Below are positions 1-64,000 of a DNA stretch of 64,000 nucleotides, in pieces; positions within the stretch are counted from its first letter, which is position 1, and each line of letters starts with the position of its first letter. The translations under genes and the position numbers were made by a program. The stretch is from the NCBI GenBank assembly GCA_022842935.1, contig JALHOP010000014.1, positions 58,053 through 122,052 on the forward strand, written 5' to 3'. The DNA is from Myxococcota bacterium (GTDB taxonomy: Bacteria > Myxococcota > XYA12-FULL-58-9 > JALHOP01). Below the pieces are notes generated by a model that made no database searches, had not been told where the DNA came from, and saw only the letters and a list, made by a program, of their open reading frames with translations.

Positions 1-9094: not shown

Positions 9095-9802
9095 TCAGCC
9101 TTCGTCGTCTTCTTCGCCGTCCGGCTTCTTTCCGAGGGGCAGATTGTCGATGTAACCAGAGTGGCGCAGATACGCGCGCAGTCGGCTGCGCAGCCGTGAC
9201 TCGGCGGTGCGAACCTTCATGCGGGTGCTACCAATGGCCTCCGCCGTCTCTTCTTGGCCGCGACCTTCGGCGAAGCGCAACACGAGCAAGCTACGGTCGT
9301 GCTCATCGAGGTCGCCCATGAACTTGTCGATGAGCGTCTTGAGCTCGGTCGTCTCCATCTTGGTGTCTTGTGATGGAGAGGGCTGGCCGTAGAGGAGCCC
9401 CGTGAACTCCTCGGTGACCTCGTCGTCCATGACGGTGAGGTGGCTGCGCTCATCGGAGCCCGAGATGTATTCACTGAAGGCGATTTCGCGATTGCGGAAC
9501 TGGTTGATCACCATGTTGCGCGCGATCGCGAGCACCCAGTTGGTGAACGAGTAGGCGCCGTTGTACGAGTTGCGCGCCTTCGCTTCGAACGCCCGCCGGA
9601 AGACCTCTTGCACGGCGGACTTCAGCTCACTCGGGTCCTGGATACCCTTGAAGTAGAAGTTGCCGGTGGCGCTGCGGAAGCTGAAGCCCTTGCGCAAGAA
9701 CGACGTCACACCCGGCGCGTAGTGCCGGTAGACCTCGTCCATCGCCTTGCGATCGCCCTTCTTGAAGGCCTCGAGGAGCTTTGGATTCTTGGCAAGAAAC
9801 AT
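9095..9802 (-). CDS. RNA polymerase sigma-70 family (ECF-type) sigma factor
   Basis: 235 aa. Region-2-like FTNWVLAIARNMVINQFR and region-4 HTH LLVLRFAEGRGQEETAEAIGSTRMKVRTAESRLRSRLRAYL. Confidence 0.8.
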   Translation of the reverse strand: MFLAKNPKLLEAFKKGDRKAMDEVYRHYAPGVTSFLRKGFSFRSATGNFYFKGIQDPSELKSAVQEVFRRAFEAKARNSYNGAYSFTNWVLAIARNMVINQFRNREIAFSEYISGSDERSHLTVMDDEVTEEFTGLLYGQPSPSQDTKMETTELKTLIDKFMGDLDEHDRSLLVLRFAEGRGQEETAEAIGSTRMKVRTAESRLRSRLRAYLRHSGYIDNLPLGKKPDGEEDDEG

Positions 9803-9890
9803 GGAGCGTTAGTCCACGCTACGTAGCGCGAGATCCCTCTATGAAGCCAGGAAAACGAAAGCACCAGGAACCTTCTCGAGCCCAGCGAAC

Positions 9891-9919
9891 GGGGATGGAG
9901 GGGAATGGAGGGAATGGAG
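9891..9919 (+). repeat. Three tandem copies of a 9-10 bp unit GG(G)RATGGAG in the sigma/lexA divergent intergenic region
   Basis: Read directly: GGGGATGGAG GGGAATGGAG GGAATGGAG, followed by GAACCAGGAAC which echoes CACCAGGAACC at about 9862. Confidence 0.6.
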
Positions 9920-9979
9920 GAACCAGGAACTTTCCCGCCGACGCGACTCCGCGTACGCGCTTGACGGTCTTTTCCATTG

Positions 9980-10010
9980 CTGAACATTTGACACGTGTTC
10001 AAGCGTTCAG
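9980..10010 (+). promoter_or_regulatory. Candidate LexA (SOS) operator: CTGAAC / GTTCAG half-sites
   Basis: CTGAACATTTGACACGTGTTCAAGCGTTCAG lies 13-40 nt upstream of the lexA start. Contains the GTTCAG half-site and inverted CTGAAC; about 13 of 17 match to the myxobacterial-type consensus CTRHAMRYBYGTTCAGS as recalled. Confidence 0.35.
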
Positions 10011-10022
10011 TAATTTTGCGGA

Positions 10023-10721
10023 ATGACCGACCGCCCCGAGCTCACCGATCGCCAGCGCGAAGTTTATGAGTTCATTCAAGATCGCATTCGGGCCTGGGGC
10101 TATCCGCCAACGATCCGCGAGATCGGCGAGCACCTCGGTATCCGCTCCACCAACGGCGTCGCCGACCACCTCAAGGCGCTAAAGCGTAAGGGTTATTTGC
10201 AGCAGCAAGACATGAAGTCGCGCACCCTCATGCTGGTCAACGAAGAGCCGACCAACAACAAGCGCTCGGAATCCGTCGGCAGCAACGTCGTGCGCGCCCT
10301 CTTCCCGTCCAGCGGTAGCGGTCGCAGCCTCGAGATCCCCATCCTGGGTCGGGTCGCCGCAGGTGAGCCCATCCTTGCCGAGGAGCACGCCGAGGGGTCG
10401 GTCGTCGTCGACTCGATGTTGGTCGGCGACGGCAAGAAGCTCTTCGCCCTCAAAGTCGTCGGCGAGTCCATGATCGACGACGGCATCTACGACGGCGACT
10501 ACATCTTCGTACGCAAGCGGGCCCACGCCGAGCCCGGCGAGATCGTCGTCGTCATCATCGAGAACGAAGCCACCGTGAAGCGATTCTACCCCGAAGGCGA
10601 TCGCATCCGCCTGCAGCCGGCCAACGCCAGCATGAAACCCATTTACGTCGACAAGAAAGACTTCAAGCAGGTTCAAATCATCGGACTCGTCGTTGGAGTC
10701 TATCGCCGCCTGCCCGGCTGA
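10023..10721 (+). CDS. lexA: LexA repressor (SOS response transcriptional repressor / S24 peptidase)
   Basis: 232 aa. N-terminal winged HTH (YPPTIREIGEHLGIRSTNGVADHLKALKRKGYL), Ala-Gly cleavage site (VAAGEP), catalytic Ser in GESM and Lys in VKRF. Confidence 0.9.
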   Translation: MTDRPELTDRQREVYEFIQDRIRAWGYPPTIREIGEHLGIRSTNGVADHLKALKRKGYLQQQDMKSRTLMLVNEEPTNNKRSESVGSNVVRALFPSSGSGRSLEIPILGRVAAGEPILAEEHAEGSVVVDSMLVGDGKKLFALKVVGESMIDDGIYDGDYIFVRKRAHAEPGEIVVVIIENEATVKRFYPEGDRIRLQPANASMKPIYVDKKDFKQVQIIGLVVGVYRRLPG

Positions 10722-10747
10722 GTTGGCCACGGCGCGACCCTGCCGAG

Positions 10748-11248
10748 GTGACAGACATCGGCTCGTCACCAATCGCCGATACCCGGGACAGCCAGTCAAC
10801 AAACGGGGTCCTCGTGGGTGATTTGTCTGTTCCGAAGCCGTCCACTGCCACAGCACAGTCGACCGCGACGCAGGCGACCAGTGGCGCGGCGTTGCAACTC
10901 CCTATGCCGCCAGAGCACCCCAGCTTCGCCGTCGTCGCTCTCAAGGTCCTGCGCGCGCAGAAGCCGAATGCGTTGGTTGATCAGTTCGCGACCGAGACCG
11001 GCATCGGCATGCTCCTGAATGGCAAGTCGGGCCGCATCAAAGAGGTTGCCAACATCACGGTCGGTCCCGACCGCATCAGCTGCAATGTCACGGTCGCCGA
11101 ATACAGCGCATTCGATGGCGGGTTCACGCCGAATGGCCCGTCGAGGACCTACGCCGTCGTCATCCAAGGCGAGACTCTCGCGACGCTCATCGCAGCCCTG
11201 AAGGCCGAGCCGCCCATGCACTCCGGCAACGCCATCGTCTTCGGCTAA
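10748..11248 (+). CDS. Hypothetical protein
   Basis: 166 aa with good GC3 bias; the overlapping minus-strand ORF is Arg-rich and less protein-like. Confidence 0.5.
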   Translation: MTDIGSSPIADTRDSQSTNGVLVGDLSVPKPSTATAQSTATQATSGAALQLPMPPEHPSFAVVALKVLRAQKPNALVDQFATETGIGMLLNGKSGRIKEVANITVGPDRISCNVTVAEYSAFDGGFTPNGPSRTYAVVIQGETLATLIAALKAEPPMHSGNAIVFG

Positions 11249-11283
11249 GCCGCTCATCGCGATCGATGCGCGTGGTGCGGGGG

Positions 11284-11478
11284 CTACTCGTCCCCGTGCC
11301 CGTTGAGACTGTCATCGCCATCGGGCGCCGCTAGGCGTGCGTCGATCTCGTCCATGAGCTCGAGGAGCTCGTCGACGCGTGACTCGAGCCGAGACAGGTC
11401 GTCTTTGGTGACCAAGCCGGGGTTCCCGGCAACAAGCCACTCCTTGAGTGTGTCGAACATCGATTCGTTCGCGGCCAT
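11284..11478 (-). CDS. Small hypothetical coiled-coil protein
   Basis: 64 aa, acidic helical sequence (LSRLESRVDELLELMDEIDARL). Only weakly supported. Confidence 0.3.
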   Translation of the reverse strand: MAANESMFDTLKEWLVAGNPGLVTKDDLSRLESRVDELLELMDEIDARLAAPDGDDSLNGHGDE

Positions 11479-11555
11479 GCCCGAAACCTACGGCGGGTGG
11501 CAGTCCTCGTCAAACGTTGCACCTTCGCGCCCGACATGCGACGGAACGCGCCGCC

Positions 11556-12485
11556 ATGGCGTTTCTCCCCAGGCTTCGCGTCGTCACCGGTAAAGGTGGA
11601 GTCGGTAAGACCACCGTCGCGGCGGCCCTCGCGCTGGCAGAGGCGCGTCGCGGCAGACGCGTTTTGCTCGCCGAAGTGAACGGGCGTGACCGAGCTTCGC
11701 TTCTCCTCGGCGTCGAGCCTACCGGCAGCAAGCTCACAAGCGTGCTCCCAAACATCGCGCTCGTCGACATGAACCCACGCGACACGCTGCGCGAGTACGT
11801 ACTGCTCACGTTCAAGTTCGAGACCGTCTACAAAGCGGTCTTCGAGAATCGCGTGGTGAAGAATTTCCTGCGGCTCACCCCAAGCCTCGGGGAACTGATG
11901 ATGCTCGGGAAGGTCTGGTACCACGAACGCGAACGCGAGGACGACCGGCCCCGCTTCGACGTCATCGTGCTCGACGCACCAGCCACAGGGCACGCCATCG
12001 CGATGTTGCGCGCTCCTGGCGTGGTGCAAGCAACGGTACCGGCGGGCCCGCTCCGCGAAAACGCACGCTTGATCGATCAACTGCTTCGCGACACCAAACG
12101 CTCTACCGTCCACGTCGTCACGACACCGGAAGAAATGCCTGTGAACGAGGCGGTGGAAATAGAGCGTGCCGTCTGCGACGAGCTCGGCATGCGAATCGGC
12201 ATCACGTTCTTGAACCAGCGCGTCACCGCGCTGCCGCCAGAGATCGTACCAACGCTAAACGTGTCCGCCAAAGAAGACAAACGGCTTACCGACGCAGCGC
12301 ATGTCCTGCATGCGCGTGAAGTGCGGCGGCTTGCCGGCGAGGAGAATCTTCAGCGCCTTCCGCACAAGATGTTGCGTGACTCAGTGAGTATCCCACGCAT
12401 CGTCGGTGCTGACTTCGGTCTTCAAAGTCTCGAAGCGATTGCGGACGTTGTCGCGAAAGCCCTCGCGCGCGAGGTCGAGCAATGA
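11556..12485 (+). CDS. ArsA/Get3-family P-loop ATPase (anion-transporting ATPase-like), paralog 1
   Basis: Start chosen at internal ATG (MAFLPRLRVVTGKGGVGKTT). P-loop GKGGVGKTT and ArsA-type signature DAPATGH. Confidence 0.8.
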   Translation: MAFLPRLRVVTGKGGVGKTTVAAALALAEARRGRRVLLAEVNGRDRASLLLGVEPTGSKLTSVLPNIALVDMNPRDTLREYVLLTFKFETVYKAVFENRVVKNFLRLTPSLGELMMLGKVWYHEREREDDRPRFDVIVLDAPATGHAIAMLRAPGVVQATVPAGPLRENARLIDQLLRDTKRSTVHVVTTPEEMPVNEAVEIERAVCDELGMRIGITFLNQRVTALPPEIVPTLNVSAKEDKRLTDAAHVLHAREVRRLAGEENLQRLPHKMLRDSVSIPRIVGADFGLQSLEAIADVVAKALAREVEQ

Positions 12486-13609
12486 GTCGACCGATCTGGG
12501 AAGGTCGCAAAGTCGTCGTCAACGTCGGCACCGGGGGCGTCGGCAAGACCACGGTCTCGGCGGCGATGGCCGTTGCGGCCGCAGCGAGTGGGCGCCGAAC
12601 CCTGGTGATGACCATCGACCCCGCGCGACGCCTCGCGAACGCGCTTGGTTTGCCGTCGTTCGGCAACGTGGAGCACGAGATCGAGCAGGAGCAGCTCGCG
12701 CCTTACGGCGTCCAGCTGAAGGCGCCCCTGTGGGCGATGATGCCCGACGTGAAGAGAACCTTCGACGAGCTCGTCGAGCGCTTCGCTCCGAACGACGAGA
12801 AGAAGCGCGCCATTCTAGGAAACCGCATTTATCAGCACTTCTCGACTGTCCTCGTCGGCTCGCACGAGTACGCGGCGGTCGAAAAGCTCCACGAAGTGTA
12901 CGCGAGCGGCAAATACGATCTCATCGTTCTCGACACACCTCCATCGGGAAACGCGGTCGACTTTCTCGAGGCGCCGAGCCGCATCATCGACTTCCTCGAG
13001 CAAGACACGGTGCAGTGGCTCGTGAAACCCTATGCGGCTGCCGGTCGCTTCTCGCTGAAGCTCCTCGACGTCGGCAGCTCCTTCATCAGCAAGAGCGTGG
13101 GCAAGCTCGCTGGCGCCGAGACCCTCCGCGAGCTCGCCGAGTTCGTACTTGGGTTCCAGGGCATGTACGAGGGTTTCCGCGAGCGCTCGCGTCGTGTCCG
13201 CGAGCTGCTGGCATCCGACGAGGTCGCCTTCAATCTCGTATCGAGCACGCAGCGCGCGCAGCACGACGCGATGTTCCGCTTCAAAGAAGAGCTCGCTACG
13301 GAGGGCTTGAAGGTCCGGGCCCTGGTCGTCAATCGCGTGCGCAACGTGCCACCCGGCGCGGCCACCCCAAAGACGCTCGAGGCGGTACGAGCCGCCCTGC
13401 AGACCTTGGCCCCAGGCGCCGCCGAACAAGCGCTGAGCGCGCTCGCCGAGGAAGCAACGCTCGCCTCAAACGACCGCGACGCCATTCAGAACTTGTCCGA
13501 GCGCCTGGGTCACGTCAGCACGATTCTCTTGCCCGAGCTCGCCAGTGACGTGCATGACCTCGCTAGCCTCTCGGCCCTTCATTCCTATTTCCTCCAAGGC
13601 GCGACATGA
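12482..13609 (+). CDS. ArsA/Get3-family P-loop ATPase, paralog 2
   Basis: 375 aa. ATGA start/stop overlap with paralog 1. P-loop GTGGVGKTT, signature DTPPSGN. Confidence 0.8.
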   Translation: MSRPIWEGRKVVVNVGTGGVGKTTVSAAMAVAAAASGRRTLVMTIDPARRLANALGLPSFGNVEHEIEQEQLAPYGVQLKAPLWAMMPDVKRTFDELVERFAPNDEKKRAILGNRIYQHFSTVLVGSHEYAAVEKLHEVYASGKYDLIVLDTPPSGNAVDFLEAPSRIIDFLEQDTVQWLVKPYAAAGRFSLKLLDVGSSFISKSVGKLAGAETLRELAEFVLGFQGMYEGFRERSRRVRELLASDEVAFNLVSSTQRAQHDAMFRFKEELATEGLKVRALVVNRVRNVPPGAATPKTLEAVRAALQTLAPGAAEQALSALAEEATLASNDRDAIQNLSERLGHVSTILLPELASDVHDLASLSALHSYFLQGAT

Positions 13610-14562
13610 GCGGCCGAAACACAACACCTGAACCAGCCGACAATCGACCACCCATGGTGTTCGTGCGTCTCGCCGCCCTTCTCGTCGCCTTTTTGGGGGC
13701 AAGTGTCGCCCACGCCGGTCCCCGTGATTTCTCGCTCATCGGCCTCGGGCGCCCCCAGAGCAACGAGCTTTCCGACCCCTCCGTGGCCCGCTATCGGGCC
13801 TTGGCGACCGAGCTCGCGTTCGTGGTCGGCCCGCGGGTACTCGCGGGCGCGGACAGTCTGGGTGCCGCCGGCTTCGAGCTCGCCTTCGCTCTCAACTACA
13901 CCGGCATCAGCGGCAGCGCGGACTACTGGCAGGGCTCACCTTCGGCCCCTGTTTTCGAGAGCGCGGTCAGCGGCGGTACGACGCCGGGCGGCTTTTGGTC
14001 ACCGACCTTGCAAGTTCGCAAGGGCCTTCCATTTTCGACCGACCTCGCGCTCAGCATGGCTTACCTCGGCTCGAGCTCGATGGTTGCCCTCGGGCTCGAC
14101 GCCAAGGTGGGCCTCTTCGAGGCTTATTTGCCGCGTTATGTTCCGGACGTCGCCCTGCGCGCCGCAGTGGGCCATCTCGTCGGCGCGAGCGAGCTGACGC
14201 AAACGACGCTCGAGTTCGACGTGCTCGCCTCATACACCATCATATGGAAGGCGGCGGTTCGCCTCACACCATCGCTTGGCATTGGCCGCATGCTGGTTCG
14301 CACGAGCAGCGGGGTCCTCGACGCGACGCCGGCCGAGGTGGTTGACCCCGCGGATCAGACGTTCGCGCCCGGAGGCTCACTCTATCGCTTCCCGACACTT
14401 GGCTTCGGTGACAATCACATCACGCGCCTGTTCTTGGGATGCCACGCCGTGTATGGCTTCGGATTCGCGGGCTACTTTCTCGACCTCGGCTTCGTACCGT
14501 CGGGCATCGGGGCCGCCAGCACACACGTCAGCCACACCCTCAAGGTCGGTCTCAACATCTGA
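13606..14562 (+). CDS. Secreted hypothetical protein (N-terminal signal peptide)
   Basis: 318 aa. ATGA overlap with the preceding ATPase. Signal-like MVFVRLAALLVAFLGASVAHA; Gly/Ala/Ser-rich beta-type composition. Confidence 0.65.
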   Translation: MSGRNTTPEPADNRPPMVFVRLAALLVAFLGASVAHAGPRDFSLIGLGRPQSNELSDPSVARYRALATELAFVVGPRVLAGADSLGAAGFELAFALNYTGISGSADYWQGSPSAPVFESAVSGGTTPGGFWSPTLQVRKGLPFSTDLALSMAYLGSSSMVALGLDAKVGLFEAYLPRYVPDVALRAAVGHLVGASELTQTTLEFDVLASYTIIWKAAVRLTPSLGIGRMLVRTSSGVLDATPAEVVDPADQTFAPGGSLYRFPTLGFGDNHITRLFLGCHAVYGFGFAGYFLDLGFVPSGIGAASTHVSHTLKVGLNI

Positions 14563-14693
14563 TGCAGGTGCCTTATCTTCCAGAGCTCCTGCTCACCCTG
14601 TTCATCCTTGCGATGGTCTTCAGCGCGCACAATCTGCGACGCCTCGGCGACAACTTCGGCCGTCTTCTAGAGCGGACATTCGGCAAGCGCTAA
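14562..14693 (+). CDS. TatA/TatE-like mini-protein (single TM helix + amphipathic helix), 43 aa
   Basis: ATG overlaps the TGA of the previous gene (TGATG). MQVPYLPELLLTLFILAMVFSAHNLRRLGDNFGRLLERTFGKR matches the TatA pattern (TM helix, hinge, L-R-x-L-G-x-x-F/L-G...F-K), but hinge Gly is replaced by Ser. Confidence 0.4.
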   Translation: MQVPYLPELLLTLFILAMVFSAHNLRRLGDNFGRLLERTFGKR

Positions 14694-14700
14694 AAGAGTT

Positions 14701-16620
14701 TTATTGTTCGGCGGGCTCGCTGGGAGCGTCTTCGTCGGCGTCGCGCGCCTTGCGTTTCATCTTCGTGCGCTTGGCCTTCATCTTGGCCTTGTTCTGCGAG
14801 AGGTCATGCTCGACGGCTGGCGACTTGCTCGACCCATCGTCGTTCGGCGCGACGACCTGGGGCGGCGCGGGTTGCGCGGGCTCCGCTGGCCGAGCCGGGG
14901 CGGTCACCTGAACGGCTGGCGCGGTCTGCACCAAGTGAACACGGTGGCGGCTCGAACGCAGCTCGCGGGGGGCGGGAGAGACGACCACCATGAAGGGCAA
15001 ACGCTCGCCCGGCGCGATGGTGAGGGGACCGTTCTGCTTTGCGGCGAAGGCGCGACGCGCGGAGTCGGGTGTTTCGAGACGAGCCAGCTCAGCGACGCTC
15101 AAGACAACACCGAGCGCCCCACGCGCTTCGGCGAGCAAGGTGTCGTCTTGCTTGCGGACCTGGGCGACGATCTCGAGGTTCGAGACGGGCTGCGTGCTGG
15201 TGTTCTTCACCTCACCCGTGAACACGAGGATCTTGCCATACGCCGTGGGATACAAGACCGACCGCATCGAGGTGGGCTGCACGCCCAGAATTCCTGACGC
15301 GCCTTCGATGCCATCGCCGCGCACGATGCGTTCCGGATCACGTAGCACTTCGATGTCGAGCTGCCCACTGCGGACCAACGCGAAAACAGCGAGCCCAAGG
15401 AGCACGAGCGACAGCATGACGGTCGTGGCGGCGCGAACGAAACGTGTCGCCGAGGTCACCTCGGGTGGGGGTGCCGCGCGCGGGACCCCGTCCTGGGTCA
15501 ACCCCTCGCCGAGCCCACCGCGGATGGGTCGTGTCTCACGACGCTGCTCGAGGCGGCCAAGCTCGAGGTTGTGAACCGCCGTCTGCCCCTCGAAGGCGTT
15601 GATCGCGGGCCGTGTGAGCTCTTGCGGGGGCGAAAAAGTGCCGTCCGACGACAAGCCACCGCTCATCAACAGCTCGGCGTCGTCCTGCTGAGGTACGGCG
15701 CGCGCCATGAGCGCGGGGTCGATGCGACCGACGAATGTCTCCATGCCACCGCCAGCGGAGAGCATCGCGCTCTGCTGATGTGCCTCGTTGGCAGGCCGGG
15801 TGAGCGACGGCACCTGGATAATCGACGTACGAGCCTGCGTGATGTGGTCTGGGAACGCAGGCACGTTCGACAGCGACTGCGCGCCAGGGCCCGATGCGGC
15901 GGAAAGCGTGATCGGCGGAGCGCTGAGCGACTCGGCGATGAGCGACGGCGTCTGACCCACTTTGGTCACGGACCGTGAGATCTCGCCCGCCATGGGCTGC
16001 GGCGCCGCAGACTCACGCATCAAGCCGCGGTGGTCGATTGTCGGCTCGTCTTCGATGGACACGACGTCATCGTCATCGATGCTGATGACATCGTCGTCGG
16101 TGACCGCAGTCGCCGTGTCGTCGCTGATGTCGATATTCATGAAGTCATTGCCGAGACTCATGCCGTGGGACGCCGGAAAGGCGACACCGCCATGCGACGC
16201 GAGCCCGGGGGCGACCGCCGCCGAGACATCATCGAGAGTCATGCTGAGTCGCGAGGGCGGATCGACGAGCGTCTCGACGTCATCGAAGGTCGTTGGGACC
16301 GGAGCACGGCTTGCAGGCCCGACCATATGCACCGCGGTCTTTGCGTCATGTGGCGACGTATCGAACGCGAAGGTCGGTGGTAGCGTCTCGTGTGCGGTGG
16401 TGTCTCCCTCGAGCGATACCGGCGCACTCAGGCTCTGCTGTTGCGGATTGTCCACTTTAGTGGACGCGAAAGGGTCGAGCGCTTCGACGTCATCGTCATC
16501 GTCGGCATGGACGACGAAGCCGTAACTACACACCGAGCAAGTCACGCGCGCGCCACGGTCGCTCAGACGGCGCGCGTCGAGGCGAAACCTAGTGGAGCAC
16601 TGCGGACATTGAACGATCAT
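14701..16620 (-). CDS. MJ0042-type zinc-ribbon protein with TM segment and C-terminal DUF3426-like domain
   Basis: Start set at MIVQCPQCSTRFRLD...CSVC (zinc-ribbon CxxC...CxxC). Long acidic low-complexity linker, TM AATTVMLSLVLLGLAVFALV, C-terminal beta-rich domain. Confidence 0.7.
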   Translation of the reverse strand: MIVQCPQCSTRFRLDARRLSDRGARVTCSVCSYGFVVHADDDDDVEALDPFASTKVDNPQQQSLSAPVSLEGDTTAHETLPPTFAFDTSPHDAKTAVHMVGPASRAPVPTTFDDVETLVDPPSRLSMTLDDVSAAVAPGLASHGGVAFPASHGMSLGNDFMNIDISDDTATAVTDDDVISIDDDDVVSIEDEPTIDHRGLMRESAAPQPMAGEISRSVTKVGQTPSLIAESLSAPPITLSAASGPGAQSLSNVPAFPDHITQARTSIIQVPSLTRPANEAHQQSAMLSAGGGMETFVGRIDPALMARAVPQQDDAELLMSGGLSSDGTFSPPQELTRPAINAFEGQTAVHNLELGRLEQRRETRPIRGGLGEGLTQDGVPRAAPPPEVTSATRFVRAATTVMLSLVLLGLAVFALVRSGQLDIEVLRDPERIVRGDGIEGASGILGVQPTSMRSVLYPTAYGKILVFTGEVKNTSTQPVSNLEIVAQVRKQDDTLLAEARGALGVVLSVAELARLETPDSARRAFAAKQNGPLTIAPGERLPFMVVVSPAPRELRSSRHRVHLVQTAPAVQVTAPARPAEPAQPAPPQVVAPNDDGSSKSPAVEHDLSQNKAKMKAKRTKMKRKARDADEDAPSEPAEQ

Positions 16621-16713
16621 CGTCGTGCACCAGGGAGACCCGTAGCCGGGTCTCACCAACGCCTGTCGAAGTTATAAATCAGCAGCCAGCTTGCGCAAAC
16701 TAACTGATCAAGT

Positions 16714-19134
16714 ATGTTTCGCAGCGTGAGCGACGGGATCGCCTACGGAGACTACTACCTGCTCGGACGTCTCGGGACCGGCGGTACGGCCGAGGTGTTC
16801 CTGGGTAAGCGGCTGGGTGACGGCGTAGGCGGAGCTCTATTCGCCGTGAAGCGTCTGTTGACGCAATTCTCGGGCAACCCCGACCTCGTGAAGACGTTTC
16901 AGGACGAGTCGCGCATCGCTAGCGTCCTATGGCACCCCAACATCGCCGAGACGGTCGATTCAGGGATCAACAACAAGCAGCACTTCCTCGTCATGGAGTT
17001 CATCCACGGCAAGGACTTGAAGAGCATCCAGCAGCGGGCACGCAAGGGCGGTTCCCGACTTCCTTACGTCGCGAGCGCTTACATCATCGCGGCCATTGCC
17101 GACGCTCTCGAATACGCGCATGAGTGTGAGCCCCCCGAAGGTCTCGGCACCTCGATTGTCCACCGCGACCTGAGCCCGCAGAAGATCTTGGTCTCATACG
17201 ATGGCGTTCCGAAAGTCATCGACTTCAGCGCCCGCGACGCAAAGAGCCGCGGCATCGAGGGGCGTATTGGGTCCATCAAGGGGCGGTTTGGATACCTTGC
17301 GCCCGAACAGGCAACGAGCAACCCGGCCGACCGACGCTCGGACGTCTTTTCACTCGGGGTCATCCTCTACGAGCTGACCACTGGCATGGCTCCGTTCAGA
17401 GGCGGGAGCGACGCCGCAACCCTCGGCAAGGTCGCGCGCGCCAGCTTCTCCCCGCCCGAGCTTGTGAACGCCAGTATGCCTCGGGTGCTCGGGAAGATCA
17501 TCGAACGTGCCATGCAGCGCGACCCCGACAAGCGCTACCAGACGCCAAACGAAATGGCCGAGGCCCTGCGAACCTTCATCCGTGATGACGGACAGGTCAT
17601 CGACAAGGGCGAGTTAGCTCGACTCGTGCGTGAGCTCTTCGCCGACGACTACGAGCGCGAGAAGGTGCGTGTCGAACAATACCGCCGCCTGACGCCGCCG
17701 GCTGCTTCGGGGTCGGGTAACAAGCCAGTAGCGATGGGCGACAGCATCACTGCGGGTGGCCCCGAAGGCTCGCTCGCGAGCAACACGCGAGACGAACGCA
17801 CGACCGCTAACGAGCACTCGTTCGCTAGTATCGACGACGACGACGACACCGGGGTGAATGACGCCGCCGGCGACCCCATCGCCGAACACTTCGAGCGGAC
17901 CGATACCGGCATCGCTGACACGGGTTTGCATCAACAACTCGTGGACAGCGGCGTTCACCCCATCATCGACACGGGCGCGCATCACGCGACGCCCAAGACC
18001 GACGTGCACGACGTGGCCGGCACGAGTGTCCACGATGTCCCACCGGCCTCGGTGGTCATGGCCGCCGAGGCGGTGCAAAGTCAGGACTTCGAGGTCTCGA
18101 CCGAACAGCTGTCGCTGATGCCCTTCGAGCCCACTCCCAGTGTCACCACGGCGACGGCGGTCCCCGATGCCGACACGAAGCCGGTGGCCGGTGACTTCGA
18201 CTTGTCATTCGACGAGGTCATCCCGCAGTTCGACGACGAGCCAACCGGTGCCGACGACCCCGGCGCGCGCGCCCCCGCGAGCAAGGCATCGGACTTCCCT
18301 GAGAACCCGTGGGCGCAAGAGTCGGCGGCATCCACGGTGAGCTTCAACATACCGCCCGCGGCTCTAGGAGAAGGTCCGACGGTGGTGGCCGATCCGCTGT
18401 TCGGCAATCAGGGTCCGAGTGACTCTCTCTTCCAGATCAAAACGCCAACCGCCGCTTCACCGTCGATCATCTTCGAGGCGAAGACAAAGGTCTACGAAGA
18501 GAGCATCGCGGACCTCGTTCGCCGCACGCAGCCGTCGGGCTTTGGCGTAGAGATCACAAAGCAAGACAACGCGCCGGCGAAAGCGGAAAAGGCGCAGATG
18601 TCGGCGGTGATCGCCGCTGTAAGTCCGCTCGCCGCTGCCACCACCGTCGAGCCGCTCCACGCGGCCACGACCGTGCAGCCGATGCACGTCGCCACTGTGG
18701 TGGCCACGCCCCCCGAAAAGGCGATCACCGAGGTCGCGCTACCTCAACCCAAGCCCAAGAAAAAGAAGGGACGCGGACTCTCGAAGATCGAAGAAAACGA
18801 GGGCGACACCGAGACCGACAAGGTCAACGACGACGACCTCTTCCTGGACGACGAAGCCTTCGCGAAATCGGGGCCGCTCCCTGACGAGTTCGAGGCACCG
18901 AAAACCACCGCGAACGCCGTTCCCGGCGCCATGCTGGCCGAGGCGTCCGAGCCACCCGAGGACCTCGACGAATACGAAGAAGTCGGTCGCTTCTTTTCAC
19001 GCAGTGATCTGATCACCCTCGTGGTCGCCGCATTCATGGGTCTTCTCATCATGACGGCGTCATATGTGTACGCCCTCAACGTGCCCCTGCCCGATCAACC
19101 CTCCACCGGCGAGCAGTTCGACGGCAGTCACTGA
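16714..19134 (+). CDS. Ser/Thr protein kinase-like protein with C-terminal TM anchor (atypical catalytic motifs)
   Basis: 806 aa. Gly loop LGTGGTAEV, FAVKRL (Lys), HRDLSPQK instead of HRDLKPxN, DFS instead of DFG, YLAPEQ; long acidic linker; C-terminal TM LITLVVAAFMGLLIMTASYVYAL. Confidence 0.8.
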   Translation: MFRSVSDGIAYGDYYLLGRLGTGGTAEVFLGKRLGDGVGGALFAVKRLLTQFSGNPDLVKTFQDESRIASVLWHPNIAETVDSGINNKQHFLVMEFIHGKDLKSIQQRARKGGSRLPYVASAYIIAAIADALEYAHECEPPEGLGTSIVHRDLSPQKILVSYDGVPKVIDFSARDAKSRGIEGRIGSIKGRFGYLAPEQATSNPADRRSDVFSLGVILYELTTGMAPFRGGSDAATLGKVARASFSPPELVNASMPRVLGKIIERAMQRDPDKRYQTPNEMAEALRTFIRDDGQVIDKGELARLVRELFADDYEREKVRVEQYRRLTPPAASGSGNKPVAMGDSITAGGPEGSLASNTRDERTTANEHSFASIDDDDDTGVNDAAGDPIAEHFERTDTGIADTGLHQQLVDSGVHPIIDTGAHHATPKTDVHDVAGTSVHDVPPASVVMAAEAVQSQDFEVSTEQLSLMPFEPTPSVTTATAVPDADTKPVAGDFDLSFDEVIPQFDDEPTGADDPGARAPASKASDFPENPWAQESAASTVSFNIPPAALGEGPTVVADPLFGNQGPSDSLFQIKTPTAASPSIIFEAKTKVYEESIADLVRRTQPSGFGVEITKQDNAPAKAEKAQMSAVIAAVSPLAAATTVEPLHAATTVQPMHVATVVATPPEKAITEVALPQPKPKKKKGRGLSKIEENEGDTETDKVNDDDLFLDDEAFAKSGPLPDEFEAPKTTANAVPGAMLAEASEPPEDLDEYEEVGRFFSRSDLITLVVAAFMGLLIMTASYVYALNVPLPDQPSTGEQFDGSH
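18631..18715 (+). repeat. Imperfect about 27-30 bp tandem repeat x3 inside the kinase linker (encodes AATTVEPLH / AATTVQPMH / VATVVATPP)
   Basis: Read directly from nucleotide and protein. Confidence 0.4.
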
Positions 19135-19212
19135 GCCCCACGAGCGCGTGCCTCGCGCGCCATGCAGGGCCTGCAAACGGGCCATAGCAAATCAAGGCGA
19201 GGTGAAGTGGGT

Positions 19213-19821
19213 CTAGCGCACGGTGATGGCAGTGGAGCGAAAGCCATCGACGCCACGGGGGTGCACGACTTCGGCCTTGGTACCAGCGACCACGAGGCGA
19301 ACGTCGAGCGGGTTCTGCGCGAGGAGGGCGACCAAATCAACCAGCGTATCACCCGCGCTATGGCTTCCGCGCGTCGCAGGCCACCGATCGGCATCGACCA
19401 TGATCACCAGCGTCGTATCCAGCCGGTGTGCAAGCTGCGAGAGGGCTTCGCGGATCTTGTGAGCGCTGCCGCCAAGAGCGCGTAAGAACGCCCCCTTCTC
19501 GCTGTGACCCTGGCGCACAGCGGGTACGCCGAGATCGAAGAGCGCTTCGAGAAGACCCGCAAGCGACGTCGGGTCCGCCGCGTTGCGCCCCGTCATACGC
19601 TCGTGCAGTCGCGCCAGTGTCTCGAGGCCCCAGTCTGCGTTGCGCGTCAGCGCGTGACCGATGCACTGGCTTAGGGTCCGGCAAACGGTCAGCGAGCTGC
19701 CCGAGATGGTGACGAGCGTCGTGCCGCGGCTAAGTGCTTTCGTCGCGAGGGCGATCTCGCGCGGCGAAAACACGGGCTCGTTTCCGTAACGAGCTTCACG
19801 AACGAGCTCAATGGCGCGCAT
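19213..19821 (-). CDS. Hypothetical protein (not Pal-like)
   Basis: 202 aa with good GC3 bias. No signal peptide or OmpA motif. Located downstream of tolB. Confidence 0.5.
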   Translation of the reverse strand: MRAIELVREARYGNEPVFSPREIALATKALSRGTTLVTISGSSLTVCRTLSQCIGHALTRNADWGLETLARLHERMTGRNAADPTSLAGLLEALFDLGVPAVRQGHSEKGAFLRALGGSAHKIREALSQLAHRLDTTLVIMVDADRWPATRGSHSAGDTLVDLVALLAQNPLDVRLVVAGTKAEVVHPRGVDGFRSTAITVR

Positions 19822-19914
19822 CGACTATGGGGAGGATGAACGACTCCGTTCTCAGCGTCCATGCGCGGAACGCTGACAAGCCGACAGAACCCGAAGGCCT
19901 CGCAGCCGACGCGC

Positions 19915-21240
19915 TCAATAGCCGAGCCGAGGCCCCCACGACGGCGTCTCGACGTCGCCCTGAACGCGGGCGATGAGACGCTGATTATTGCCGTCGACGT
20001 CCATGATGTAGAGGCGTCGGCCGCCCGCGCCGGCCCGGGTCGACACGAACGCGATGTGGTGACCGTCGGGCGAGTGCGTCGGCGACTCGTTGTTGCCTTC
20101 GTCCTGGGTGAGCCGCGTGATGACGCCAGTGTCCGGGTCGACCACGAAGATGTCGTACTTCATGCGCTCGTCGCGCGCCGTGAAGGCGATTTGCCCGCCA
20201 GCGCGCGGCGACCAGTCGGGCTCTTGGTTGTAGTTGCCCTGGAAGGTCAAGCGGCGGGCATTCGAGCCATCGGCGTTCATGACGTAGATGTGCGGGTTGC
20301 CGGCCCGCGACGAGACGAACGCAATGCGTGAGCCGTCGGGGCTCCACGTCGGCGAGACGTCCTGGCCCCATGAGTCGGTGAGACGGCGGACGTTACCGCC
20401 GCCAACATCCATCACGTAAATCTCCGTGTTGCCGTCGACCGACAAGGTCAGCGCGATGCGGCGCCCGTCAGGTGAGACTTGCGCTCCAGTGTTCAGGCCA
20501 CGTTGGTTGGAGAGGTTCTTGGCGTTCTGGCCGTCGAGCCCGATACGCCACAGGTCGGGATTTCCGTCGGCGTACGAGGTGTAGATGATGCCCGCGCCAC
20601 CCGGGAGCCAGGCAGGCAAGAGCGACAGAATGCCCTCGGCGGTGATGCGACGCTCGGCGCCCCCGTCCATGTCGGCGACGAAGACGGCCTTACCGCCACG
20701 CGTCTTGCGCACGTAAGCGAGGTGCGACGAGAAGATGCCCTTTTCGCCTGTGAGCGTCTCGATGAGCTCATCGAGAAACTTATGGATGGCGCGTGAGCCG
20801 CGGTCGATGCTCTCGTCGTACTCGCGGGCCAGTACTTCACGCTGCGCGACGACGTCGTAAAAGCGCAGGTTGATCTTCGCGTTTTTGCCAGCCACCGCGA
20901 CGGTGCCGCGGATGAGGCCCGAGGCGCCGACATTGGTCCAGTTCTGGAAGTTGGGCTTGGTGACCGGCTCCTTGTCGGGAGCGAGGTAGGTGTTCGGCGG
21001 AACAAGCTCGAGCGAGCGCGCCAGGTCGACGTCGATCTGCAGGATGGCCGAGAGCTCTTTGGCCACCTTGTTGGCGTCACCGCCAGCGGGGACGATGTCG
21101 GGAGCCGCCACTGGATAGGGACGGAAGTTCGCGCCGCCAACAGCGATTTGCATGCGTTGCGCGGACGCGGGGACCGCGACCAAGAGCGCGCCGACGACCA
21201 AGATAAGCTTACGGAACGATTTCGTCATGACGGCTCGCAC
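19915..21240 (-). CDS. tolB: Tol-Pal system beta-propeller protein TolB
   Basis: 441 aa. Signal peptide, N-terminal TolB domain and repeated propeller blades (DVSPTWSPDGSRIAF, NESPTHSPDGHHIAF). Alternative start at Met5 (21228). Confidence 0.85.
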   Translation of the reverse strand: MRAVMTKSFRKLILVVGALLVAVPASAQRMQIAVGGANFRPYPVAAPDIVPAGGDANKVAKELSAILQIDVDLARSLELVPPNTYLAPDKEPVTKPNFQNWTNVGASGLIRGTVAVAGKNAKINLRFYDVVAQREVLAREYDESIDRGSRAIHKFLDELIETLTGEKGIFSSHLAYVRKTRGGKAVFVADMDGGAERRITAEGILSLLPAWLPGGAGIIYTSYADGNPDLWRIGLDGQNAKNLSNQRGLNTGAQVSPDGRRIALTLSVDGNTEIYVMDVGGGNVRRLTDSWGQDVSPTWSPDGSRIAFVSSRAGNPHIYVMNADGSNARRLTFQGNYNQEPDWSPRAGGQIAFTARDERMKYDIFVVDPDTGVITRLTQDEGNNESPTHSPDGHHIAFVSTRAGAGGRRLYIMDVDGNNQRLIARVQGDVETPSWGPRLGY

Positions 21241-21350
21241 TACAGCACAACTTGCGACTCACGTTGAAGTAATTCGAGGCCTCGCCACGGAGGTTCGCCT
21301 GCGGCAGGTGCATGGCCGAACACCCGGGCCCGCCGAGGTGGGCGCCCCTG

Positions 21351-22073
21351 TTAGGGCGTGAACGTGACTTCGAACCCATCTTTGCGCGCTTGTTCGGCGA
21401 TCTCGGCGTCAGGGGGAGAGACCTTGGCGCACTTCTGCGCGGCGTTCTTCACCGCCGAGTCGAACCGCTGGTCGCCGCTCGACTTGGTGATCTCGAGGTC
21501 GGAAAGCCGGCCGTCTTTCTGGACGCTGATCGCGATCTTGGCCGACTTACCCGCAGCCTGCGCCGGCGACATCCCGAGCAGATCCCAGTGCGCCTTCATG
21601 CAAGCGTAGACCTCGCTCGCAAGCTTGTTGCCGGCGAGCGCCTTGTTGGTCGTGCCGTACTGCGAACCGTCTTCGCGACCCTCGGGCTCTTCCTGGTTCT
21701 TCAGGCGGTCGAGCGCGTTCTGCACCTTGCTCATCTGCGACAAGCGGTCCTTGGCCGATGGCGTCGCGTCTTTGGGAGGCGTGGGCTTCGCCTGCGGGGG
21801 CGGATCGGTCGGGGCTGTCTGCGGTGGCGGGTCCGCCTTTTCTGGCGGCGGTGGCGGCTCGTCCTTGCGCGGCAACAGGTCTTTGGGTCGCTCTTTGCCG
21901 AGGCGTACGAGCTCAGTGACGATGACATTCTGAGCGGGCTTACGGCTATGCGCGGACTTGATGGTGACGAGCGCGACGATGACCACGCCGACATGCGCTA
22001 TCACGGACACCAAGATCGCCCGGCTTAGAGACGTCGACTTTCGGCGTCGGTTGTCGACTTGTCCGAGCTGCAT
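21351..22073 (-). CDS. TonB/TolA-family energy transducer (TolA-like by context)
   Basis: 240 aa. N-terminal TM (ILVSVIAHVGVVIVALV), Pro-rich spacer, C-terminal TonB-type domain. Confidence 0.7.
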   Translation of the reverse strand: MQLGQVDNRRRKSTSLSRAILVSVIAHVGVVIVALVTIKSAHSRKPAQNVIVTELVRLGKERPKDLLPRKDEPPPPPEKADPPPQTAPTDPPPQAKPTPPKDATPSAKDRLSQMSKVQNALDRLKNQEEPEGREDGSQYGTTNKALAGNKLASEVYACMKAHWDLLGMSPAQAAGKSAKIAISVQKDGRLSDLEITKSSGDQRFDSAVKNAAQKCAKVSPPDAEIAEQARKDGFEVTFTP

Positions 22074-22085
22074 CGCGCGTCGCCC

Positions 22086-22502
22086 CTACTTCTTCGGTTG
22101 CACCGGGTCGGTCACCATTCCGAGGTTCGTGACTCCCGCGTCCTTGATGATCGCCATGAGGTCGACCACGACTCCGTACGGCAAGTTGCGATCGGCGTGG
22201 AGGTAGAGCTGCTTGTCACGCGCGAGCTTGGTATTGCCCACCAGCTTGTCGCGCAGCTGCGCGTACGGAATCTCGGTCTCGCCAATGAAGATGTGACGAT
22301 CTTTGGTGACCGTTAGCACCAGGCGGTCTTCTTGGACGTCGAGCGTCGGCGCCTTGGTCTGCGGTAGGTCGACCGGCACACCCTGCTGAATGAGCGGCGC
22401 GGTCACCATGAAGATGATGAGCAACACCAACATCACGTCGACCATCGGCGTAACGTTGATCTCGGCTAGCGCGCGGCCTGAGCCTGAAACCTGCATCGCC
22501 AT
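22086..22502 (-). CDS. tolR: ExbD/TolR-family biopolymer transport protein
   Basis: 138 aa. Characteristic INVTPMVDVMLVLLIIFMV TM segment. Confidence 0.8.
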   Translation of the reverse strand: MAMQVSGSGRALAEINVTPMVDVMLVLLIIFMVTAPLIQQGVPVDLPQTKAPTLDVQEDRLVLTVTKDRHIFIGETEIPYAQLRDKLVGNTKLARDKQLYLHADRNLPYGVVVDLMAIIKDAGVTNLGMVTDPVQPKK

Positions 22503-22632
22503 GGCTTAGAGCGTTCTCGCAACCCGCAGATGAGAGCGTCGAGGCGTGTGGCGGGTCATGAGACACGCTCTCGTCCCTTTCGGGCCTGGTGGTTCGCTTG
22601 GCTAGTTTGCCTGCCTTTGGCAGACGCTGGTC

Positions 22633-23466
22633 CTAAAAAAAGTGACGCTTGATGATGTTGAGAAAGTCAGCCGAGAAGTTCTGCATTTCGGTGTCGAGCA
22701 CTCGGATCTTGGCAATGAAGAAGTTGTACGCAATGACCGCGGGGATCGCCGCGAAGAGCCCAAAGGCCGTGGCCACCAGCGCTCCGCCGATACCCGGCGC
22801 GACCGTCGCGAGATTCGCATTTCCCATACGTCCAATGTCTTGGAACGAGGTCATGATTCCGACGACCGTCCCCAACAGGCCGATGAACGGCGAGGACGAG
22901 GCCACGGTCGCGAGGAACGGGATCATCGACTCGAGGCCAGTCAGCTCGGCGGCAGCGGTACGGCGCATCGAGCGCTCGACGCTCTCGAGGTCGCCCATGG
23001 CTGTTTCGCCGACATGCCCGGAGGCCGGGGCGGGCTCCTCTTTCTTCTTGAGCTTGGCGAGCTCCACATAGCCCGCGCGAAAGACCTGCGAGACCGGGGA
23101 GGCCGGTAGGGCGTCACTCTTCTGGTAGATGGCGTCGAGGCGCTTGCTGCTCCAGAACATATCGAGGAACGATTCGCTGTCGCCATAAGCCCGGCGAATG
23201 GTGCGCCACTTGAAGTAGATGATGGCCCAGCTCACGATCGAGAAGATGATGAGCAGCAGCATGACCGCTTTTTCCGGGAGGCCGGCGGTCATCATGGACT
23301 CGATGAAGCCGTAGCTGGGTGGCGCGACCGCCGGGGCCGGTGGCGTCTGCGCGAGCAAAAGCAGGGCAACGTACAGGGCGTTCATGACGAAGCGCGCTAC
23401 CACGCCCGCGCGCGAATTAGCAAATTGGGCCCCCAGAGGTGGCCACGATTTGCCTTTGAAGGGCAT
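22633..23466 (-). CDS. tolQ: MotA/TolQ/ExbB-family proton channel protein
   Basis: 277 aa ORF; probable start at internal Met (MNALYVALLLL, about 23385). Three TM helices and conserved C-terminal region (IGLLGTVVGIMTSF...APGIGGALVATAFGLFAAIPAVIAYNFF). Confidence 0.8.
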   Translation of the reverse strand: MPFKGKSWPPLGAQFANSRAGVVARFVMNALYVALLLLAQTPPAPAVAPPSYGFIESMMTAGLPEKAVMLLLIIFSIVSWAIIYFKWRTIRRAYGDSESFLDMFWSSKRLDAIYQKSDALPASPVSQVFRAGYVELAKLKKKEEPAPASGHVGETAMGDLESVERSMRRTAAAELTGLESMIPFLATVASSSPFIGLLGTVVGIMTSFQDIGRMGNANLATVAPGIGGALVATAFGLFAAIPAVIAYNFFIAKIRVLDTEMQNFSADFLNIIKRHFF

Positions 23467-23590
23467 GACCTAGCGCGTTGAACCCGGTTTTGCTGCCTTC
23501 GTCGCCGCAAAAGACAAGCCGGGACGGGGGCCTCGCGCGTAGGTATAATGCCGCCATGCGGTCCCGTGTCCCGGGGCTGCCAGGCGGTTC

Positions 23591-25069
23591 ATGGTCGAAA
23601 TCCGCGAAAATAAAGTGGATTTGTCGCACGTTGACGACGCGAACCGCGCCCGTCAGCGGTCAGACGACGCCGCTTACGCCCTCCTTAGCGCGATCCGCAA
23701 AGACCGGACTGTCGCGGTCGAGCTCGCCCGTCTGAACCCCGCCGACATGTCGGAGCCGGCCAAAGAGGCCATGGGCCGCATGCTGGTCGAGCAATTGCGC
23801 GGTCAGCTCCCCGAGCAGCTCGCGCAGCAGCTCCAGACCGGTTCGGCAAACGACGCGGTGCTCGCGAAGCTGATGCAGCGCTTCGCCAACGCCAACGACC
23901 CCAATCCGAACAACCGCTTTGGACAGGCCCCCTCGCCCGAAGCGGCGCGCCAAGCCGCGACCGATCAATCGACGCCACACCAAGCGCTGCAGTGGACGCA
24001 GTTCGTCCAAAAAGTAACGCACATCCCGCAGGCGCTGGTTCGCGACCGCCATGGCGTAGCGTCGCCGAAAGGCGAGGGCACGACTCTCATCGAGATCTTG
24101 GGGCAGCGTCTGTCGGCTCTCGACGGCGCGAGCCTCCGGCTGCCTCACCTCGTCGAGCGCGCACCCGGCGATCTGTCGCCGGCCCAACGCTTGGCGCTCA
24201 TGAAAGCGACCTTCGGCGACGAGCTCGCCGACGTGTTCGGACGACTCGGCATCAGTGACCCTCTACAGCTCGTGCGAGCCGGCGCATTGCCTGGCGATCG
24301 GGCGAGCCTCGCCGAGGCCCTGGGGATGGGTCGCGGCGAGCTGCTGGCGTTGCTCATGCGAGCCGAGCTCCTCAAGATCGGCCCCGGCCGCAACGGCGAG
24401 CTCGGGATGCGTCCCGAATACCTGCTTGCTCTGAAAGACGCTGGCGTCGCGATGCTGGGCACGATGGCGGCGCTGCGCGCGCTCTCACACGAGGAGCTTT
24501 CAGCGCTCTACAAGAAGCTACGCGAGTCGCTCAGTGGCTTCGGCAAGACCTCGAAGGGCAGCCGGCCGCTCGTGAAGCGCGATCTCTTGCACTGGGCACG
24601 TAGCGCCGCCCGTCGCGCAAGCGACATCATGCTGGCCGATCGCGAACAGATCGGCAGGCAGCTCGGTCGCGGGGACGCACAAGAGCTCGTCCAGGCCTGG
24701 TATCTCGAAAACCTCTTCTGGACTGAGCTTGCTGCGCATCGCCGTCAGCAAGAGGCGCACGCGCGTATCTACGAGCGTGAGCGCGATCGCGAACGTCGCG
24801 AGCAACAGCAGAACCAGCAGCAACGCGACGAGCAGCAGCAGCAAGAAGAAGAGCTGCAGCAGAAGCGCGACTGGCAAGACGAGGTACCGAAGCTCGCCTA
24901 CGACGAGCAACGCAGCGACCAGCTCATGTGTTTCTGGATCACCGACTTCAACGCTCACTCGGCAATGTCGGGTGTCATGCGACGTATGTACGTTTGCATC
25001 GACCCCGAGAGCGGCGCCATCATCCCGCAGGCGATTGAATCGGAGATCGTACACGGGCTCACCGGCTAA
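23591..25069 (+). CDS. Hypothetical protein with Gln/Glu/Arg-rich coiled-coil segment
   Basis: 492 aa. Helical regions and a QQQ/EEE/RER-rich stretch. No family assigned. Confidence 0.55.
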   Translation: MVEIRENKVDLSHVDDANRARQRSDDAAYALLSAIRKDRTVAVELARLNPADMSEPAKEAMGRMLVEQLRGQLPEQLAQQLQTGSANDAVLAKLMQRFANANDPNPNNRFGQAPSPEAARQAATDQSTPHQALQWTQFVQKVTHIPQALVRDRHGVASPKGEGTTLIEILGQRLSALDGASLRLPHLVERAPGDLSPAQRLALMKATFGDELADVFGRLGISDPLQLVRAGALPGDRASLAEALGMGRGELLALLMRAELLKIGPGRNGELGMRPEYLLALKDAGVAMLGTMAALRALSHEELSALYKKLRESLSGFGKTSKGSRPLVKRDLLHWARSAARRASDIMLADREQIGRQLGRGDAQELVQAWYLENLFWTELAAHRRQQEAHARIYERERDRERREQQQNQQQRDEQQQQEEELQQKRDWQDEVPKLAYDEQRSDQLMCFWITDFNAHSAMSGVMRRMYVCIDPESGAIIPQAIESEIVHGLTG

Positions 25070-25079
25070 TCATCGGGTT

Positions 25080-26729
25080 TTGCTGTTCGTTTTGGCGGTC
25101 ACATGCGGCTGCTCTCGCGAACACGCGTCCGAAAAGAGCCAAGAGCGGCCACGACCGCAGCCCCCGGCGATCTACCGAGGCGATACGCTGCCGCCGATCA
25201 GCGAGCAGGGAACCCGTGTCGAAGGCGGCACCCTTCGCATCGGTATGGCCTCCGAGCCTCCGCACCTGAACCCGCAACTCGATCCGGTCGACGCGCGCGG
25301 ACGCGACATCGCTTACTACATCTATGAGTCGCTGGCGCAGGCCGACCCACGTAATTGGCGTCCAGAGCCTCGACTGGCGGAGTCATGGGACATTGCCGAT
25401 GACCGCCGTACGTTCCGCTTCCATTTGAGGCGCGGCGTGAAGTGGCACGACGGCAAGCCCTTCACCGCGGACGACGTGGTTTTCACCTTCGAGAAGCTAC
25501 GGGATCCAAAGGTCGCCGCAACGGGGATGCGAGGTTATGTCGAGCCCATCGTGAGCGTCGTCGCCGAAGACCCGCACACCGTCGTGTTCACGACCGCGCA
25601 GCCTTACTGGTTCGCGCTCGAGGCGATCACCGACATCTATATCTATCCCAAGCATCTGTTCTCTTCCGGGGACTTCAACGAACACCCCAGAAACCGCGCC
25701 CCGGTAGGAACTGGCCGCTACAAGTTCGTCGAATGGAAGACCGGGGACCATCTGACGCTCGCGAAGAACACGAGCTACTACGGTAGGCCCGCGCACCTCG
25801 ACACGCTCCAGTTCGTCTACGTTCCCGACGCGCAGATGCGTGCGCAGATGCTCAAGAACGGCGAGCTCGACGTGGTCGAGAGGCTGGCCCCGGAGCAATG
25901 GCGCGCGCTCACCGAAGACAGCGCCGTCGCGGAGAAGTTCTACCGCCTCCGTCACATCCCCGATGGCATTCAATGGATCGGCTGGAACGAAGCAAAGCCA
26001 ATATTCAGCGACGCGCGCGTGCGTCGCGCTCTGACCATGCTCATTGATCGGGACGACATCGTAAGCGGGCTTCGCCTCGGACTCGACGTCCCCGCAGCCT
26101 CGTGGTTCTACCCGGGGTCGCCCGAGCACAACCCTCGGATTACGCCTTGGCCCTATGATCCCGAGGCCGCCAAGAAGATGCTCGCCGAGGCCGGTTGGAG
26201 CGACAGCAACGGCGACGGAACCCTCGACAAAGATGGAGTCGAGCTCACGTTCACGTTTCTCTATCCCACCAACAACCCGCTTTACGAACAGCTCGCGGCT
26301 CTCATCACGATGGAGATGCGCGCTGCAAAGATCGGCGTAAGCGCAGCCAAGCTCGAGTGGTCGGTCTACACCGAGCGACTGCGTCATCGCGACTTCGACG
26401 CATGCTCACTGGTATGGAAGCTCGAGCCAAAGGGTGACCCGTATCCCATCTGGCACTCGACCAGCATCAAAGAGGGCTCGAACTGGGTTGGCTTCAACGA
26501 CGCAGAAGCGGACAAGTTGCTCGAAGAAGCGCGCCGCGAATTCGATCGCGACAAGCGAGCCGCAATCTACCAACGGTTCAGCGAGATCCTTCACGAGCAA
26601 GAGCCCATCACCTTACTCTTCAACCGCTATAACCTATCGATGGTGTCGAAGCGTTTCGGCGGCGTGTATTCGACGCCTTACGGGTTGTTCCGCTACGACG
26701 ACATCTACACCATCGGAGCAGCTCGGTGA
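25080..26729 (+). CDS. ABC transporter substrate-binding protein, family 5 (oligopeptide/dipeptide/nickel type)
   Basis: ORF track frame runs from 24729 but overlaps the upstream gene. Lipoprotein-like LLFVLAVTCGCS, then typical SBP_bac_5 features (GGTLRIGMASEPPHLNP, KWHDGKPFTADDVVFTFEK). Start uncertain; no in-frame ATG. Confidence 0.75.
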   Translation: MLFVLAVTCGCSREHASEKSQERPRPQPPAIYRGDTLPPISEQGTRVEGGTLRIGMASEPPHLNPQLDPVDARGRDIAYYIYESLAQADPRNWRPEPRLAESWDIADDRRTFRFHLRRGVKWHDGKPFTADDVVFTFEKLRDPKVAATGMRGYVEPIVSVVAEDPHTVVFTTAQPYWFALEAITDIYIYPKHLFSSGDFNEHPRNRAPVGTGRYKFVEWKTGDHLTLAKNTSYYGRPAHLDTLQFVYVPDAQMRAQMLKNGELDVVERLAPEQWRALTEDSAVAEKFYRLRHIPDGIQWIGWNEAKPIFSDARVRRALTMLIDRDDIVSGLRLGLDVPAASWFYPGSPEHNPRITPWPYDPEAAKKMLAEAGWSDSNGDGTLDKDGVELTFTFLYPTNNPLYEQLAALITMEMRAAKIGVSAAKLEWSVYTERLRHRDFDACSLVWKLEPKGDPYPIWHSTSIKEGSNWVGFNDAEADKLLEEARREFDRDKRAAIYQRFSEILHEQEPITLLFNRYNLSMVSKRFGGVYSTPYGLFRYDDIYTIGAAR

Positions 26730-27625
26730 GGACGGCCACGCGGCTCGCCGACCTCGCGCTAACGTTCTTGATGATCACGCTGCTGACCTTCGCGTTGTCG
26801 CGGGTCGCGCCTGGAGATCCGTACGTCGGCGATACACGCGGCGGCATCGCGAGTGACGCGACAATCGCGGCATGGCAAACGCTGCGCGGGCAAGACGAAC
26901 CGCTGTGGACGCAATATGGTCGATGGCTCGGCGCCAGCCTAACACTCGATTTCGGCCGCTCCTTCATCGACACACGCCCGGTGCGTGAGCTCCTGGTCGA
27001 GGCGCTCGGGACGACGCTCGCGCTAGCTGGAATGGCTGCTCTGCTTACCTACGCTCTCGCGGTGCCTCTCGGAGCGTACCTCGCGCTCTCTCGCAAGCGC
27101 CGCTTGGTGACCGTGGTCGAAAGCGCCTTATTCGTTCTGCATGGCGTACCGGTTTTTTGGGGAGCACTCGTATTGGGGCTGGCGGTCTCGGCATCTGGTC
27201 TCTTCACGGTGCGTGGGTCGTTCATTTTGCCGCTCGTGTGTCTGACGTATCCGGGTCTTGCGCGTATCGCGCGCTATCAGATGGCAGCGACACGCGAGGT
27301 CGCCACCGCCGCGCCAGTGCTCATGGCCCGCGCCAAAGGTCTTCCGGGCGGACTGGTCGCGAGGCGCTACATTTTGCGCGCTTCGTTGGCGGCGCCGCTC
27401 GCTCTTCTGGCGGCGGAGCTACCCTGGCTGCTCGGCGGCAGCGTCGTGGTCGAGCGCATCTTCACCGTGCGCGGCATGGGTATGTTGACGTTCGACGCGA
27501 TCTTGCGACGCGACATCCCCGTCATCATGGGCGCGACCGCTGTCGTCGCGATCGTCGCGCTAACGAGTAGCCTGCTTGCTGACTTCGTTCACGCACGGCT
27601 CGACCCGAGGCTACGACGCGCTTGA
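26726..27625 (+). CDS. ABC transporter permease (DppB/OppB-like)
   Basis: 299 aa. Multi-TM protein with start/stop overlap to neighbours. Confidence 0.85.
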   Translation: MRTATRLADLALTFLMITLLTFALSRVAPGDPYVGDTRGGIASDATIAAWQTLRGQDEPLWTQYGRWLGASLTLDFGRSFIDTRPVRELLVEALGTTLALAGMAALLTYALAVPLGAYLALSRKRRLVTVVESALFVLHGVPVFWGALVLGLAVSASGLFTVRGSFILPLVCLTYPGLARIARYQMAATREVATAAPVLMARAKGLPGGLVARRYILRASLAAPLALLAAELPWLLGGSVVVERIFTVRGMGMLTFDAILRRDIPVIMGATAVVAIVALTSSLLADFVHARLDPRLRRA

Positions 27626-28458
27626 GACCTAAGGCGGCAATCGGCATTCTAGGTATCTGGCTTCTGGTTGCCGCTTTCGCGGACGCTATCGCGAACGATT
27701 CGTCGCGAGCGGTGGTGCGTTGGGGGCCTCACACCGTCGACAAAGACGTCATGCCGACGAGCCCACCGGACTCGGTCCACTGGCTCGGCACCGACACGGC
27801 CCGCCGCGACGTCCTGGCACGGCTCGTCCACGGAACGCGTCCCACCTTGGCAGTCGGCTTCGGCGCCGCGACCATCATGGTGCTCATCGGTGTCGCCATT
27901 GGACTCGGCGCGGGTCACGGTCCGCCAGTGCTCGACCGCCTGCTCACGCGCTTCGCAGATGCAGTCCTCGCCTTGCCCATCTTCTTCGTGGCGCTCGCCG
28001 TCATGGGTGTGGTCGCACGACCAGGGACGGGTCTCGTGATCGCGGTCATCGGCGGGGCGGCGTGGCCCCCTTTGGCGCGTGTCGTGCGCGCCGAGACCAA
28101 ACGCTTGAAGACACTCGACTTCGTGCGAGCGGCCGAAGCCATGGGCGCGTCGCCAATCTACATCGCACGGCGACACGTGTTGCCCCACCTACGGCCGCTC
28201 ATCGCGGTGGCATTCACCTTTGGCGTGGGCACGGCGACACTCGTCGAAGCGTCGCTGACCTTTCTCGGGTTCGGTCTTCCGGACGCGGTCGCGACATGGG
28301 GCGGCCTGATGCGCGGGGCCGCGCATGATCTGGCGGCGTGGTGGCTAGTCCTTGCACCCGGCCTTGCGCTTCTCAGTCTCACCATCGCGTGCAACATGCT
28401 GGGCGAAGCCGTAGGCGCGCCTGGCAGCCGAAGGTTGTCGGATCGTCCCGGCCCCTGA
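27622..28458 (+). CDS. ABC transporter permease (DppC/OppC-like)
   Basis: 278 aa. Multi-TM; overlaps the stop of the preceding permease. Confidence 0.85.
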   Translation: MRPKAAIGILGIWLLVAAFADAIANDSSRAVVRWGPHTVDKDVMPTSPPDSVHWLGTDTARRDVLARLVHGTRPTLAVGFGAATIMVLIGVAIGLGAGHGPPVLDRLLTRFADAVLALPIFFVALAVMGVVARPGTGLVIAVIGGAAWPPLARVVRAETKRLKTLDFVRAAEAMGASPIYIARRHVLPHLRPLIAVAFTFGVGTATLVEASLTFLGFGLPDAVATWGGLMRGAAHDLAAWWLVLAPGLALLSLTIACNMLGEAVGAPGSRRLSDRPGP

Positions 28459-28475
28459 TAGCCTCGGGGCACACG

Positions 28476-29162
28476 ATGGCCAGGGCATCCGACGAAACAG
28501 AGATACGCGAGAGCGAGGCCGTGGCAGAGCCCCCACGGGCGACCCCGCGTGGTCTGATATCGCCGGAGACCGAGCGTGAGCTACGGGCGGCCGCCGAAGA
28601 GCTGGCGCGCGGAGCGCCCATCGGAGCCGAGGTCGATGTCTCACTCGAGCTCGGCGCACCGCCCGTTTTTCCTGGCGCCATGACGGCGGAGCCTGCGCCG
28701 ACCGCGAGTCTGCCGATCACGAGCGCGCCGGGGGACGCCGCGCTCGAAGCGATGCTCACTGACGAGGGCGACGGACAGTCCGACCTTCACGCCATGGTCG
28801 CTGGCACCAGCCCCGAGGAGATGGCCGCGATCCTTCCTGCGGTCGTCGCGCCAGCGGACGACCCCCTGGCGCCACAGTTGCCGCTTTCACTCGAAGAACC
28901 TCCAGCCGTGAGCCGCATCGCGATGGATCAGCTGATGCCGGACCCGAAGGCCCTCGAAGCCCTGCAGAAGCTCGCTGGCGCCGCGGGGCACCCAGAGCGG
29001 ACCCGCAGGGCGTTGACCGGCGCGTTCAACGGCACCTCGTACGACCCGCGCCACCTGCCCGATGCGCGTGTGATGATGGTCGGTATCGCCCGCGTGCTCG
29101 TCGCGCACGGCCTCCCCGCCGAGGAGATGATCGAGGCGGTCATGGCGAGTCTCACCGATTGA
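28476..29162 (+). CDS. Hypothetical acidic Ala/Pro-rich protein embedded in the ABC operon
   Basis: Start chosen at ATG 28476 (MARASDETEIRE). Low-complexity acidic protein between permease and ATPase genes. Confidence 0.45.
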   Translation: MARASDETEIRESEAVAEPPRATPRGLISPETERELRAAAEELARGAPIGAEVDVSLELGAPPVFPGAMTAEPAPTASLPITSAPGDAALEAMLTDEGDGQSDLHAMVAGTSPEEMAAILPAVVAPADDPLAPQLPLSLEEPPAVSRIAMDQLMPDPKALEALQKLAGAAGHPERTRRALTGAFNGTSYDPRHLPDARVMMVGIARVLVAHGLPAEEMIEAVMASLTD

Positions 29163-29848
29163 CGACTGTCTGCTATAGCGACAGACTCGAGACCACGCCG
29201 CTGCTCACGGTGCAGAAGCTCACCAAGAACTACCGGATGCCGGGCTTGCGGCGGCGCACCATACAGGCTCTCAAACCGATCTCGTTCGAGCTTGGCCGTG
29301 GTGAGCTCGTCGTCGTCGAGGGACCGAGCGGCGTTGGCAAAACGACCCTCCTCCGTTGCCTCGCGCGGATTCTCGAGCCCGATGGCGGCGTCTTGCTGTG
29401 GCGAGGACGCGACGTGACCCACGCGCGCGGGAGAGAACTACGTGACTATCGACGACGGGTTCGCTTGTTGTTCCAGCACCCAAGCTCGGCCCTCGACCCA
29501 CGCTTCACCGTTCTCGCGAGCGTCGCCGAGCCCGTGCTACTCACCGGTTCACGTGGAGCCGAGGCGGACCAGCTGGCGCGGGACGCACTCGCTAGAACCG
29601 GCGCCGCGAGCCTCGCCGAGCGCTTTCCGGGCACACTCTCGGGTGGGGAGCGTCAACGTGTCGCACTTGCTCGGGCCTTGGTTGGCACGCCAGAGCTGGT
29701 CCTGGCCGACGAGCCCGTTTCGGCGCTCGACGAGGCCGCCCGGGACGAATCCCTACAGACGTTGGTGAGGCTCCAGGCGGAGCTGGGCTTTGCCTGCTTG
29801 CTCGTGAGCCACGCCCAGGTTGTTGCCGGGCGGCGTCTACGCCTATAG
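29159..29848 (+). CDS. ABC transporter ATP-binding protein
   Basis: Walker A GPSGVGKTT, ABC signature LSGGERQRV, Walker B LVLADEP. Start is TTG at 29159, or ATG at 29237. Confidence 0.85.
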   Translation: MTTVCYSDRLETTPLLTVQKLTKNYRMPGLRRRTIQALKPISFELGRGELVVVEGPSGVGKTTLLRCLARILEPDGGVLLWRGRDVTHARGRELRDYRRRVRLLFQHPSSALDPRFTVLASVAEPVLLTGSRGAEADQLARDALARTGAASLAERFPGTLSGGERQRVALARALVGTPELVLADEPVSALDEAARDESLQTLVRLQAELGFACLLVSHAQVVAGRRLRL

Positions 29849-29857
29849 CGTCACGCC

Positions 29858-31840
29858 ATGCATTCGCTCCTTGGACAAGCTGCGGTCTTGCTCGCGCTCC
29901 TCGCGGCTAGCTTCGGGGTTGTGGTGGGCTACATCGGCGGGGCCCGCCAAAGCCTGCGTCTGTTGAACCTCACCGAGCGCGCGGCCTACCTCTTCGCCGG
30001 GGCGATGGTCTTCGCCAACGTGGTCATGATGCGTGCCCTGCTCGCTCACGACTTCGAGGTGAAATACGTCGCGCAGGTCGGCAGTCGTGCCTCGCCCACG
30101 TGGGTCACCATCGTCTCGCTCTGGTCGTCACTCGAGGGTTCGATCTTGTTCTGGGGCGCGATCCTCGGGGTTTACGTCGCCGCCTTCACGTATTTCAACC
30201 GCCAGGCCTACCGCGAATACATGGCCTACGCGCTCGCCACCATTCTCTTCGTGGCCGCGTTTTTCACCCTCCTCGTGGCTGGCGTCGCGAATCCGTTCAC
30301 CGCGATCTCGCCCATACCGCCGGACGGCCCGGGGCCGAATCCGCTATTGCAGAATCATCTTTTGATGGTCATCCACCCGCCCTCGCTCTATCTGGGCTAC
30401 GTCGGCATGACGGTGCCGTTCGGTATCGCCGTGGCGGCGTTGTTGCGCGGCCGGCTCTCCGAGGGCTGGCTCAAGCCGCTGCGTCGTTGGACGATGATTC
30501 CTTGGACCTTCTTGTCGATCGGCATCGTTCTCGGCGGCTGGTGGGCCTACGAGGTACTTGGCTGGGGTGGCTACTGGGCGTGGGATCCGGTCGAGAACGC
30601 TTCGCTTCTGCCATGGCTCGCCGCGACCGGTTACCTCCACTCGACAGTCGTGCAGGAGCGTCGCCGCATCCTGAAGGCCTGGACCCTCTCCCTCGTGCTC
30701 GGCGCGTTCCTGCTGACCATCCTGGGCACATTCATGACGCGCTCGGGTGTGTTCAACTCGGTTCACTCGTTCACGCAGTCGCCAATCGGGCCCGTGTTCC
30801 TCGCGTTCCTCGCCATCGTCATGATCGGCTCGATCGGCCTCCTCGTTGGGCGCGCGCACTTGCTCGAGAGCGAAGGGCGCATCGAGGCGGTGCTGAGTCG
30901 CGAGAGCGCCTTCTTGCTCAACAATCTCATCTTCGTCGTGCTCACCTTCACGGTGCTCCTGGGCACGGTGTTTCCGCTGGTGACCGAAGCCGTGCGCGGC
31001 ACCCAGGTGAGCGTGGGCGAGCCCTACTTCAACCGTATGGCCGTGCCTATCGGCCTCCTCATGGTCTTCATGATGGGCGTGGGTCCGGTCTTGCCTTGGG
31101 GAAAGCCGCAGAGCAGCGAGGTCTTCCGCAGCTTTGCGGTCCCATTGGCCGCGCTGGTTGTGGTGATGGTGGCCTGCTTCGCCTTCGGGGTGCGCGAGTG
31201 GCTCACGCTCTTCACCTTCGGACTCTGCGGATTCGCGATGGCCGTGACCCTCCGCGAGATGGTCGCTCCAGCGCGCGAGCGGCGAAAACGGCGTCAAGAA
31301 GGGTTCGTTTCCGCGCTCGCCGGCAGCATCGCGGCCAACCGCAGGCGCTTCGGGGGTTACGTCGTTCATATCGCCGTCATCGTCATCGTCGCTGCGGTGT
31401 CAGCCTCCGCCACTTACAAGGCGACGGTCGAGGCATCGCTCAGCCCAGGCGACAGCTTCCGCGTCGGCAAGTACACGCTCACCTATGATCGGGGTGGCTT
31501 GAAGAAACAGGAACACCGCGACACCGTTTTAGCGCACATGACGGTCAAAGATGGGGATAAGATCGTCGGGTACATGGCGCCCGCGCTCAACTACTATGAC
31601 CGTCAACGTGAGCCCATCGGCACACCCGACGTCTTCACCATCGGACAAAACGATCTGTACCTCTCGCTTCTGTCGATGGAGCGCGACGGCAGTCGTATCG
31701 GTGTCCGCGCCTTCACCATCCCGCTCGTGGTCTGGCTCTGGTACGCGATTCCTCTCCTCGCGGCCGGCTCGCTCATCGCCCTATGGCCAAAGCGCCGGAC
31801 GCAGACCGCCACGTTACCCGAAGGAGCGGCCACGACATGA
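29858..31840 (+). CDS. ccmF: Cytochrome c-type biogenesis protein CcmF (heme lyase subunit)
   Basis: 660 aa polytopic membrane protein with WGGYWAWDPVEN (WWD) motif. Confidence 0.9.
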   Translation: MHSLLGQAAVLLALLAASFGVVVGYIGGARQSLRLLNLTERAAYLFAGAMVFANVVMMRALLAHDFEVKYVAQVGSRASPTWVTIVSLWSSLEGSILFWGAILGVYVAAFTYFNRQAYREYMAYALATILFVAAFFTLLVAGVANPFTAISPIPPDGPGPNPLLQNHLLMVIHPPSLYLGYVGMTVPFGIAVAALLRGRLSEGWLKPLRRWTMIPWTFLSIGIVLGGWWAYEVLGWGGYWAWDPVENASLLPWLAATGYLHSTVVQERRRILKAWTLSLVLGAFLLTILGTFMTRSGVFNSVHSFTQSPIGPVFLAFLAIVMIGSIGLLVGRAHLLESEGRIEAVLSRESAFLLNNLIFVVLTFTVLLGTVFPLVTEAVRGTQVSVGEPYFNRMAVPIGLLMVFMMGVGPVLPWGKPQSSEVFRSFAVPLAALVVVMVACFAFGVREWLTLFTFGLCGFAMAVTLREMVAPARERRKRRQEGFVSALAGSIAANRRRFGGYVVHIAVIVIVAAVSASATYKATVEASLSPGDSFRVGKYTLTYDRGGLKKQEHRDTVLAHMTVKDGDKIVGYMAPALNYYDRQREPIGTPDVFTIGQNDLYLSLLSMERDGSRIGVRAFTIPLVVWLWYAIPLLAAGSLIALWPKRRTQTATLPEGAATT

Positions 31841-32358
31841 AGTGGCGCAACGTCGTCATCGCGGCGCTCATCCTCTTGCCGATCATCGGTCTGCTGGCCT
31901 TCGGGTTCGGGCGCGACCCGCACGCGGTTCCCTTCGCGCTGCGCGACAAACCAGCCCCGGACTTCACCCTGCACACGCTCTCTGGCGGAACGATGAAGCT
32001 GTCCGAAATGCGCGGGAAGCCCGTGGTCATCAACTTCTGGGCGAGCTGGTGCGAGCCATGCAAGTACGAACACGACATGTTGCAGCAGGCCTCGAGCTAC
32101 TACGGTGAGACCGTCCAGTTCATTGGCATCGTCTACCAGGACACCGAAGAGGCCGTGCGGGGCTATCTGCAAAAGCACGCGAGCGTCTATCCGCACCTGC
32201 TCGATCCGACGACTTCCGTCGCCATCGACTACGGCATCTCAGGCGTGCCCGAGACCTACCTCGTCGACAAAGACGGCGTCGTTCGCGAGAAGTCGCCTGG
32301 CGTCATTAGCGGCAAGGAGCTGCGCCGCTGGCTCGACAACCGCCTGGGGGGGTCATGA
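31837..32358 (+). CDS. ccmG: Thiol:disulfide interchange protein CcmG/DsbE (TlpA family thioredoxin)
   Basis: ATGA overlap with ccmF. N-terminal TM anchor; thioredoxin motif WASWCEPC. Confidence 0.85.
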   Translation: MKWRNVVIAALILLPIIGLLAFGFGRDPHAVPFALRDKPAPDFTLHTLSGGTMKLSEMRGKPVVINFWASWCEPCKYEHDMLQQASSYYGETVQFIGIVYQDTEEAVRGYLQKHASVYPHLLDPTTSVAIDYGISGVPETYLVDKDGVVREKSPGVISGKELRRWLDNRLGGS

Positions 32359-32774
32359 GCTTTCTGGTCGCCTTGTTGCTCGTCGCCGCCGATCCTGTGT
32401 CCGCCGAAGCGGAAGCACATGCGATTGGCCAACGCTTGCGCTGCCCGGTCTGTCAGGGCATGCCGATCAGCGAGTCGCCCTCCGAAATGGCGCAGGCGAT
32501 GATGGGCAAAGTCCGTGAGATGCAGGCCGAGGGAAAATCCCGCGAGCAGATTATCGACTACTTCACACAGCGCTACGGCGACTGGGTGCTCCTCGACCCG
32601 CGCAAAGAAGGCGTGCTGATCTTCTTGTGGGCTCTGCCTCCGGTGGCGTTGCTGGTGGGGCTCATCGTGTTGCGGCGCTACACGAAGCGCCAGGCGCCCG
32701 CGAAGGCGACGCGAGTCGCCGCGGTTGCCGCCGATCCTTATCTCGATGCGGTTCGCCGTGAGGTCGAGCAATGA
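32355..32774 (+). CDS. ccmH: Cytochrome c-type biogenesis protein CcmH/CycL
   Basis: 139 aa. LRCPVCQG motif, C-terminal TM. Confidence 0.8.
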   Translation: MSFLVALLLVAADPVSAEAEAHAIGQRLRCPVCQGMPISESPSEMAQAMMGKVREMQAEGKSREQIIDYFTQRYGDWVLLDPRKEGVLIFLWALPPVALLVGLIVLRRYTKRQAPAKATRVAAVAADPYLDAVRREVEQ

Positions 32775-33640
32775 CTCTGGCGGAATGGCTGCCGGGAATC
32801 ATCGTCCTCGTTACAGGCGCGATCATCGGCGTGCTCGTCGCGAAGCTCGCACGGCGCGCCGGGGTGGCGACCGACCGCGACATGACGCTCCGTGACCTCG
32901 AAGAGCGCGTCGAGCACGCGGTCAATCAACTCAGGGACCTGCAGCTCCAAGAAGCTCGTATCGAGCCTGCGTTCTACGCGGAGCAACGTGCCGAGCTCGA
33001 GGGCCGCGCAGCGACTGCCTTGCGTGAACGCGACGCTGTCCTCGCCGGCAAGGACGTCATCAAGAGCGGTCCCGATCGCCCGAAGCGCGCAGCACCCGAC
33101 GGCGAGGTTTCCCCCGCCGTCGCTTGGTTCGACGCCCGCCCGTGGGCGCGGACACTCGCTTGGGTTCTTGGCGTTGGCATCGTTGGGGGCATCCTCATCG
33201 CGAGCGTCGCCATCGAGCAAAAGCCGCGCGAGCAGACCGGCGGGCCGATGACCGGGGGCCCCGCGCCCGATCCGAACGACGCGCAGCAGCTCCTCGCCCA
33301 CGCGCGGCAGATGCTCGCTAGCCAGCGCTTCGAAGAGGCCCAGGCCGCCATCGCGCGTGTCCGGCGGCTCGCCCCAGACAATCAGGTGGCCATGGTTTAC
33401 GAGGCCGTGCTCATGGCCGCGGCTGGCGACGTCGCGGGCGCCAATAGCCAACTCGATCGCCTCACGGGCGAGAACCCGCGGCTCCCTGACGCTTGGCTCT
33501 TCCGTGGCATGCTCGCGATGCAAGCGGGCAATATGGATCGCATGCGCGAGAGCTTCACGCAGTTCGTCGCGGTTGCTCCCGAGAGCCCGCAGCGTGAGCG
33601 CATCAAGGCCATGCTCGAGCGCGCCGCACCGCCACAGTAG
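32771..33640 (+). CDS. TPR-repeat cytochrome c biogenesis factor (CcmI/CycH-like)
   Basis: 289 aa. N-terminal TM, second TM, C-terminal TPR-like helices. Position directly after ccmH. Confidence 0.6.
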   Translation: MTLAEWLPGIIVLVTGAIIGVLVAKLARRAGVATDRDMTLRDLEERVEHAVNQLRDLQLQEARIEPAFYAEQRAELEGRAATALRERDAVLAGKDVIKSGPDRPKRAAPDGEVSPAVAWFDARPWARTLAWVLGVGIVGGILIASVAIEQKPREQTGGPMTGGPAPDPNDAQQLLAHARQMLASQRFEEAQAAIARVRRLAPDNQVAMVYEAVLMAAAGDVAGANSQLDRLTGENPRLPDAWLFRGMLAMQAGNMDRMRESFTQFVAVAPESPQRERIKAMLERAAPPQ

Positions 33641-33735
33641 CGCGAAGGGCTTCGAGGGGCGGCCTTTCGCGGTTTCGGACTCGAGTCATCGGTGCAGTCG
33701 GCGAAAGTTGCGTCAATGTCGCACCCAGACGTAGC

Positions 33736-34803
33736 TTGGCCAGCGAAATGCCCCCAACCCCCGCCCAGCAATTTTCGCGACTGACGAGTTGGTTCGCCGC
33801 GCGCTCCCCGGCGCGCATCATTCCGATCGTTATCGTCGTCCTCGGTATCTTCATCATGTTCAACGCCTGCTACGACTACGTCGCGCCCTACGAGGCCGGC
33901 ATCAAAGAGTCGCGGTACGGCAGCGGCATCCAGACGGAGATCTACGAAGGTGGCCACTGGTACTTCACGGCCCCCGGCGTCACCCTGCATCGCTTCCCGC
34001 TCGCGCTACAGGCGCTCGAGATGACCGAGAGCACGAGCAGCGAAGCCCCCTGGGCAGGAGATGTCCGTCATACCGGACTCATCGAGGTCGATACCTCCGA
34101 CGGCTCGAAGGTGAAGGTCGACGCCACGGTGCTCTACAGAATCGTCGACCCCTATGCGGTGATGACGAAAATCGGCCCCGGGCGGACCTTCGAAGACGCG
34201 GCGCTCATCCCGAAATCGATGCTGTCGCTCAAGAAGAACTTGGGGCAGCTACTCGCCGAGGATTTCTATCACGAGTCACGGCGCATCCAGCGCACCATGG
34301 CAGCGCGTGACGAGATGAACCAGCTCCTCAAGGACGTCGGCATCGAGGTCGACCACGTCCTCGTGCGTCAGTACTACTACGAGGCCGGCTACCAAGAGCA
34401 GATCGAGAACCGGAAGGTGCAAGACCAGCTCGTCTTCACCAACAAGTCGAAGGGCGACGCCGCCAAAGAAGACGCCGAGCGACGCAAGGTTGAATCGGAG
34501 GGCCAGGCCTCCGTCGACGTCGAGACCCAGCGTGGCGAAGCCGAGGTCACCAAGATCCGCGCCGAGGCCGACCTCTACAAGCGCAAGAAGGAGGCCGAGG
34601 GCGACGCGCAGGTGCGCATCGCGGAAGCAAAGGGCACCGCGCTCGTCAACGAGGCGTATTCGTCGAGCGGCACCACGAACCTCGTGGCGCTCGAAATGGT
34701 GAAGGTGCTCGAGGGTATCAACCTCATCGTCGTCGGCGACGAGACCCACGGCGTCAACCCGCTCAACATCAACGCGATGATGAAAATGATTGGTGCCGAA
34801 TGA
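33736..34803 (+). CDS. SPFH/band-7 domain protein (HflK/HflC/prohibitin-like)
   Basis: 355 aa. N-terminal TM, SPFH core and a charged coiled-coil C-terminus. Confidence 0.8.
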   Translation: MASEMPPTPAQQFSRLTSWFAARSPARIIPIVIVVLGIFIMFNACYDYVAPYEAGIKESRYGSGIQTEIYEGGHWYFTAPGVTLHRFPLALQALEMTESTSSEAPWAGDVRHTGLIEVDTSDGSKVKVDATVLYRIVDPYAVMTKIGPGRTFEDAALIPKSMLSLKKNLGQLLAEDFYHESRRIQRTMAARDEMNQLLKDVGIEVDHVLVRQYYYEAGYQEQIENRKVQDQLVFTNKSKGDAAKEDAERRKVESEGQASVDVETQRGEAEVTKIRAEADLYKRKKEAEGDAQVRIAEAKGTALVNEAYSSSGTTNLVALEMVKVLEGINLIVVGDETHGVNPLNINAMMKMIGAE

Positions 34804-35840
34804 TGCGCACAACGATTCCGTTTCTCCGCGGCCTCGCCGCCGTTCGTACCGCGTCACTTGCGGCGTTACTGGCCTTCGCGGCCACAGGCTGCGCTCAACG
34901 CTCGACCGGCTCGACCGAGGTCGGGGTGCGCGTCAACAAGCTGACCGGCGTCGACCAGACCATTTACGCTCCGGGCGGCACCTACTTCTTCATGCCGTTC
35001 GTAAATGACTGGTACACGTTCAGCACACAGACCCAGGCGCTCGCCATGACGCGCTCGAACAACAACGGGCAGCGCGACGAACAAGACGACGTCGAGTTCA
35101 AGACGCGCGACGGCAACGACGTCGGTGTCGATGTCACGGTGCTTTACCGCATCGATCCACAGCAGGCGATCCACATCCTCAAAGCGGTCGCGGTAAGTGA
35201 CGAAGACCTGCGCGAGAAAGTGGTACGTCCGCTATCGCGTGCGCTGGTGCGCGACGCCTTGAACGGGCTGACCTCGGAAGAGATCTACACCGACAAGAAG
35301 TTCAAGGCGGGCCAAGAGGCCGTCGAGACTCTGAACGCGGCGCTCAAGGCTTACGGTGTTGCCTGCGAAAACATCACGCTGGGCGATCACCGCTTCCACC
35401 CGAAATACCAGGAAGCCATCGTCAACAAGAAGGTCTACGACCAGTCGGTCAACACCAATCGGTCCGCCAAAGAGGCCGCGCTGGGAGCCTGGGTCGCGGC
35501 GCTCGAGAAGACCCGCGGCGACGTCGAGCAGCAGATCGCCCAGGAGCAGGGATCTGCGCAACGCGCCAAGCTCGCCGCCGACGCATACGCCTTCTCGAAG
35601 CAGAAGGAAGCCGAAGCGATCATGGCGCAGAAGCAAGCCGAGGCGAAGGGGGTCATCGAGCTCAACCGCGCCATGGCAAGCGCTGGCGGTCGCACCAACG
35701 TGAAGCTCGCGCTCGCGCGGGCCCTCCAGGGCAAGCGCATCGTCGTCCTCCCGGGCGGCGGCAACGCCGTCGGTCTGCAGAAGGTCGACATCAACGATCT
35801 CATCAAGAGCTCGATCGCGCGCGAAGCAACAGACAACTAA
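34800..35840 (+). CDS. SPFH/band-7 domain lipoprotein
   Basis: 346 aa. ATGA overlap with the preceding gene. Lipobox (AATGC), SPFH-like core, coiled-coil C-terminus. Confidence 0.75.
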   Translation: MMRTTIPFLRGLAAVRTASLAALLAFAATGCAQRSTGSTEVGVRVNKLTGVDQTIYAPGGTYFFMPFVNDWYTFSTQTQALAMTRSNNNGQRDEQDDVEFKTRDGNDVGVDVTVLYRIDPQQAIHILKAVAVSDEDLREKVVRPLSRALVRDALNGLTSEEIYTDKKFKAGQEAVETLNAALKAYGVACENITLGDHRFHPKYQEAIVNKKVYDQSVNTNRSAKEAALGAWVAALEKTRGDVEQQIAQEQGSAQRAKLAADAYAFSKQKEAEAIMAQKQAEAKGVIELNRAMASAGGRTNVKLALARALQGKRIVVLPGGGNAVGLQKVDINDLIKSSIAREATDN

Positions 35841-35879
35841 AAGCAGGCCCCACGGGGCCAAGATTTAAACGAGGCTGAC

Positions 35880-36485
35880 ATGAAAATCGTTCCCCAGCTC
35901 ACGATTGCTCTTCTTGCGGCCGGCATCGGCGTTGCCGGCTGCGCGAAGTCTGAACCAACGACGACCCCGGCTGCGCAAACCACTGCGGTCATTCCGGCCG
36001 CGCCTTCAGTCGACGACGAGCTCGCCCGACTCAAAACGGTGACACCGGTCGATGCCTGTGCCCTGCTCCCGCCCGAGAAGCTCGCTGCGGCCTTTCCCGG
36101 ACTGCGTTTCGAAGTGCGTCAGAAGCTCGAGCCGCGCATGAGCGGCTATACGTGGGACTCGCGATGCACCTACTGGGCCGGCGTCGGCTCGATGGAGTTT
36201 GCGAAGGATACGCCGACACATACTTTCGACATCTTCGTCAACACGGTTGTCTCCGAGGACAAGGCGAAGGCGAACCTCAAGTCGCGCCACGAAACGGCCA
36301 CCACGAGCACAGGCTACCAAGCGCAAACGACGCTCGGGCCTTCGGCCTACACCATCATCAACACCGGCGTGGCGTCGCTCTTCTTCACGAAGGGCCAAGC
36401 GGAAATTCAGCTCAACACCTCGGACCTAAATTCGAAGAACGACGAAAAGGTCGCAAAGCTCATCGCGATCGCGCAGGCCCTGTGA
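35880..36485 (+). CDS. Lipoprotein, unknown function
   Basis: 201 aa. Signal plus lipobox (GVAGC). Confidence 0.6.
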   Translation: MKIVPQLTIALLAAGIGVAGCAKSEPTTTPAAQTTAVIPAAPSVDDELARLKTVTPVDACALLPPEKLAAAFPGLRFEVRQKLEPRMSGYTWDSRCTYWAGVGSMEFAKDTPTHTFDIFVNTVVSEDKAKANLKSRHETATTSTGYQAQTTLGPSAYTIINTGVASLFFTKGQAEIQLNTSDLNSKNDEKVAKLIAIAQAL

Positions 36486-36531
36486 GCGCGTCAGCACAGC
36501 CGTCGAGCCCAGCTGGCGTGTAGGTCAGGGC

Positions 36532-36819
36532 ATGCAGAAACACGCCGACGTGCCCGAGCTTACACGCCTGCAACGCGCCAAATTCGTTCACGATATCCAG
36601 CGTTACCTGCGCCCCGTCCAAGCGACGCTGCACGCAGGAGGTATCGACATGACGCAGATGCAGTACGACGGCCGCGTGCTCTTCATCGGGGTCGACGCGA
36701 ACCGTCCGCCAGACGGCAACCTCGAGATCCGCGAGCAGACCGTGCGCACGATCCTCACGACGCGCTGGCCGGTGCTCGAGGTCGGTTTCCACCCCGTCGC
36801 CATGAACCCGGCTCCCTAA
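36532..36819 (+). CDS. Small hypothetical protein
   Basis: 95 aa ORF with no recognisable motif. Confidence 0.3.
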   Translation: MQKHADVPELTRLQRAKFVHDIQRYLRPVQATLHAGGIDMTQMQYDGRVLFIGVDANRPPDGNLEIREQTVRTILTTRWPVLEVGFHPVAMNPAP

Positions 36820-36882
36820 CGCCCAGGCCTCTTTTCCGGGCAGAGGCATTCGACCGCGTCGCGCCTGCTTGTCCCCGCACGA

Positions 36883-58470: not shown

Positions 58471-58809
58471 CTAGTACCCAGCGAGCTCCCGTAGCTCGAT
58501 ACTGGCTCCCGGGGCGAAGAGAATCGGACAGGCGTGGGCAACCTTGAGTGCCTCGTCGTAGCTTTGAGCGCCGACGATGGAATAGCCGGAGACGATCTCC
58601 TTCGATTCAACGTTCGGACCATCGGTCACCGCGCCGCCCGCGATGCGCCTGCCCGTCGGGAGGAGACCGTCCCCCATGTCGAGGATCTGAGGAAAACGAG
58701 CTTTCCACTTGCCCCACTCCGCGAGGATGGCCTGCATCTCGGCAGGCGATGGGGCCTTTTGCTCGGTGCTCATGGGGGTGCGGTAGATCAGGAGAAACTT
58801 CTTGCTCAT
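58471..58809 (-). CDS. YciI-like (YCII-related) small protein
   Basis: Start at MSKKFLLIY. Typical size (about 112 aa) and 2-nt gap after the sigma-factor gene. Confidence 0.6.
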   Translation of the reverse strand: MSKKFLLIYRTPMSTEQKAPSPAEMQAILAEWGKWKARFPQILDMGDGLLPTGRRIAGGAVTDGPNVESKEIVSGYSIVGAQSYDEALKVAHACPILFAPGASIELRELAGY

Positions 58810-59037
58810 GGCGATACCCATTTCAGTTCACGAGCAGCCCACCGTGGGTGCTCTGCCGGTATAGCGTACGAGCTCCATCGTTTCCGACAGTCGCTGCGCG
58901 AAAAAAACGCGCGGCCCCGAGCGGCGCGAAAGTACGGCAAGGCGTCATTCCGAAACCGGGGTTCACTTGCCACGCTCTCATATCGGTTGCTAAGTCCCGC
59001 CCGTACTCGCTTGCCAATGTCAGTTCGCACGCTAGCC

Positions 59038-60429
59038 ATGTTTGCGGCGCTCGCCGTCACGCTCGTCGCCAACCGGGCCGCGGCGCAGATCATTCCACTC
59101 GGCGAACGCACCGCGCAAATGGGCGGTGCGGCGATCGCCGCAGGCCACGATTCGGCCATGCCCTACCTCAACCCGGCGGGTTTGGCGGCGGTGCCGGACA
59201 GCCTCGTGAGCCTCAGCGCGAGTATCTACGGCATCAACCGTTTTCGGCTCGATCCATTCTTCCTAAACTCCTATGACACCGAAGCGATCGTGACGGAGAA
59301 CCGCCAGTCGGGCTCGTCGGTGCTGCAGGTGCCGAGCTCGATCATGTACGTGTTCAACCTTGGCGAGCGGGGTAGCCGCAGGCACAAGCTCGCCCTGTCG
59401 CTGAGCATCCCCTACGCTGGGCGTTACACGATCCAAGGCAGCTATCGCGCGACGTTGCCGGCGATCATCGGCGCCGATAGTGATGACCGCGGTTTCACCG
59501 CGACCACCACCGAGTACAACGCCGGAGCGAGCTACGCGACCGCTCTCAGTGACAGGCTCCGCCTCGGCGTGACGGTGTTCGCTCGCTACCACGAAGAGAC
59601 CCTCGCGAGTGTCTCGACGCGTAATTACTACGGCTCGAACGGCGCTCTACAATTGAACGAGGCGCGCTCCAGCGTTGGCTCGACCAAGGCGTTGTCGGCG
59701 TGGGCGCGCTTGGGCGCCCAAGCGCAAATCATCGAACATGGCTGGGTGGGTGTAAGCCTCGCAACCCCGTCAGTGCTCCACAGCGGCTCCGTCGAAGTGA
59801 CCGAGTCGGTGCGCAGCGACATCCTTGGCACAGCGAGCAGCAGAGAGGTGGCGATCTCCGGCAACGTCACCAGGCGCTCACCCCTGCGGGTCGGTGCTGG
59901 TTTGGCGTACGAGGTGCCGGGCTCGTTCTCCGTTGCCCTCGACGGCACCTACACCGCGGCCCTCGATGAAGCATCGACCGCCGACCTGCGCGCGCGCATC
60001 AACCAACGCGCCGAGGGCGAAATCGTCCGTGGCGCTGTGCGAGCGGCGACCTCGACTGCATCGACCAATGCCGTGTTCGACGTCGCGTTGGGTGGGGAGC
60101 TCTGGCTTTCGCCGACCCTTGCTTGGCGTGCCGGGATGTTCACCGCATTTTCACCCATCGAGCTCGACGTCGACAACGACGGTGAATACACCGCGACTGG
60201 AGACATCTTTGGCTTCAGCACTGGCATCGGGCTGATGTTGGGCTTGGTCGAAACGTCGCTCGGCCTGTCGTACCAATACAGCGCCGCGCGTATTCTCGTG
60301 CCCGACTCCCGCACTGACGCGGCCTCCCTCCTCGCTGAAACCGATTTCAATACCCACACCTTGCTGGTGCTGATTGGCGGCTCCATCGCCATCCCCGGCG
60401 CGCCAACAGAACCGGCCTCGGAGGAGTAA
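59038..60429 (+). CDS. Outer-membrane beta-barrel-like protein (signal peptide)
   Basis: Start set at MSVRTLAMFAALAVTLVANRAAAQ. Alternating beta-strand pattern rich in G/S/T/Y/A throughout. Confidence 0.6.
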   Translation: MFAALAVTLVANRAAAQIIPLGERTAQMGGAAIAAGHDSAMPYLNPAGLAAVPDSLVSLSASIYGINRFRLDPFFLNSYDTEAIVTENRQSGSSVLQVPSSIMYVFNLGERGSRRHKLALSLSIPYAGRYTIQGSYRATLPAIIGADSDDRGFTATTTEYNAGASYATALSDRLRLGVTVFARYHEETLASVSTRNYYGSNGALQLNEARSSVGSTKALSAWARLGAQAQIIEHGWVGVSLATPSVLHSGSVEVTESVRSDILGTASSREVAISGNVTRRSPLRVGAGLAYEVPGSFSVALDGTYTAALDEASTADLRARINQRAEGEIVRGAVRAATSTASTNAVFDVALGGELWLSPTLAWRAGMFTAFSPIELDVDNDGEYTATGDIFGFSTGIGLMLGLVETSLGLSYQYSAARILVPDSRTDAASLLAETDFNTHTLLVLIGGSIAIPGAPTEPASEE

Positions 60430-60431
60430 CC

Positions 60432-61028
60432 GTGCGCAGAACCACCGCGCTGCTATTCTCATCGGTCGCGCTCATGAGCTGTGGGGAGGATCTTCCTGCG
60501 GCAACTGTCGGCTGCGAGAGCACGCGGGAGTGCGACTTCGGACAGATCTGCGATCTTCGGGTGAGCCGTTGTGTCCCCGAGGAGCGCGGCCGGGTCCAGG
60601 GCTCGTTCGGTTGTGGACGCGTGGGCACAGTCAACGACGAGCCTACGGTCACGGCTTTCTCGGAGCTGACCGGTGAGATCAACCTGGTGGGTCCTAGTGG
60701 ATCCTTCCAACCGGTACGTTTCGTCGCCAATGCGCCGCCTTTTTGTTACCTGCAAAACGGAGTCCTGGCGTTGCGCTTCTATGAGTTGCAGCTCGCGACA
60801 GAGGGCATCGGCGTCGCCATGGATTTCGCGATCAACGTTAGTGACATCGTCGCAAACCAGCGGCGCGACGTCTCGACCGTCGCGGGATTGTCCGCCGCCC
60901 GAATAGAGTTCGTCGAATACGCGAACGTGCCCTATCAAAACTCGGCGACGAGCATCGAGGTCGTTGTTGATCGTGTGCCTGCGTTACGGGAACCTCTCGT
61001 AGGCTACATCGACGCGTCTTTCCCGTAG
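60432..61028 (+). CDS. Cys-rich lipoprotein, unknown function
   Basis: 198 aa. Lipobox (ALMSCG), starts 3 nt after the OMP-like gene. Confidence 0.55.
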   Translation: MRRTTALLFSSVALMSCGEDLPAATVGCESTRECDFGQICDLRVSRCVPEERGRVQGSFGCGRVGTVNDEPTVTAFSELTGEINLVGPSGSFQPVRFVANAPPFCYLQNGVLALRFYELQLATEGIGVAMDFAINVSDIVANQRRDVSTVAGLSAARIEFVEYANVPYQNSATSIEVVVDRVPALREPLVGYIDASFP

Positions 61029-61134
61029 TCGACTGTCGTGCTGACGTGGCTCGTGGAGAAGCGGCGCCCTGGTGTCCTTCTCATGCTGCCGCGTCGTAGC
61101 CTGACCAGGCGGATGCCTTGCGAGGAGAGTCACC

Positions 61135-61395
61135 GTGTTGGAGCTGCGCCCTGGATGTGAGTGCTGCGATCGTGATCTACCACCCGAGTCGCTCGAGGCT
61201 TTTATCTGCTCGTTCGAGTGCACGTTCTGCGCCTCGTGCGCGCGCGACCGTTTGGGCAACGTTTGCCCGAACTGCGGGGGCGAGTTGACCCGCCGCCCAC
61301 GTCGACCAACGAGCAAGTTGATCGGTTATCCCGCTTCGACGCAGCGGGTCTTCAAGCCTGACGGGTGCGGTGGTCTTTCAGTACAACCAGATTGA
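61135..61395 (+). CDS. DUF1272-like cysteine-rich small protein (putative zinc-binding)
   Basis: 86 aa. MLELRPGCECCDRDLPPES..AFICSFECTFCASCA...CPNCGG pattern. Confidence 0.55.
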   Translation: MLELRPGCECCDRDLPPESLEAFICSFECTFCASCARDRLGNVCPNCGGELTRRPRRPTSKLIGYPASTQRVFKPDGCGGLSVQPD

Positions 61396-61519
61396 ACGCT
61401 ATCGCGACAAACCAGATGAGCGCGCTCTTGGCACGCGTCGACGGTGACACGCTGGTCCGACCATCCCCACAACCCATCCAGGCTGTGCCCGATAACGGCT
61501 GCATCACTGGGAGACTCCT

Positions 61520-61909
61520 ATGGCGATCTCGAATGCAACCCATCCAGAACAACGCGTCGTCCTCGCAACTGGCCGCGTCGCCGGCCCGACACCGGAACAG
61601 GCTGCCAAGCGAGAACGCGAAATCGCGACACTCGCCGAGCCCATCGCGCAGAAACTGTCCGCACAGTTCGGTGAGAAGGGAGGGTATCTGATCCTTTACG
61701 CATTCATCGCTGCGGCGGGCGGCGGCGAAGTGCCCGGCCCGACCTACTTCGGTCCCTGGCCGAAGCTCATGGATGAGGTCATCAAGGCGGTGCGCGCATC
61801 GAAACCCGAGTATGGCGAAGCTCTATGCAAGGCCGCCGAGCGCCTCCTCGTGACGGATGCCAAAGCGCAGAAGCTGTTGCCGCCCGACTACCAGCCGCCG
61901 AAGGGGTAA
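61520..61909 (+). CDS. Hypothetical protein
   Basis: 129 aa ORF with reasonable composition. Confidence 0.45.
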   Translation: MAISNATHPEQRVVLATGRVAGPTPEQAAKREREIATLAEPIAQKLSAQFGEKGGYLILYAFIAAAGGGEVPGPTYFGPWPKLMDEVIKAVRASKPEYGEALCKAAERLLVTDAKAQKLLPPDYQPPKG

Positions 61910-62086
61910 CCGGGCGTGAGCACCTGACGCCGGCTCGCCCGGCGTCACTCAGCGCGACGAGCGCGCCGCAGCCTCACGCACCCCGTGAAGGCGCGAAACA
62001 CGTTCGCGCGCGGAAATCACGCAACGAACCCCAAAGCGCCGCCGATACACCAGCTGAACATCGACGACTCGACAACGAGGGCTACT

Positions 62087-63100
62087 ATGTCGATTCGGGC
62101 TGTGCATCTCGCGACGATGATTGGGTTTTTGGCGGTTGTGCTGGCGGGCGACCTAGCGCAGGCGGGGAGCTACGCGGGCAACAACGGCCTGATGCCCAAC
62201 TACGGCGCGGGAGCCACCGACCACACGGCGAGCCGGGTCGATACCGAGGTCTTCGGTTGGAGCGTTGACTTCAGCACGGTCGCCGCGGTCGCGACCACAG
62301 CGCAGCGCGGGCCGACTGGGGGGATCCGTGGCCACGTCTTGATGGTTGTGTGGGGCACCAATAGCGTGCGGGCCATCGAGAACATCGAGATCAACATCAT
62401 GACGGCGGCCGAGCTGCCGCACGATCCCGTGGCGCTCGACGACGCGAAGTCGAAGCTCATGGACATCGACTACAACCTCGCGCGCATGTACCCGCAGCGC
62501 CCAAAAAAGAAGAGGCCGGACGGCTGGATGACCGTCGAGACGCTCTACGACCCGGTTGCGCTGAACCAGTCCGACTGTCAGGCCGCCGTGGGCTTCATCC
62601 TCGAGGCGCGCGGCCAGATTCGCTTCCAGCCGCACGAAGTCATCCCAGACGTGCGCGGCAAGTGCCGTGACCTGCGCATGAGCAACGTGCGCACTTACTG
62701 GGGCCGCCCCGACGTCGCAGTCGCCATGGCGAAGTTCGACTGGTCGCCCGACGATCACGAAATGAGCTTCCGTCAGCCCGTTTCGGCGCGCTGGAACCGC
62801 GCGCGTGAGCTGCGCATCCTGGTCCGCACCAACGATCCCAAGGGCAGCCGCACCGACCGTGCCACCCGCGCGCTCGCCAAATATGGCCGCGTCCGCCTCG
62901 AAGGCCTGGGCCGCGGGAACAAGAGCGGCGTCACCGCGACGCAAGAGCTCGCGCTGCTCGCGAACCGCCTCGGCAACGAGCTCGAGCTGCCGCGTGAACC
63001 GGGTGTGGTCGACGGCGCTGACATCGTGGTGACACTGGGCGATGACGATCCGGTACGCTCAGCCGCCCGCCACACGTATCCGCGCATCACCTATCGCTGA
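62087..63100 (+). CDS. Secreted hypothetical protein
   Basis: Start set at MSIRAVHLATMIGFLAVVLAGDLAQA (signal peptide); the ORF track begins upstream at 61985. Confidence 0.55.
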   Translation: MSIRAVHLATMIGFLAVVLAGDLAQAGSYAGNNGLMPNYGAGATDHTASRVDTEVFGWSVDFSTVAAVATTAQRGPTGGIRGHVLMVVWGTNSVRAIENIEINIMTAAELPHDPVALDDAKSKLMDIDYNLARMYPQRPKKKRPDGWMTVETLYDPVALNQSDCQAAVGFILEARGQIRFQPHEVIPDVRGKCRDLRMSNVRTYWGRPDVAVAMAKFDWSPDDHEMSFRQPVSARWNRARELRILVRTNDPKGSRTDRATRALAKYGRVRLEGLGRGNKSGVTATQELALLANRLGNELELPREPGVVDGADIVVTLGDDDPVRSAARHTYPRITYR

Positions 63101-63355
63101 GTCCTCCGCGGTATGCATAACGGATATCGACGCTAACCTAACCAGTTCGGTCCGCTATTGCAGTTAAGTATCGCGCGGCACTTCGGAGATGTCGTGCGCG
63201 ACGGTCATCACGTTGCTGGGGACAACGATGTCGAGGCCAACCACGGCGCTCTTAAATCAGCGTGGTGCACACACGCGCGCGCTCACGTTGTCGTGTAAGC
63301 TTGAATCCTTGAGGTGCGGCTTGACAGTGCCGCGAGCGGCCACTACGCGCTAGCG

Positions 63356-64000
63356 ATGACCACGCGAAGTGTCCTCGGTTGCATTGTTGCTGTTGTGATC
63401 GGCGCTCCGCTTTCCCTCGCCCGCGCTCAAGCGAGCCGCATCAACTTCAGTGCTTCCGAGGGCACTCCACAATATCAGCCGCTCAACCCGCTGTTTTATC
63501 CGGACATCAAGATGCAGATGGTGATGTACTCGGACACCAGCGGCACCACGATCGTCGACCAGTACGATTGCAGCATCCTAACGAACTGCGTGCCGGGCAG
63601 GAATGGAGCTTTCGGGAGTTACCGCGCGACCTTCTCCCTCCCACCAGACACGAACGTCGAGATGGTGGCATCGACGTGCGGTGGCACGGACCCGGGCGTG
63701 ACGACTTGCTTCGACGCCCCGCTGCTGGTCACGCTGCGCGTGAAGGTGGGACGCAACCGCATCGAGCTCATCGGCTCCGACAGCGGCAAACCGGCCATTG
63801 TCACGGCGGGTGTCGACCTGAAGTTCCTCATCGGCGGCAACCCCAACGCGTTTTGGCAAACCGGGAACAGTGGAGCCAATCGCTTCCCGCAAGGCACGTG
63901 GAACCCCGTGGTCACCGCAATGCCCACCGGCAACTGCCACCCCGAGCCCGTCGACCCGAACTTCTCGGTGACCGTCACCGACGATCTCGCAGCCCCCATC
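63356..64000 (+). CDS. Secreted Cys-containing hypothetical protein, 3' partial (runs off window end)
   Basis: Not in the ORF track because it has no stop. ATG near 63356 (+/-1), signal peptide MTTRSVLGCIVAVVIGAPLSLARAQA, strong GC3 bias, open to 64000. Confidence 0.55.
   Translation, partial: MTTRSVLGCIVAVVIGAPLSLARAQASRINFSASEGTPQYQPLNPLFYPDIKMQMVMYSDTSGTTIVDQYDCSILTNCVPGRNGAFGSYRATFSLPPDTNVEMVASTCGGTDPGVTTCFDAPLLVTLRVKVGRNRIELIGSDSGKPAIVTAGVDLKFLIGGNPNAFWQTGNSGANRFPQGTWNPVVTAMPTGNCHPEPVDPNFSVTVTDDLAAPI

Follow-up and report, generated by a model that had tools for sequence, protein, structure and literature searches.

The region considered here separates two divergently oriented genes in the genome of an uncultured member of the Myxococcota: a gene for an ECF-type sigma-70 family sigma factor and lexA (Table 1). 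Both lie within a 64-kb stretch of DNA (hereafter, the window). In profile searches, the sigma factor scored 73.1 bits against TIGR02937 (cut-off 42.9) and matched the Pfam families Sigma70_r2, Sigma70_r4, and Sigma70_ECF; it contains regions 2 and 4 only, the domain content that defines ECF (group 4) factors, and reached the cut-off of none of the equivalog models. Homologs with 60–98% identity to this protein adjoin lexA in at least 10 related loci. No anti-sigma gene was recognized beside the sigma factor gene, and the ORF downstream of it (8226–8900, minus strand) is without a family match. A literature search for a described ECF–lexA gene pair returned nothing relevant, and searching positions 9600–10200 for Rfam families gave no match at E ≤ 1.

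The LexA encoded in the window is, as judged from its domains and residues, intact. The DNA-binding domain (PF01726, LexA_DNA_bind; 85.4 bits) and the peptidase domain (PF00717, Peptidase_S24; 117.1 bits) both score above their curated cut-offs. The cleavage site VAAGEP, with its Ala113–Gly114 bond, aligns with A84–G85 of Escherichia coli LexA, and Ser149 and Lys186 align with the Ser/Lys dyad of that protein (S119 and K156). Both the cleavage site and the dyad are invariant across 31 homologs.

Table 1. Features of the sigma–lexA intergenic region and its flanking genes, in window coordinates.
Feature	Position	Strand	Basis or remark
ECF-type sigma-70 family sigma factor gene, 235 aa	9095–9802	−	divergent from lexA
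Candidate sigma promoter: CTGGC (9850 to 9846), 18 nt, GCTACG (9827 to 9822)	9822–9850	−	inferred
CGAAAGCACCAGGAACCTTCTCG, containing the first CCAGGAAC copy (9864–9871)	9856–9880		probable relic of a terminator hairpin
58-nt insertion, holding the tandem array and the second CCAGGAAC copy	9890–9947		MAFFT alignment; this genome only
Tandem array: GGGGATGGAG (9891–9900), GGGAATGGAG (9901–9910), GGAATGGAG (9911–9919)	9891–9919		units of 10, 10, and 9 nt
Perfect 10-nt palindrome CGCGTACGCG	9950–9959		conserved in the nearest subclade
Distal half-site CTGAAC (9980–9985), abutting the −35; candidate weak second box CTGAAC-ATTT-GACACG	9980–9995	+	
−35 hexamer TTGACA of the lexA promoter	9988–9993	+	comparative
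Main LexA box GTGTTCAAGCGTTCAGT, predicted	9995–10011	+	fills the 17-nt spacer; matrix and conservation
−10 hexamer TAATTT	10011–10016	+	17 nt past the −35, 6 nt before the ATG; direct reading
lexA, 232 aa	10023–10721	+	TIGR00498, 226.7 bits (cut-off 110.95)

Comparisons were made with related loci, which are numbered here with the prefix L. Close relatives of the window carry a LexA that is 97% (L001/L058) or 93% (L002, L059) identical, or a sigma factor that is 98% identical (L061); L038 is 100% identical, but begins inside lexA and so lacks the intergenic region. A metagenome scan with a single LexA protein recovered mostly distant relatives (52–57% identity), which were used for the weight matrix described below and are uninformative on the tandem array.

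The promoter of lexA can be read from this comparison. In 30 related lexA upstream regions, TTGAC(A) is followed by a spacer of 16–18 nt that ends in GTTCAG, and then by a TA-rich hexamer. The TTGAC(A) stands at the same offset from the LexA box in nearly all lexA upstream regions of the clade and in the Myxococcus xanthus lexA probe, TAAYKT or TTAACT occupies the −10 place in relatives, and orthologous LexA boxes lie at −28 to −30 in all relatives of the subclade. A sigma-70 promoter scan of positions 9700–10100 reported no promoter, neither for lexA nor for the sigma factor gene. For lexA, this silence arises because the −10 hexamer TAATTT matches the consensus at only three of six positions, and the promoter assignment therefore rests on the comparative evidence.

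Directly upstream of lexA, an initial annotation of this DNA had described a cluster of CTGAAC and GTTCAG half-sites, consistent with LexA autoregulation. The cluster is present: the string CTGAACATTTGACACGTGTTCAAGCGTTCAG corresponds exactly to positions 9980–10010, lies 13–43 nt upstream of the lexA ATG, and forms an inverted repeat whose 16-nt arms are 81% complementary. The GTTCAG hexamer is not enriched in the window (34 occurrences on both strands, against ~31 expected), and it is the arrangement and position of the half-sites, rather than the hexamer count, that is non-random. A search of the window for the perfect palindrome CTGAAC-N4-GTTCAG found none, even with two mismatches allowed.

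A LexA weight matrix was constructed from 25 boxes, comprising sites from relatives and two M. xanthus sites with demonstrated LexA binding; the window, L001, and L002 were left out of the training, and the training sites themselves score 13.7–23.2 bits. The main box of the window scores 19.27 bits—a value part of which may stem from common descent and constraints on the promoter, not from contacts with LexA, as most training sites are orthologous lexA promoters—and falls inside the training range. It ranks first among the ~128,000 positions of the window (per-position p = 2e-7; 0.026 such matches expected per window), and the runner-up, at 12.86 bits, is located within an ORF. The matrix is specific: in 406 kb of loci, nearly all matches of 13.5 bits or more sit just upstream of lexA. 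These matches include second boxes, absent from the training set, that lie exactly 16 nt downstream of the first in L005–L015, and also lexA promoters of distant lineages (L018–L036). No second SOS gene with a LexA box was found in the 64-kb window using the matrix. The best box of the window occupies the −35/−10 spacer of lexA, as does the gel-shift-verified lexA box of M. xanthus, and no better site lies elsewhere; on both counts, the proposal of autoregulation in the initial annotation is supported.

The main box can also be compared with the M. xanthus SOS box consensus, CTRHAMRYBYGTTCAGS (Campoy et al. 2003; Sheng et al. 2021, PMC9705874). It agrees at 13 of 17 positions on the plus strand (9995–10011) and at 14 of 17 on the minus strand (9994–10010), with a perfect GTTCAG half; the four mismatches to the strict consensus are G1, T5, A8, and T17. 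Searching the window with the strict consensus at up to three mismatches returned 23 scattered matches, the best of which (56295–56311) is inside a 1791-aa ORF and was dismissed as a chance occurrence. In M. xanthus, a lexA probe that reads TTGACT and then CTACACGTCTGTTCAGG binds purified LexA in gel shift, boxes with two mismatches show weak or no LexA binding, and the recN box, one of those with two mismatches, is not bound (PMC9705874). The lexA promoters of M. xanthus and of the window, both from Myxococcota, share an invariant right half GTTCAG with a degenerate left half, and in each the 17-nt spacer after TTGAC(T/A) is taken up by the box. However, the window box is off the consensus at the four positions given above, a distal CTGAAC is added upstream of the −35, and the mRNA of the window gene is apparently leaderless.

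The distal CTGAAC is itself part of a conserved arrangement. The conserved block upstream of lexA starts exactly at this hexamer in 11 distinct relatives; CTGAAC-N19-GTTCAG occurs in 14 loci, with 8–10 of the central bases variable, and CTGAAC-N20-GTTCAG occurs in the distant L021, whose LexA is only 48% identical. As a match to the matrix, the distal box reaches 8.69 bits (minus strand; rank 14 in the window), a level at which ~10 matches are expected per window, so that what argues for it as a LexA site is its conservation. It is possible, if somewhat unlikely, that the distal CTGAAC instead serves as an upstream extension of the promoter or is bound by some other factor, with LexA bound as a single dimer to the spacer box. 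Such a reading would accommodate the low score of the distal 17-mer and an inner half, GACACG, that matches GTTCAG at two of six positions; it would also accommodate L004–L011 and L013–L015, which are without the distal CTGAAC and have their second box downstream. It does not readily explain why CTGAAC and the invariant GTTCAG are exact reverse complements of each other, at a spacing that is fixed in the 14 loci and one nucleotide longer in L021, nor why CTGAACATTT, by direct reading, agrees with the M. xanthus consensus at every one of its ten left-hand positions. The distal CTGAAC, 19 nt from GTTCAG, probably recruits a second LexA dimer; two abutting 16-bp boxes, each with a strong outer and a weak inner half, would then cover the −35 hexamer and the spacer.

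This geometry has partial counterparts in known systems. The Cheo box of Gram-positive bacteria has the consensus CGAACRNRYGTTYC, with the core GAAC-N4-GTTC (PMC2248561). CTGAAC and GTTCAG are the halves of an extended form of this palindrome, and the matrix also detects GAGAACnnnnGTTCAG sites in the lexA promoters of distant lineages; in contrast to the Cheo box, the window holds no 16-mer in which both halves are good, and the perfect halves stand 19 nt apart, each with a degenerate inner half. Double LexA operators are also known: E. coli lexA has two SOS boxes side by side, and in colicin genes the boxes overlap. The window resembles these in having two neighboring LexA sites at an autoregulated promoter, and L005–L015 have two full tandem boxes at a spacing of 16 nt. 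In the subclade of the window, however, no second full box covers the −10 and start site; the second site is just a half-site, upstream of the −35, and its occupancy by a second dimer is a prediction.

The short distance between the −10 hexamer and the lexA start codon suggests a further feature of this promoter. The hexamer ends at 10016 and the ATG begins at 10023, with neither a Shine–Dalgarno sequence nor an alternative start, and an upstream start of lexA is precluded because of an in-frame TAA at 10011–10013. The distance from −10 to ATG is 6–8 nt in 11 distinct sequences, the intervening bases differing, and it is kept in L062 even though the ATG there lies seven codons further upstream in the protein. 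The lexA mRNA of this subclade consequently appears leaderless, with transcription most likely beginning at the A of the ATG. The lexA of Mycobacterium tuberculosis is likewise leaderless, its transcription start having been shown experimentally to be its translation start (PMC2897130); the phylum and the promoter differ from those of the window, where leaderlessness is deduced from the placement of the −10 hexamer in the 11 sequences. A 43-codon ORF that runs from an ATG at 9895 to a TGA at 10024–10026, overlapping the lexA ATG, was also considered and rejected; it crosses the promoter and starts in a non-conserved insertion.

That insertion contains the most conspicuous repeat of the intergenic region. 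The three tandem units reported in the initial annotation are present at 9891–9919. Tandem Repeats Finder returned a single array here (9891–9920; period 9, 3.1 copies, 85% matches, score 46), a repeat search recovered three copies at spacings of 10 and 9 nt, and GGAATGGAGGGAATGGAG, an 18-mer with an expectation of 0.03 occurrences in the window, is found there once. Eight other Tandem Repeats Finder rows of similar score (41–72) fall in the same 64 kb; as a repeat, the array is real but modest. Alignment with MAFFT shows a 58-column gap at this place in L001 and L002, and the insertion is likewise absent from L058, L059, and L061. An alternative and equally valid placement of the insertion is 9864–9922, with CCAGGAAC on both flanks, and the partial self-similarity at a spacing of 59 nt exceeds that of all 500 shuffles. 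The array is absent from all more distant relatives too; in L056 and L057, only ~100–115 nt separate the sigma factor gene from lexA, and the full operator is kept.

Because the 58-nt insertion is missing in the closest relatives and the intergenic regions of distant ones are short, the array appears to be a recent duplication or slippage product, presumably neutral, rather than a conserved regulator site. Its absence from relatives indicates that it is dispensable there, but does not establish that it is inert in this genome. The initial annotation had offered two descriptions, an additional regulator binding array or a slippage-prone tract, and had proposed comparison with related genomes; as far as sequence can show, the array is lost in close relatives, and the second description suits it better. 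We consider it very unlikely that the GGRATGGAG array binds an additional regulator, such as a response regulator that reads direct repeats spaced by one helical turn, and that such a regulator modulates the promoter of sigma or of lexA in this strain. Three direct repeats spaced 9–10 bp apart between divergent promoters, with an 18-mer unique in the window, are what such a site might look like; yet the array is missing in all four closest relative sequences (L001/L058, L061, L002, and L059) and in every more distant one, and its distances upstream of the −35 of lexA and of the candidate −35 of sigma are ~70 and ~40 nt, respectively. Additionally, the window has no other intergenic copy of the array motif, the lone extra GGAATGGAG, at 63600, being in coding sequence.

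Two further accounts of the array fare no differently. That it is a phase-variable contingency repeat, its copy number switching sigma or lexA expression, is very improbable: the repeat is short, tandem, and situated in an intergenic region that carries promoters, and its presence differs between close genomes, but it consists of just three imperfect units of 9–10 nt, located neither between a −35 and a −10 nor within an ORF, and the relatives show zero copies and a larger 58-nt difference rather than variation in copy number. An assembly artefact or a G-quadruplex-forming element might be suspected from a G-rich repeat with several GG and GGG runs in a metagenome-assembled genome. Either is highly unlikely, given that the flanks of the insertion are unique, that the insertion includes non-repetitive sequence, and that its runs of three or more G number only three, one short of the four required for a canonical quadruplex.

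The CCAGGAAC copies are in part a consequence of the same event. Both members of this near-duplicate element, to which the initial annotation drew attention, are present, at 9864–9871 and 9923–9930. They are embedded in a 25-nt direct repeat (76% identity, spacing 59 nt), and CCAGGAA is found a third time at 9847–9853. The pair is partly a by-product of the 58-nt insertion and partly what probably remains of a terminator hairpin. L055 and L003 have an additional gene of 190 aa, followed at the homologous place by an intact hairpin, GAAAGCACCnGGTGCTTTC, and the first CCAGGAAC copy is probably the relic of such a terminator hairpin; L059 reads GAAAGCATCAGCGGCC there and does not keep the element. 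Reading CCAGGAAC...CGTA as an ECF promoter (GGAAC-N-CGT) was rejected, with a spacing of 21 nt, an orientation toward lexA rather than the sigma factor gene, and loss in L059. Between the insertion and the operator, the palindrome CGCGTACGCG is invariant in the window, L001, L002, L003, L055, L059, and L061, amid variable flanks, and is absent from L056 and L057.

On the side of the sigma factor gene, the pattern CT[AG]G[CT]-N17/18-G[CG]TAC[CG] is found upstream of the gene in the window, L001, L002, L003, L055, L056, L057, L008, and L017, and also in L063, where the sigma factor gene is away from lexA. This differs from the ECF-type autoregulated promoter GGAAC-N16/17-CGT. The sigma factor gene probably has its own promoter within ~50 nt of its start. 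We find it very improbable that LexA also represses the divergent sigma factor gene through the shared region and that this gene belongs to the SOS regulon. Its adjacency to lexA is kept in at least 10 loci, many homologs of sigma and of LexA come from contigs of equal length, and in L056 the distal half-site is only ~10 nt from the candidate sigma −35, as such control might lead one to expect. However, the distance from operator to sigma start ranges from ~75 to ~180 nt, a whole extra gene intervenes in L003 and L055, and ~130 nt separate the operator of the window from the candidate promoter of sigma. In assembly JACRCV01, sigma and lexA are on different contigs and the region upstream of sigma has no LexA box (best match 4.9 bits); with no box where the gene is unlinked from lexA, SOS control of the sigma factor gene was rejected.

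Taken together, these data make it probable that positions 9980–10022 are an ordinary Myxococcus-type self-repressed lexA promoter, and that the array region stands outside this unit and has no conserved function. The right-hand ~45 nt of the intergenic region would be the whole lexA control unit, a sigma-70-type promoter (TTGACA, 17-nt spacer, TAATTT) with its spacer taken up by GTGTTCAAGCGTTCAGT. LexA bound to GTGTTCAAGCGTTCAGT would block RNA polymerase and so repress its own gene, and upon DNA damage RecA-stimulated self-cleavage at Ala113–Gly114 would lift the repression.

More tentatively, and with some doubt on our part, the lexA promoter of this subclade may have been remodelled, from tandem full boxes followed by a leader to a leaderless form with a composite half-site operator bound by two dimers. 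The ancestral layout would have had full boxes in the spacer and over the −10 and start site, and then a leader with a Shine–Dalgarno sequence. In the new layout the downstream box would have been lost, and CTGAAC and GTTCAG, exactly 19 nt apart, would bracket the −35 and the spacer, with two LexA dimers sitting cooperatively on a 31-bp composite palindrome with weak inner halves. If true, the remodelled operator would represent an unusual LexA geometry and a natural case in which an operator has turned over while the promoter stayed in place.

This work locates the promoter and operator of lexA in an uncultured Myxococcota lineage, which is of small import beyond annotation, and extends the M. 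xanthus-type SOS box to ~30 further lexA promoters. Of mild interest are the apparent loss of the mRNA leader together with the relocation of the second LexA site, and the very strong conservation of an ECF-type sigma factor beside lexA. The array serves as a reminder that conspicuous intergenic short tandem repeats can be recent and lineage-specific. The matrix, with its invariant GTTCAG, C at position 6, and T at position 2, is usable for predicting the SOS regulon in these genomes.

The intergenic region lies between a divergent ECF-type sigma factor gene and lexA, and its features are collected in the table below. The Ala113-Gly114 cleavage site, Ser149, and Lys186 of the window LexA align with A84-G85, S119, and K156 of the Escherichia coli protein, and the cleavage site and Ser/Lys residues are invariant in 31 homologues, on which grounds the window LexA looks functional. 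The closest proteins in the databases are encoded by metagenome-assembled genomes of uncultured Myxococcota ("Deltaproteobacteria"); G+C content of the window is 64%. Elsewhere the window encodes an SseC-like secretion translocon protein (583–2046), a Ser/Thr kinase (16714–19134), a protein resembling the TLC ATP/ADP transporter (50031–51236), and a 1791-aa protein of no recognized family (51800–57175), which together raise the possibility of a lifestyle dependent on a host or prey.

Features of the sigma–lexA intergenic region and flanking genes (window coordinates)
Feature	Position	Strand	Details
ECF-type sigma factor gene	9095–9802	−	TIGR02937, 73.1 bits (cut-off 42.9)
Intergenic interval	9803–10022		220 nt
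Direct repeat, 25 nt			contains both copies of CCAGGAAC; spacing 59 nt
Tandem array	9891–9920		TRF score 46, 3.1 copies
Perfect 10-nt palindrome CGCGTACGCG	9950–9959		18–20 nt upstream of CTGAAC
Distal CTGAAC	9980–9985	+	reverse complement of invariant GTTCAG
−35 TTGACA	9988–9993		lexA promoter
Spacer CGTGTTCAAGCGTTCAG	9994–10010		lexA promoter
−10 TAATTT	10011–10016		lexA promoter
lexA	10023–10721	+	TIGR00498, 226.7 bits (cut-off 110.95); Pfam LexA_DNA_bind and Peptidase_S24

Related loci were drawn from species-representative genomes (lexA loci L001–L037), metagenome contigs (lexA loci L038–L054), and exact-protein look-ups (L055–L064). LexA identity to the window is 97% in L001 (L058, from a different sample, carries the identical allele), 93% in L002 and L059, 89% in L055, 87% in L003, 81–85% in L056, L057, and L060, 66–74% in L004–L015, and 36–57% in lineages further off. 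L061, a short contig, includes lexA only in part; its sigma factor is 98% identical to that of the window.

The half-site cluster upstream of lexA is a predicted promoter and operator containing a candidate LexA site, and it forms an inverted repeat with 16-nt arms (around 9976–10014). Nearly all lexA upstream regions collected share one layout: TTGAC(A), a 16–18-nt spacer ending in GTTCAG, and a TA-rich hexamer. The sole experimentally studied relative, the Myxococcus xanthus lexA promoter, also has the box directly behind the −35; in the probe that was shifted by purified LexA, TTGACT is followed immediately by CTACACGTCTGTTCAGG (PMC9705874). A sigma-70 promoter scan made no call for the window lexA promoter, because the −10 agrees with consensus at only three of six positions.

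As the window box, GTGTTCAAGCGTTCAGT, fits the strict M. xanthus consensus CTRHAMRYBYGTTCAGS (PMC9705874; also listed in PMC2248561) at just 13 of 17 positions, or 14 when read on the opposite strand, a weight matrix was built from 25 boxes (23 lexA promoters of relatives and two LexA-binding M. xanthus boxes), with the window, L001, and L002 left out of training. The matrix is specific: across the 406 kb of loci retrieved, sites scoring 13.5 bits or more lie nearly all directly upstream of lexA; untrained hits include lexA promoters of the distant lineages L018–L036. The window box scores 19.27 bits (training range 13.7–23.2) and ranks first among ~128,000 window positions, with an exact per-position p of 2e-7, or 0.026 hits expected per window; the runner-up, at 12.86 bits, falls within coding sequence. 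The initial annotation had proposed LexA autoregulation, against which a weak matrix score and a better site elsewhere would have counted; because the box is strong and the window holds no better site, autoregulation is well supported, with LexA binding at the box inferred.

Conservation in the window's subclade begins precisely at the distal CTGAAC. Fourteen lexA promoters have CTGAAC-N19-GTTCAG, with differences among them in the central 8–10 bases, and an N20 version is found in L021, whose LexA is just 48% identical. As a 17-mer, the distal site scores 8.69 bits, which by score alone is chance level for the window; given the fixed spacing and conservation of CTGAAC, CTGAAC-ATTT-GACACG is a candidate for a second, weak LexA site directly adjoining GTGTTC-AAGC-GTTCAG. 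Binding of two LexA dimers to the lexA operator is plausible, if somewhat short of probable. More distant relatives lack the distal CTGAAC and instead carry a full second LexA box over the −10; L012 carries both. In L005–L015, this untrained second box (up to 23.1 bits) follows the first at a distance of exactly 16 nt and overlaps the −10, which would give tandem operators with a 16-nt period; an example is GTAAACATATGTTCAGT in L006 (23.1 bits), and L012 reads GTTCAG-TTAA-CTGAAC. In L011, CTTAACACGGGTTCAGT (343–360) is a further LexA-like site, near-palindromic and scoring 14.2 bits on one strand and 13.6 on the other; it lies ~400 nt upstream of lexA and may belong to another gene.

The lexA transcript of the same subclade appears to lack a leader. 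In the window, 10016 is the last base of the −10 and the ATG begins at 10023, and an in-frame TAA at 10011–10013 precludes any start further upstream. Among the upstream regions of L001, L002, L003, and L055–L062, the −10 and ATG are separated by 6–8 nt in 11 distinct relatives, with varying bases between them; the spacing holds even in L062, where the ATG adds seven codons to the protein. No Shine-Dalgarno sequence is present upstream of lexA in the subclade, and the more distant L004–L015 have leaders of 30–100 nt with GGAG. Such a start is not unprecedented, as lexA of Mycobacterium tuberculosis has been shown by experiment to be leaderless (PMC2897130). A 43-codon plus-strand ORF (9895–10026) is probably spurious, running through the promoter from a start that is not conserved; its ATG lies within the tandem array, and its TGA overlaps the lexA ATG (ATGA).

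The repeats reported in the initial annotation (the array, the CCAGGAAC direct repeat, and the inverted repeat) are all present. Its suggestion that the array binds an additional regulator is unsupported: aligned with the window, L001, L002, and L003 show a 58-column gap spanning the entire array and the second CCAGGAAC, and the insertion is missing from L058, L059, and L061 as well, leaving 158–162 nt between the genes in insertion-free close relatives versus 220 nt in the window. The single copy in L001 aligns with the window stretch spanning the second CCAGGAAC through CGCGTACGCG, and the 59-nt-spaced self-similarity exceeds 500 of 500 shuffles; these data suggest a local duplication, after which the 9–10-nt unit underwent slippage. 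Further findings weigh against any conserved function of this stretch. In L056 and L057, the genes are just ~100–115 nt apart, yet the full operator is kept; CCAGGAAC is not preserved in L059; the array occurs once in the window, and its TRF score does not exceed those of eight other short arrays found there; and no Rfam family matches the intergenic region. Additionally, L003 and L055 carry between sigma and lexA an extra 190-aa ORF, without a Pfam match, terminated by the strong hairpin GAAAGCACCnGGTGCTTTC (ORF and hairpin at 823–1395 in L055; homologous position in L003), of which CGAAAGCACCAGGAACC in the window (9856–9872; stretch 9856–9880) looks like a relic. The array is best read as recent, nonconserved spacer DNA, though it may still have some effect particular to this strain. 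The palindrome CGCGTACGCG is unchanged, between variable flanks, in the window, L001, L002, L059, L061, L003, and L055; GCGTACGC was found in L060 too.

The sigma factor is very strongly conserved, with 60–98% identity in the clade and 68–98% among many Myxococcota genomes; in L055 its conservation exceeds that of LexA (98% versus 89%). It often adjoins lexA, in at least 10 loci, an adjacency that looks like conserved synteny. For the window sigma, no recognizable anti-sigma gene was found and no NCBIfam equivalog exceeded its cut-off. A pattern kept upstream of the gene, CT[AG]G[CT]-N17/18-G[CG]TAC[CG] (9850 to 9822, minus strand), is a candidate sigma-gene promoter that matches neither the sigma-70 consensus nor the GGAAC...CGT consensus usual for ECF factors; it recurs in L063 (about 1950–1990), a locus in the same assembly as L006 whose sigma gene lies on a different contig from lexA. 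There is no evidence for LexA control of the sigma gene, since the operator lies at varying distances from the sigma start, from ~75 nt up to an entire intervening gene, and the L063 sigma upstream region contains no LexA box (top score 4.9 bits). As read from sequence, the window region is a putative autoregulated Myxococcus-type lexA promoter with two local variations, what appear to be a leaderless start and a relocated second half-site.

What the first reader, a model, noticed from the sequence alone, without database searches (positions are those of the whole stretch)
11556..14693. Translationally coupled operon: two ArsA/Get3-like ATPases, a secreted protein and a TatA-like mini-protein
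Four consecutive genes share start/stop overlaps (ATGA at 12482, ATGA at 13606, TGATG at 14562). Two paralogous ArsA-family P-loop ATPases (GKGGVGKTT/DAPATGH and GTGGVGKTT/DTPPSGN) are followed by a 318-aa signal-peptide protein and a 43-aa ORF with a TatA/TatE-like single TM plus amphipathic helix. There are no arsenic-resistance partners (arsB/arsC/arsR/arsD) and no tatC. ArsA relatives (Get3) act in membrane-protein targeting in eukaryotes and archaea, so this linkage could reflect a dedicated membrane-insertion or secretion module rather than metalloid efflux.
Basis: partly seen in the sequence, partly recalled or inferred. Interest (0 to 1): 0.7.

Follow-up and report, generated by a model that had tools for sequence, protein, structure and literature searches.

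The report
Get3-like ATPases with mini-TatA operon
A myxobacterial gene row encodes a pair of Get3-like (BagA/BagB) ATPases, an unnamed outer-membrane barrel protein and a 43-residue version of the Tat export subunit TatA; the parts belong to known kinds, it has nothing to do with arsenic, and a looser version of the same neighbourhood recurs in other myxobacteria.

Summary
The four genes are real. Genes 1 and 2 best match M. tuberculosis BagA/BagB (Rv3679/Rv3680, PDB 6BS3), a Get3-fold heterodimer, not ArsA: they are separate genes, lack the cysteine triad, and no ars gene lies within about 10 kb. Gene 3 is a Sec-exported protein predicted to form a roughly 10-stranded outer-membrane beta-barrel. 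Its family has no Pfam or NCBIfam model but about 1,100 cluster representatives. Its start is probably 13654, not 13606, so only two of the three claimed overlaps are likely functional (bagA/bagB and g3/g4). Gene 4 is a true TatA homologue (profile-profile probability 96.6%). It evolves like a coding gene and keeps little beyond the transmembrane and amphipathic helices.

The same gene order recurs in relatives down to about 61% BagB identity. In Myxococcaceae and Anaeromyxobacter-like genomes the same genes sit within about 9 kb in a looser order. A missing tatC is uninformative, because M. xanthus tatA is unlinked to tatBC.

Best reading: this is a compacted version of a neighbourhood shared by part of the Myxococcota, and gene 4 is the lineage's minimal TatA. 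A dedicated BagAB-dependent insertion module is neither excluded nor shown. Interest is moderate: a new variant of known kinds.

The parts
11556..12485 (+). bagA-like gene (309 aa): single-domain Get3/ArsA-fold ATPase with the full deviant Walker A motif GKGGVGKTT and switch II DAPATGH
   Evidence: Best NCBIfam hit is BagA (NF053622, 133 bits, below the 400-bit equivalog cut-off), against 49 bits for the ArsA equivalog. Best solved structure is 6bs3_A, Rv3679, E 1e-21. The 309-aa length matches the gene called in L001. Pfam ArsA_ATPase E 6e-22.
12482..13609 (+). bagB-like gene (375 aa): paralogous ATPase lacking the signature lysine (GTGGVGKTT), with switch II DTPPSGN. Its ATG overlaps the bagA stop (ATGA).
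   Evidence: Best NCBIfam hit is BagB (NF053621, 277 bits, cut-off 521) over residues 9-367. Best solved structure is 6bs3_B, Rv3680, E 1e-53 over nearly the full length. At least 7,990 homologues at E<=1e-20, many labelled Myxococcota. The protein contains no cysteine.
13654..14562 (+). g3 (302 aa from 13654; alternative ATG at 13606 gives 318 aa): Sec-type signal peptide (MVFVRLAALLVAFLGASVAHA|G), an N-terminal helix, then a predicted beta-barrel of about 10 strands, assigned to the outer membrane. The family is unnamed.
14562..14693 (+). g4 (43 aa): minimal TatA homologue with a transmembrane helix carrying Glu8, an FS hinge, and an amphipathic helix ending in TFGKR. Its ATG overlaps the g3 stop by one base (TGATG).
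   Evidence: NCBIfam tatAE and TatA hits are weak (E 0.03-0.05). A profile of the short forms against canonical TatA gives hhalign probability 96.6%, E 6e-10. JGI names identical or near-identical 43-aa proteins TatA. The sequences grade into Pfam-positive TatA downstream of g3 in L012, L003 and L043. Codon comparison gives 13 synonymous versus 4 non-synonymous differences. The one-base overlap is the same in L001, L004 and L010.
14701..16659 (-). Context: a convergent gene for a 652-aa membrane protein with an N-terminal MJ0042-type zinc ribbon. It is the conserved neighbour of tatA across the Myxococcota loci sampled.
   Evidence: Pfam Zn_ribbon_4 and Zn_ribbon_5. The same convergent neighbour is present in L001, L010 and L096 and in L017, L045, L108, L163, L173 and L177. 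It is homologous to the Pyxidicoccus protein at both the N-terminal ribbon (E 3e-8) and the C-terminal domain (E 2e-6).
11284..11478 (-). Context: a 64-aa ORF divergent from bagA. A small minus-strand ORF is called at the same position in relatives. Function unknown.
   Evidence: ORFs of 64, 59, 58 and 52 aa are called on the minus strand directly upstream of bagA in L001, L004, L093 and L095. No Pfam hit. No detectable similarity to the phasin-like ORF at the equivalent place in Pyxidicoccus.

Best explanation
The locus is a clade-specific, compacted arrangement of genes that are neighbours in part of the phylum Myxococcota. It is not an arsenic system and probably not a self-contained secretion machine.

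bagA and bagB encode a cytosolic heterodimeric Get3-fold ATPase like M. tuberculosis Rv3679/Rv3680. One subunit carries the full deviant Walker A lysine and the other lacks it. The two genes are translationally coupled, which suits a 1:1 complex (inferred).

g3 is exported by Sec and assembled as a small outer-membrane beta-barrel (inferred from the model and sequence features).

g4 is the lineage's tatA orthologue, reduced to the transmembrane helix plus amphipathic helix. It inserts into the inner membrane and most probably serves as the oligomerising subunit recruited by a TatBC receptor encoded elsewhere (inferred). It is made by re-initiation at the g3 stop codon (inferred from the conserved TGATG overlap).

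Shown here: the homologies, the fold class, the coding constraint and the conserved synteny.
Inferred: co-transcription, heterodimer formation, and Tat function of the 43-aa protein.
Still open: whether the linkage of bagAB with g3-tatA reflects co-regulation or shared ancestry rather than a physical pathway.
For: BagA/BagB assignment:
- Best NCBIfam hits are BagA (133 bits) and BagB (277 bits), against 49 bits for the ArsA equivalog.
- Best solved structures are 6bs3_A and 6bs3_B, at E 1e-21 and 1e-53.
- The same K-versus-no-K asymmetry in the P-loop is visible in the alignments to Rv3679 and Rv3680.

g3 as an outer-membrane barrel.

g4 as TatA.
- It retains Glu8, which aligns with the transmembrane polar position (E. 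coli Gln8); a transmembrane Glu at position 10 of the plant orthologue Tha4 is reported as crucial (PMC12609122 abstract).
- It retains the two helix glycines aligned to E. coli G29 and G33.
- It ends with F-x-K, in the region of the FK motif that a 2026 review calls essential (PMC13186574).
- The FS hinge is not a defect: Myxococcaceae TatA proteins have FS too.
- Codon comparison is consistent with purifying selection.

Orthologous position:
- tatA followed by the convergent zinc-ribbon gene is conserved in the window, L010 and L096, and in L045 and L060. In L017, L108, L163, L173 and L177 one extra minus-strand gene lies between them.
- g3 followed by tatA is conserved. Of 62 g3-family metagenome loci with enough downstream sequence, a TatA ORF ends within 450 bp in 10 and within 1.5 kb in 6 more. 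All the closest g3 relatives have one.

A looser version of the same neighbourhood occurs in the Pyxidicoccus xibeiensis genome assembly: g3, GDPD, tatA, a 267-aa gene, the zinc-ribbon gene, a PhaR-like gene, a ParA-like gene, a phasin-like gene, bagA, bagB. Anaeromyxobacter-like loci show the same.

The compact order, together with LexA upstream and a kinase and Tol genes downstream, recurs in relatives down to 61% BagB identity.

tatA is unlinked to tatBC in M. xanthus (PMC3924187).
Against: - No tatB or tatC, and no twin-arginine signal peptide, was seen in the 64-kb window. I could not search the rest of the genome, so Tat function of the 43-aa protein is unproven.
- In the same clade the small ORF varies from 26 to 57 aa, and in some members the amphipathic helix is degraded or missing (L102, L013, L093). 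This would be odd for an indispensable housekeeping TatA. It leaves room for a second tatA elsewhere, or for a changed function.
- The window's own sequence fails the curated TatA thresholds (13.7 bits against 53.9).
- AlphaFold2 on the single sequence gave one unbroken helix rather than the L-shape. That result is weak.
- Gene neighbourhood retained across such divergent members of a phylum often signals functional coupling, which this reading leaves unexplained.
Confidence: 0.58

Rival explanations
1. Dedicated targeting module. The BagAB heterodimer works like Get3 and captures the hydrophobic helix of very short membrane proteins that are released from the ribosome before their transmembrane segment emerges. 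The mini-TatA would be one such client. BagAB would deliver it to the inner membrane or control its assembly.
For: bagAB and tatA lie within 6 kb in 7 of 44 BagB-centred loci from the Myxococcota/'deltaproteobacteria' group, in at least three different arrangements, plus the whole compact clade and Pyxidicoccus. BagAB has the Get3 fold. A 39-45 aa protein cannot be targeted co-translationally (general knowledge of ribosome tunnel length; inference).
Against: None of the 36 BagB loci outside that group, mostly Actinomycetota, has tatA within 6 kb, and most loci within the group lack it too. In the non-compact arrangement, opposite-strand genes separate the two, so they are not one operon. g3-tatA occurs without bagAB (L003, L104, L110, L114, L115). 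TatA has an N-terminal anchor rather than a tail anchor, and is generally held to insert unassisted (my own knowledge, not checked here). No interaction data exist.
Confidence: 0.12
2. Neofunctionalised pair. In this clade the TatA-derived mini-protein no longer serves Tat. Instead it works with the co-translated outer-membrane barrel g3, for example as an inner-membrane partner of an envelope-spanning or envelope-stress device, while a canonical TatA is encoded elsewhere.
For: The g3-tatA adjacency is the tightest and most widespread link: a one-base overlap in the window, L001, L004 and L010, and 16 of 62 g3-family loci overall. One g3-like gene lies 1.1 kb downstream of a tatC gene preceded by a TatA/TatB-family ORF (L151). 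The short forms carry a clade-specific, strongly conserved tail, AHN(L/V)RR...GRLL(E/Q)RTFGKR. Invariant g3 residues (R122, K123, P126, E156, P164) fall in what standard barrel topology would make periplasmic turns (the topology is inferred).
Against: The more distant g3-tatA pairs carry fully canonical TatA. This suggests the pairing predates any change of function and involves the ordinary TatA. No second tatA has been seen. There is no precedent for a TatA-barrel partnership.
Confidence: 0.14
3. Decaying relic. The small ORF is a tatA remnant on its way to loss in a clade that is reducing or losing Tat export, and its position after g3 is historical.
For: Length and sequence vary strongly across the clade: 26 aa in L102, 35 aa and barely recognisable in L013, 39 aa in L093.
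Against: Within the window's subclade the protein is as conserved as its neighbours: 58% identity against 57% for g3 between the window and L004, and 13 synonymous versus 4 non-synonymous codon changes against L001. The one-base coupling overlap is retained.
Confidence: 0.07
4. Arsenite or antimonite efflux ATPase (ArsA) split into two genes.
For: Pfam ArsA_ATPase hits on both proteins. Public annotations read 'ArsA family ATPase'.
Against: ArsA equivalog scores are 49 bits against a 650-bit cut-off. BagA has one cysteine and BagB has none, so the three-cysteine metalloid site cannot exist. None of the annotated neighbours within about 10 kb is an ars gene, in the window or in syntenic relatives.
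Confidence: 0.01

Closest known systems
BagA/BagB (Rv3679/Rv3680) of Mycobacterium tuberculosis, 'bacterial Get3-like' ATPases; structures 6BS3-6BS5
   Same: - Two adjacent paralogous single-domain genes in the same order.
- Best sequence matches for both proteins.
- The same P-loop asymmetry: GKGG in A, and G(A/T)GG in B.
- bagB aligns over nearly the full length, including the C-terminal extension.
   Different: Only about 30-40% identical and below NCBIfam's equivalog cut-offs. The host is a Gram-negative Myxococcota member. The mycobacterial genes are reported in connection with glycerol and nitric-oxide toxicity and citrate tolerance (PMC10597346). No link to tatA was seen in the Actinomycetota loci sampled here.
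Get3/TRC40 tail-anchored protein targeting factor
   Same: Same fold superfamily, deviant Walker A motif and dimeric ATPase logic.
   Different: Scores of 75-87 bits fall below the 135-bit subfamily cut-off. There is no CxxC zinc motif, because there are too few cysteines. It is a heterodimer of two paralogues rather than a homodimer. No Get1/Get2-type receptor is known in bacteria.
ArsA arsenite-stimulated ATPase
   Same: Pfam family PF02374 and the P-loop fold.
   Different: Not a fused A1-A2 protein. No cysteine triad. No ars gene among the annotated neighbours. Equivalog score is far below the cut-off.
TatA/TatE of the twin-arginine translocase (E. coli TatA; M. xanthus MXAN_2960)
   Same: Short N-terminal transmembrane helix with a polar residue near its start, a hinge, and an amphipathic helix with conserved glycines and an F-x-K end. 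Profile homology is 96.6%. Genomic position is syntenic with canonical Myxococcota tatA.
   Different: Only 43 aa, with no acidic motif and no C-terminal tail. The hinge is FS rather than FG, a trait shared with Myxococcaceae TatA. It fails the curated family thresholds. It is translationally coupled to an outer-membrane protein gene.
Small outer-membrane beta-barrels (OpcA, OmpT) and autotransporter beta-domains (NalP, EstA, Hbp)
   Different: Sequence identity is 8-13% and TM-scores are only 0.3-0.42. There is no passenger domain and no hit to any Pfam barrel family. This is a resemblance of fold class only.

Membership tests
BagA/BagB (Rv3679/Rv3680-type Get3-like heterodimeric ATPase) | Two adjacent paralogous single-domain ArsA/Get3-fold genes, A then B, each best matching its own counterpart | tested here: met
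   Gene 1 scores 133 bits on BagA and 38 on BagB. Gene 2 scores 277 on BagB and 60 on BagA. Best PDB hits are 6bs3_A and 6bs3_B respectively.
BagA/BagB (Rv3679/Rv3680-type Get3-like heterodimeric ATPase) | Score above NCBIfam equivalog cut-offs (400 and 521 bits) | tested here: not met
   Scores are 133 and 277 bits. The models are labelled as M. tuberculosis equivalogs, so this argues against strict equivalence but not against family membership.
BagA/BagB (Rv3679/Rv3680-type Get3-like heterodimeric ATPase) | Asymmetric P-loops: signature lysine present in A and absent in B | tested here: met
   GKGGVGKTT in A against GTGGVGKTT in B. Rv3679 has GKGGTGKST and Rv3680 has GAGGVGKTT in the alignments.
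BagA/BagB (Rv3679/Rv3680-type Get3-like heterodimeric ATPase) | Physical A:B complex with ATPase activity | not testable with these tools
   Suggested only by the conserved ATGA coupling.
ArsA arsenite pump ATPase | Fused tandem A1-A2 domains of about 580 aa, scoring above the TIGR04291 cut-off | tested here: not met
   Two separate genes of 309 and 375 aa. Scores are 49 bits against a 650-bit cut-off.
ArsA arsenite pump ATPase | Three-cysteine metalloid-binding site | tested here: not met
   One cysteine in gene 1 and none in gene 2 (translations).
ArsA arsenite pump ATPase | ars operon context (arsB/ACR3, arsR, arsC, arsD) | tested here: not met
   None of the annotated neighbours is an ars gene. 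They include LexA, a sigma factor, the zinc-ribbon protein, a kinase and Tol proteins, plus several ORFs with no Pfam hit, in the window and in relatives.
Get3/TRC40 | TIGR00345 subfamily threshold and CxxC zinc-bridged homodimer | tested here: not met
   Scores are 75 and 87 bits against a 135-bit cut-off. No CxxC motif is possible with one and zero cysteines.
Get3/TRC40 | Hydrophobic client-binding groove and binding of tail-anchored clients | not tested
   Needs a model of the complex or biochemistry.
TatA/TatE | Match to curated family models (Pfam PF02416; TIGR01411) | tested here: not met
   No Pfam hit at E<=1. TIGR01411 gives 13.7 bits against 53.9. Positional counterparts in L012, L003 and L177 do carry precomputed Pfam hits.
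TatA/TatE | Homology of the transmembrane helix, hinge and amphipathic helix to canonical TatA | tested here: met
   hhalign probability 96.6%, E 6e-10, over 33 columns without gaps. A graded series of intermediates exists.
TatA/TatE | Conserved functional residues: polar residue in the transmembrane helix, FG hinge, helix glycines, F-K motif | tested here: inconclusive
   Glu8, Gly29, Gly33 and a terminal F40-G-K42 are present. The hinge is FS, as in Myxococcaceae TatA. The F-K register is shifted by one residue.
TatA/TatE | Works with TatC (and TatB) to export twin-arginine proteins | not testable with these tools
tatA is unlinked to tatBC in M. xanthus (PMC3924187).
Outer-membrane beta-barrel protein | Cleavable Sec signal peptide, closed antiparallel barrel with an even strand number, and a C-terminal hydrophobic or aromatic beta-signal | tested here: met

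The most novel reading that the evidence does not exclude
The recurrent neighbourhood of bagAB, the g3 barrel gene and tatA in Myxococcota reflects a real pathway. In it the bacterial Get3-like BagAB heterodimer chaperones, inserts or regulates assembly of TatA-type mini membrane proteins, possibly together with the outer-membrane barrel. That would give BagAB its first defined client and reveal an ATP-dependent step in Tat biogenesis.
Probability: 0.12. Interest if true: 0.78.

Novelty: new variant of a known kind. Interest (0 to 1): 0.45.

Why it matters
The role of bacterial Get3-like ATPases is unsettled. For BagAB I found only phenotypes reported in mycobacteria (glycerol and nitric-oxide toxicity, citrate tolerance; PMC10597346). 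A 2019 review calls the functions of bacterial Get3 homologues unclear (PMC6593721).

A neighbourhood linking bagAB to tatA and an unnamed barrel family, found in both cultured (Pyxidicoccus, Anaeromyxobacter) and uncultured Myxococcota, suggests a cheap genetic test in Myxococcus xanthus, provided its genome shares the Pyxidicoccus arrangement.

Separately, the 39-45 aa TatA forms are natural examples of something close to the minimal functional unit. The review's reference list cites a truncation study that defined this unit in E. coli (PMC13186574). The g3 family, about 1,100 representatives with no model in Pfam or NCBIfam, deserves a family definition.

If the linkage is only historical, the locus is ordinary.

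Tried and rejected
- The word-indexed homologue search for g3 returned only 11 proteins and suggested a rare protein. The exhaustive profile search found 1,084 representatives, so the rarity was a search artefact.
- The exact-sequence look-up of the window's own BagB failed. The source is known only as an NCBI Myxococcota metagenome-assembled genome with a 184-kb contig.
- The AlphaFold-database fold library was unavailable.
- The two BagAB papers (PMC6597400, PMC8404711) are not held. What I say about BagAB phenotypes comes from PMC10597346.
- One literature search was wasted on 'bagasse' matches. A whole-word search for Get3 with TatA, Tha4 or Hcf106 listed no top-ranked paper that mentions Get3.
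- The promoter and terminator scan was at chance level. Rfam found nothing in 9000-17000.
- A scan of window ORFs for twin-arginine signal peptides found none. This is uninformative for 64 kb.
- AlphaFold2 on the 43-aa protein alone gave one continuous helix. I judged this uninformative about the hinge.
- The diverse g3 alignment A5 was too divergent for the locus scan, so A1 was used.
- I considered calling the 64-aa divergent ORF phasin-like by position. There was no similarity to the Pyxidicoccus phasin-like ORF, so I dropped the idea.
- My GC3-based gene caller gave unreliable maps for some loci above 70% GC. Those maps were not used.

Full report
**Observation**

The window is about 64% G+C. 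Between 11556 and 14693 the plus strand carries four ORFs of 309, 375, 318 and 43 codons.
- The three overlap strings are present: ATGA at 12482, ATGA at 13606 and TGATG at 14560-14564.
- The first and third overlaps recur in relatives.
- The second is doubtful. Most homologues of gene 3 are 302-305 aa and start at the equivalent of window 13654. More distant relatives have 67-143 bp between bagB and gene 3.
- Against the closest relative, L001, the 16 extra codons show 1 synonymous and 6 non-synonymous codon differences. The mature part shows 123 and 26.

I therefore place the start of gene 3 at 13654. That gives two translationally coupled pairs separated by 44 bp. Promoter and terminator scans were at chance level and Rfam found nothing, so a single transcript is inferred, not shown.

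**The two ATPases**

Both hit Pfam ArsA_ATPase. NCBIfam separates them clearly.
- Gene 1 scores 133 bits on BagA and gene 2 scores 277 bits on BagB.
- The ArsA equivalog gives 49 bits and the Get3/ArsA/TRC40 subfamily model gives 75-87 bits.
- The best solved structures are the two chains of the M. tuberculosis Rv3679-Rv3680 complex: 6bs3_A at E 1e-21 and 6bs3_B at E 1e-53, the latter aligned over residues 9-367.
- The P-loop asymmetry is the same as in the mycobacterial pair: GKGG in A, and G(T/A)GG in B.
- Gene 1 has one cysteine and gene 2 has none. Neither the ArsA metalloid site nor the Get3 CxxC zinc site can exist.
- Scores are below the M. tuberculosis equivalog cut-offs. I call these BagA/BagB-family proteins, not proven equivalents.
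- The family is large in Myxococcota, with at least 7,990 proteins at E<=1e-20.
- In mycobacteria, bagAB mutants have been linked to glycerol and nitric-oxide toxicity and to citrate tolerance (PMC10597346). A review of Get3-like proteins calls the functions of the bacterial homologues unclear (PMC6593721).

**Gene 3**

It has no Pfam or NCBIfam match, and ten further family members also had no Pfam match.
- The word-indexed search found 11 relatives. An exhaustive profile search found 1,084 cluster representatives at E<=1e-3 and 303 at E<=1e-30. All named ones are 'hypothetical', including one from the cultured Pyxidicoccus xibeiensis.
- An AlphaFold2 model on a 12-sequence alignment has pLDDT 80 and pTM 0.76. 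It shows a signal peptide, a helix at residues 42-58, and ten long strands.
- All 50 top Foldseek hits against the PDB are outer-membrane barrels, at modest TM-scores of 0.3-0.42.
- The signal peptide ends in AHA|G with no lipobox cysteine. Every aligned homologue ends in an alternating pattern closed by I, L, V or F, as in an outer-membrane assembly signal.

I conclude that gene 3 encodes an integral outer-membrane barrel of an undescribed family, not a soluble secreted protein.

The invariant residues (R122, K123, P126, E156, P164) fall in the short turns between strands 2-3 and 4-5. By the usual topology rule these turns face the periplasm (inference).

**Gene 4**

The curated models barely see it: TIGR01411 gives 13.7 bits at E 0.03, and Pfam gives nothing. 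Other evidence shows it is a real TatA homologue.
- A profile of seven short forms aligns to a profile of canonical TatA proteins with probability 96.6% and E 6e-10. The alignment has no gaps from the transmembrane helix into the amphipathic helix.
- JGI already names identical or near-identical 43-aa proteins TatA.
- The ORF downstream of gene 3 forms a graded series. Fully canonical proteins of 66-82 aa include [25 protein letters not shown] in L003 and L043 (Pfam-positive in L003). A 52-aa Pfam-positive form occurs in L012. The 39-45 aa forms come last.
- The window's protein keeps Glu8 in the transmembrane helix. A transmembrane Glu at position 10 of the plant orthologue Tha4 is reported as crucial (PMC12609122 abstract).
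- It keeps the two glycines of the amphipathic helix and ends with TFGKR. This is close to the F-K motif that a 2026 review calls essential (PMC13186574).
- The FS hinge, in place of FG, is also present in Myxococcaceae-type TatA sequences, so it is not a sign of decay.
- Against L001 the ORF has 13 synonymous and 4 non-synonymous codon differences, a ratio like that of its neighbours.
- AlphaFold2 on the single sequence predicted one continuous helix, which I regard as uninformative.

**Gene neighbourhood**

The complete order is: LexA, a small divergent ORF, bagA, bagB, g3, the mini-tatA, a convergent zinc-ribbon membrane protein, a Ser/Thr kinase, TolB and TolA.
- This order recurs in contigs whose BagB is 100-61% identical. 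Among them are the NCBI assemblies GCA_964484195.1 and GCA_001798655.1.
- A BagB-centred scan of species-representative genomes returned 80 loci. By record title, 44 are Myxococcota or 'deltaproteobacteria' and 36 are other phyla, mostly Actinomycetota.
- TatA lay within 6 kb in seven loci, all from the first group, and in none of the 36 others.
- In the four Anaeromyxobacter-like loci the order is: GDPD, tatA, an unknown gene, the zinc-ribbon gene, a PhaR-like gene, a ParA-like gene, a phasin-like gene, bagA, bagB.
- The Pyxidicoccus xibeiensis genome assembly has that same series preceded by g3.
- The window's zinc-ribbon protein is homologous to the Pyxidicoccus one at both ends.
- Many Myxococcota loci, including several labelled Polyangiaceae or Polyangiales, show none of these neighbours.

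A g3-centred scan of metagenomes gave 80 loci, of which 62 had enough downstream sequence to assess.
- A TatA ORF ends within 450 bp in 10 and within 1.5 kb in 6 more.
- All of the closest g3 relatives have one.
- BagB is directly upstream in only 4 of 52 assessable loci.
- g3-tatA also occurs without bagAB (L003, L104, L110, L114, L115).
- One g3-like gene lies 1.1 kb downstream of a tatC gene preceded by a TatA/TatB-family ORF (L151).

So g3-tatA is the tight and widespread pair. bagAB is a looser neighbour that has been brought into direct contact only in the window's clade.

**What the missing tatC means**

No TatC-like ORF is in the window. However, the M. xanthus Tat genes are listed as MXAN_2960 for tatA and MXAN_5905-5904 for tatBC, so they are unlinked (PMC3924187). 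The absence of tatC next to tatA is therefore expected in this phylum and says nothing about a Tat-independent role.

**Best explanation and rivals**

The best-supported reading (confidence about 0.58) is a compacted, clade-specific arrangement of an older Myxococcota neighbourhood. It contains a BagAB-type cytosolic ATPase heterodimer, a Sec- and BAM-dependent outer-membrane barrel, and the lineage's tatA orthologue trimmed to its minimal unit. That TatA would work with a TatBC encoded elsewhere.

Two facts weigh against this reading. The small ORF varies in the clade from 26 to 57 aa, with a degraded amphipathic helix in some members. I also could not check the rest of the genome for tatBC or a second tatA.

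Rivals:
- BagAB as a Get3-like targeting or assembly factor for the mini-TatA (0.12).
- A neofunctionalised TatA-derived peptide partnered with g3 (0.14).
- A decaying relic (0.07).
- An arsenic pump (0.01).

**Novelty and interest**

Each protein belongs to a known kind or fold class, and the 43-aa ORF is already labelled TatA by one pipeline. What is new:
- The recognition that the ATPases are BagAB-type.
- The observation that an unnamed barrel family is the habitual upstream neighbour of tatA in Myxococcota.
- The observation that bagAB, g3 and tatA share a neighbourhood in cultured and uncultured Myxococcota.
- The existence of natural 39-45 aa TatA forms.

This gives a testable lead on BagAB function but no demonstrated mechanism. 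I rate it a new variant of a known kind, with interest 0.45.

Noticed in passing
L177 15384-17205; also L016-L019, L025, L028, L108, L163, L173: bagAB in Myxococcaceae-like and Anaeromyxobacter-like genomes is preceded by a PhaR-like regulator (Pfam PHB_acc_N), a ParA-like ATPase on the opposite strand, and a small phasin-like ORF (faint Pfam hit). This hints at a link between BagAB and storage-granule or lipid biology rather than secretion.
   Followed up: partly
L024, L026, L032, L033, L035, L036, L038, L041, L044, L048, L049, L051, L052, L054, L063, L072, L078, L088: In many loci, mostly labelled Actinomycetota (Thermoleophilaceae, Solirubrobacterales), a ParA-like ORF on the opposite strand starts roughly 0.5-4 kb (mostly 1-2 kb) upstream of the bagA ORF. 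The ParA-like/bagAB association therefore reaches beyond the Myxococcota.
   Followed up: no
L151 1703-5182: A g3-family gene lies about 1.1 kb downstream of a tatC gene that is preceded by a TatA/TatB-family ORF, in a 50% G+C metagenome contig. This is a second kind of linkage between the g3 family and tat genes.
   Followed up: partly
L102 5866-5946; L013 about 4640-4750; L093 3688-3807: In some relatives the TatA-like ORF after g3 is only 26-39 aa, with the amphipathic helix missing or unrecognisable. Constraint on this peptide is therefore uneven across the clade.
   Followed up: partly
L177 11598-12005; L160, L165, L169, L173, L138: Myxococcaceae-type TatA sequences carry VFSAARMGQLGN, an FS rather than FG hinge, and an unusual FVYSFKKA helix end.
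   Followed up: no
window 583-8163: An SseC-family protein (type III secretion translocon-like; Pfam E 6e-9) is followed by large same-strand ORFs. Four of them (2303-3751, 3793-4836, 4904-7048, 7045-8163) were scanned and have no Pfam match. This may be a translocator or effector cluster.
   Followed up: no
window 51800-57175 (-) and 36883-37890 (-): A 1,791-aa protein carries a PT-TG pre-toxin domain (polymorphic toxin). Elsewhere there is an Imm11 plus SUKH-1 immunity-type protein.
   Followed up: no
window 19915-23466 (-): A Tol-type cluster: TolB (Pfam TolB_N and PD40), a TolA/TonB_2-like ORF, an ExbD/TolR-like ORF and a MotA/TolQ protein. The middle two are assigned from the syntenic genes in L001. 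The cluster is syntenic with the bagAB block in L001, L093 and L095.
   Followed up: partly
window 10023-10721 (+): LexA lies directly upstream of the bagAB block and keeps that position in L001, L004, L094, L095 and L013, where it ends 70 bp before the bagA ORF. SOS control of bagAB was not examined.
   Followed up: no
window 10748-11248 (+) and 11284-11478 (-): Two small ORFs with no Pfam match sit between lexA and bagA. ORFs of similar size and orientation are called at the same place in L001, and the minus-strand one also in L004, L093 and L095.
   Followed up: partly

Follow-up and report, generated by a model that had tools for sequence, protein, structure and literature searches.

TatA, the pore-forming or membrane-weakening subunit of the twin-arginine translocase (Tat), is a small membrane protein that lets folded proteins through during Tat export. 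Lee et al. (2002) reportedly found E. coli TatA to be functional with ~49 residues. Current mechanistic models of the protein centre on its hinge glycine, its FK motif and its 12-residue helix: the glycine has been called invariant (PMC5201420), the FK motif, which holds the terminal Phe (F39) of the amphipathic helix, has been described as essential (PMC13186574), and the polar residue ahead of the helix, which at position 8 makes the polar-cluster contact with TatC (PMC5201420), is followed as a rule by exactly 12 hydrophobic residues (PMC9424591). According to a preprint (bioRxiv 10.1101/2025.09.29.679310, which cites Greene et al. 2007), E. coli TatA is reported to lose its activity when G21 or G29 is replaced by Cys. 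TatB is a much longer protein with an X-G-P hinge and usually no terminal Phe (PMC5201420). A second described system with which the present locus can be compared, with respect to the operon partners only, is the BagA/BagB pair of Mycobacterium tuberculosis (Rv3679/Rv3680), whose genes lie side by side, overlap and encode proteins with the Get3/ArsA fold.

The window considered here, i.e. the whole 64-kb stretch of DNA that was analysed, contains a minimal, divergent TatA/Hcf106-family gene of 43 codons at 14562..14693 on the forward strand, which was delineated from the reading of the ORF, its conservation, its dN/dS and its homology to TatA, and whose product is MQVPYLPELLLTLFILAMVFSAHNLRRLGDNFGRLLERTFGKR (43 aa). 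The initial annotation had proposed a 43-aa ORF starting within the TGATG at 14562, and both this start and the peptide that it quoted, which is identical to the product, are borne out: the ATG (14562-14564) lies within TGATG and overlaps by 1 nt the TGA that ends the upstream gene (14560-14562), and the ORF ends with TAA at 14691-14693. Its mention of an "84-aa stop-to-stop frame" needs to be corrected, since the 84-aa entry begins at ATG 14439, the first in the frame, and the stop-to-stop frame spans 14412-14690. The longer ORF from ATG 14439 was ruled out by a stop codon located three codons before ATG 14562 in the related loci L001-L006 and L009; the 5' extension is not conserved, and ATG 14562 is therefore the start. 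A start at the GTG of codon 3, giving the 41-aa form (compare P0003 and P0012), is disfavoured, as the overlap of stop and start at the ATG is conserved and P0010 has Ile at this codon. Either this overlap or a 1-nt gap with the upstream gene is kept in relatives, and the small ORF is most likely translated by coupling to the upstream barrel gene; no Shine-Dalgarno sequence is evident on direct reading 5' of the small ORF.

The stretch 14562-14693 is a genuine conserved gene. Conservation of the frame in syntenic loci had been suggested as a check, and the reading frame is intact in all related loci fetched and under purifying selection, with indels directly flanking the ORF on both sides and none within it. 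Pairwise dN/dS values are 0.05-0.33 in the ORF frame compared with about 0.7-4.7 in the two other frames, the variable alignment columns number 11/6/23 per codon position, and the synonymous excess has a binomial p of ~2e-5 in each of three pairwise comparisons. The GC3 of the small ORF is 0.73, against 0.71-0.81 for neighbouring genes, and its identity series across relatives (91/81/56/50%) runs alongside that of the neighbour gene (90/79/57/41%), so that the two genes change at the same pace. An alternative view is that a convergent spacer has been conserved here as a terminator, as an RNA element or by chance, and that the TatA look is that of a generic hydrophobic-then-basic peptide. This view can draw on the missing Shine-Dalgarno sequence, on the 7 nt that separate the stop of the small ORF from that of the convergent zinc-ribbon gene, on the final ~25 nt of the ORF, which are nearly invariant with synonymous sites included, and on the curated TatA models, whose scores are below significance. 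It conflicts with the frame-specific substitutions and the restriction of indels to positions outside the ORF, as well as with the profile-profile match to TatA and the Pfam-positive TatAs found at the same position in related clusters (see below). Moreover, the Rfam search returned no match, the 3' region is less stably folded than shuffled sequences (z = +1.78), and terminator-like hairpins (4 versus 1.4 +/- 1.3 in shuffles) are at most in marginal excess. The non-coding view is thus largely refuted by the tests run here, and we consider it exceedingly improbable.

It is very probable that the small ORF is a real gene of TatA descent. The TatA-like interpretation put forward in the initial annotation is supported through a profile-profile match, a transitive search and positional orthology, the curated profiles alone being too weak. 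A match to TatA-family HMMs, on which the interpretation was to be judged, was not obtained at curated cut-offs (21 bits for Pfam PF02416, TatA_B_E; 53.9 bits for TIGR01411): the ORF had no Pfam match at E<=10, and in NCBIfam it scored 13.7 bits with TIGR01411 (tatAE; E 0.034) and 13.8 bits with NF002813. Its close relatives P0001-P0004 are likewise below the curated cut-offs, and none of the 7 scanned members of the 10-sequence subfamily to which the ORF belongs reaches the Pfam cut-off. When this subfamily of 41-43-aa proteins was compared with canonical TatAs by hhalign, the match had a probability of 97.4% and an E value of 1.2e-11 over 36 columns. A search of 1.84 billion proteins with the close-family profile gave 7 matches, comprising 2 family members, 2 repeat-protein artefacts and the 51-55-aa proteins P0006, P0007 and P0009, which are the sole matches that are neither family nor artefact. 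P0006 and P0007 score 38.7 and 37.1 bits, respectively, with PF02416, and P0009 was not counted as passing; the close-family profile hence reaches Pfam-positive TatAs at E 2e-5 to 4e-5 (1.84e9 proteins). In the opposite direction, an HMM built from nine canonical TatAs had the ORF as its sole match in the six frames of the window (E 2.8e-5). Among PDB sequences nothing significant was found for the ORF or for the close family, and the best PDB match of the close-family profile, a Bim BH3 peptide (LRRIGDEF, E 0.11), was taken as chance. The subfamily is rare, with about ten distinct sequences in a lineage known from metagenomes only, and a metagenome scan with the subfamily motifs recovered only a contig identical to the window.

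At the residue level, the motif positions quoted in the initial annotation are correct (L25, R26, L28, G29, F32, G33, F40, G41 and K42, with Ser21 at the position of TatA Gly21). Like TatA/TatE, the window protein has a single short N-terminal helix with Glu8 followed by exactly 12 hydrophobic residues. The Glu8 codon (14583..14585, forward strand), at the polar position ahead of the TatA hydrophobic stretch, is invariant in 11 subfamily sequences, and the codons of Leu9-Phe20 (14586..14621, forward strand) specify, by sequence comparison, a short TatA-type transmembrane stretch, LLLTLFILAMVF, in which Thr12 is the sole mildly polar residue. An acidic residue with exactly 12 residues between it and the hinge position is present in 16/16 sequences compared. 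A hydrophobic stretch of 12 residues is too short for spanning a normal bilayer. The N-terminus of the small protein is short, carries no positive charge and is presumably periplasmic; on direct reading the positive charges are all C-terminal of the hydrophobic stretch, a positive-inside distribution that implies an N-out/C-in topology, as in TatA.

A Phe precedes the hinge position, as it does in TatA/TatE, and the hinge position itself is occupied by Ser21 (codon AGC, 14622..14624, forward strand, placed by alignment), so that the hinge reads F20-S21-A22 and not the F-G-X of TatA. The replacement of the hinge Gly by Ser that had been noted initially is real, and the position varies across the subfamily: of the 11 sequences, six have S, two have G, two have T and one has A. 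Downstream of the hinge, codons 22-43 (14625..14690, forward strand) encode a basic amphipathic helix, AHNLRRLGDNFGRLLERTFGKR, which was assigned from its hydrophobic moment (0.77-0.79 in 18-residue windows), conservation and an AF2 model. In this helix, which has a Phe near its end as in TatA/TatE, Ala22, Leu25, (L/I)28-G29-D30 and G33 align without gaps to Myxococcota-type canonical TatAs (FGA.KLP..GD.LG). The AF2 model, computed from an 8-sequence alignment and without a canonical TatA control, is a continuous helix over residues 6-40 with a mean pLDDT of 83.9, without the kink at the hinge that gives TatA its L shape; this straight-helix model is given little weight, as AF2 is unreliable on short membrane peptides.

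Several other features depart from TatA/TatE. Pro26 of the Leu-Pro dipeptide is Arg in the window protein, and FK is replaced by F-G-K, in which the invariant Phe40 is one residue farther from G33 than in canonical TatA. The protein ends after the amphipathic helix, without the acidic patch and without the unstructured C-terminal tail. With 41-43 aa, the subfamily is at or below the length of the shortest functional TatA known to us. Gly29 and Gly33, which were listed initially as part of the TatA layout, are present here but are not conserved in close relatives: five members of the subfamily have A, S or T in place of G29, and G33 is S or A in L007 and P0002. The strongest conservation is instead found in AHNLRR and RLLERTFGKR, which are invariant or nearly so in the subfamily; these are not TatA motifs, and this hints at a new interaction.

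The N-terminal ELLL of the window protein is reminiscent of E. coli TatB, and the succession of Glu8, a short helix and an amphipathic helix is likewise shared with TatB (TIGR01410). Identity with TatB was nevertheless rejected, as there is no G-P, the protein has 43 aa compared with >~100 aa and no TatB model was among the NCBIfam matches of the ORF, and its hhalign and HMM matches are TatA-type. Much closer are the short TatAs P0006, P0007, P0011, P0014 and P0015 (42-57 aa) from Myxococcota-like metagenome contigs, with 44-50% identity to the window ORF. They have in common with it the MP.LPE N-terminus, a short or absent tail, an already degenerate FK and the same cluster position, the last being seen for P0006 and P0014 only. 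They differ in that the F-G-A-N-R-L-P hinge region is kept and AHNLRR and RLLERTFGKR are absent, and also in their standing with Pfam, where P0006 and P0007 pass TatA_B_E and the others have a precomputed PF02416 label.

Another difference from TatA/TatE is that the window gene belongs to an operon with Get3-type ATPases. Upstream on the forward strand are genes for a BagA-like ATPase of the Get3/ArsA family (11553..12485; NF053622 BagA, 133 bits) and a BagB-like ATPase of the same family (12482..13609; ArsA_ATPase, 91 bits; NF053621 BagB, 277 bits), followed by the gene immediately preceding the small ORF (13606..14562; 318-aa ORF), which encodes a secreted protein predicted to form a 10-stranded outer-membrane β-barrel. 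The listed ORF of the BagA-like gene begins at GTG 11448, and relatives of 301-310 aa fit ATG 11553; the barrel gene may start at Met17 (13654), as in relatives of 302 aa. ATGA overlaps join the BagB-like gene to both of its neighbours. BagA and BagB are the best NCBIfam models for the two operon ATPases, whose scores nonetheless fall short of the respective equivalog cut-offs (400 and 521). The barrel protein matched no Pfam or NCBIfam family, and a genome scan with it found three close relatives only. On the reverse strand, a convergent gene (14701..16659) with conserved synteny encodes a zinc-ribbon protein of the MJ0042 type that matches DUF3426 weakly.

The arrangement of two ArsA-like genes, the barrel gene, a TatA-like gene and a convergent Zn-ribbon gene also appears in the loci of P0006 and of P0014, a further TatA_B_E-positive homologue that was found by word-index search. 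In L012, L017-L019 and L020, the slot behind the barrel homologue is taken by a Pfam-positive TatA; in L020 the barrel homologue is 37% identical, and a canonical TatA of 71 aa (62 bits with PF02416) comes 25 nt later. Judged by this gene order, the small gene is most likely the positional orthologue of the canonical tatA located behind the same barrel gene in distant relatives, which suggests that the locus is an ancestral tatA site rather than a duplicate. We favour as the best explanation, with a probability of roughly 0.6, a translationally coupled, TatA-descended inner-membrane protein of 43 aa that would still be a TatA-type subunit. Whether such a protein still works in Tat export is about an even call. 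If it does, a TatC encoded elsewhere would offer its polar cluster as the docking site for Glu8 within the membrane. The membrane would be thinned by oligomers in which the short helix acts together with the amphipathic helix lying on the surface, and folded, twin-arginine-tagged proteins would pass through it.

The gene order may also be read differently, namely that a TatA derivative has been neofunctionalised outside Tat export as a partner of the BagA/BagB-like ATPases and/or of the outer-membrane barrel, which we regard as somewhat unlikely. The small protein could then be the membrane anchor or receptor for an ATPase dimer, or it could be a client of the ATPases for post-translational insertion, a need that would arise because a 43-aa chain exits the ribosome only after termination. 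The four genes are joined by ATGA, ATGA and TGATG overlaps, and the cluster persists in relatives whose identity ranges from 91% to only about 41-50%. Loss of the TatA hallmarks tracks the cluster: L020, the sole locus without visible ArsA-like neighbours, has a fully canonical TatA, whereas among the forms linked to the cluster FK is gone in P0006 and P0014, followed in the others by the hinge Gly, P26 and the tail. Strong purifying selection acts on the newly invariant AHNLRR and RLLERTFGKR, the changes at the hinge and at G29 are of the kind reported as inactivating E. coli TatA in the preprint cited above, and the neighbouring ATPases are of the Get3/ArsA fold and BagA/BagB-like. In addition, canonical TatAs of related lineages are found in unrelated gene contexts, which makes a second, housekeeping copy elsewhere plausible.

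Nevertheless, the strict retention of Glu8 and of the exact 12-residue stretch, features tied to TatC docking and membrane thinning, argues for the TatA-type subunit. The tracking of hallmark loss with the cluster depends on L020 as a single outgroup, the contig of which ends 1.7 kb 5' of the barrel gene, with ArsA-like genes being possible beyond, and neighbourhood alone is no proof of interaction. A second tatA is absent from every fetched locus. In a small, limited literature search, no link of BagAB-type ATPases to TatA-like proteins was found to be reported, nor any association of mycobacterial BagAB with a TatA-like gene or an outer-membrane barrel. The more specific proposal that the TatA-derived mini-protein has left the Tat pathway and now serves as receptor or client of the BagA/BagB ATPase pair in a four-gene operon seems to us unlikely.

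With TatA descent retained, the protein might also be a specialised second TatA paralogue that works with TatC on some substrates or under some conditions, of the kind represented by TatE, TatAc or TatA2 of C. jejuni, while a canonical TatA encoded elsewhere does the bulk of transport; this we hold to be quite improbable. Divergent TatA paralogues are common (PMC4148689), TatA family subsets have been described (PMC5201420), and databases include canonical TatAs whose N-terminus is similar (MPGLPEL..., P0017, P0021). The preserved Glu8, 12-residue stretch and amphipathic helix would fit a continued interaction with TatC. Against a duplicate origin stand the positional orthology with L020, which points to an ancestral tatA site, and the absence of a second copy from the 64-kb window and from the fetched flanks. 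Neither tatC nor tatB nor a second tatA occurs in the window, which is uninformative for the whole genome, and none of these was found in the fetched flanks of related loci either. The multi-TM ORFs in the window are TolQ, two ABC permeases and CcmF. No convincing twin-arginine signal peptides were found among the window ORFs, which again is uninformative for the whole genome; the RR motif ERRRAFIF in the ORF at 38659-39603 on the reverse strand was rejected, being located ~50 residues in and followed by a very hydrophobic segment, and resembles a membrane anchor.

The subfamily is under clear purifying selection and yet mostly has Ser, Thr or Ala at the "invariant" glycine (9/11 members). If its members still transport, they would provide a natural test of which TatA features are required, and would be candidates for the smallest TatA in nature. 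If they do not, a TatA would have been recruited to another job beside Get3-type ATPases, the bacterial role of which is poorly understood, and co-option as an ATPase partner would offer the first functional handle on these bacterial enzymes. The value of the case is limited by the metagenome-only lineage, the rarity of the subfamily and the putative nature of its function. The TatA alignments of PMC5201420 require G21 and thus filter out such proteins; as they are also missed by the Pfam and NCBIfam thresholds, Tat inventories of Myxococcota-like lineages may be wrong.

The description of the ORF as unannotated holds in a relative sense only, since the same ORF has been called in other assemblies (P0001-P0004, P0010, P0012 and P0013). 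One of these products, P0001, which is 91% identical to the window protein, was named "Sec-independent protein translocase protein TatA" by JGI.

The TatA-like small ORF lies on the forward strand at 14562-14693 (ATG 14562-14564, 43 codons, TAA 14691-14693), and direct translation gives the product MQVPYLPELLLTLFILAMVFSAHNLRRLGDNFGRLLERTFGKR. Both the sequence and the ORF listing agree with the initial annotation of a 43-aa ORF overlapping the upstream stop, as its ATG shares one nucleotide with the TGA (14560-14562) of the 318-aa ORF 13606-14562 that encodes a predicted outer-membrane β-barrel. The 84-aa frame mentioned there is also present, but it begins at the in-frame upstream ATG 14439 and was wrongly described as stop-to-stop. 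A start at 14439 was rejected, and ATG 14562 is the start, because in L001-L006 and L009, which are related loci, a stop three codons ahead of 14562 interrupts the longer frame. No Shine-Dalgarno sequence was seen on reading the region ahead of the small ORF. The stop/start overlap, or else a 1-nt gap (TAAAATG in locus L003), is conserved, and this arrangement points to probable translational coupling to the upstream gene.

There is high confidence that the small ORF is a real gene. Conservation in syntenic loci, proposed initially as a check, was found, with the same or similar ORFs at the corresponding position of all related loci (L001-L011, L014, L024 and L025), all of the relatives being metagenome-derived and the 41-43-aa subfamily comprising ~10 distinct sequences. 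In the DNA alignment, indels occur directly 5' of the start and directly 3' of the stop and none inside the ORF, while the variable columns are distributed 11/6/23 over the codon positions (five distinct DNA sequences). Pairwise dN/dS is 0.05-0.33 in the ORF frame (pS 0.34-0.46) and ~0.7-4.7 in the two other frames, the excess of synonymous changes is significant in each of three comparisons (binomial p ~2e-5), and GC3 is 0.73, compared with 0.71-0.81 in neighbouring genes. Identities to relatives of 91/81/56/50% for the small protein and 90/79/57/41% for the upstream gene indicate an equal pace of divergence, slower for the small protein than that of the zinc-ribbon and kinase genes nearby, which argues that selection has not been relaxed. 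An RNA-based explanation of the conservation was rejected, since the region has no Rfam match and the 3' end of the ORF folds worse than shuffled sequence (z = +1.78). The last ~8 codons (14666-14690, forward strand; GAGCGGACATTCGGCAAGCGC) show almost no variation, synonymous sites included, in loci that differ ~40% synonymously elsewhere in the ORF. The stop of a convergent 652-aa gene (14701-16659, reverse strand) follows 7 nt past that of the small ORF, leaving too little space for a conventional terminator. One locus, L024 (LNFM01065041.1), is a 2,202-bp public metagenome contig 100% identical to window 14233-16434, so the same organism is represented in the LNFM01 data set.

The curated TatA/TatE profiles, another check proposed at the outset, do not recognize the small ORF: Pfam gave no match even at E<=10, and NCBIfam TIGR01411 (tatAE) scored 13.7 bits (E 0.034), below its cut-off of 53.9. 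The ORF and its close family likewise have no significant match among PDB sequences; the best PDB match of the close-family profile, at 14634-14657 (residues 25-32, LRRLGDNF), is the Bim BH3 peptide (LRRIGDEF, E 0.11), which was dismissed as a chance resemblance between two amphipathic helices. Descent from TatA, as originally suggested, is nonetheless well supported by four independent lines: profile searches, cluster position, hhalign and the canonical TatA of a distant relative. When a profile was made from the window ORF with its three closest relatives and run on 1.84 billion representative proteins, seven matches reached E<=1e-3, namely two family members, two repeat-protein artefacts and three proteins of 51-55 aa (P0006, P0007 and P0009), among which P0006 and P0007 pass the Pfam TatA_B_E cut-off of 21 with 38.7 and 37.1 bits. 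The unrelated repeat proteins P0005 and P0008 were drawn in by periodic 'AHDVRRTGDGLS' and 'CHNLRDLPDSIGYL' units, illustrating how readily such artefacts gather on short profiles. A word-indexed search with a wider alignment revealed a sequence continuum that links the form in the window with ordinary TatAs. By hhalign, ten 41-43-aa sequences (none of the seven scanned against Pfam reached the cut-off) align with nine canonical TatAs over 36 columns (probability 97.4%, E 1.2e-11), and an HMM of those nine TatAs finds the small ORF (E 2.8e-5) and no other match when run on all six frames of the window. Both P0006 and the related P0014 occupy the same slot of the same gene cluster, consisting there of two ArsA-like genes, a ~290-aa secreted protein without a Pfam family, the small gene and a convergent zinc-ribbon gene. 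In locus L020, P0035, the remotest homologue of the upstream protein whose context is visible (37% identity), is followed after 25 nt by a canonical 71-aa TatA (62 bits on PF02416); together with the cluster position, this makes the window ORF a positional orthologue of normal tatA. The small protein belongs to the TatA/Hcf106 family, and its gene is not a novelty in itself, as a 91%-identical ORF already carries the JGI label 'TatA'. Canonical TatAs of related lineages (L015, L016) are located in unrelated gene contexts. It is considered improbable that the small protein is a specialised TatA paralogue.

Comparison of 16 sequences revealed that all retain the acidic residue (Glu8 in the window ORF), a spacing of exactly 12 residues from it to the hinge position, Ala22 and Leu25, and a basic amphipathic helix (hydrophobic moment 0.77-0.79) with positive charges solely on the C-terminal side. 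In TatA, it is position 8 that makes contact with the polar cluster of TatC (PMC5201420). The proposed replacement of the hinge Gly by Ser holds, the position being occupied by S (six subfamily sequences), G (two), T (two) or A (one); Alcock et al. described G21 as invariant and discarded sequences without it (PMC5201420). A preprint (bioRxiv 10.1101/2025.09.29.679310), citing Greene et al. 2007, reports that Cys at G21 and G29 abolished E. coli TatA activity. Unlike canonical TatA, the subfamily has Arg instead of Pro26, lacks Gly29 in five members, carries F-G-K, one residue further from G33, instead of the FK motif called essential (PMC13186574), and ends with the amphipathic helix, everything beyond being lost. 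New in the subfamily are two invariant motifs, AHNLRR and RLLERTFGKR. AF2, run on the window ORF only, predicts a single unbroken helix (residues 6-40, pLDDT 84), which is taken as no more than a hint that the hinge junction may be stiffer than in TatA. The 41-43-aa members are the shortest TatA-type proteins seen in this analysis; the minimal functional E. coli TatA is reportedly ~49 residues (Lee et al., 2002).

The β-barrel and TatA-like genes are preceded by two genes for Get3/ArsA-fold ATPases, 11553-12485 and 12482-13609 (both forward strand), whose best NCBIfam matches are to the M. tuberculosis BagA and BagB models, at 133 and 277 bits respectively; neither score reaches the equivalog cut-off. 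These matches make them a Get3-fold pair of the heterodimer type. Overlaps of ATGA, ATGA and TGATG join the four genes, and the ATPase pair is conserved with the other two in relatives whose contigs extend far enough upstream. The combination of 41-43 aa, a mostly absent hinge glycine, a changed FK motif, failure to reach any curated threshold and a fixed place in an operon that also encodes BagAB-like ATPases and a predicted outer-membrane barrel is unusual. The main alternative to a Tat role, considered possible though rather doubtful, is that the protein has been co-opted by the other products of its operon. The loss of TatA hallmarks tracks association with Get3-type ATPase genes, but the outgroup for this trend (L020) is one truncated contig. 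Synteny in relatives includes an ECF-type sigma factor (9095-9802), LexA (10023-10721), the cluster, the convergent gene and a Ser/Thr kinase. The convergent gene encodes a protein with an N-terminal MJ0042-type zinc ribbon, a long low-complexity middle, one predicted membrane segment and a weak DUF3426 match. In the relatives it invariably faces the TatA-like gene in the same convergent orientation, but it evolves rapidly (73% to 27% identity). Beyond it, the Tol-Pal genes TolB (19915-21240), TolA/TonB-C-like (21351-22073) and TolQ/ExbB (22633-23466), all on the reverse strand, were observed in L003 alone among the relatives. No family was found for ORFs 10748-11248 and 19213-19821. The relatives are labelled as Myxococcota MAGs, with one 'Bdellovibrionales'; as this 'uncultured Bdellovibrionales' locus (L007, CAZAER010000013.1) and the 'Myxococcota' loci L008 and L009 share synteny and 78-92% identical proteins, at least one of these labels is probably imprecise.

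Continued Tat function is assigned a probability of about 0.5. The small protein would insert N-out/C-in and partner, as a TatA-type subunit, a TatC whose gene lies elsewhere. Glu8 would dock at the polar cluster of this TatC, and the membrane would be thinned by the short helix and surface helix together. The best argument for such a role is the charged residue strictly kept inside a 12-residue membrane segment, which would be costly unless used; the estimate is no higher because the hinge glycine, G29, P26 and FK were lost and new invariant motifs appeared. No tatC was found in the 64-kb window, whose multi-TM ORFs encode TolQ, two ABC permeases and CcmF (29858-31840), nor does any window ORF have a convincing twin-arginine signal peptide. 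About 50 residues into ORF 38659-39603 (reverse strand) lies a twin-arginine-like ERRRAFIFAGSLVGCFCLGLVLGLALAPQTP, after which comes a very hydrophobic segment, and on both counts a membrane anchor is more likely than a Tat signal.
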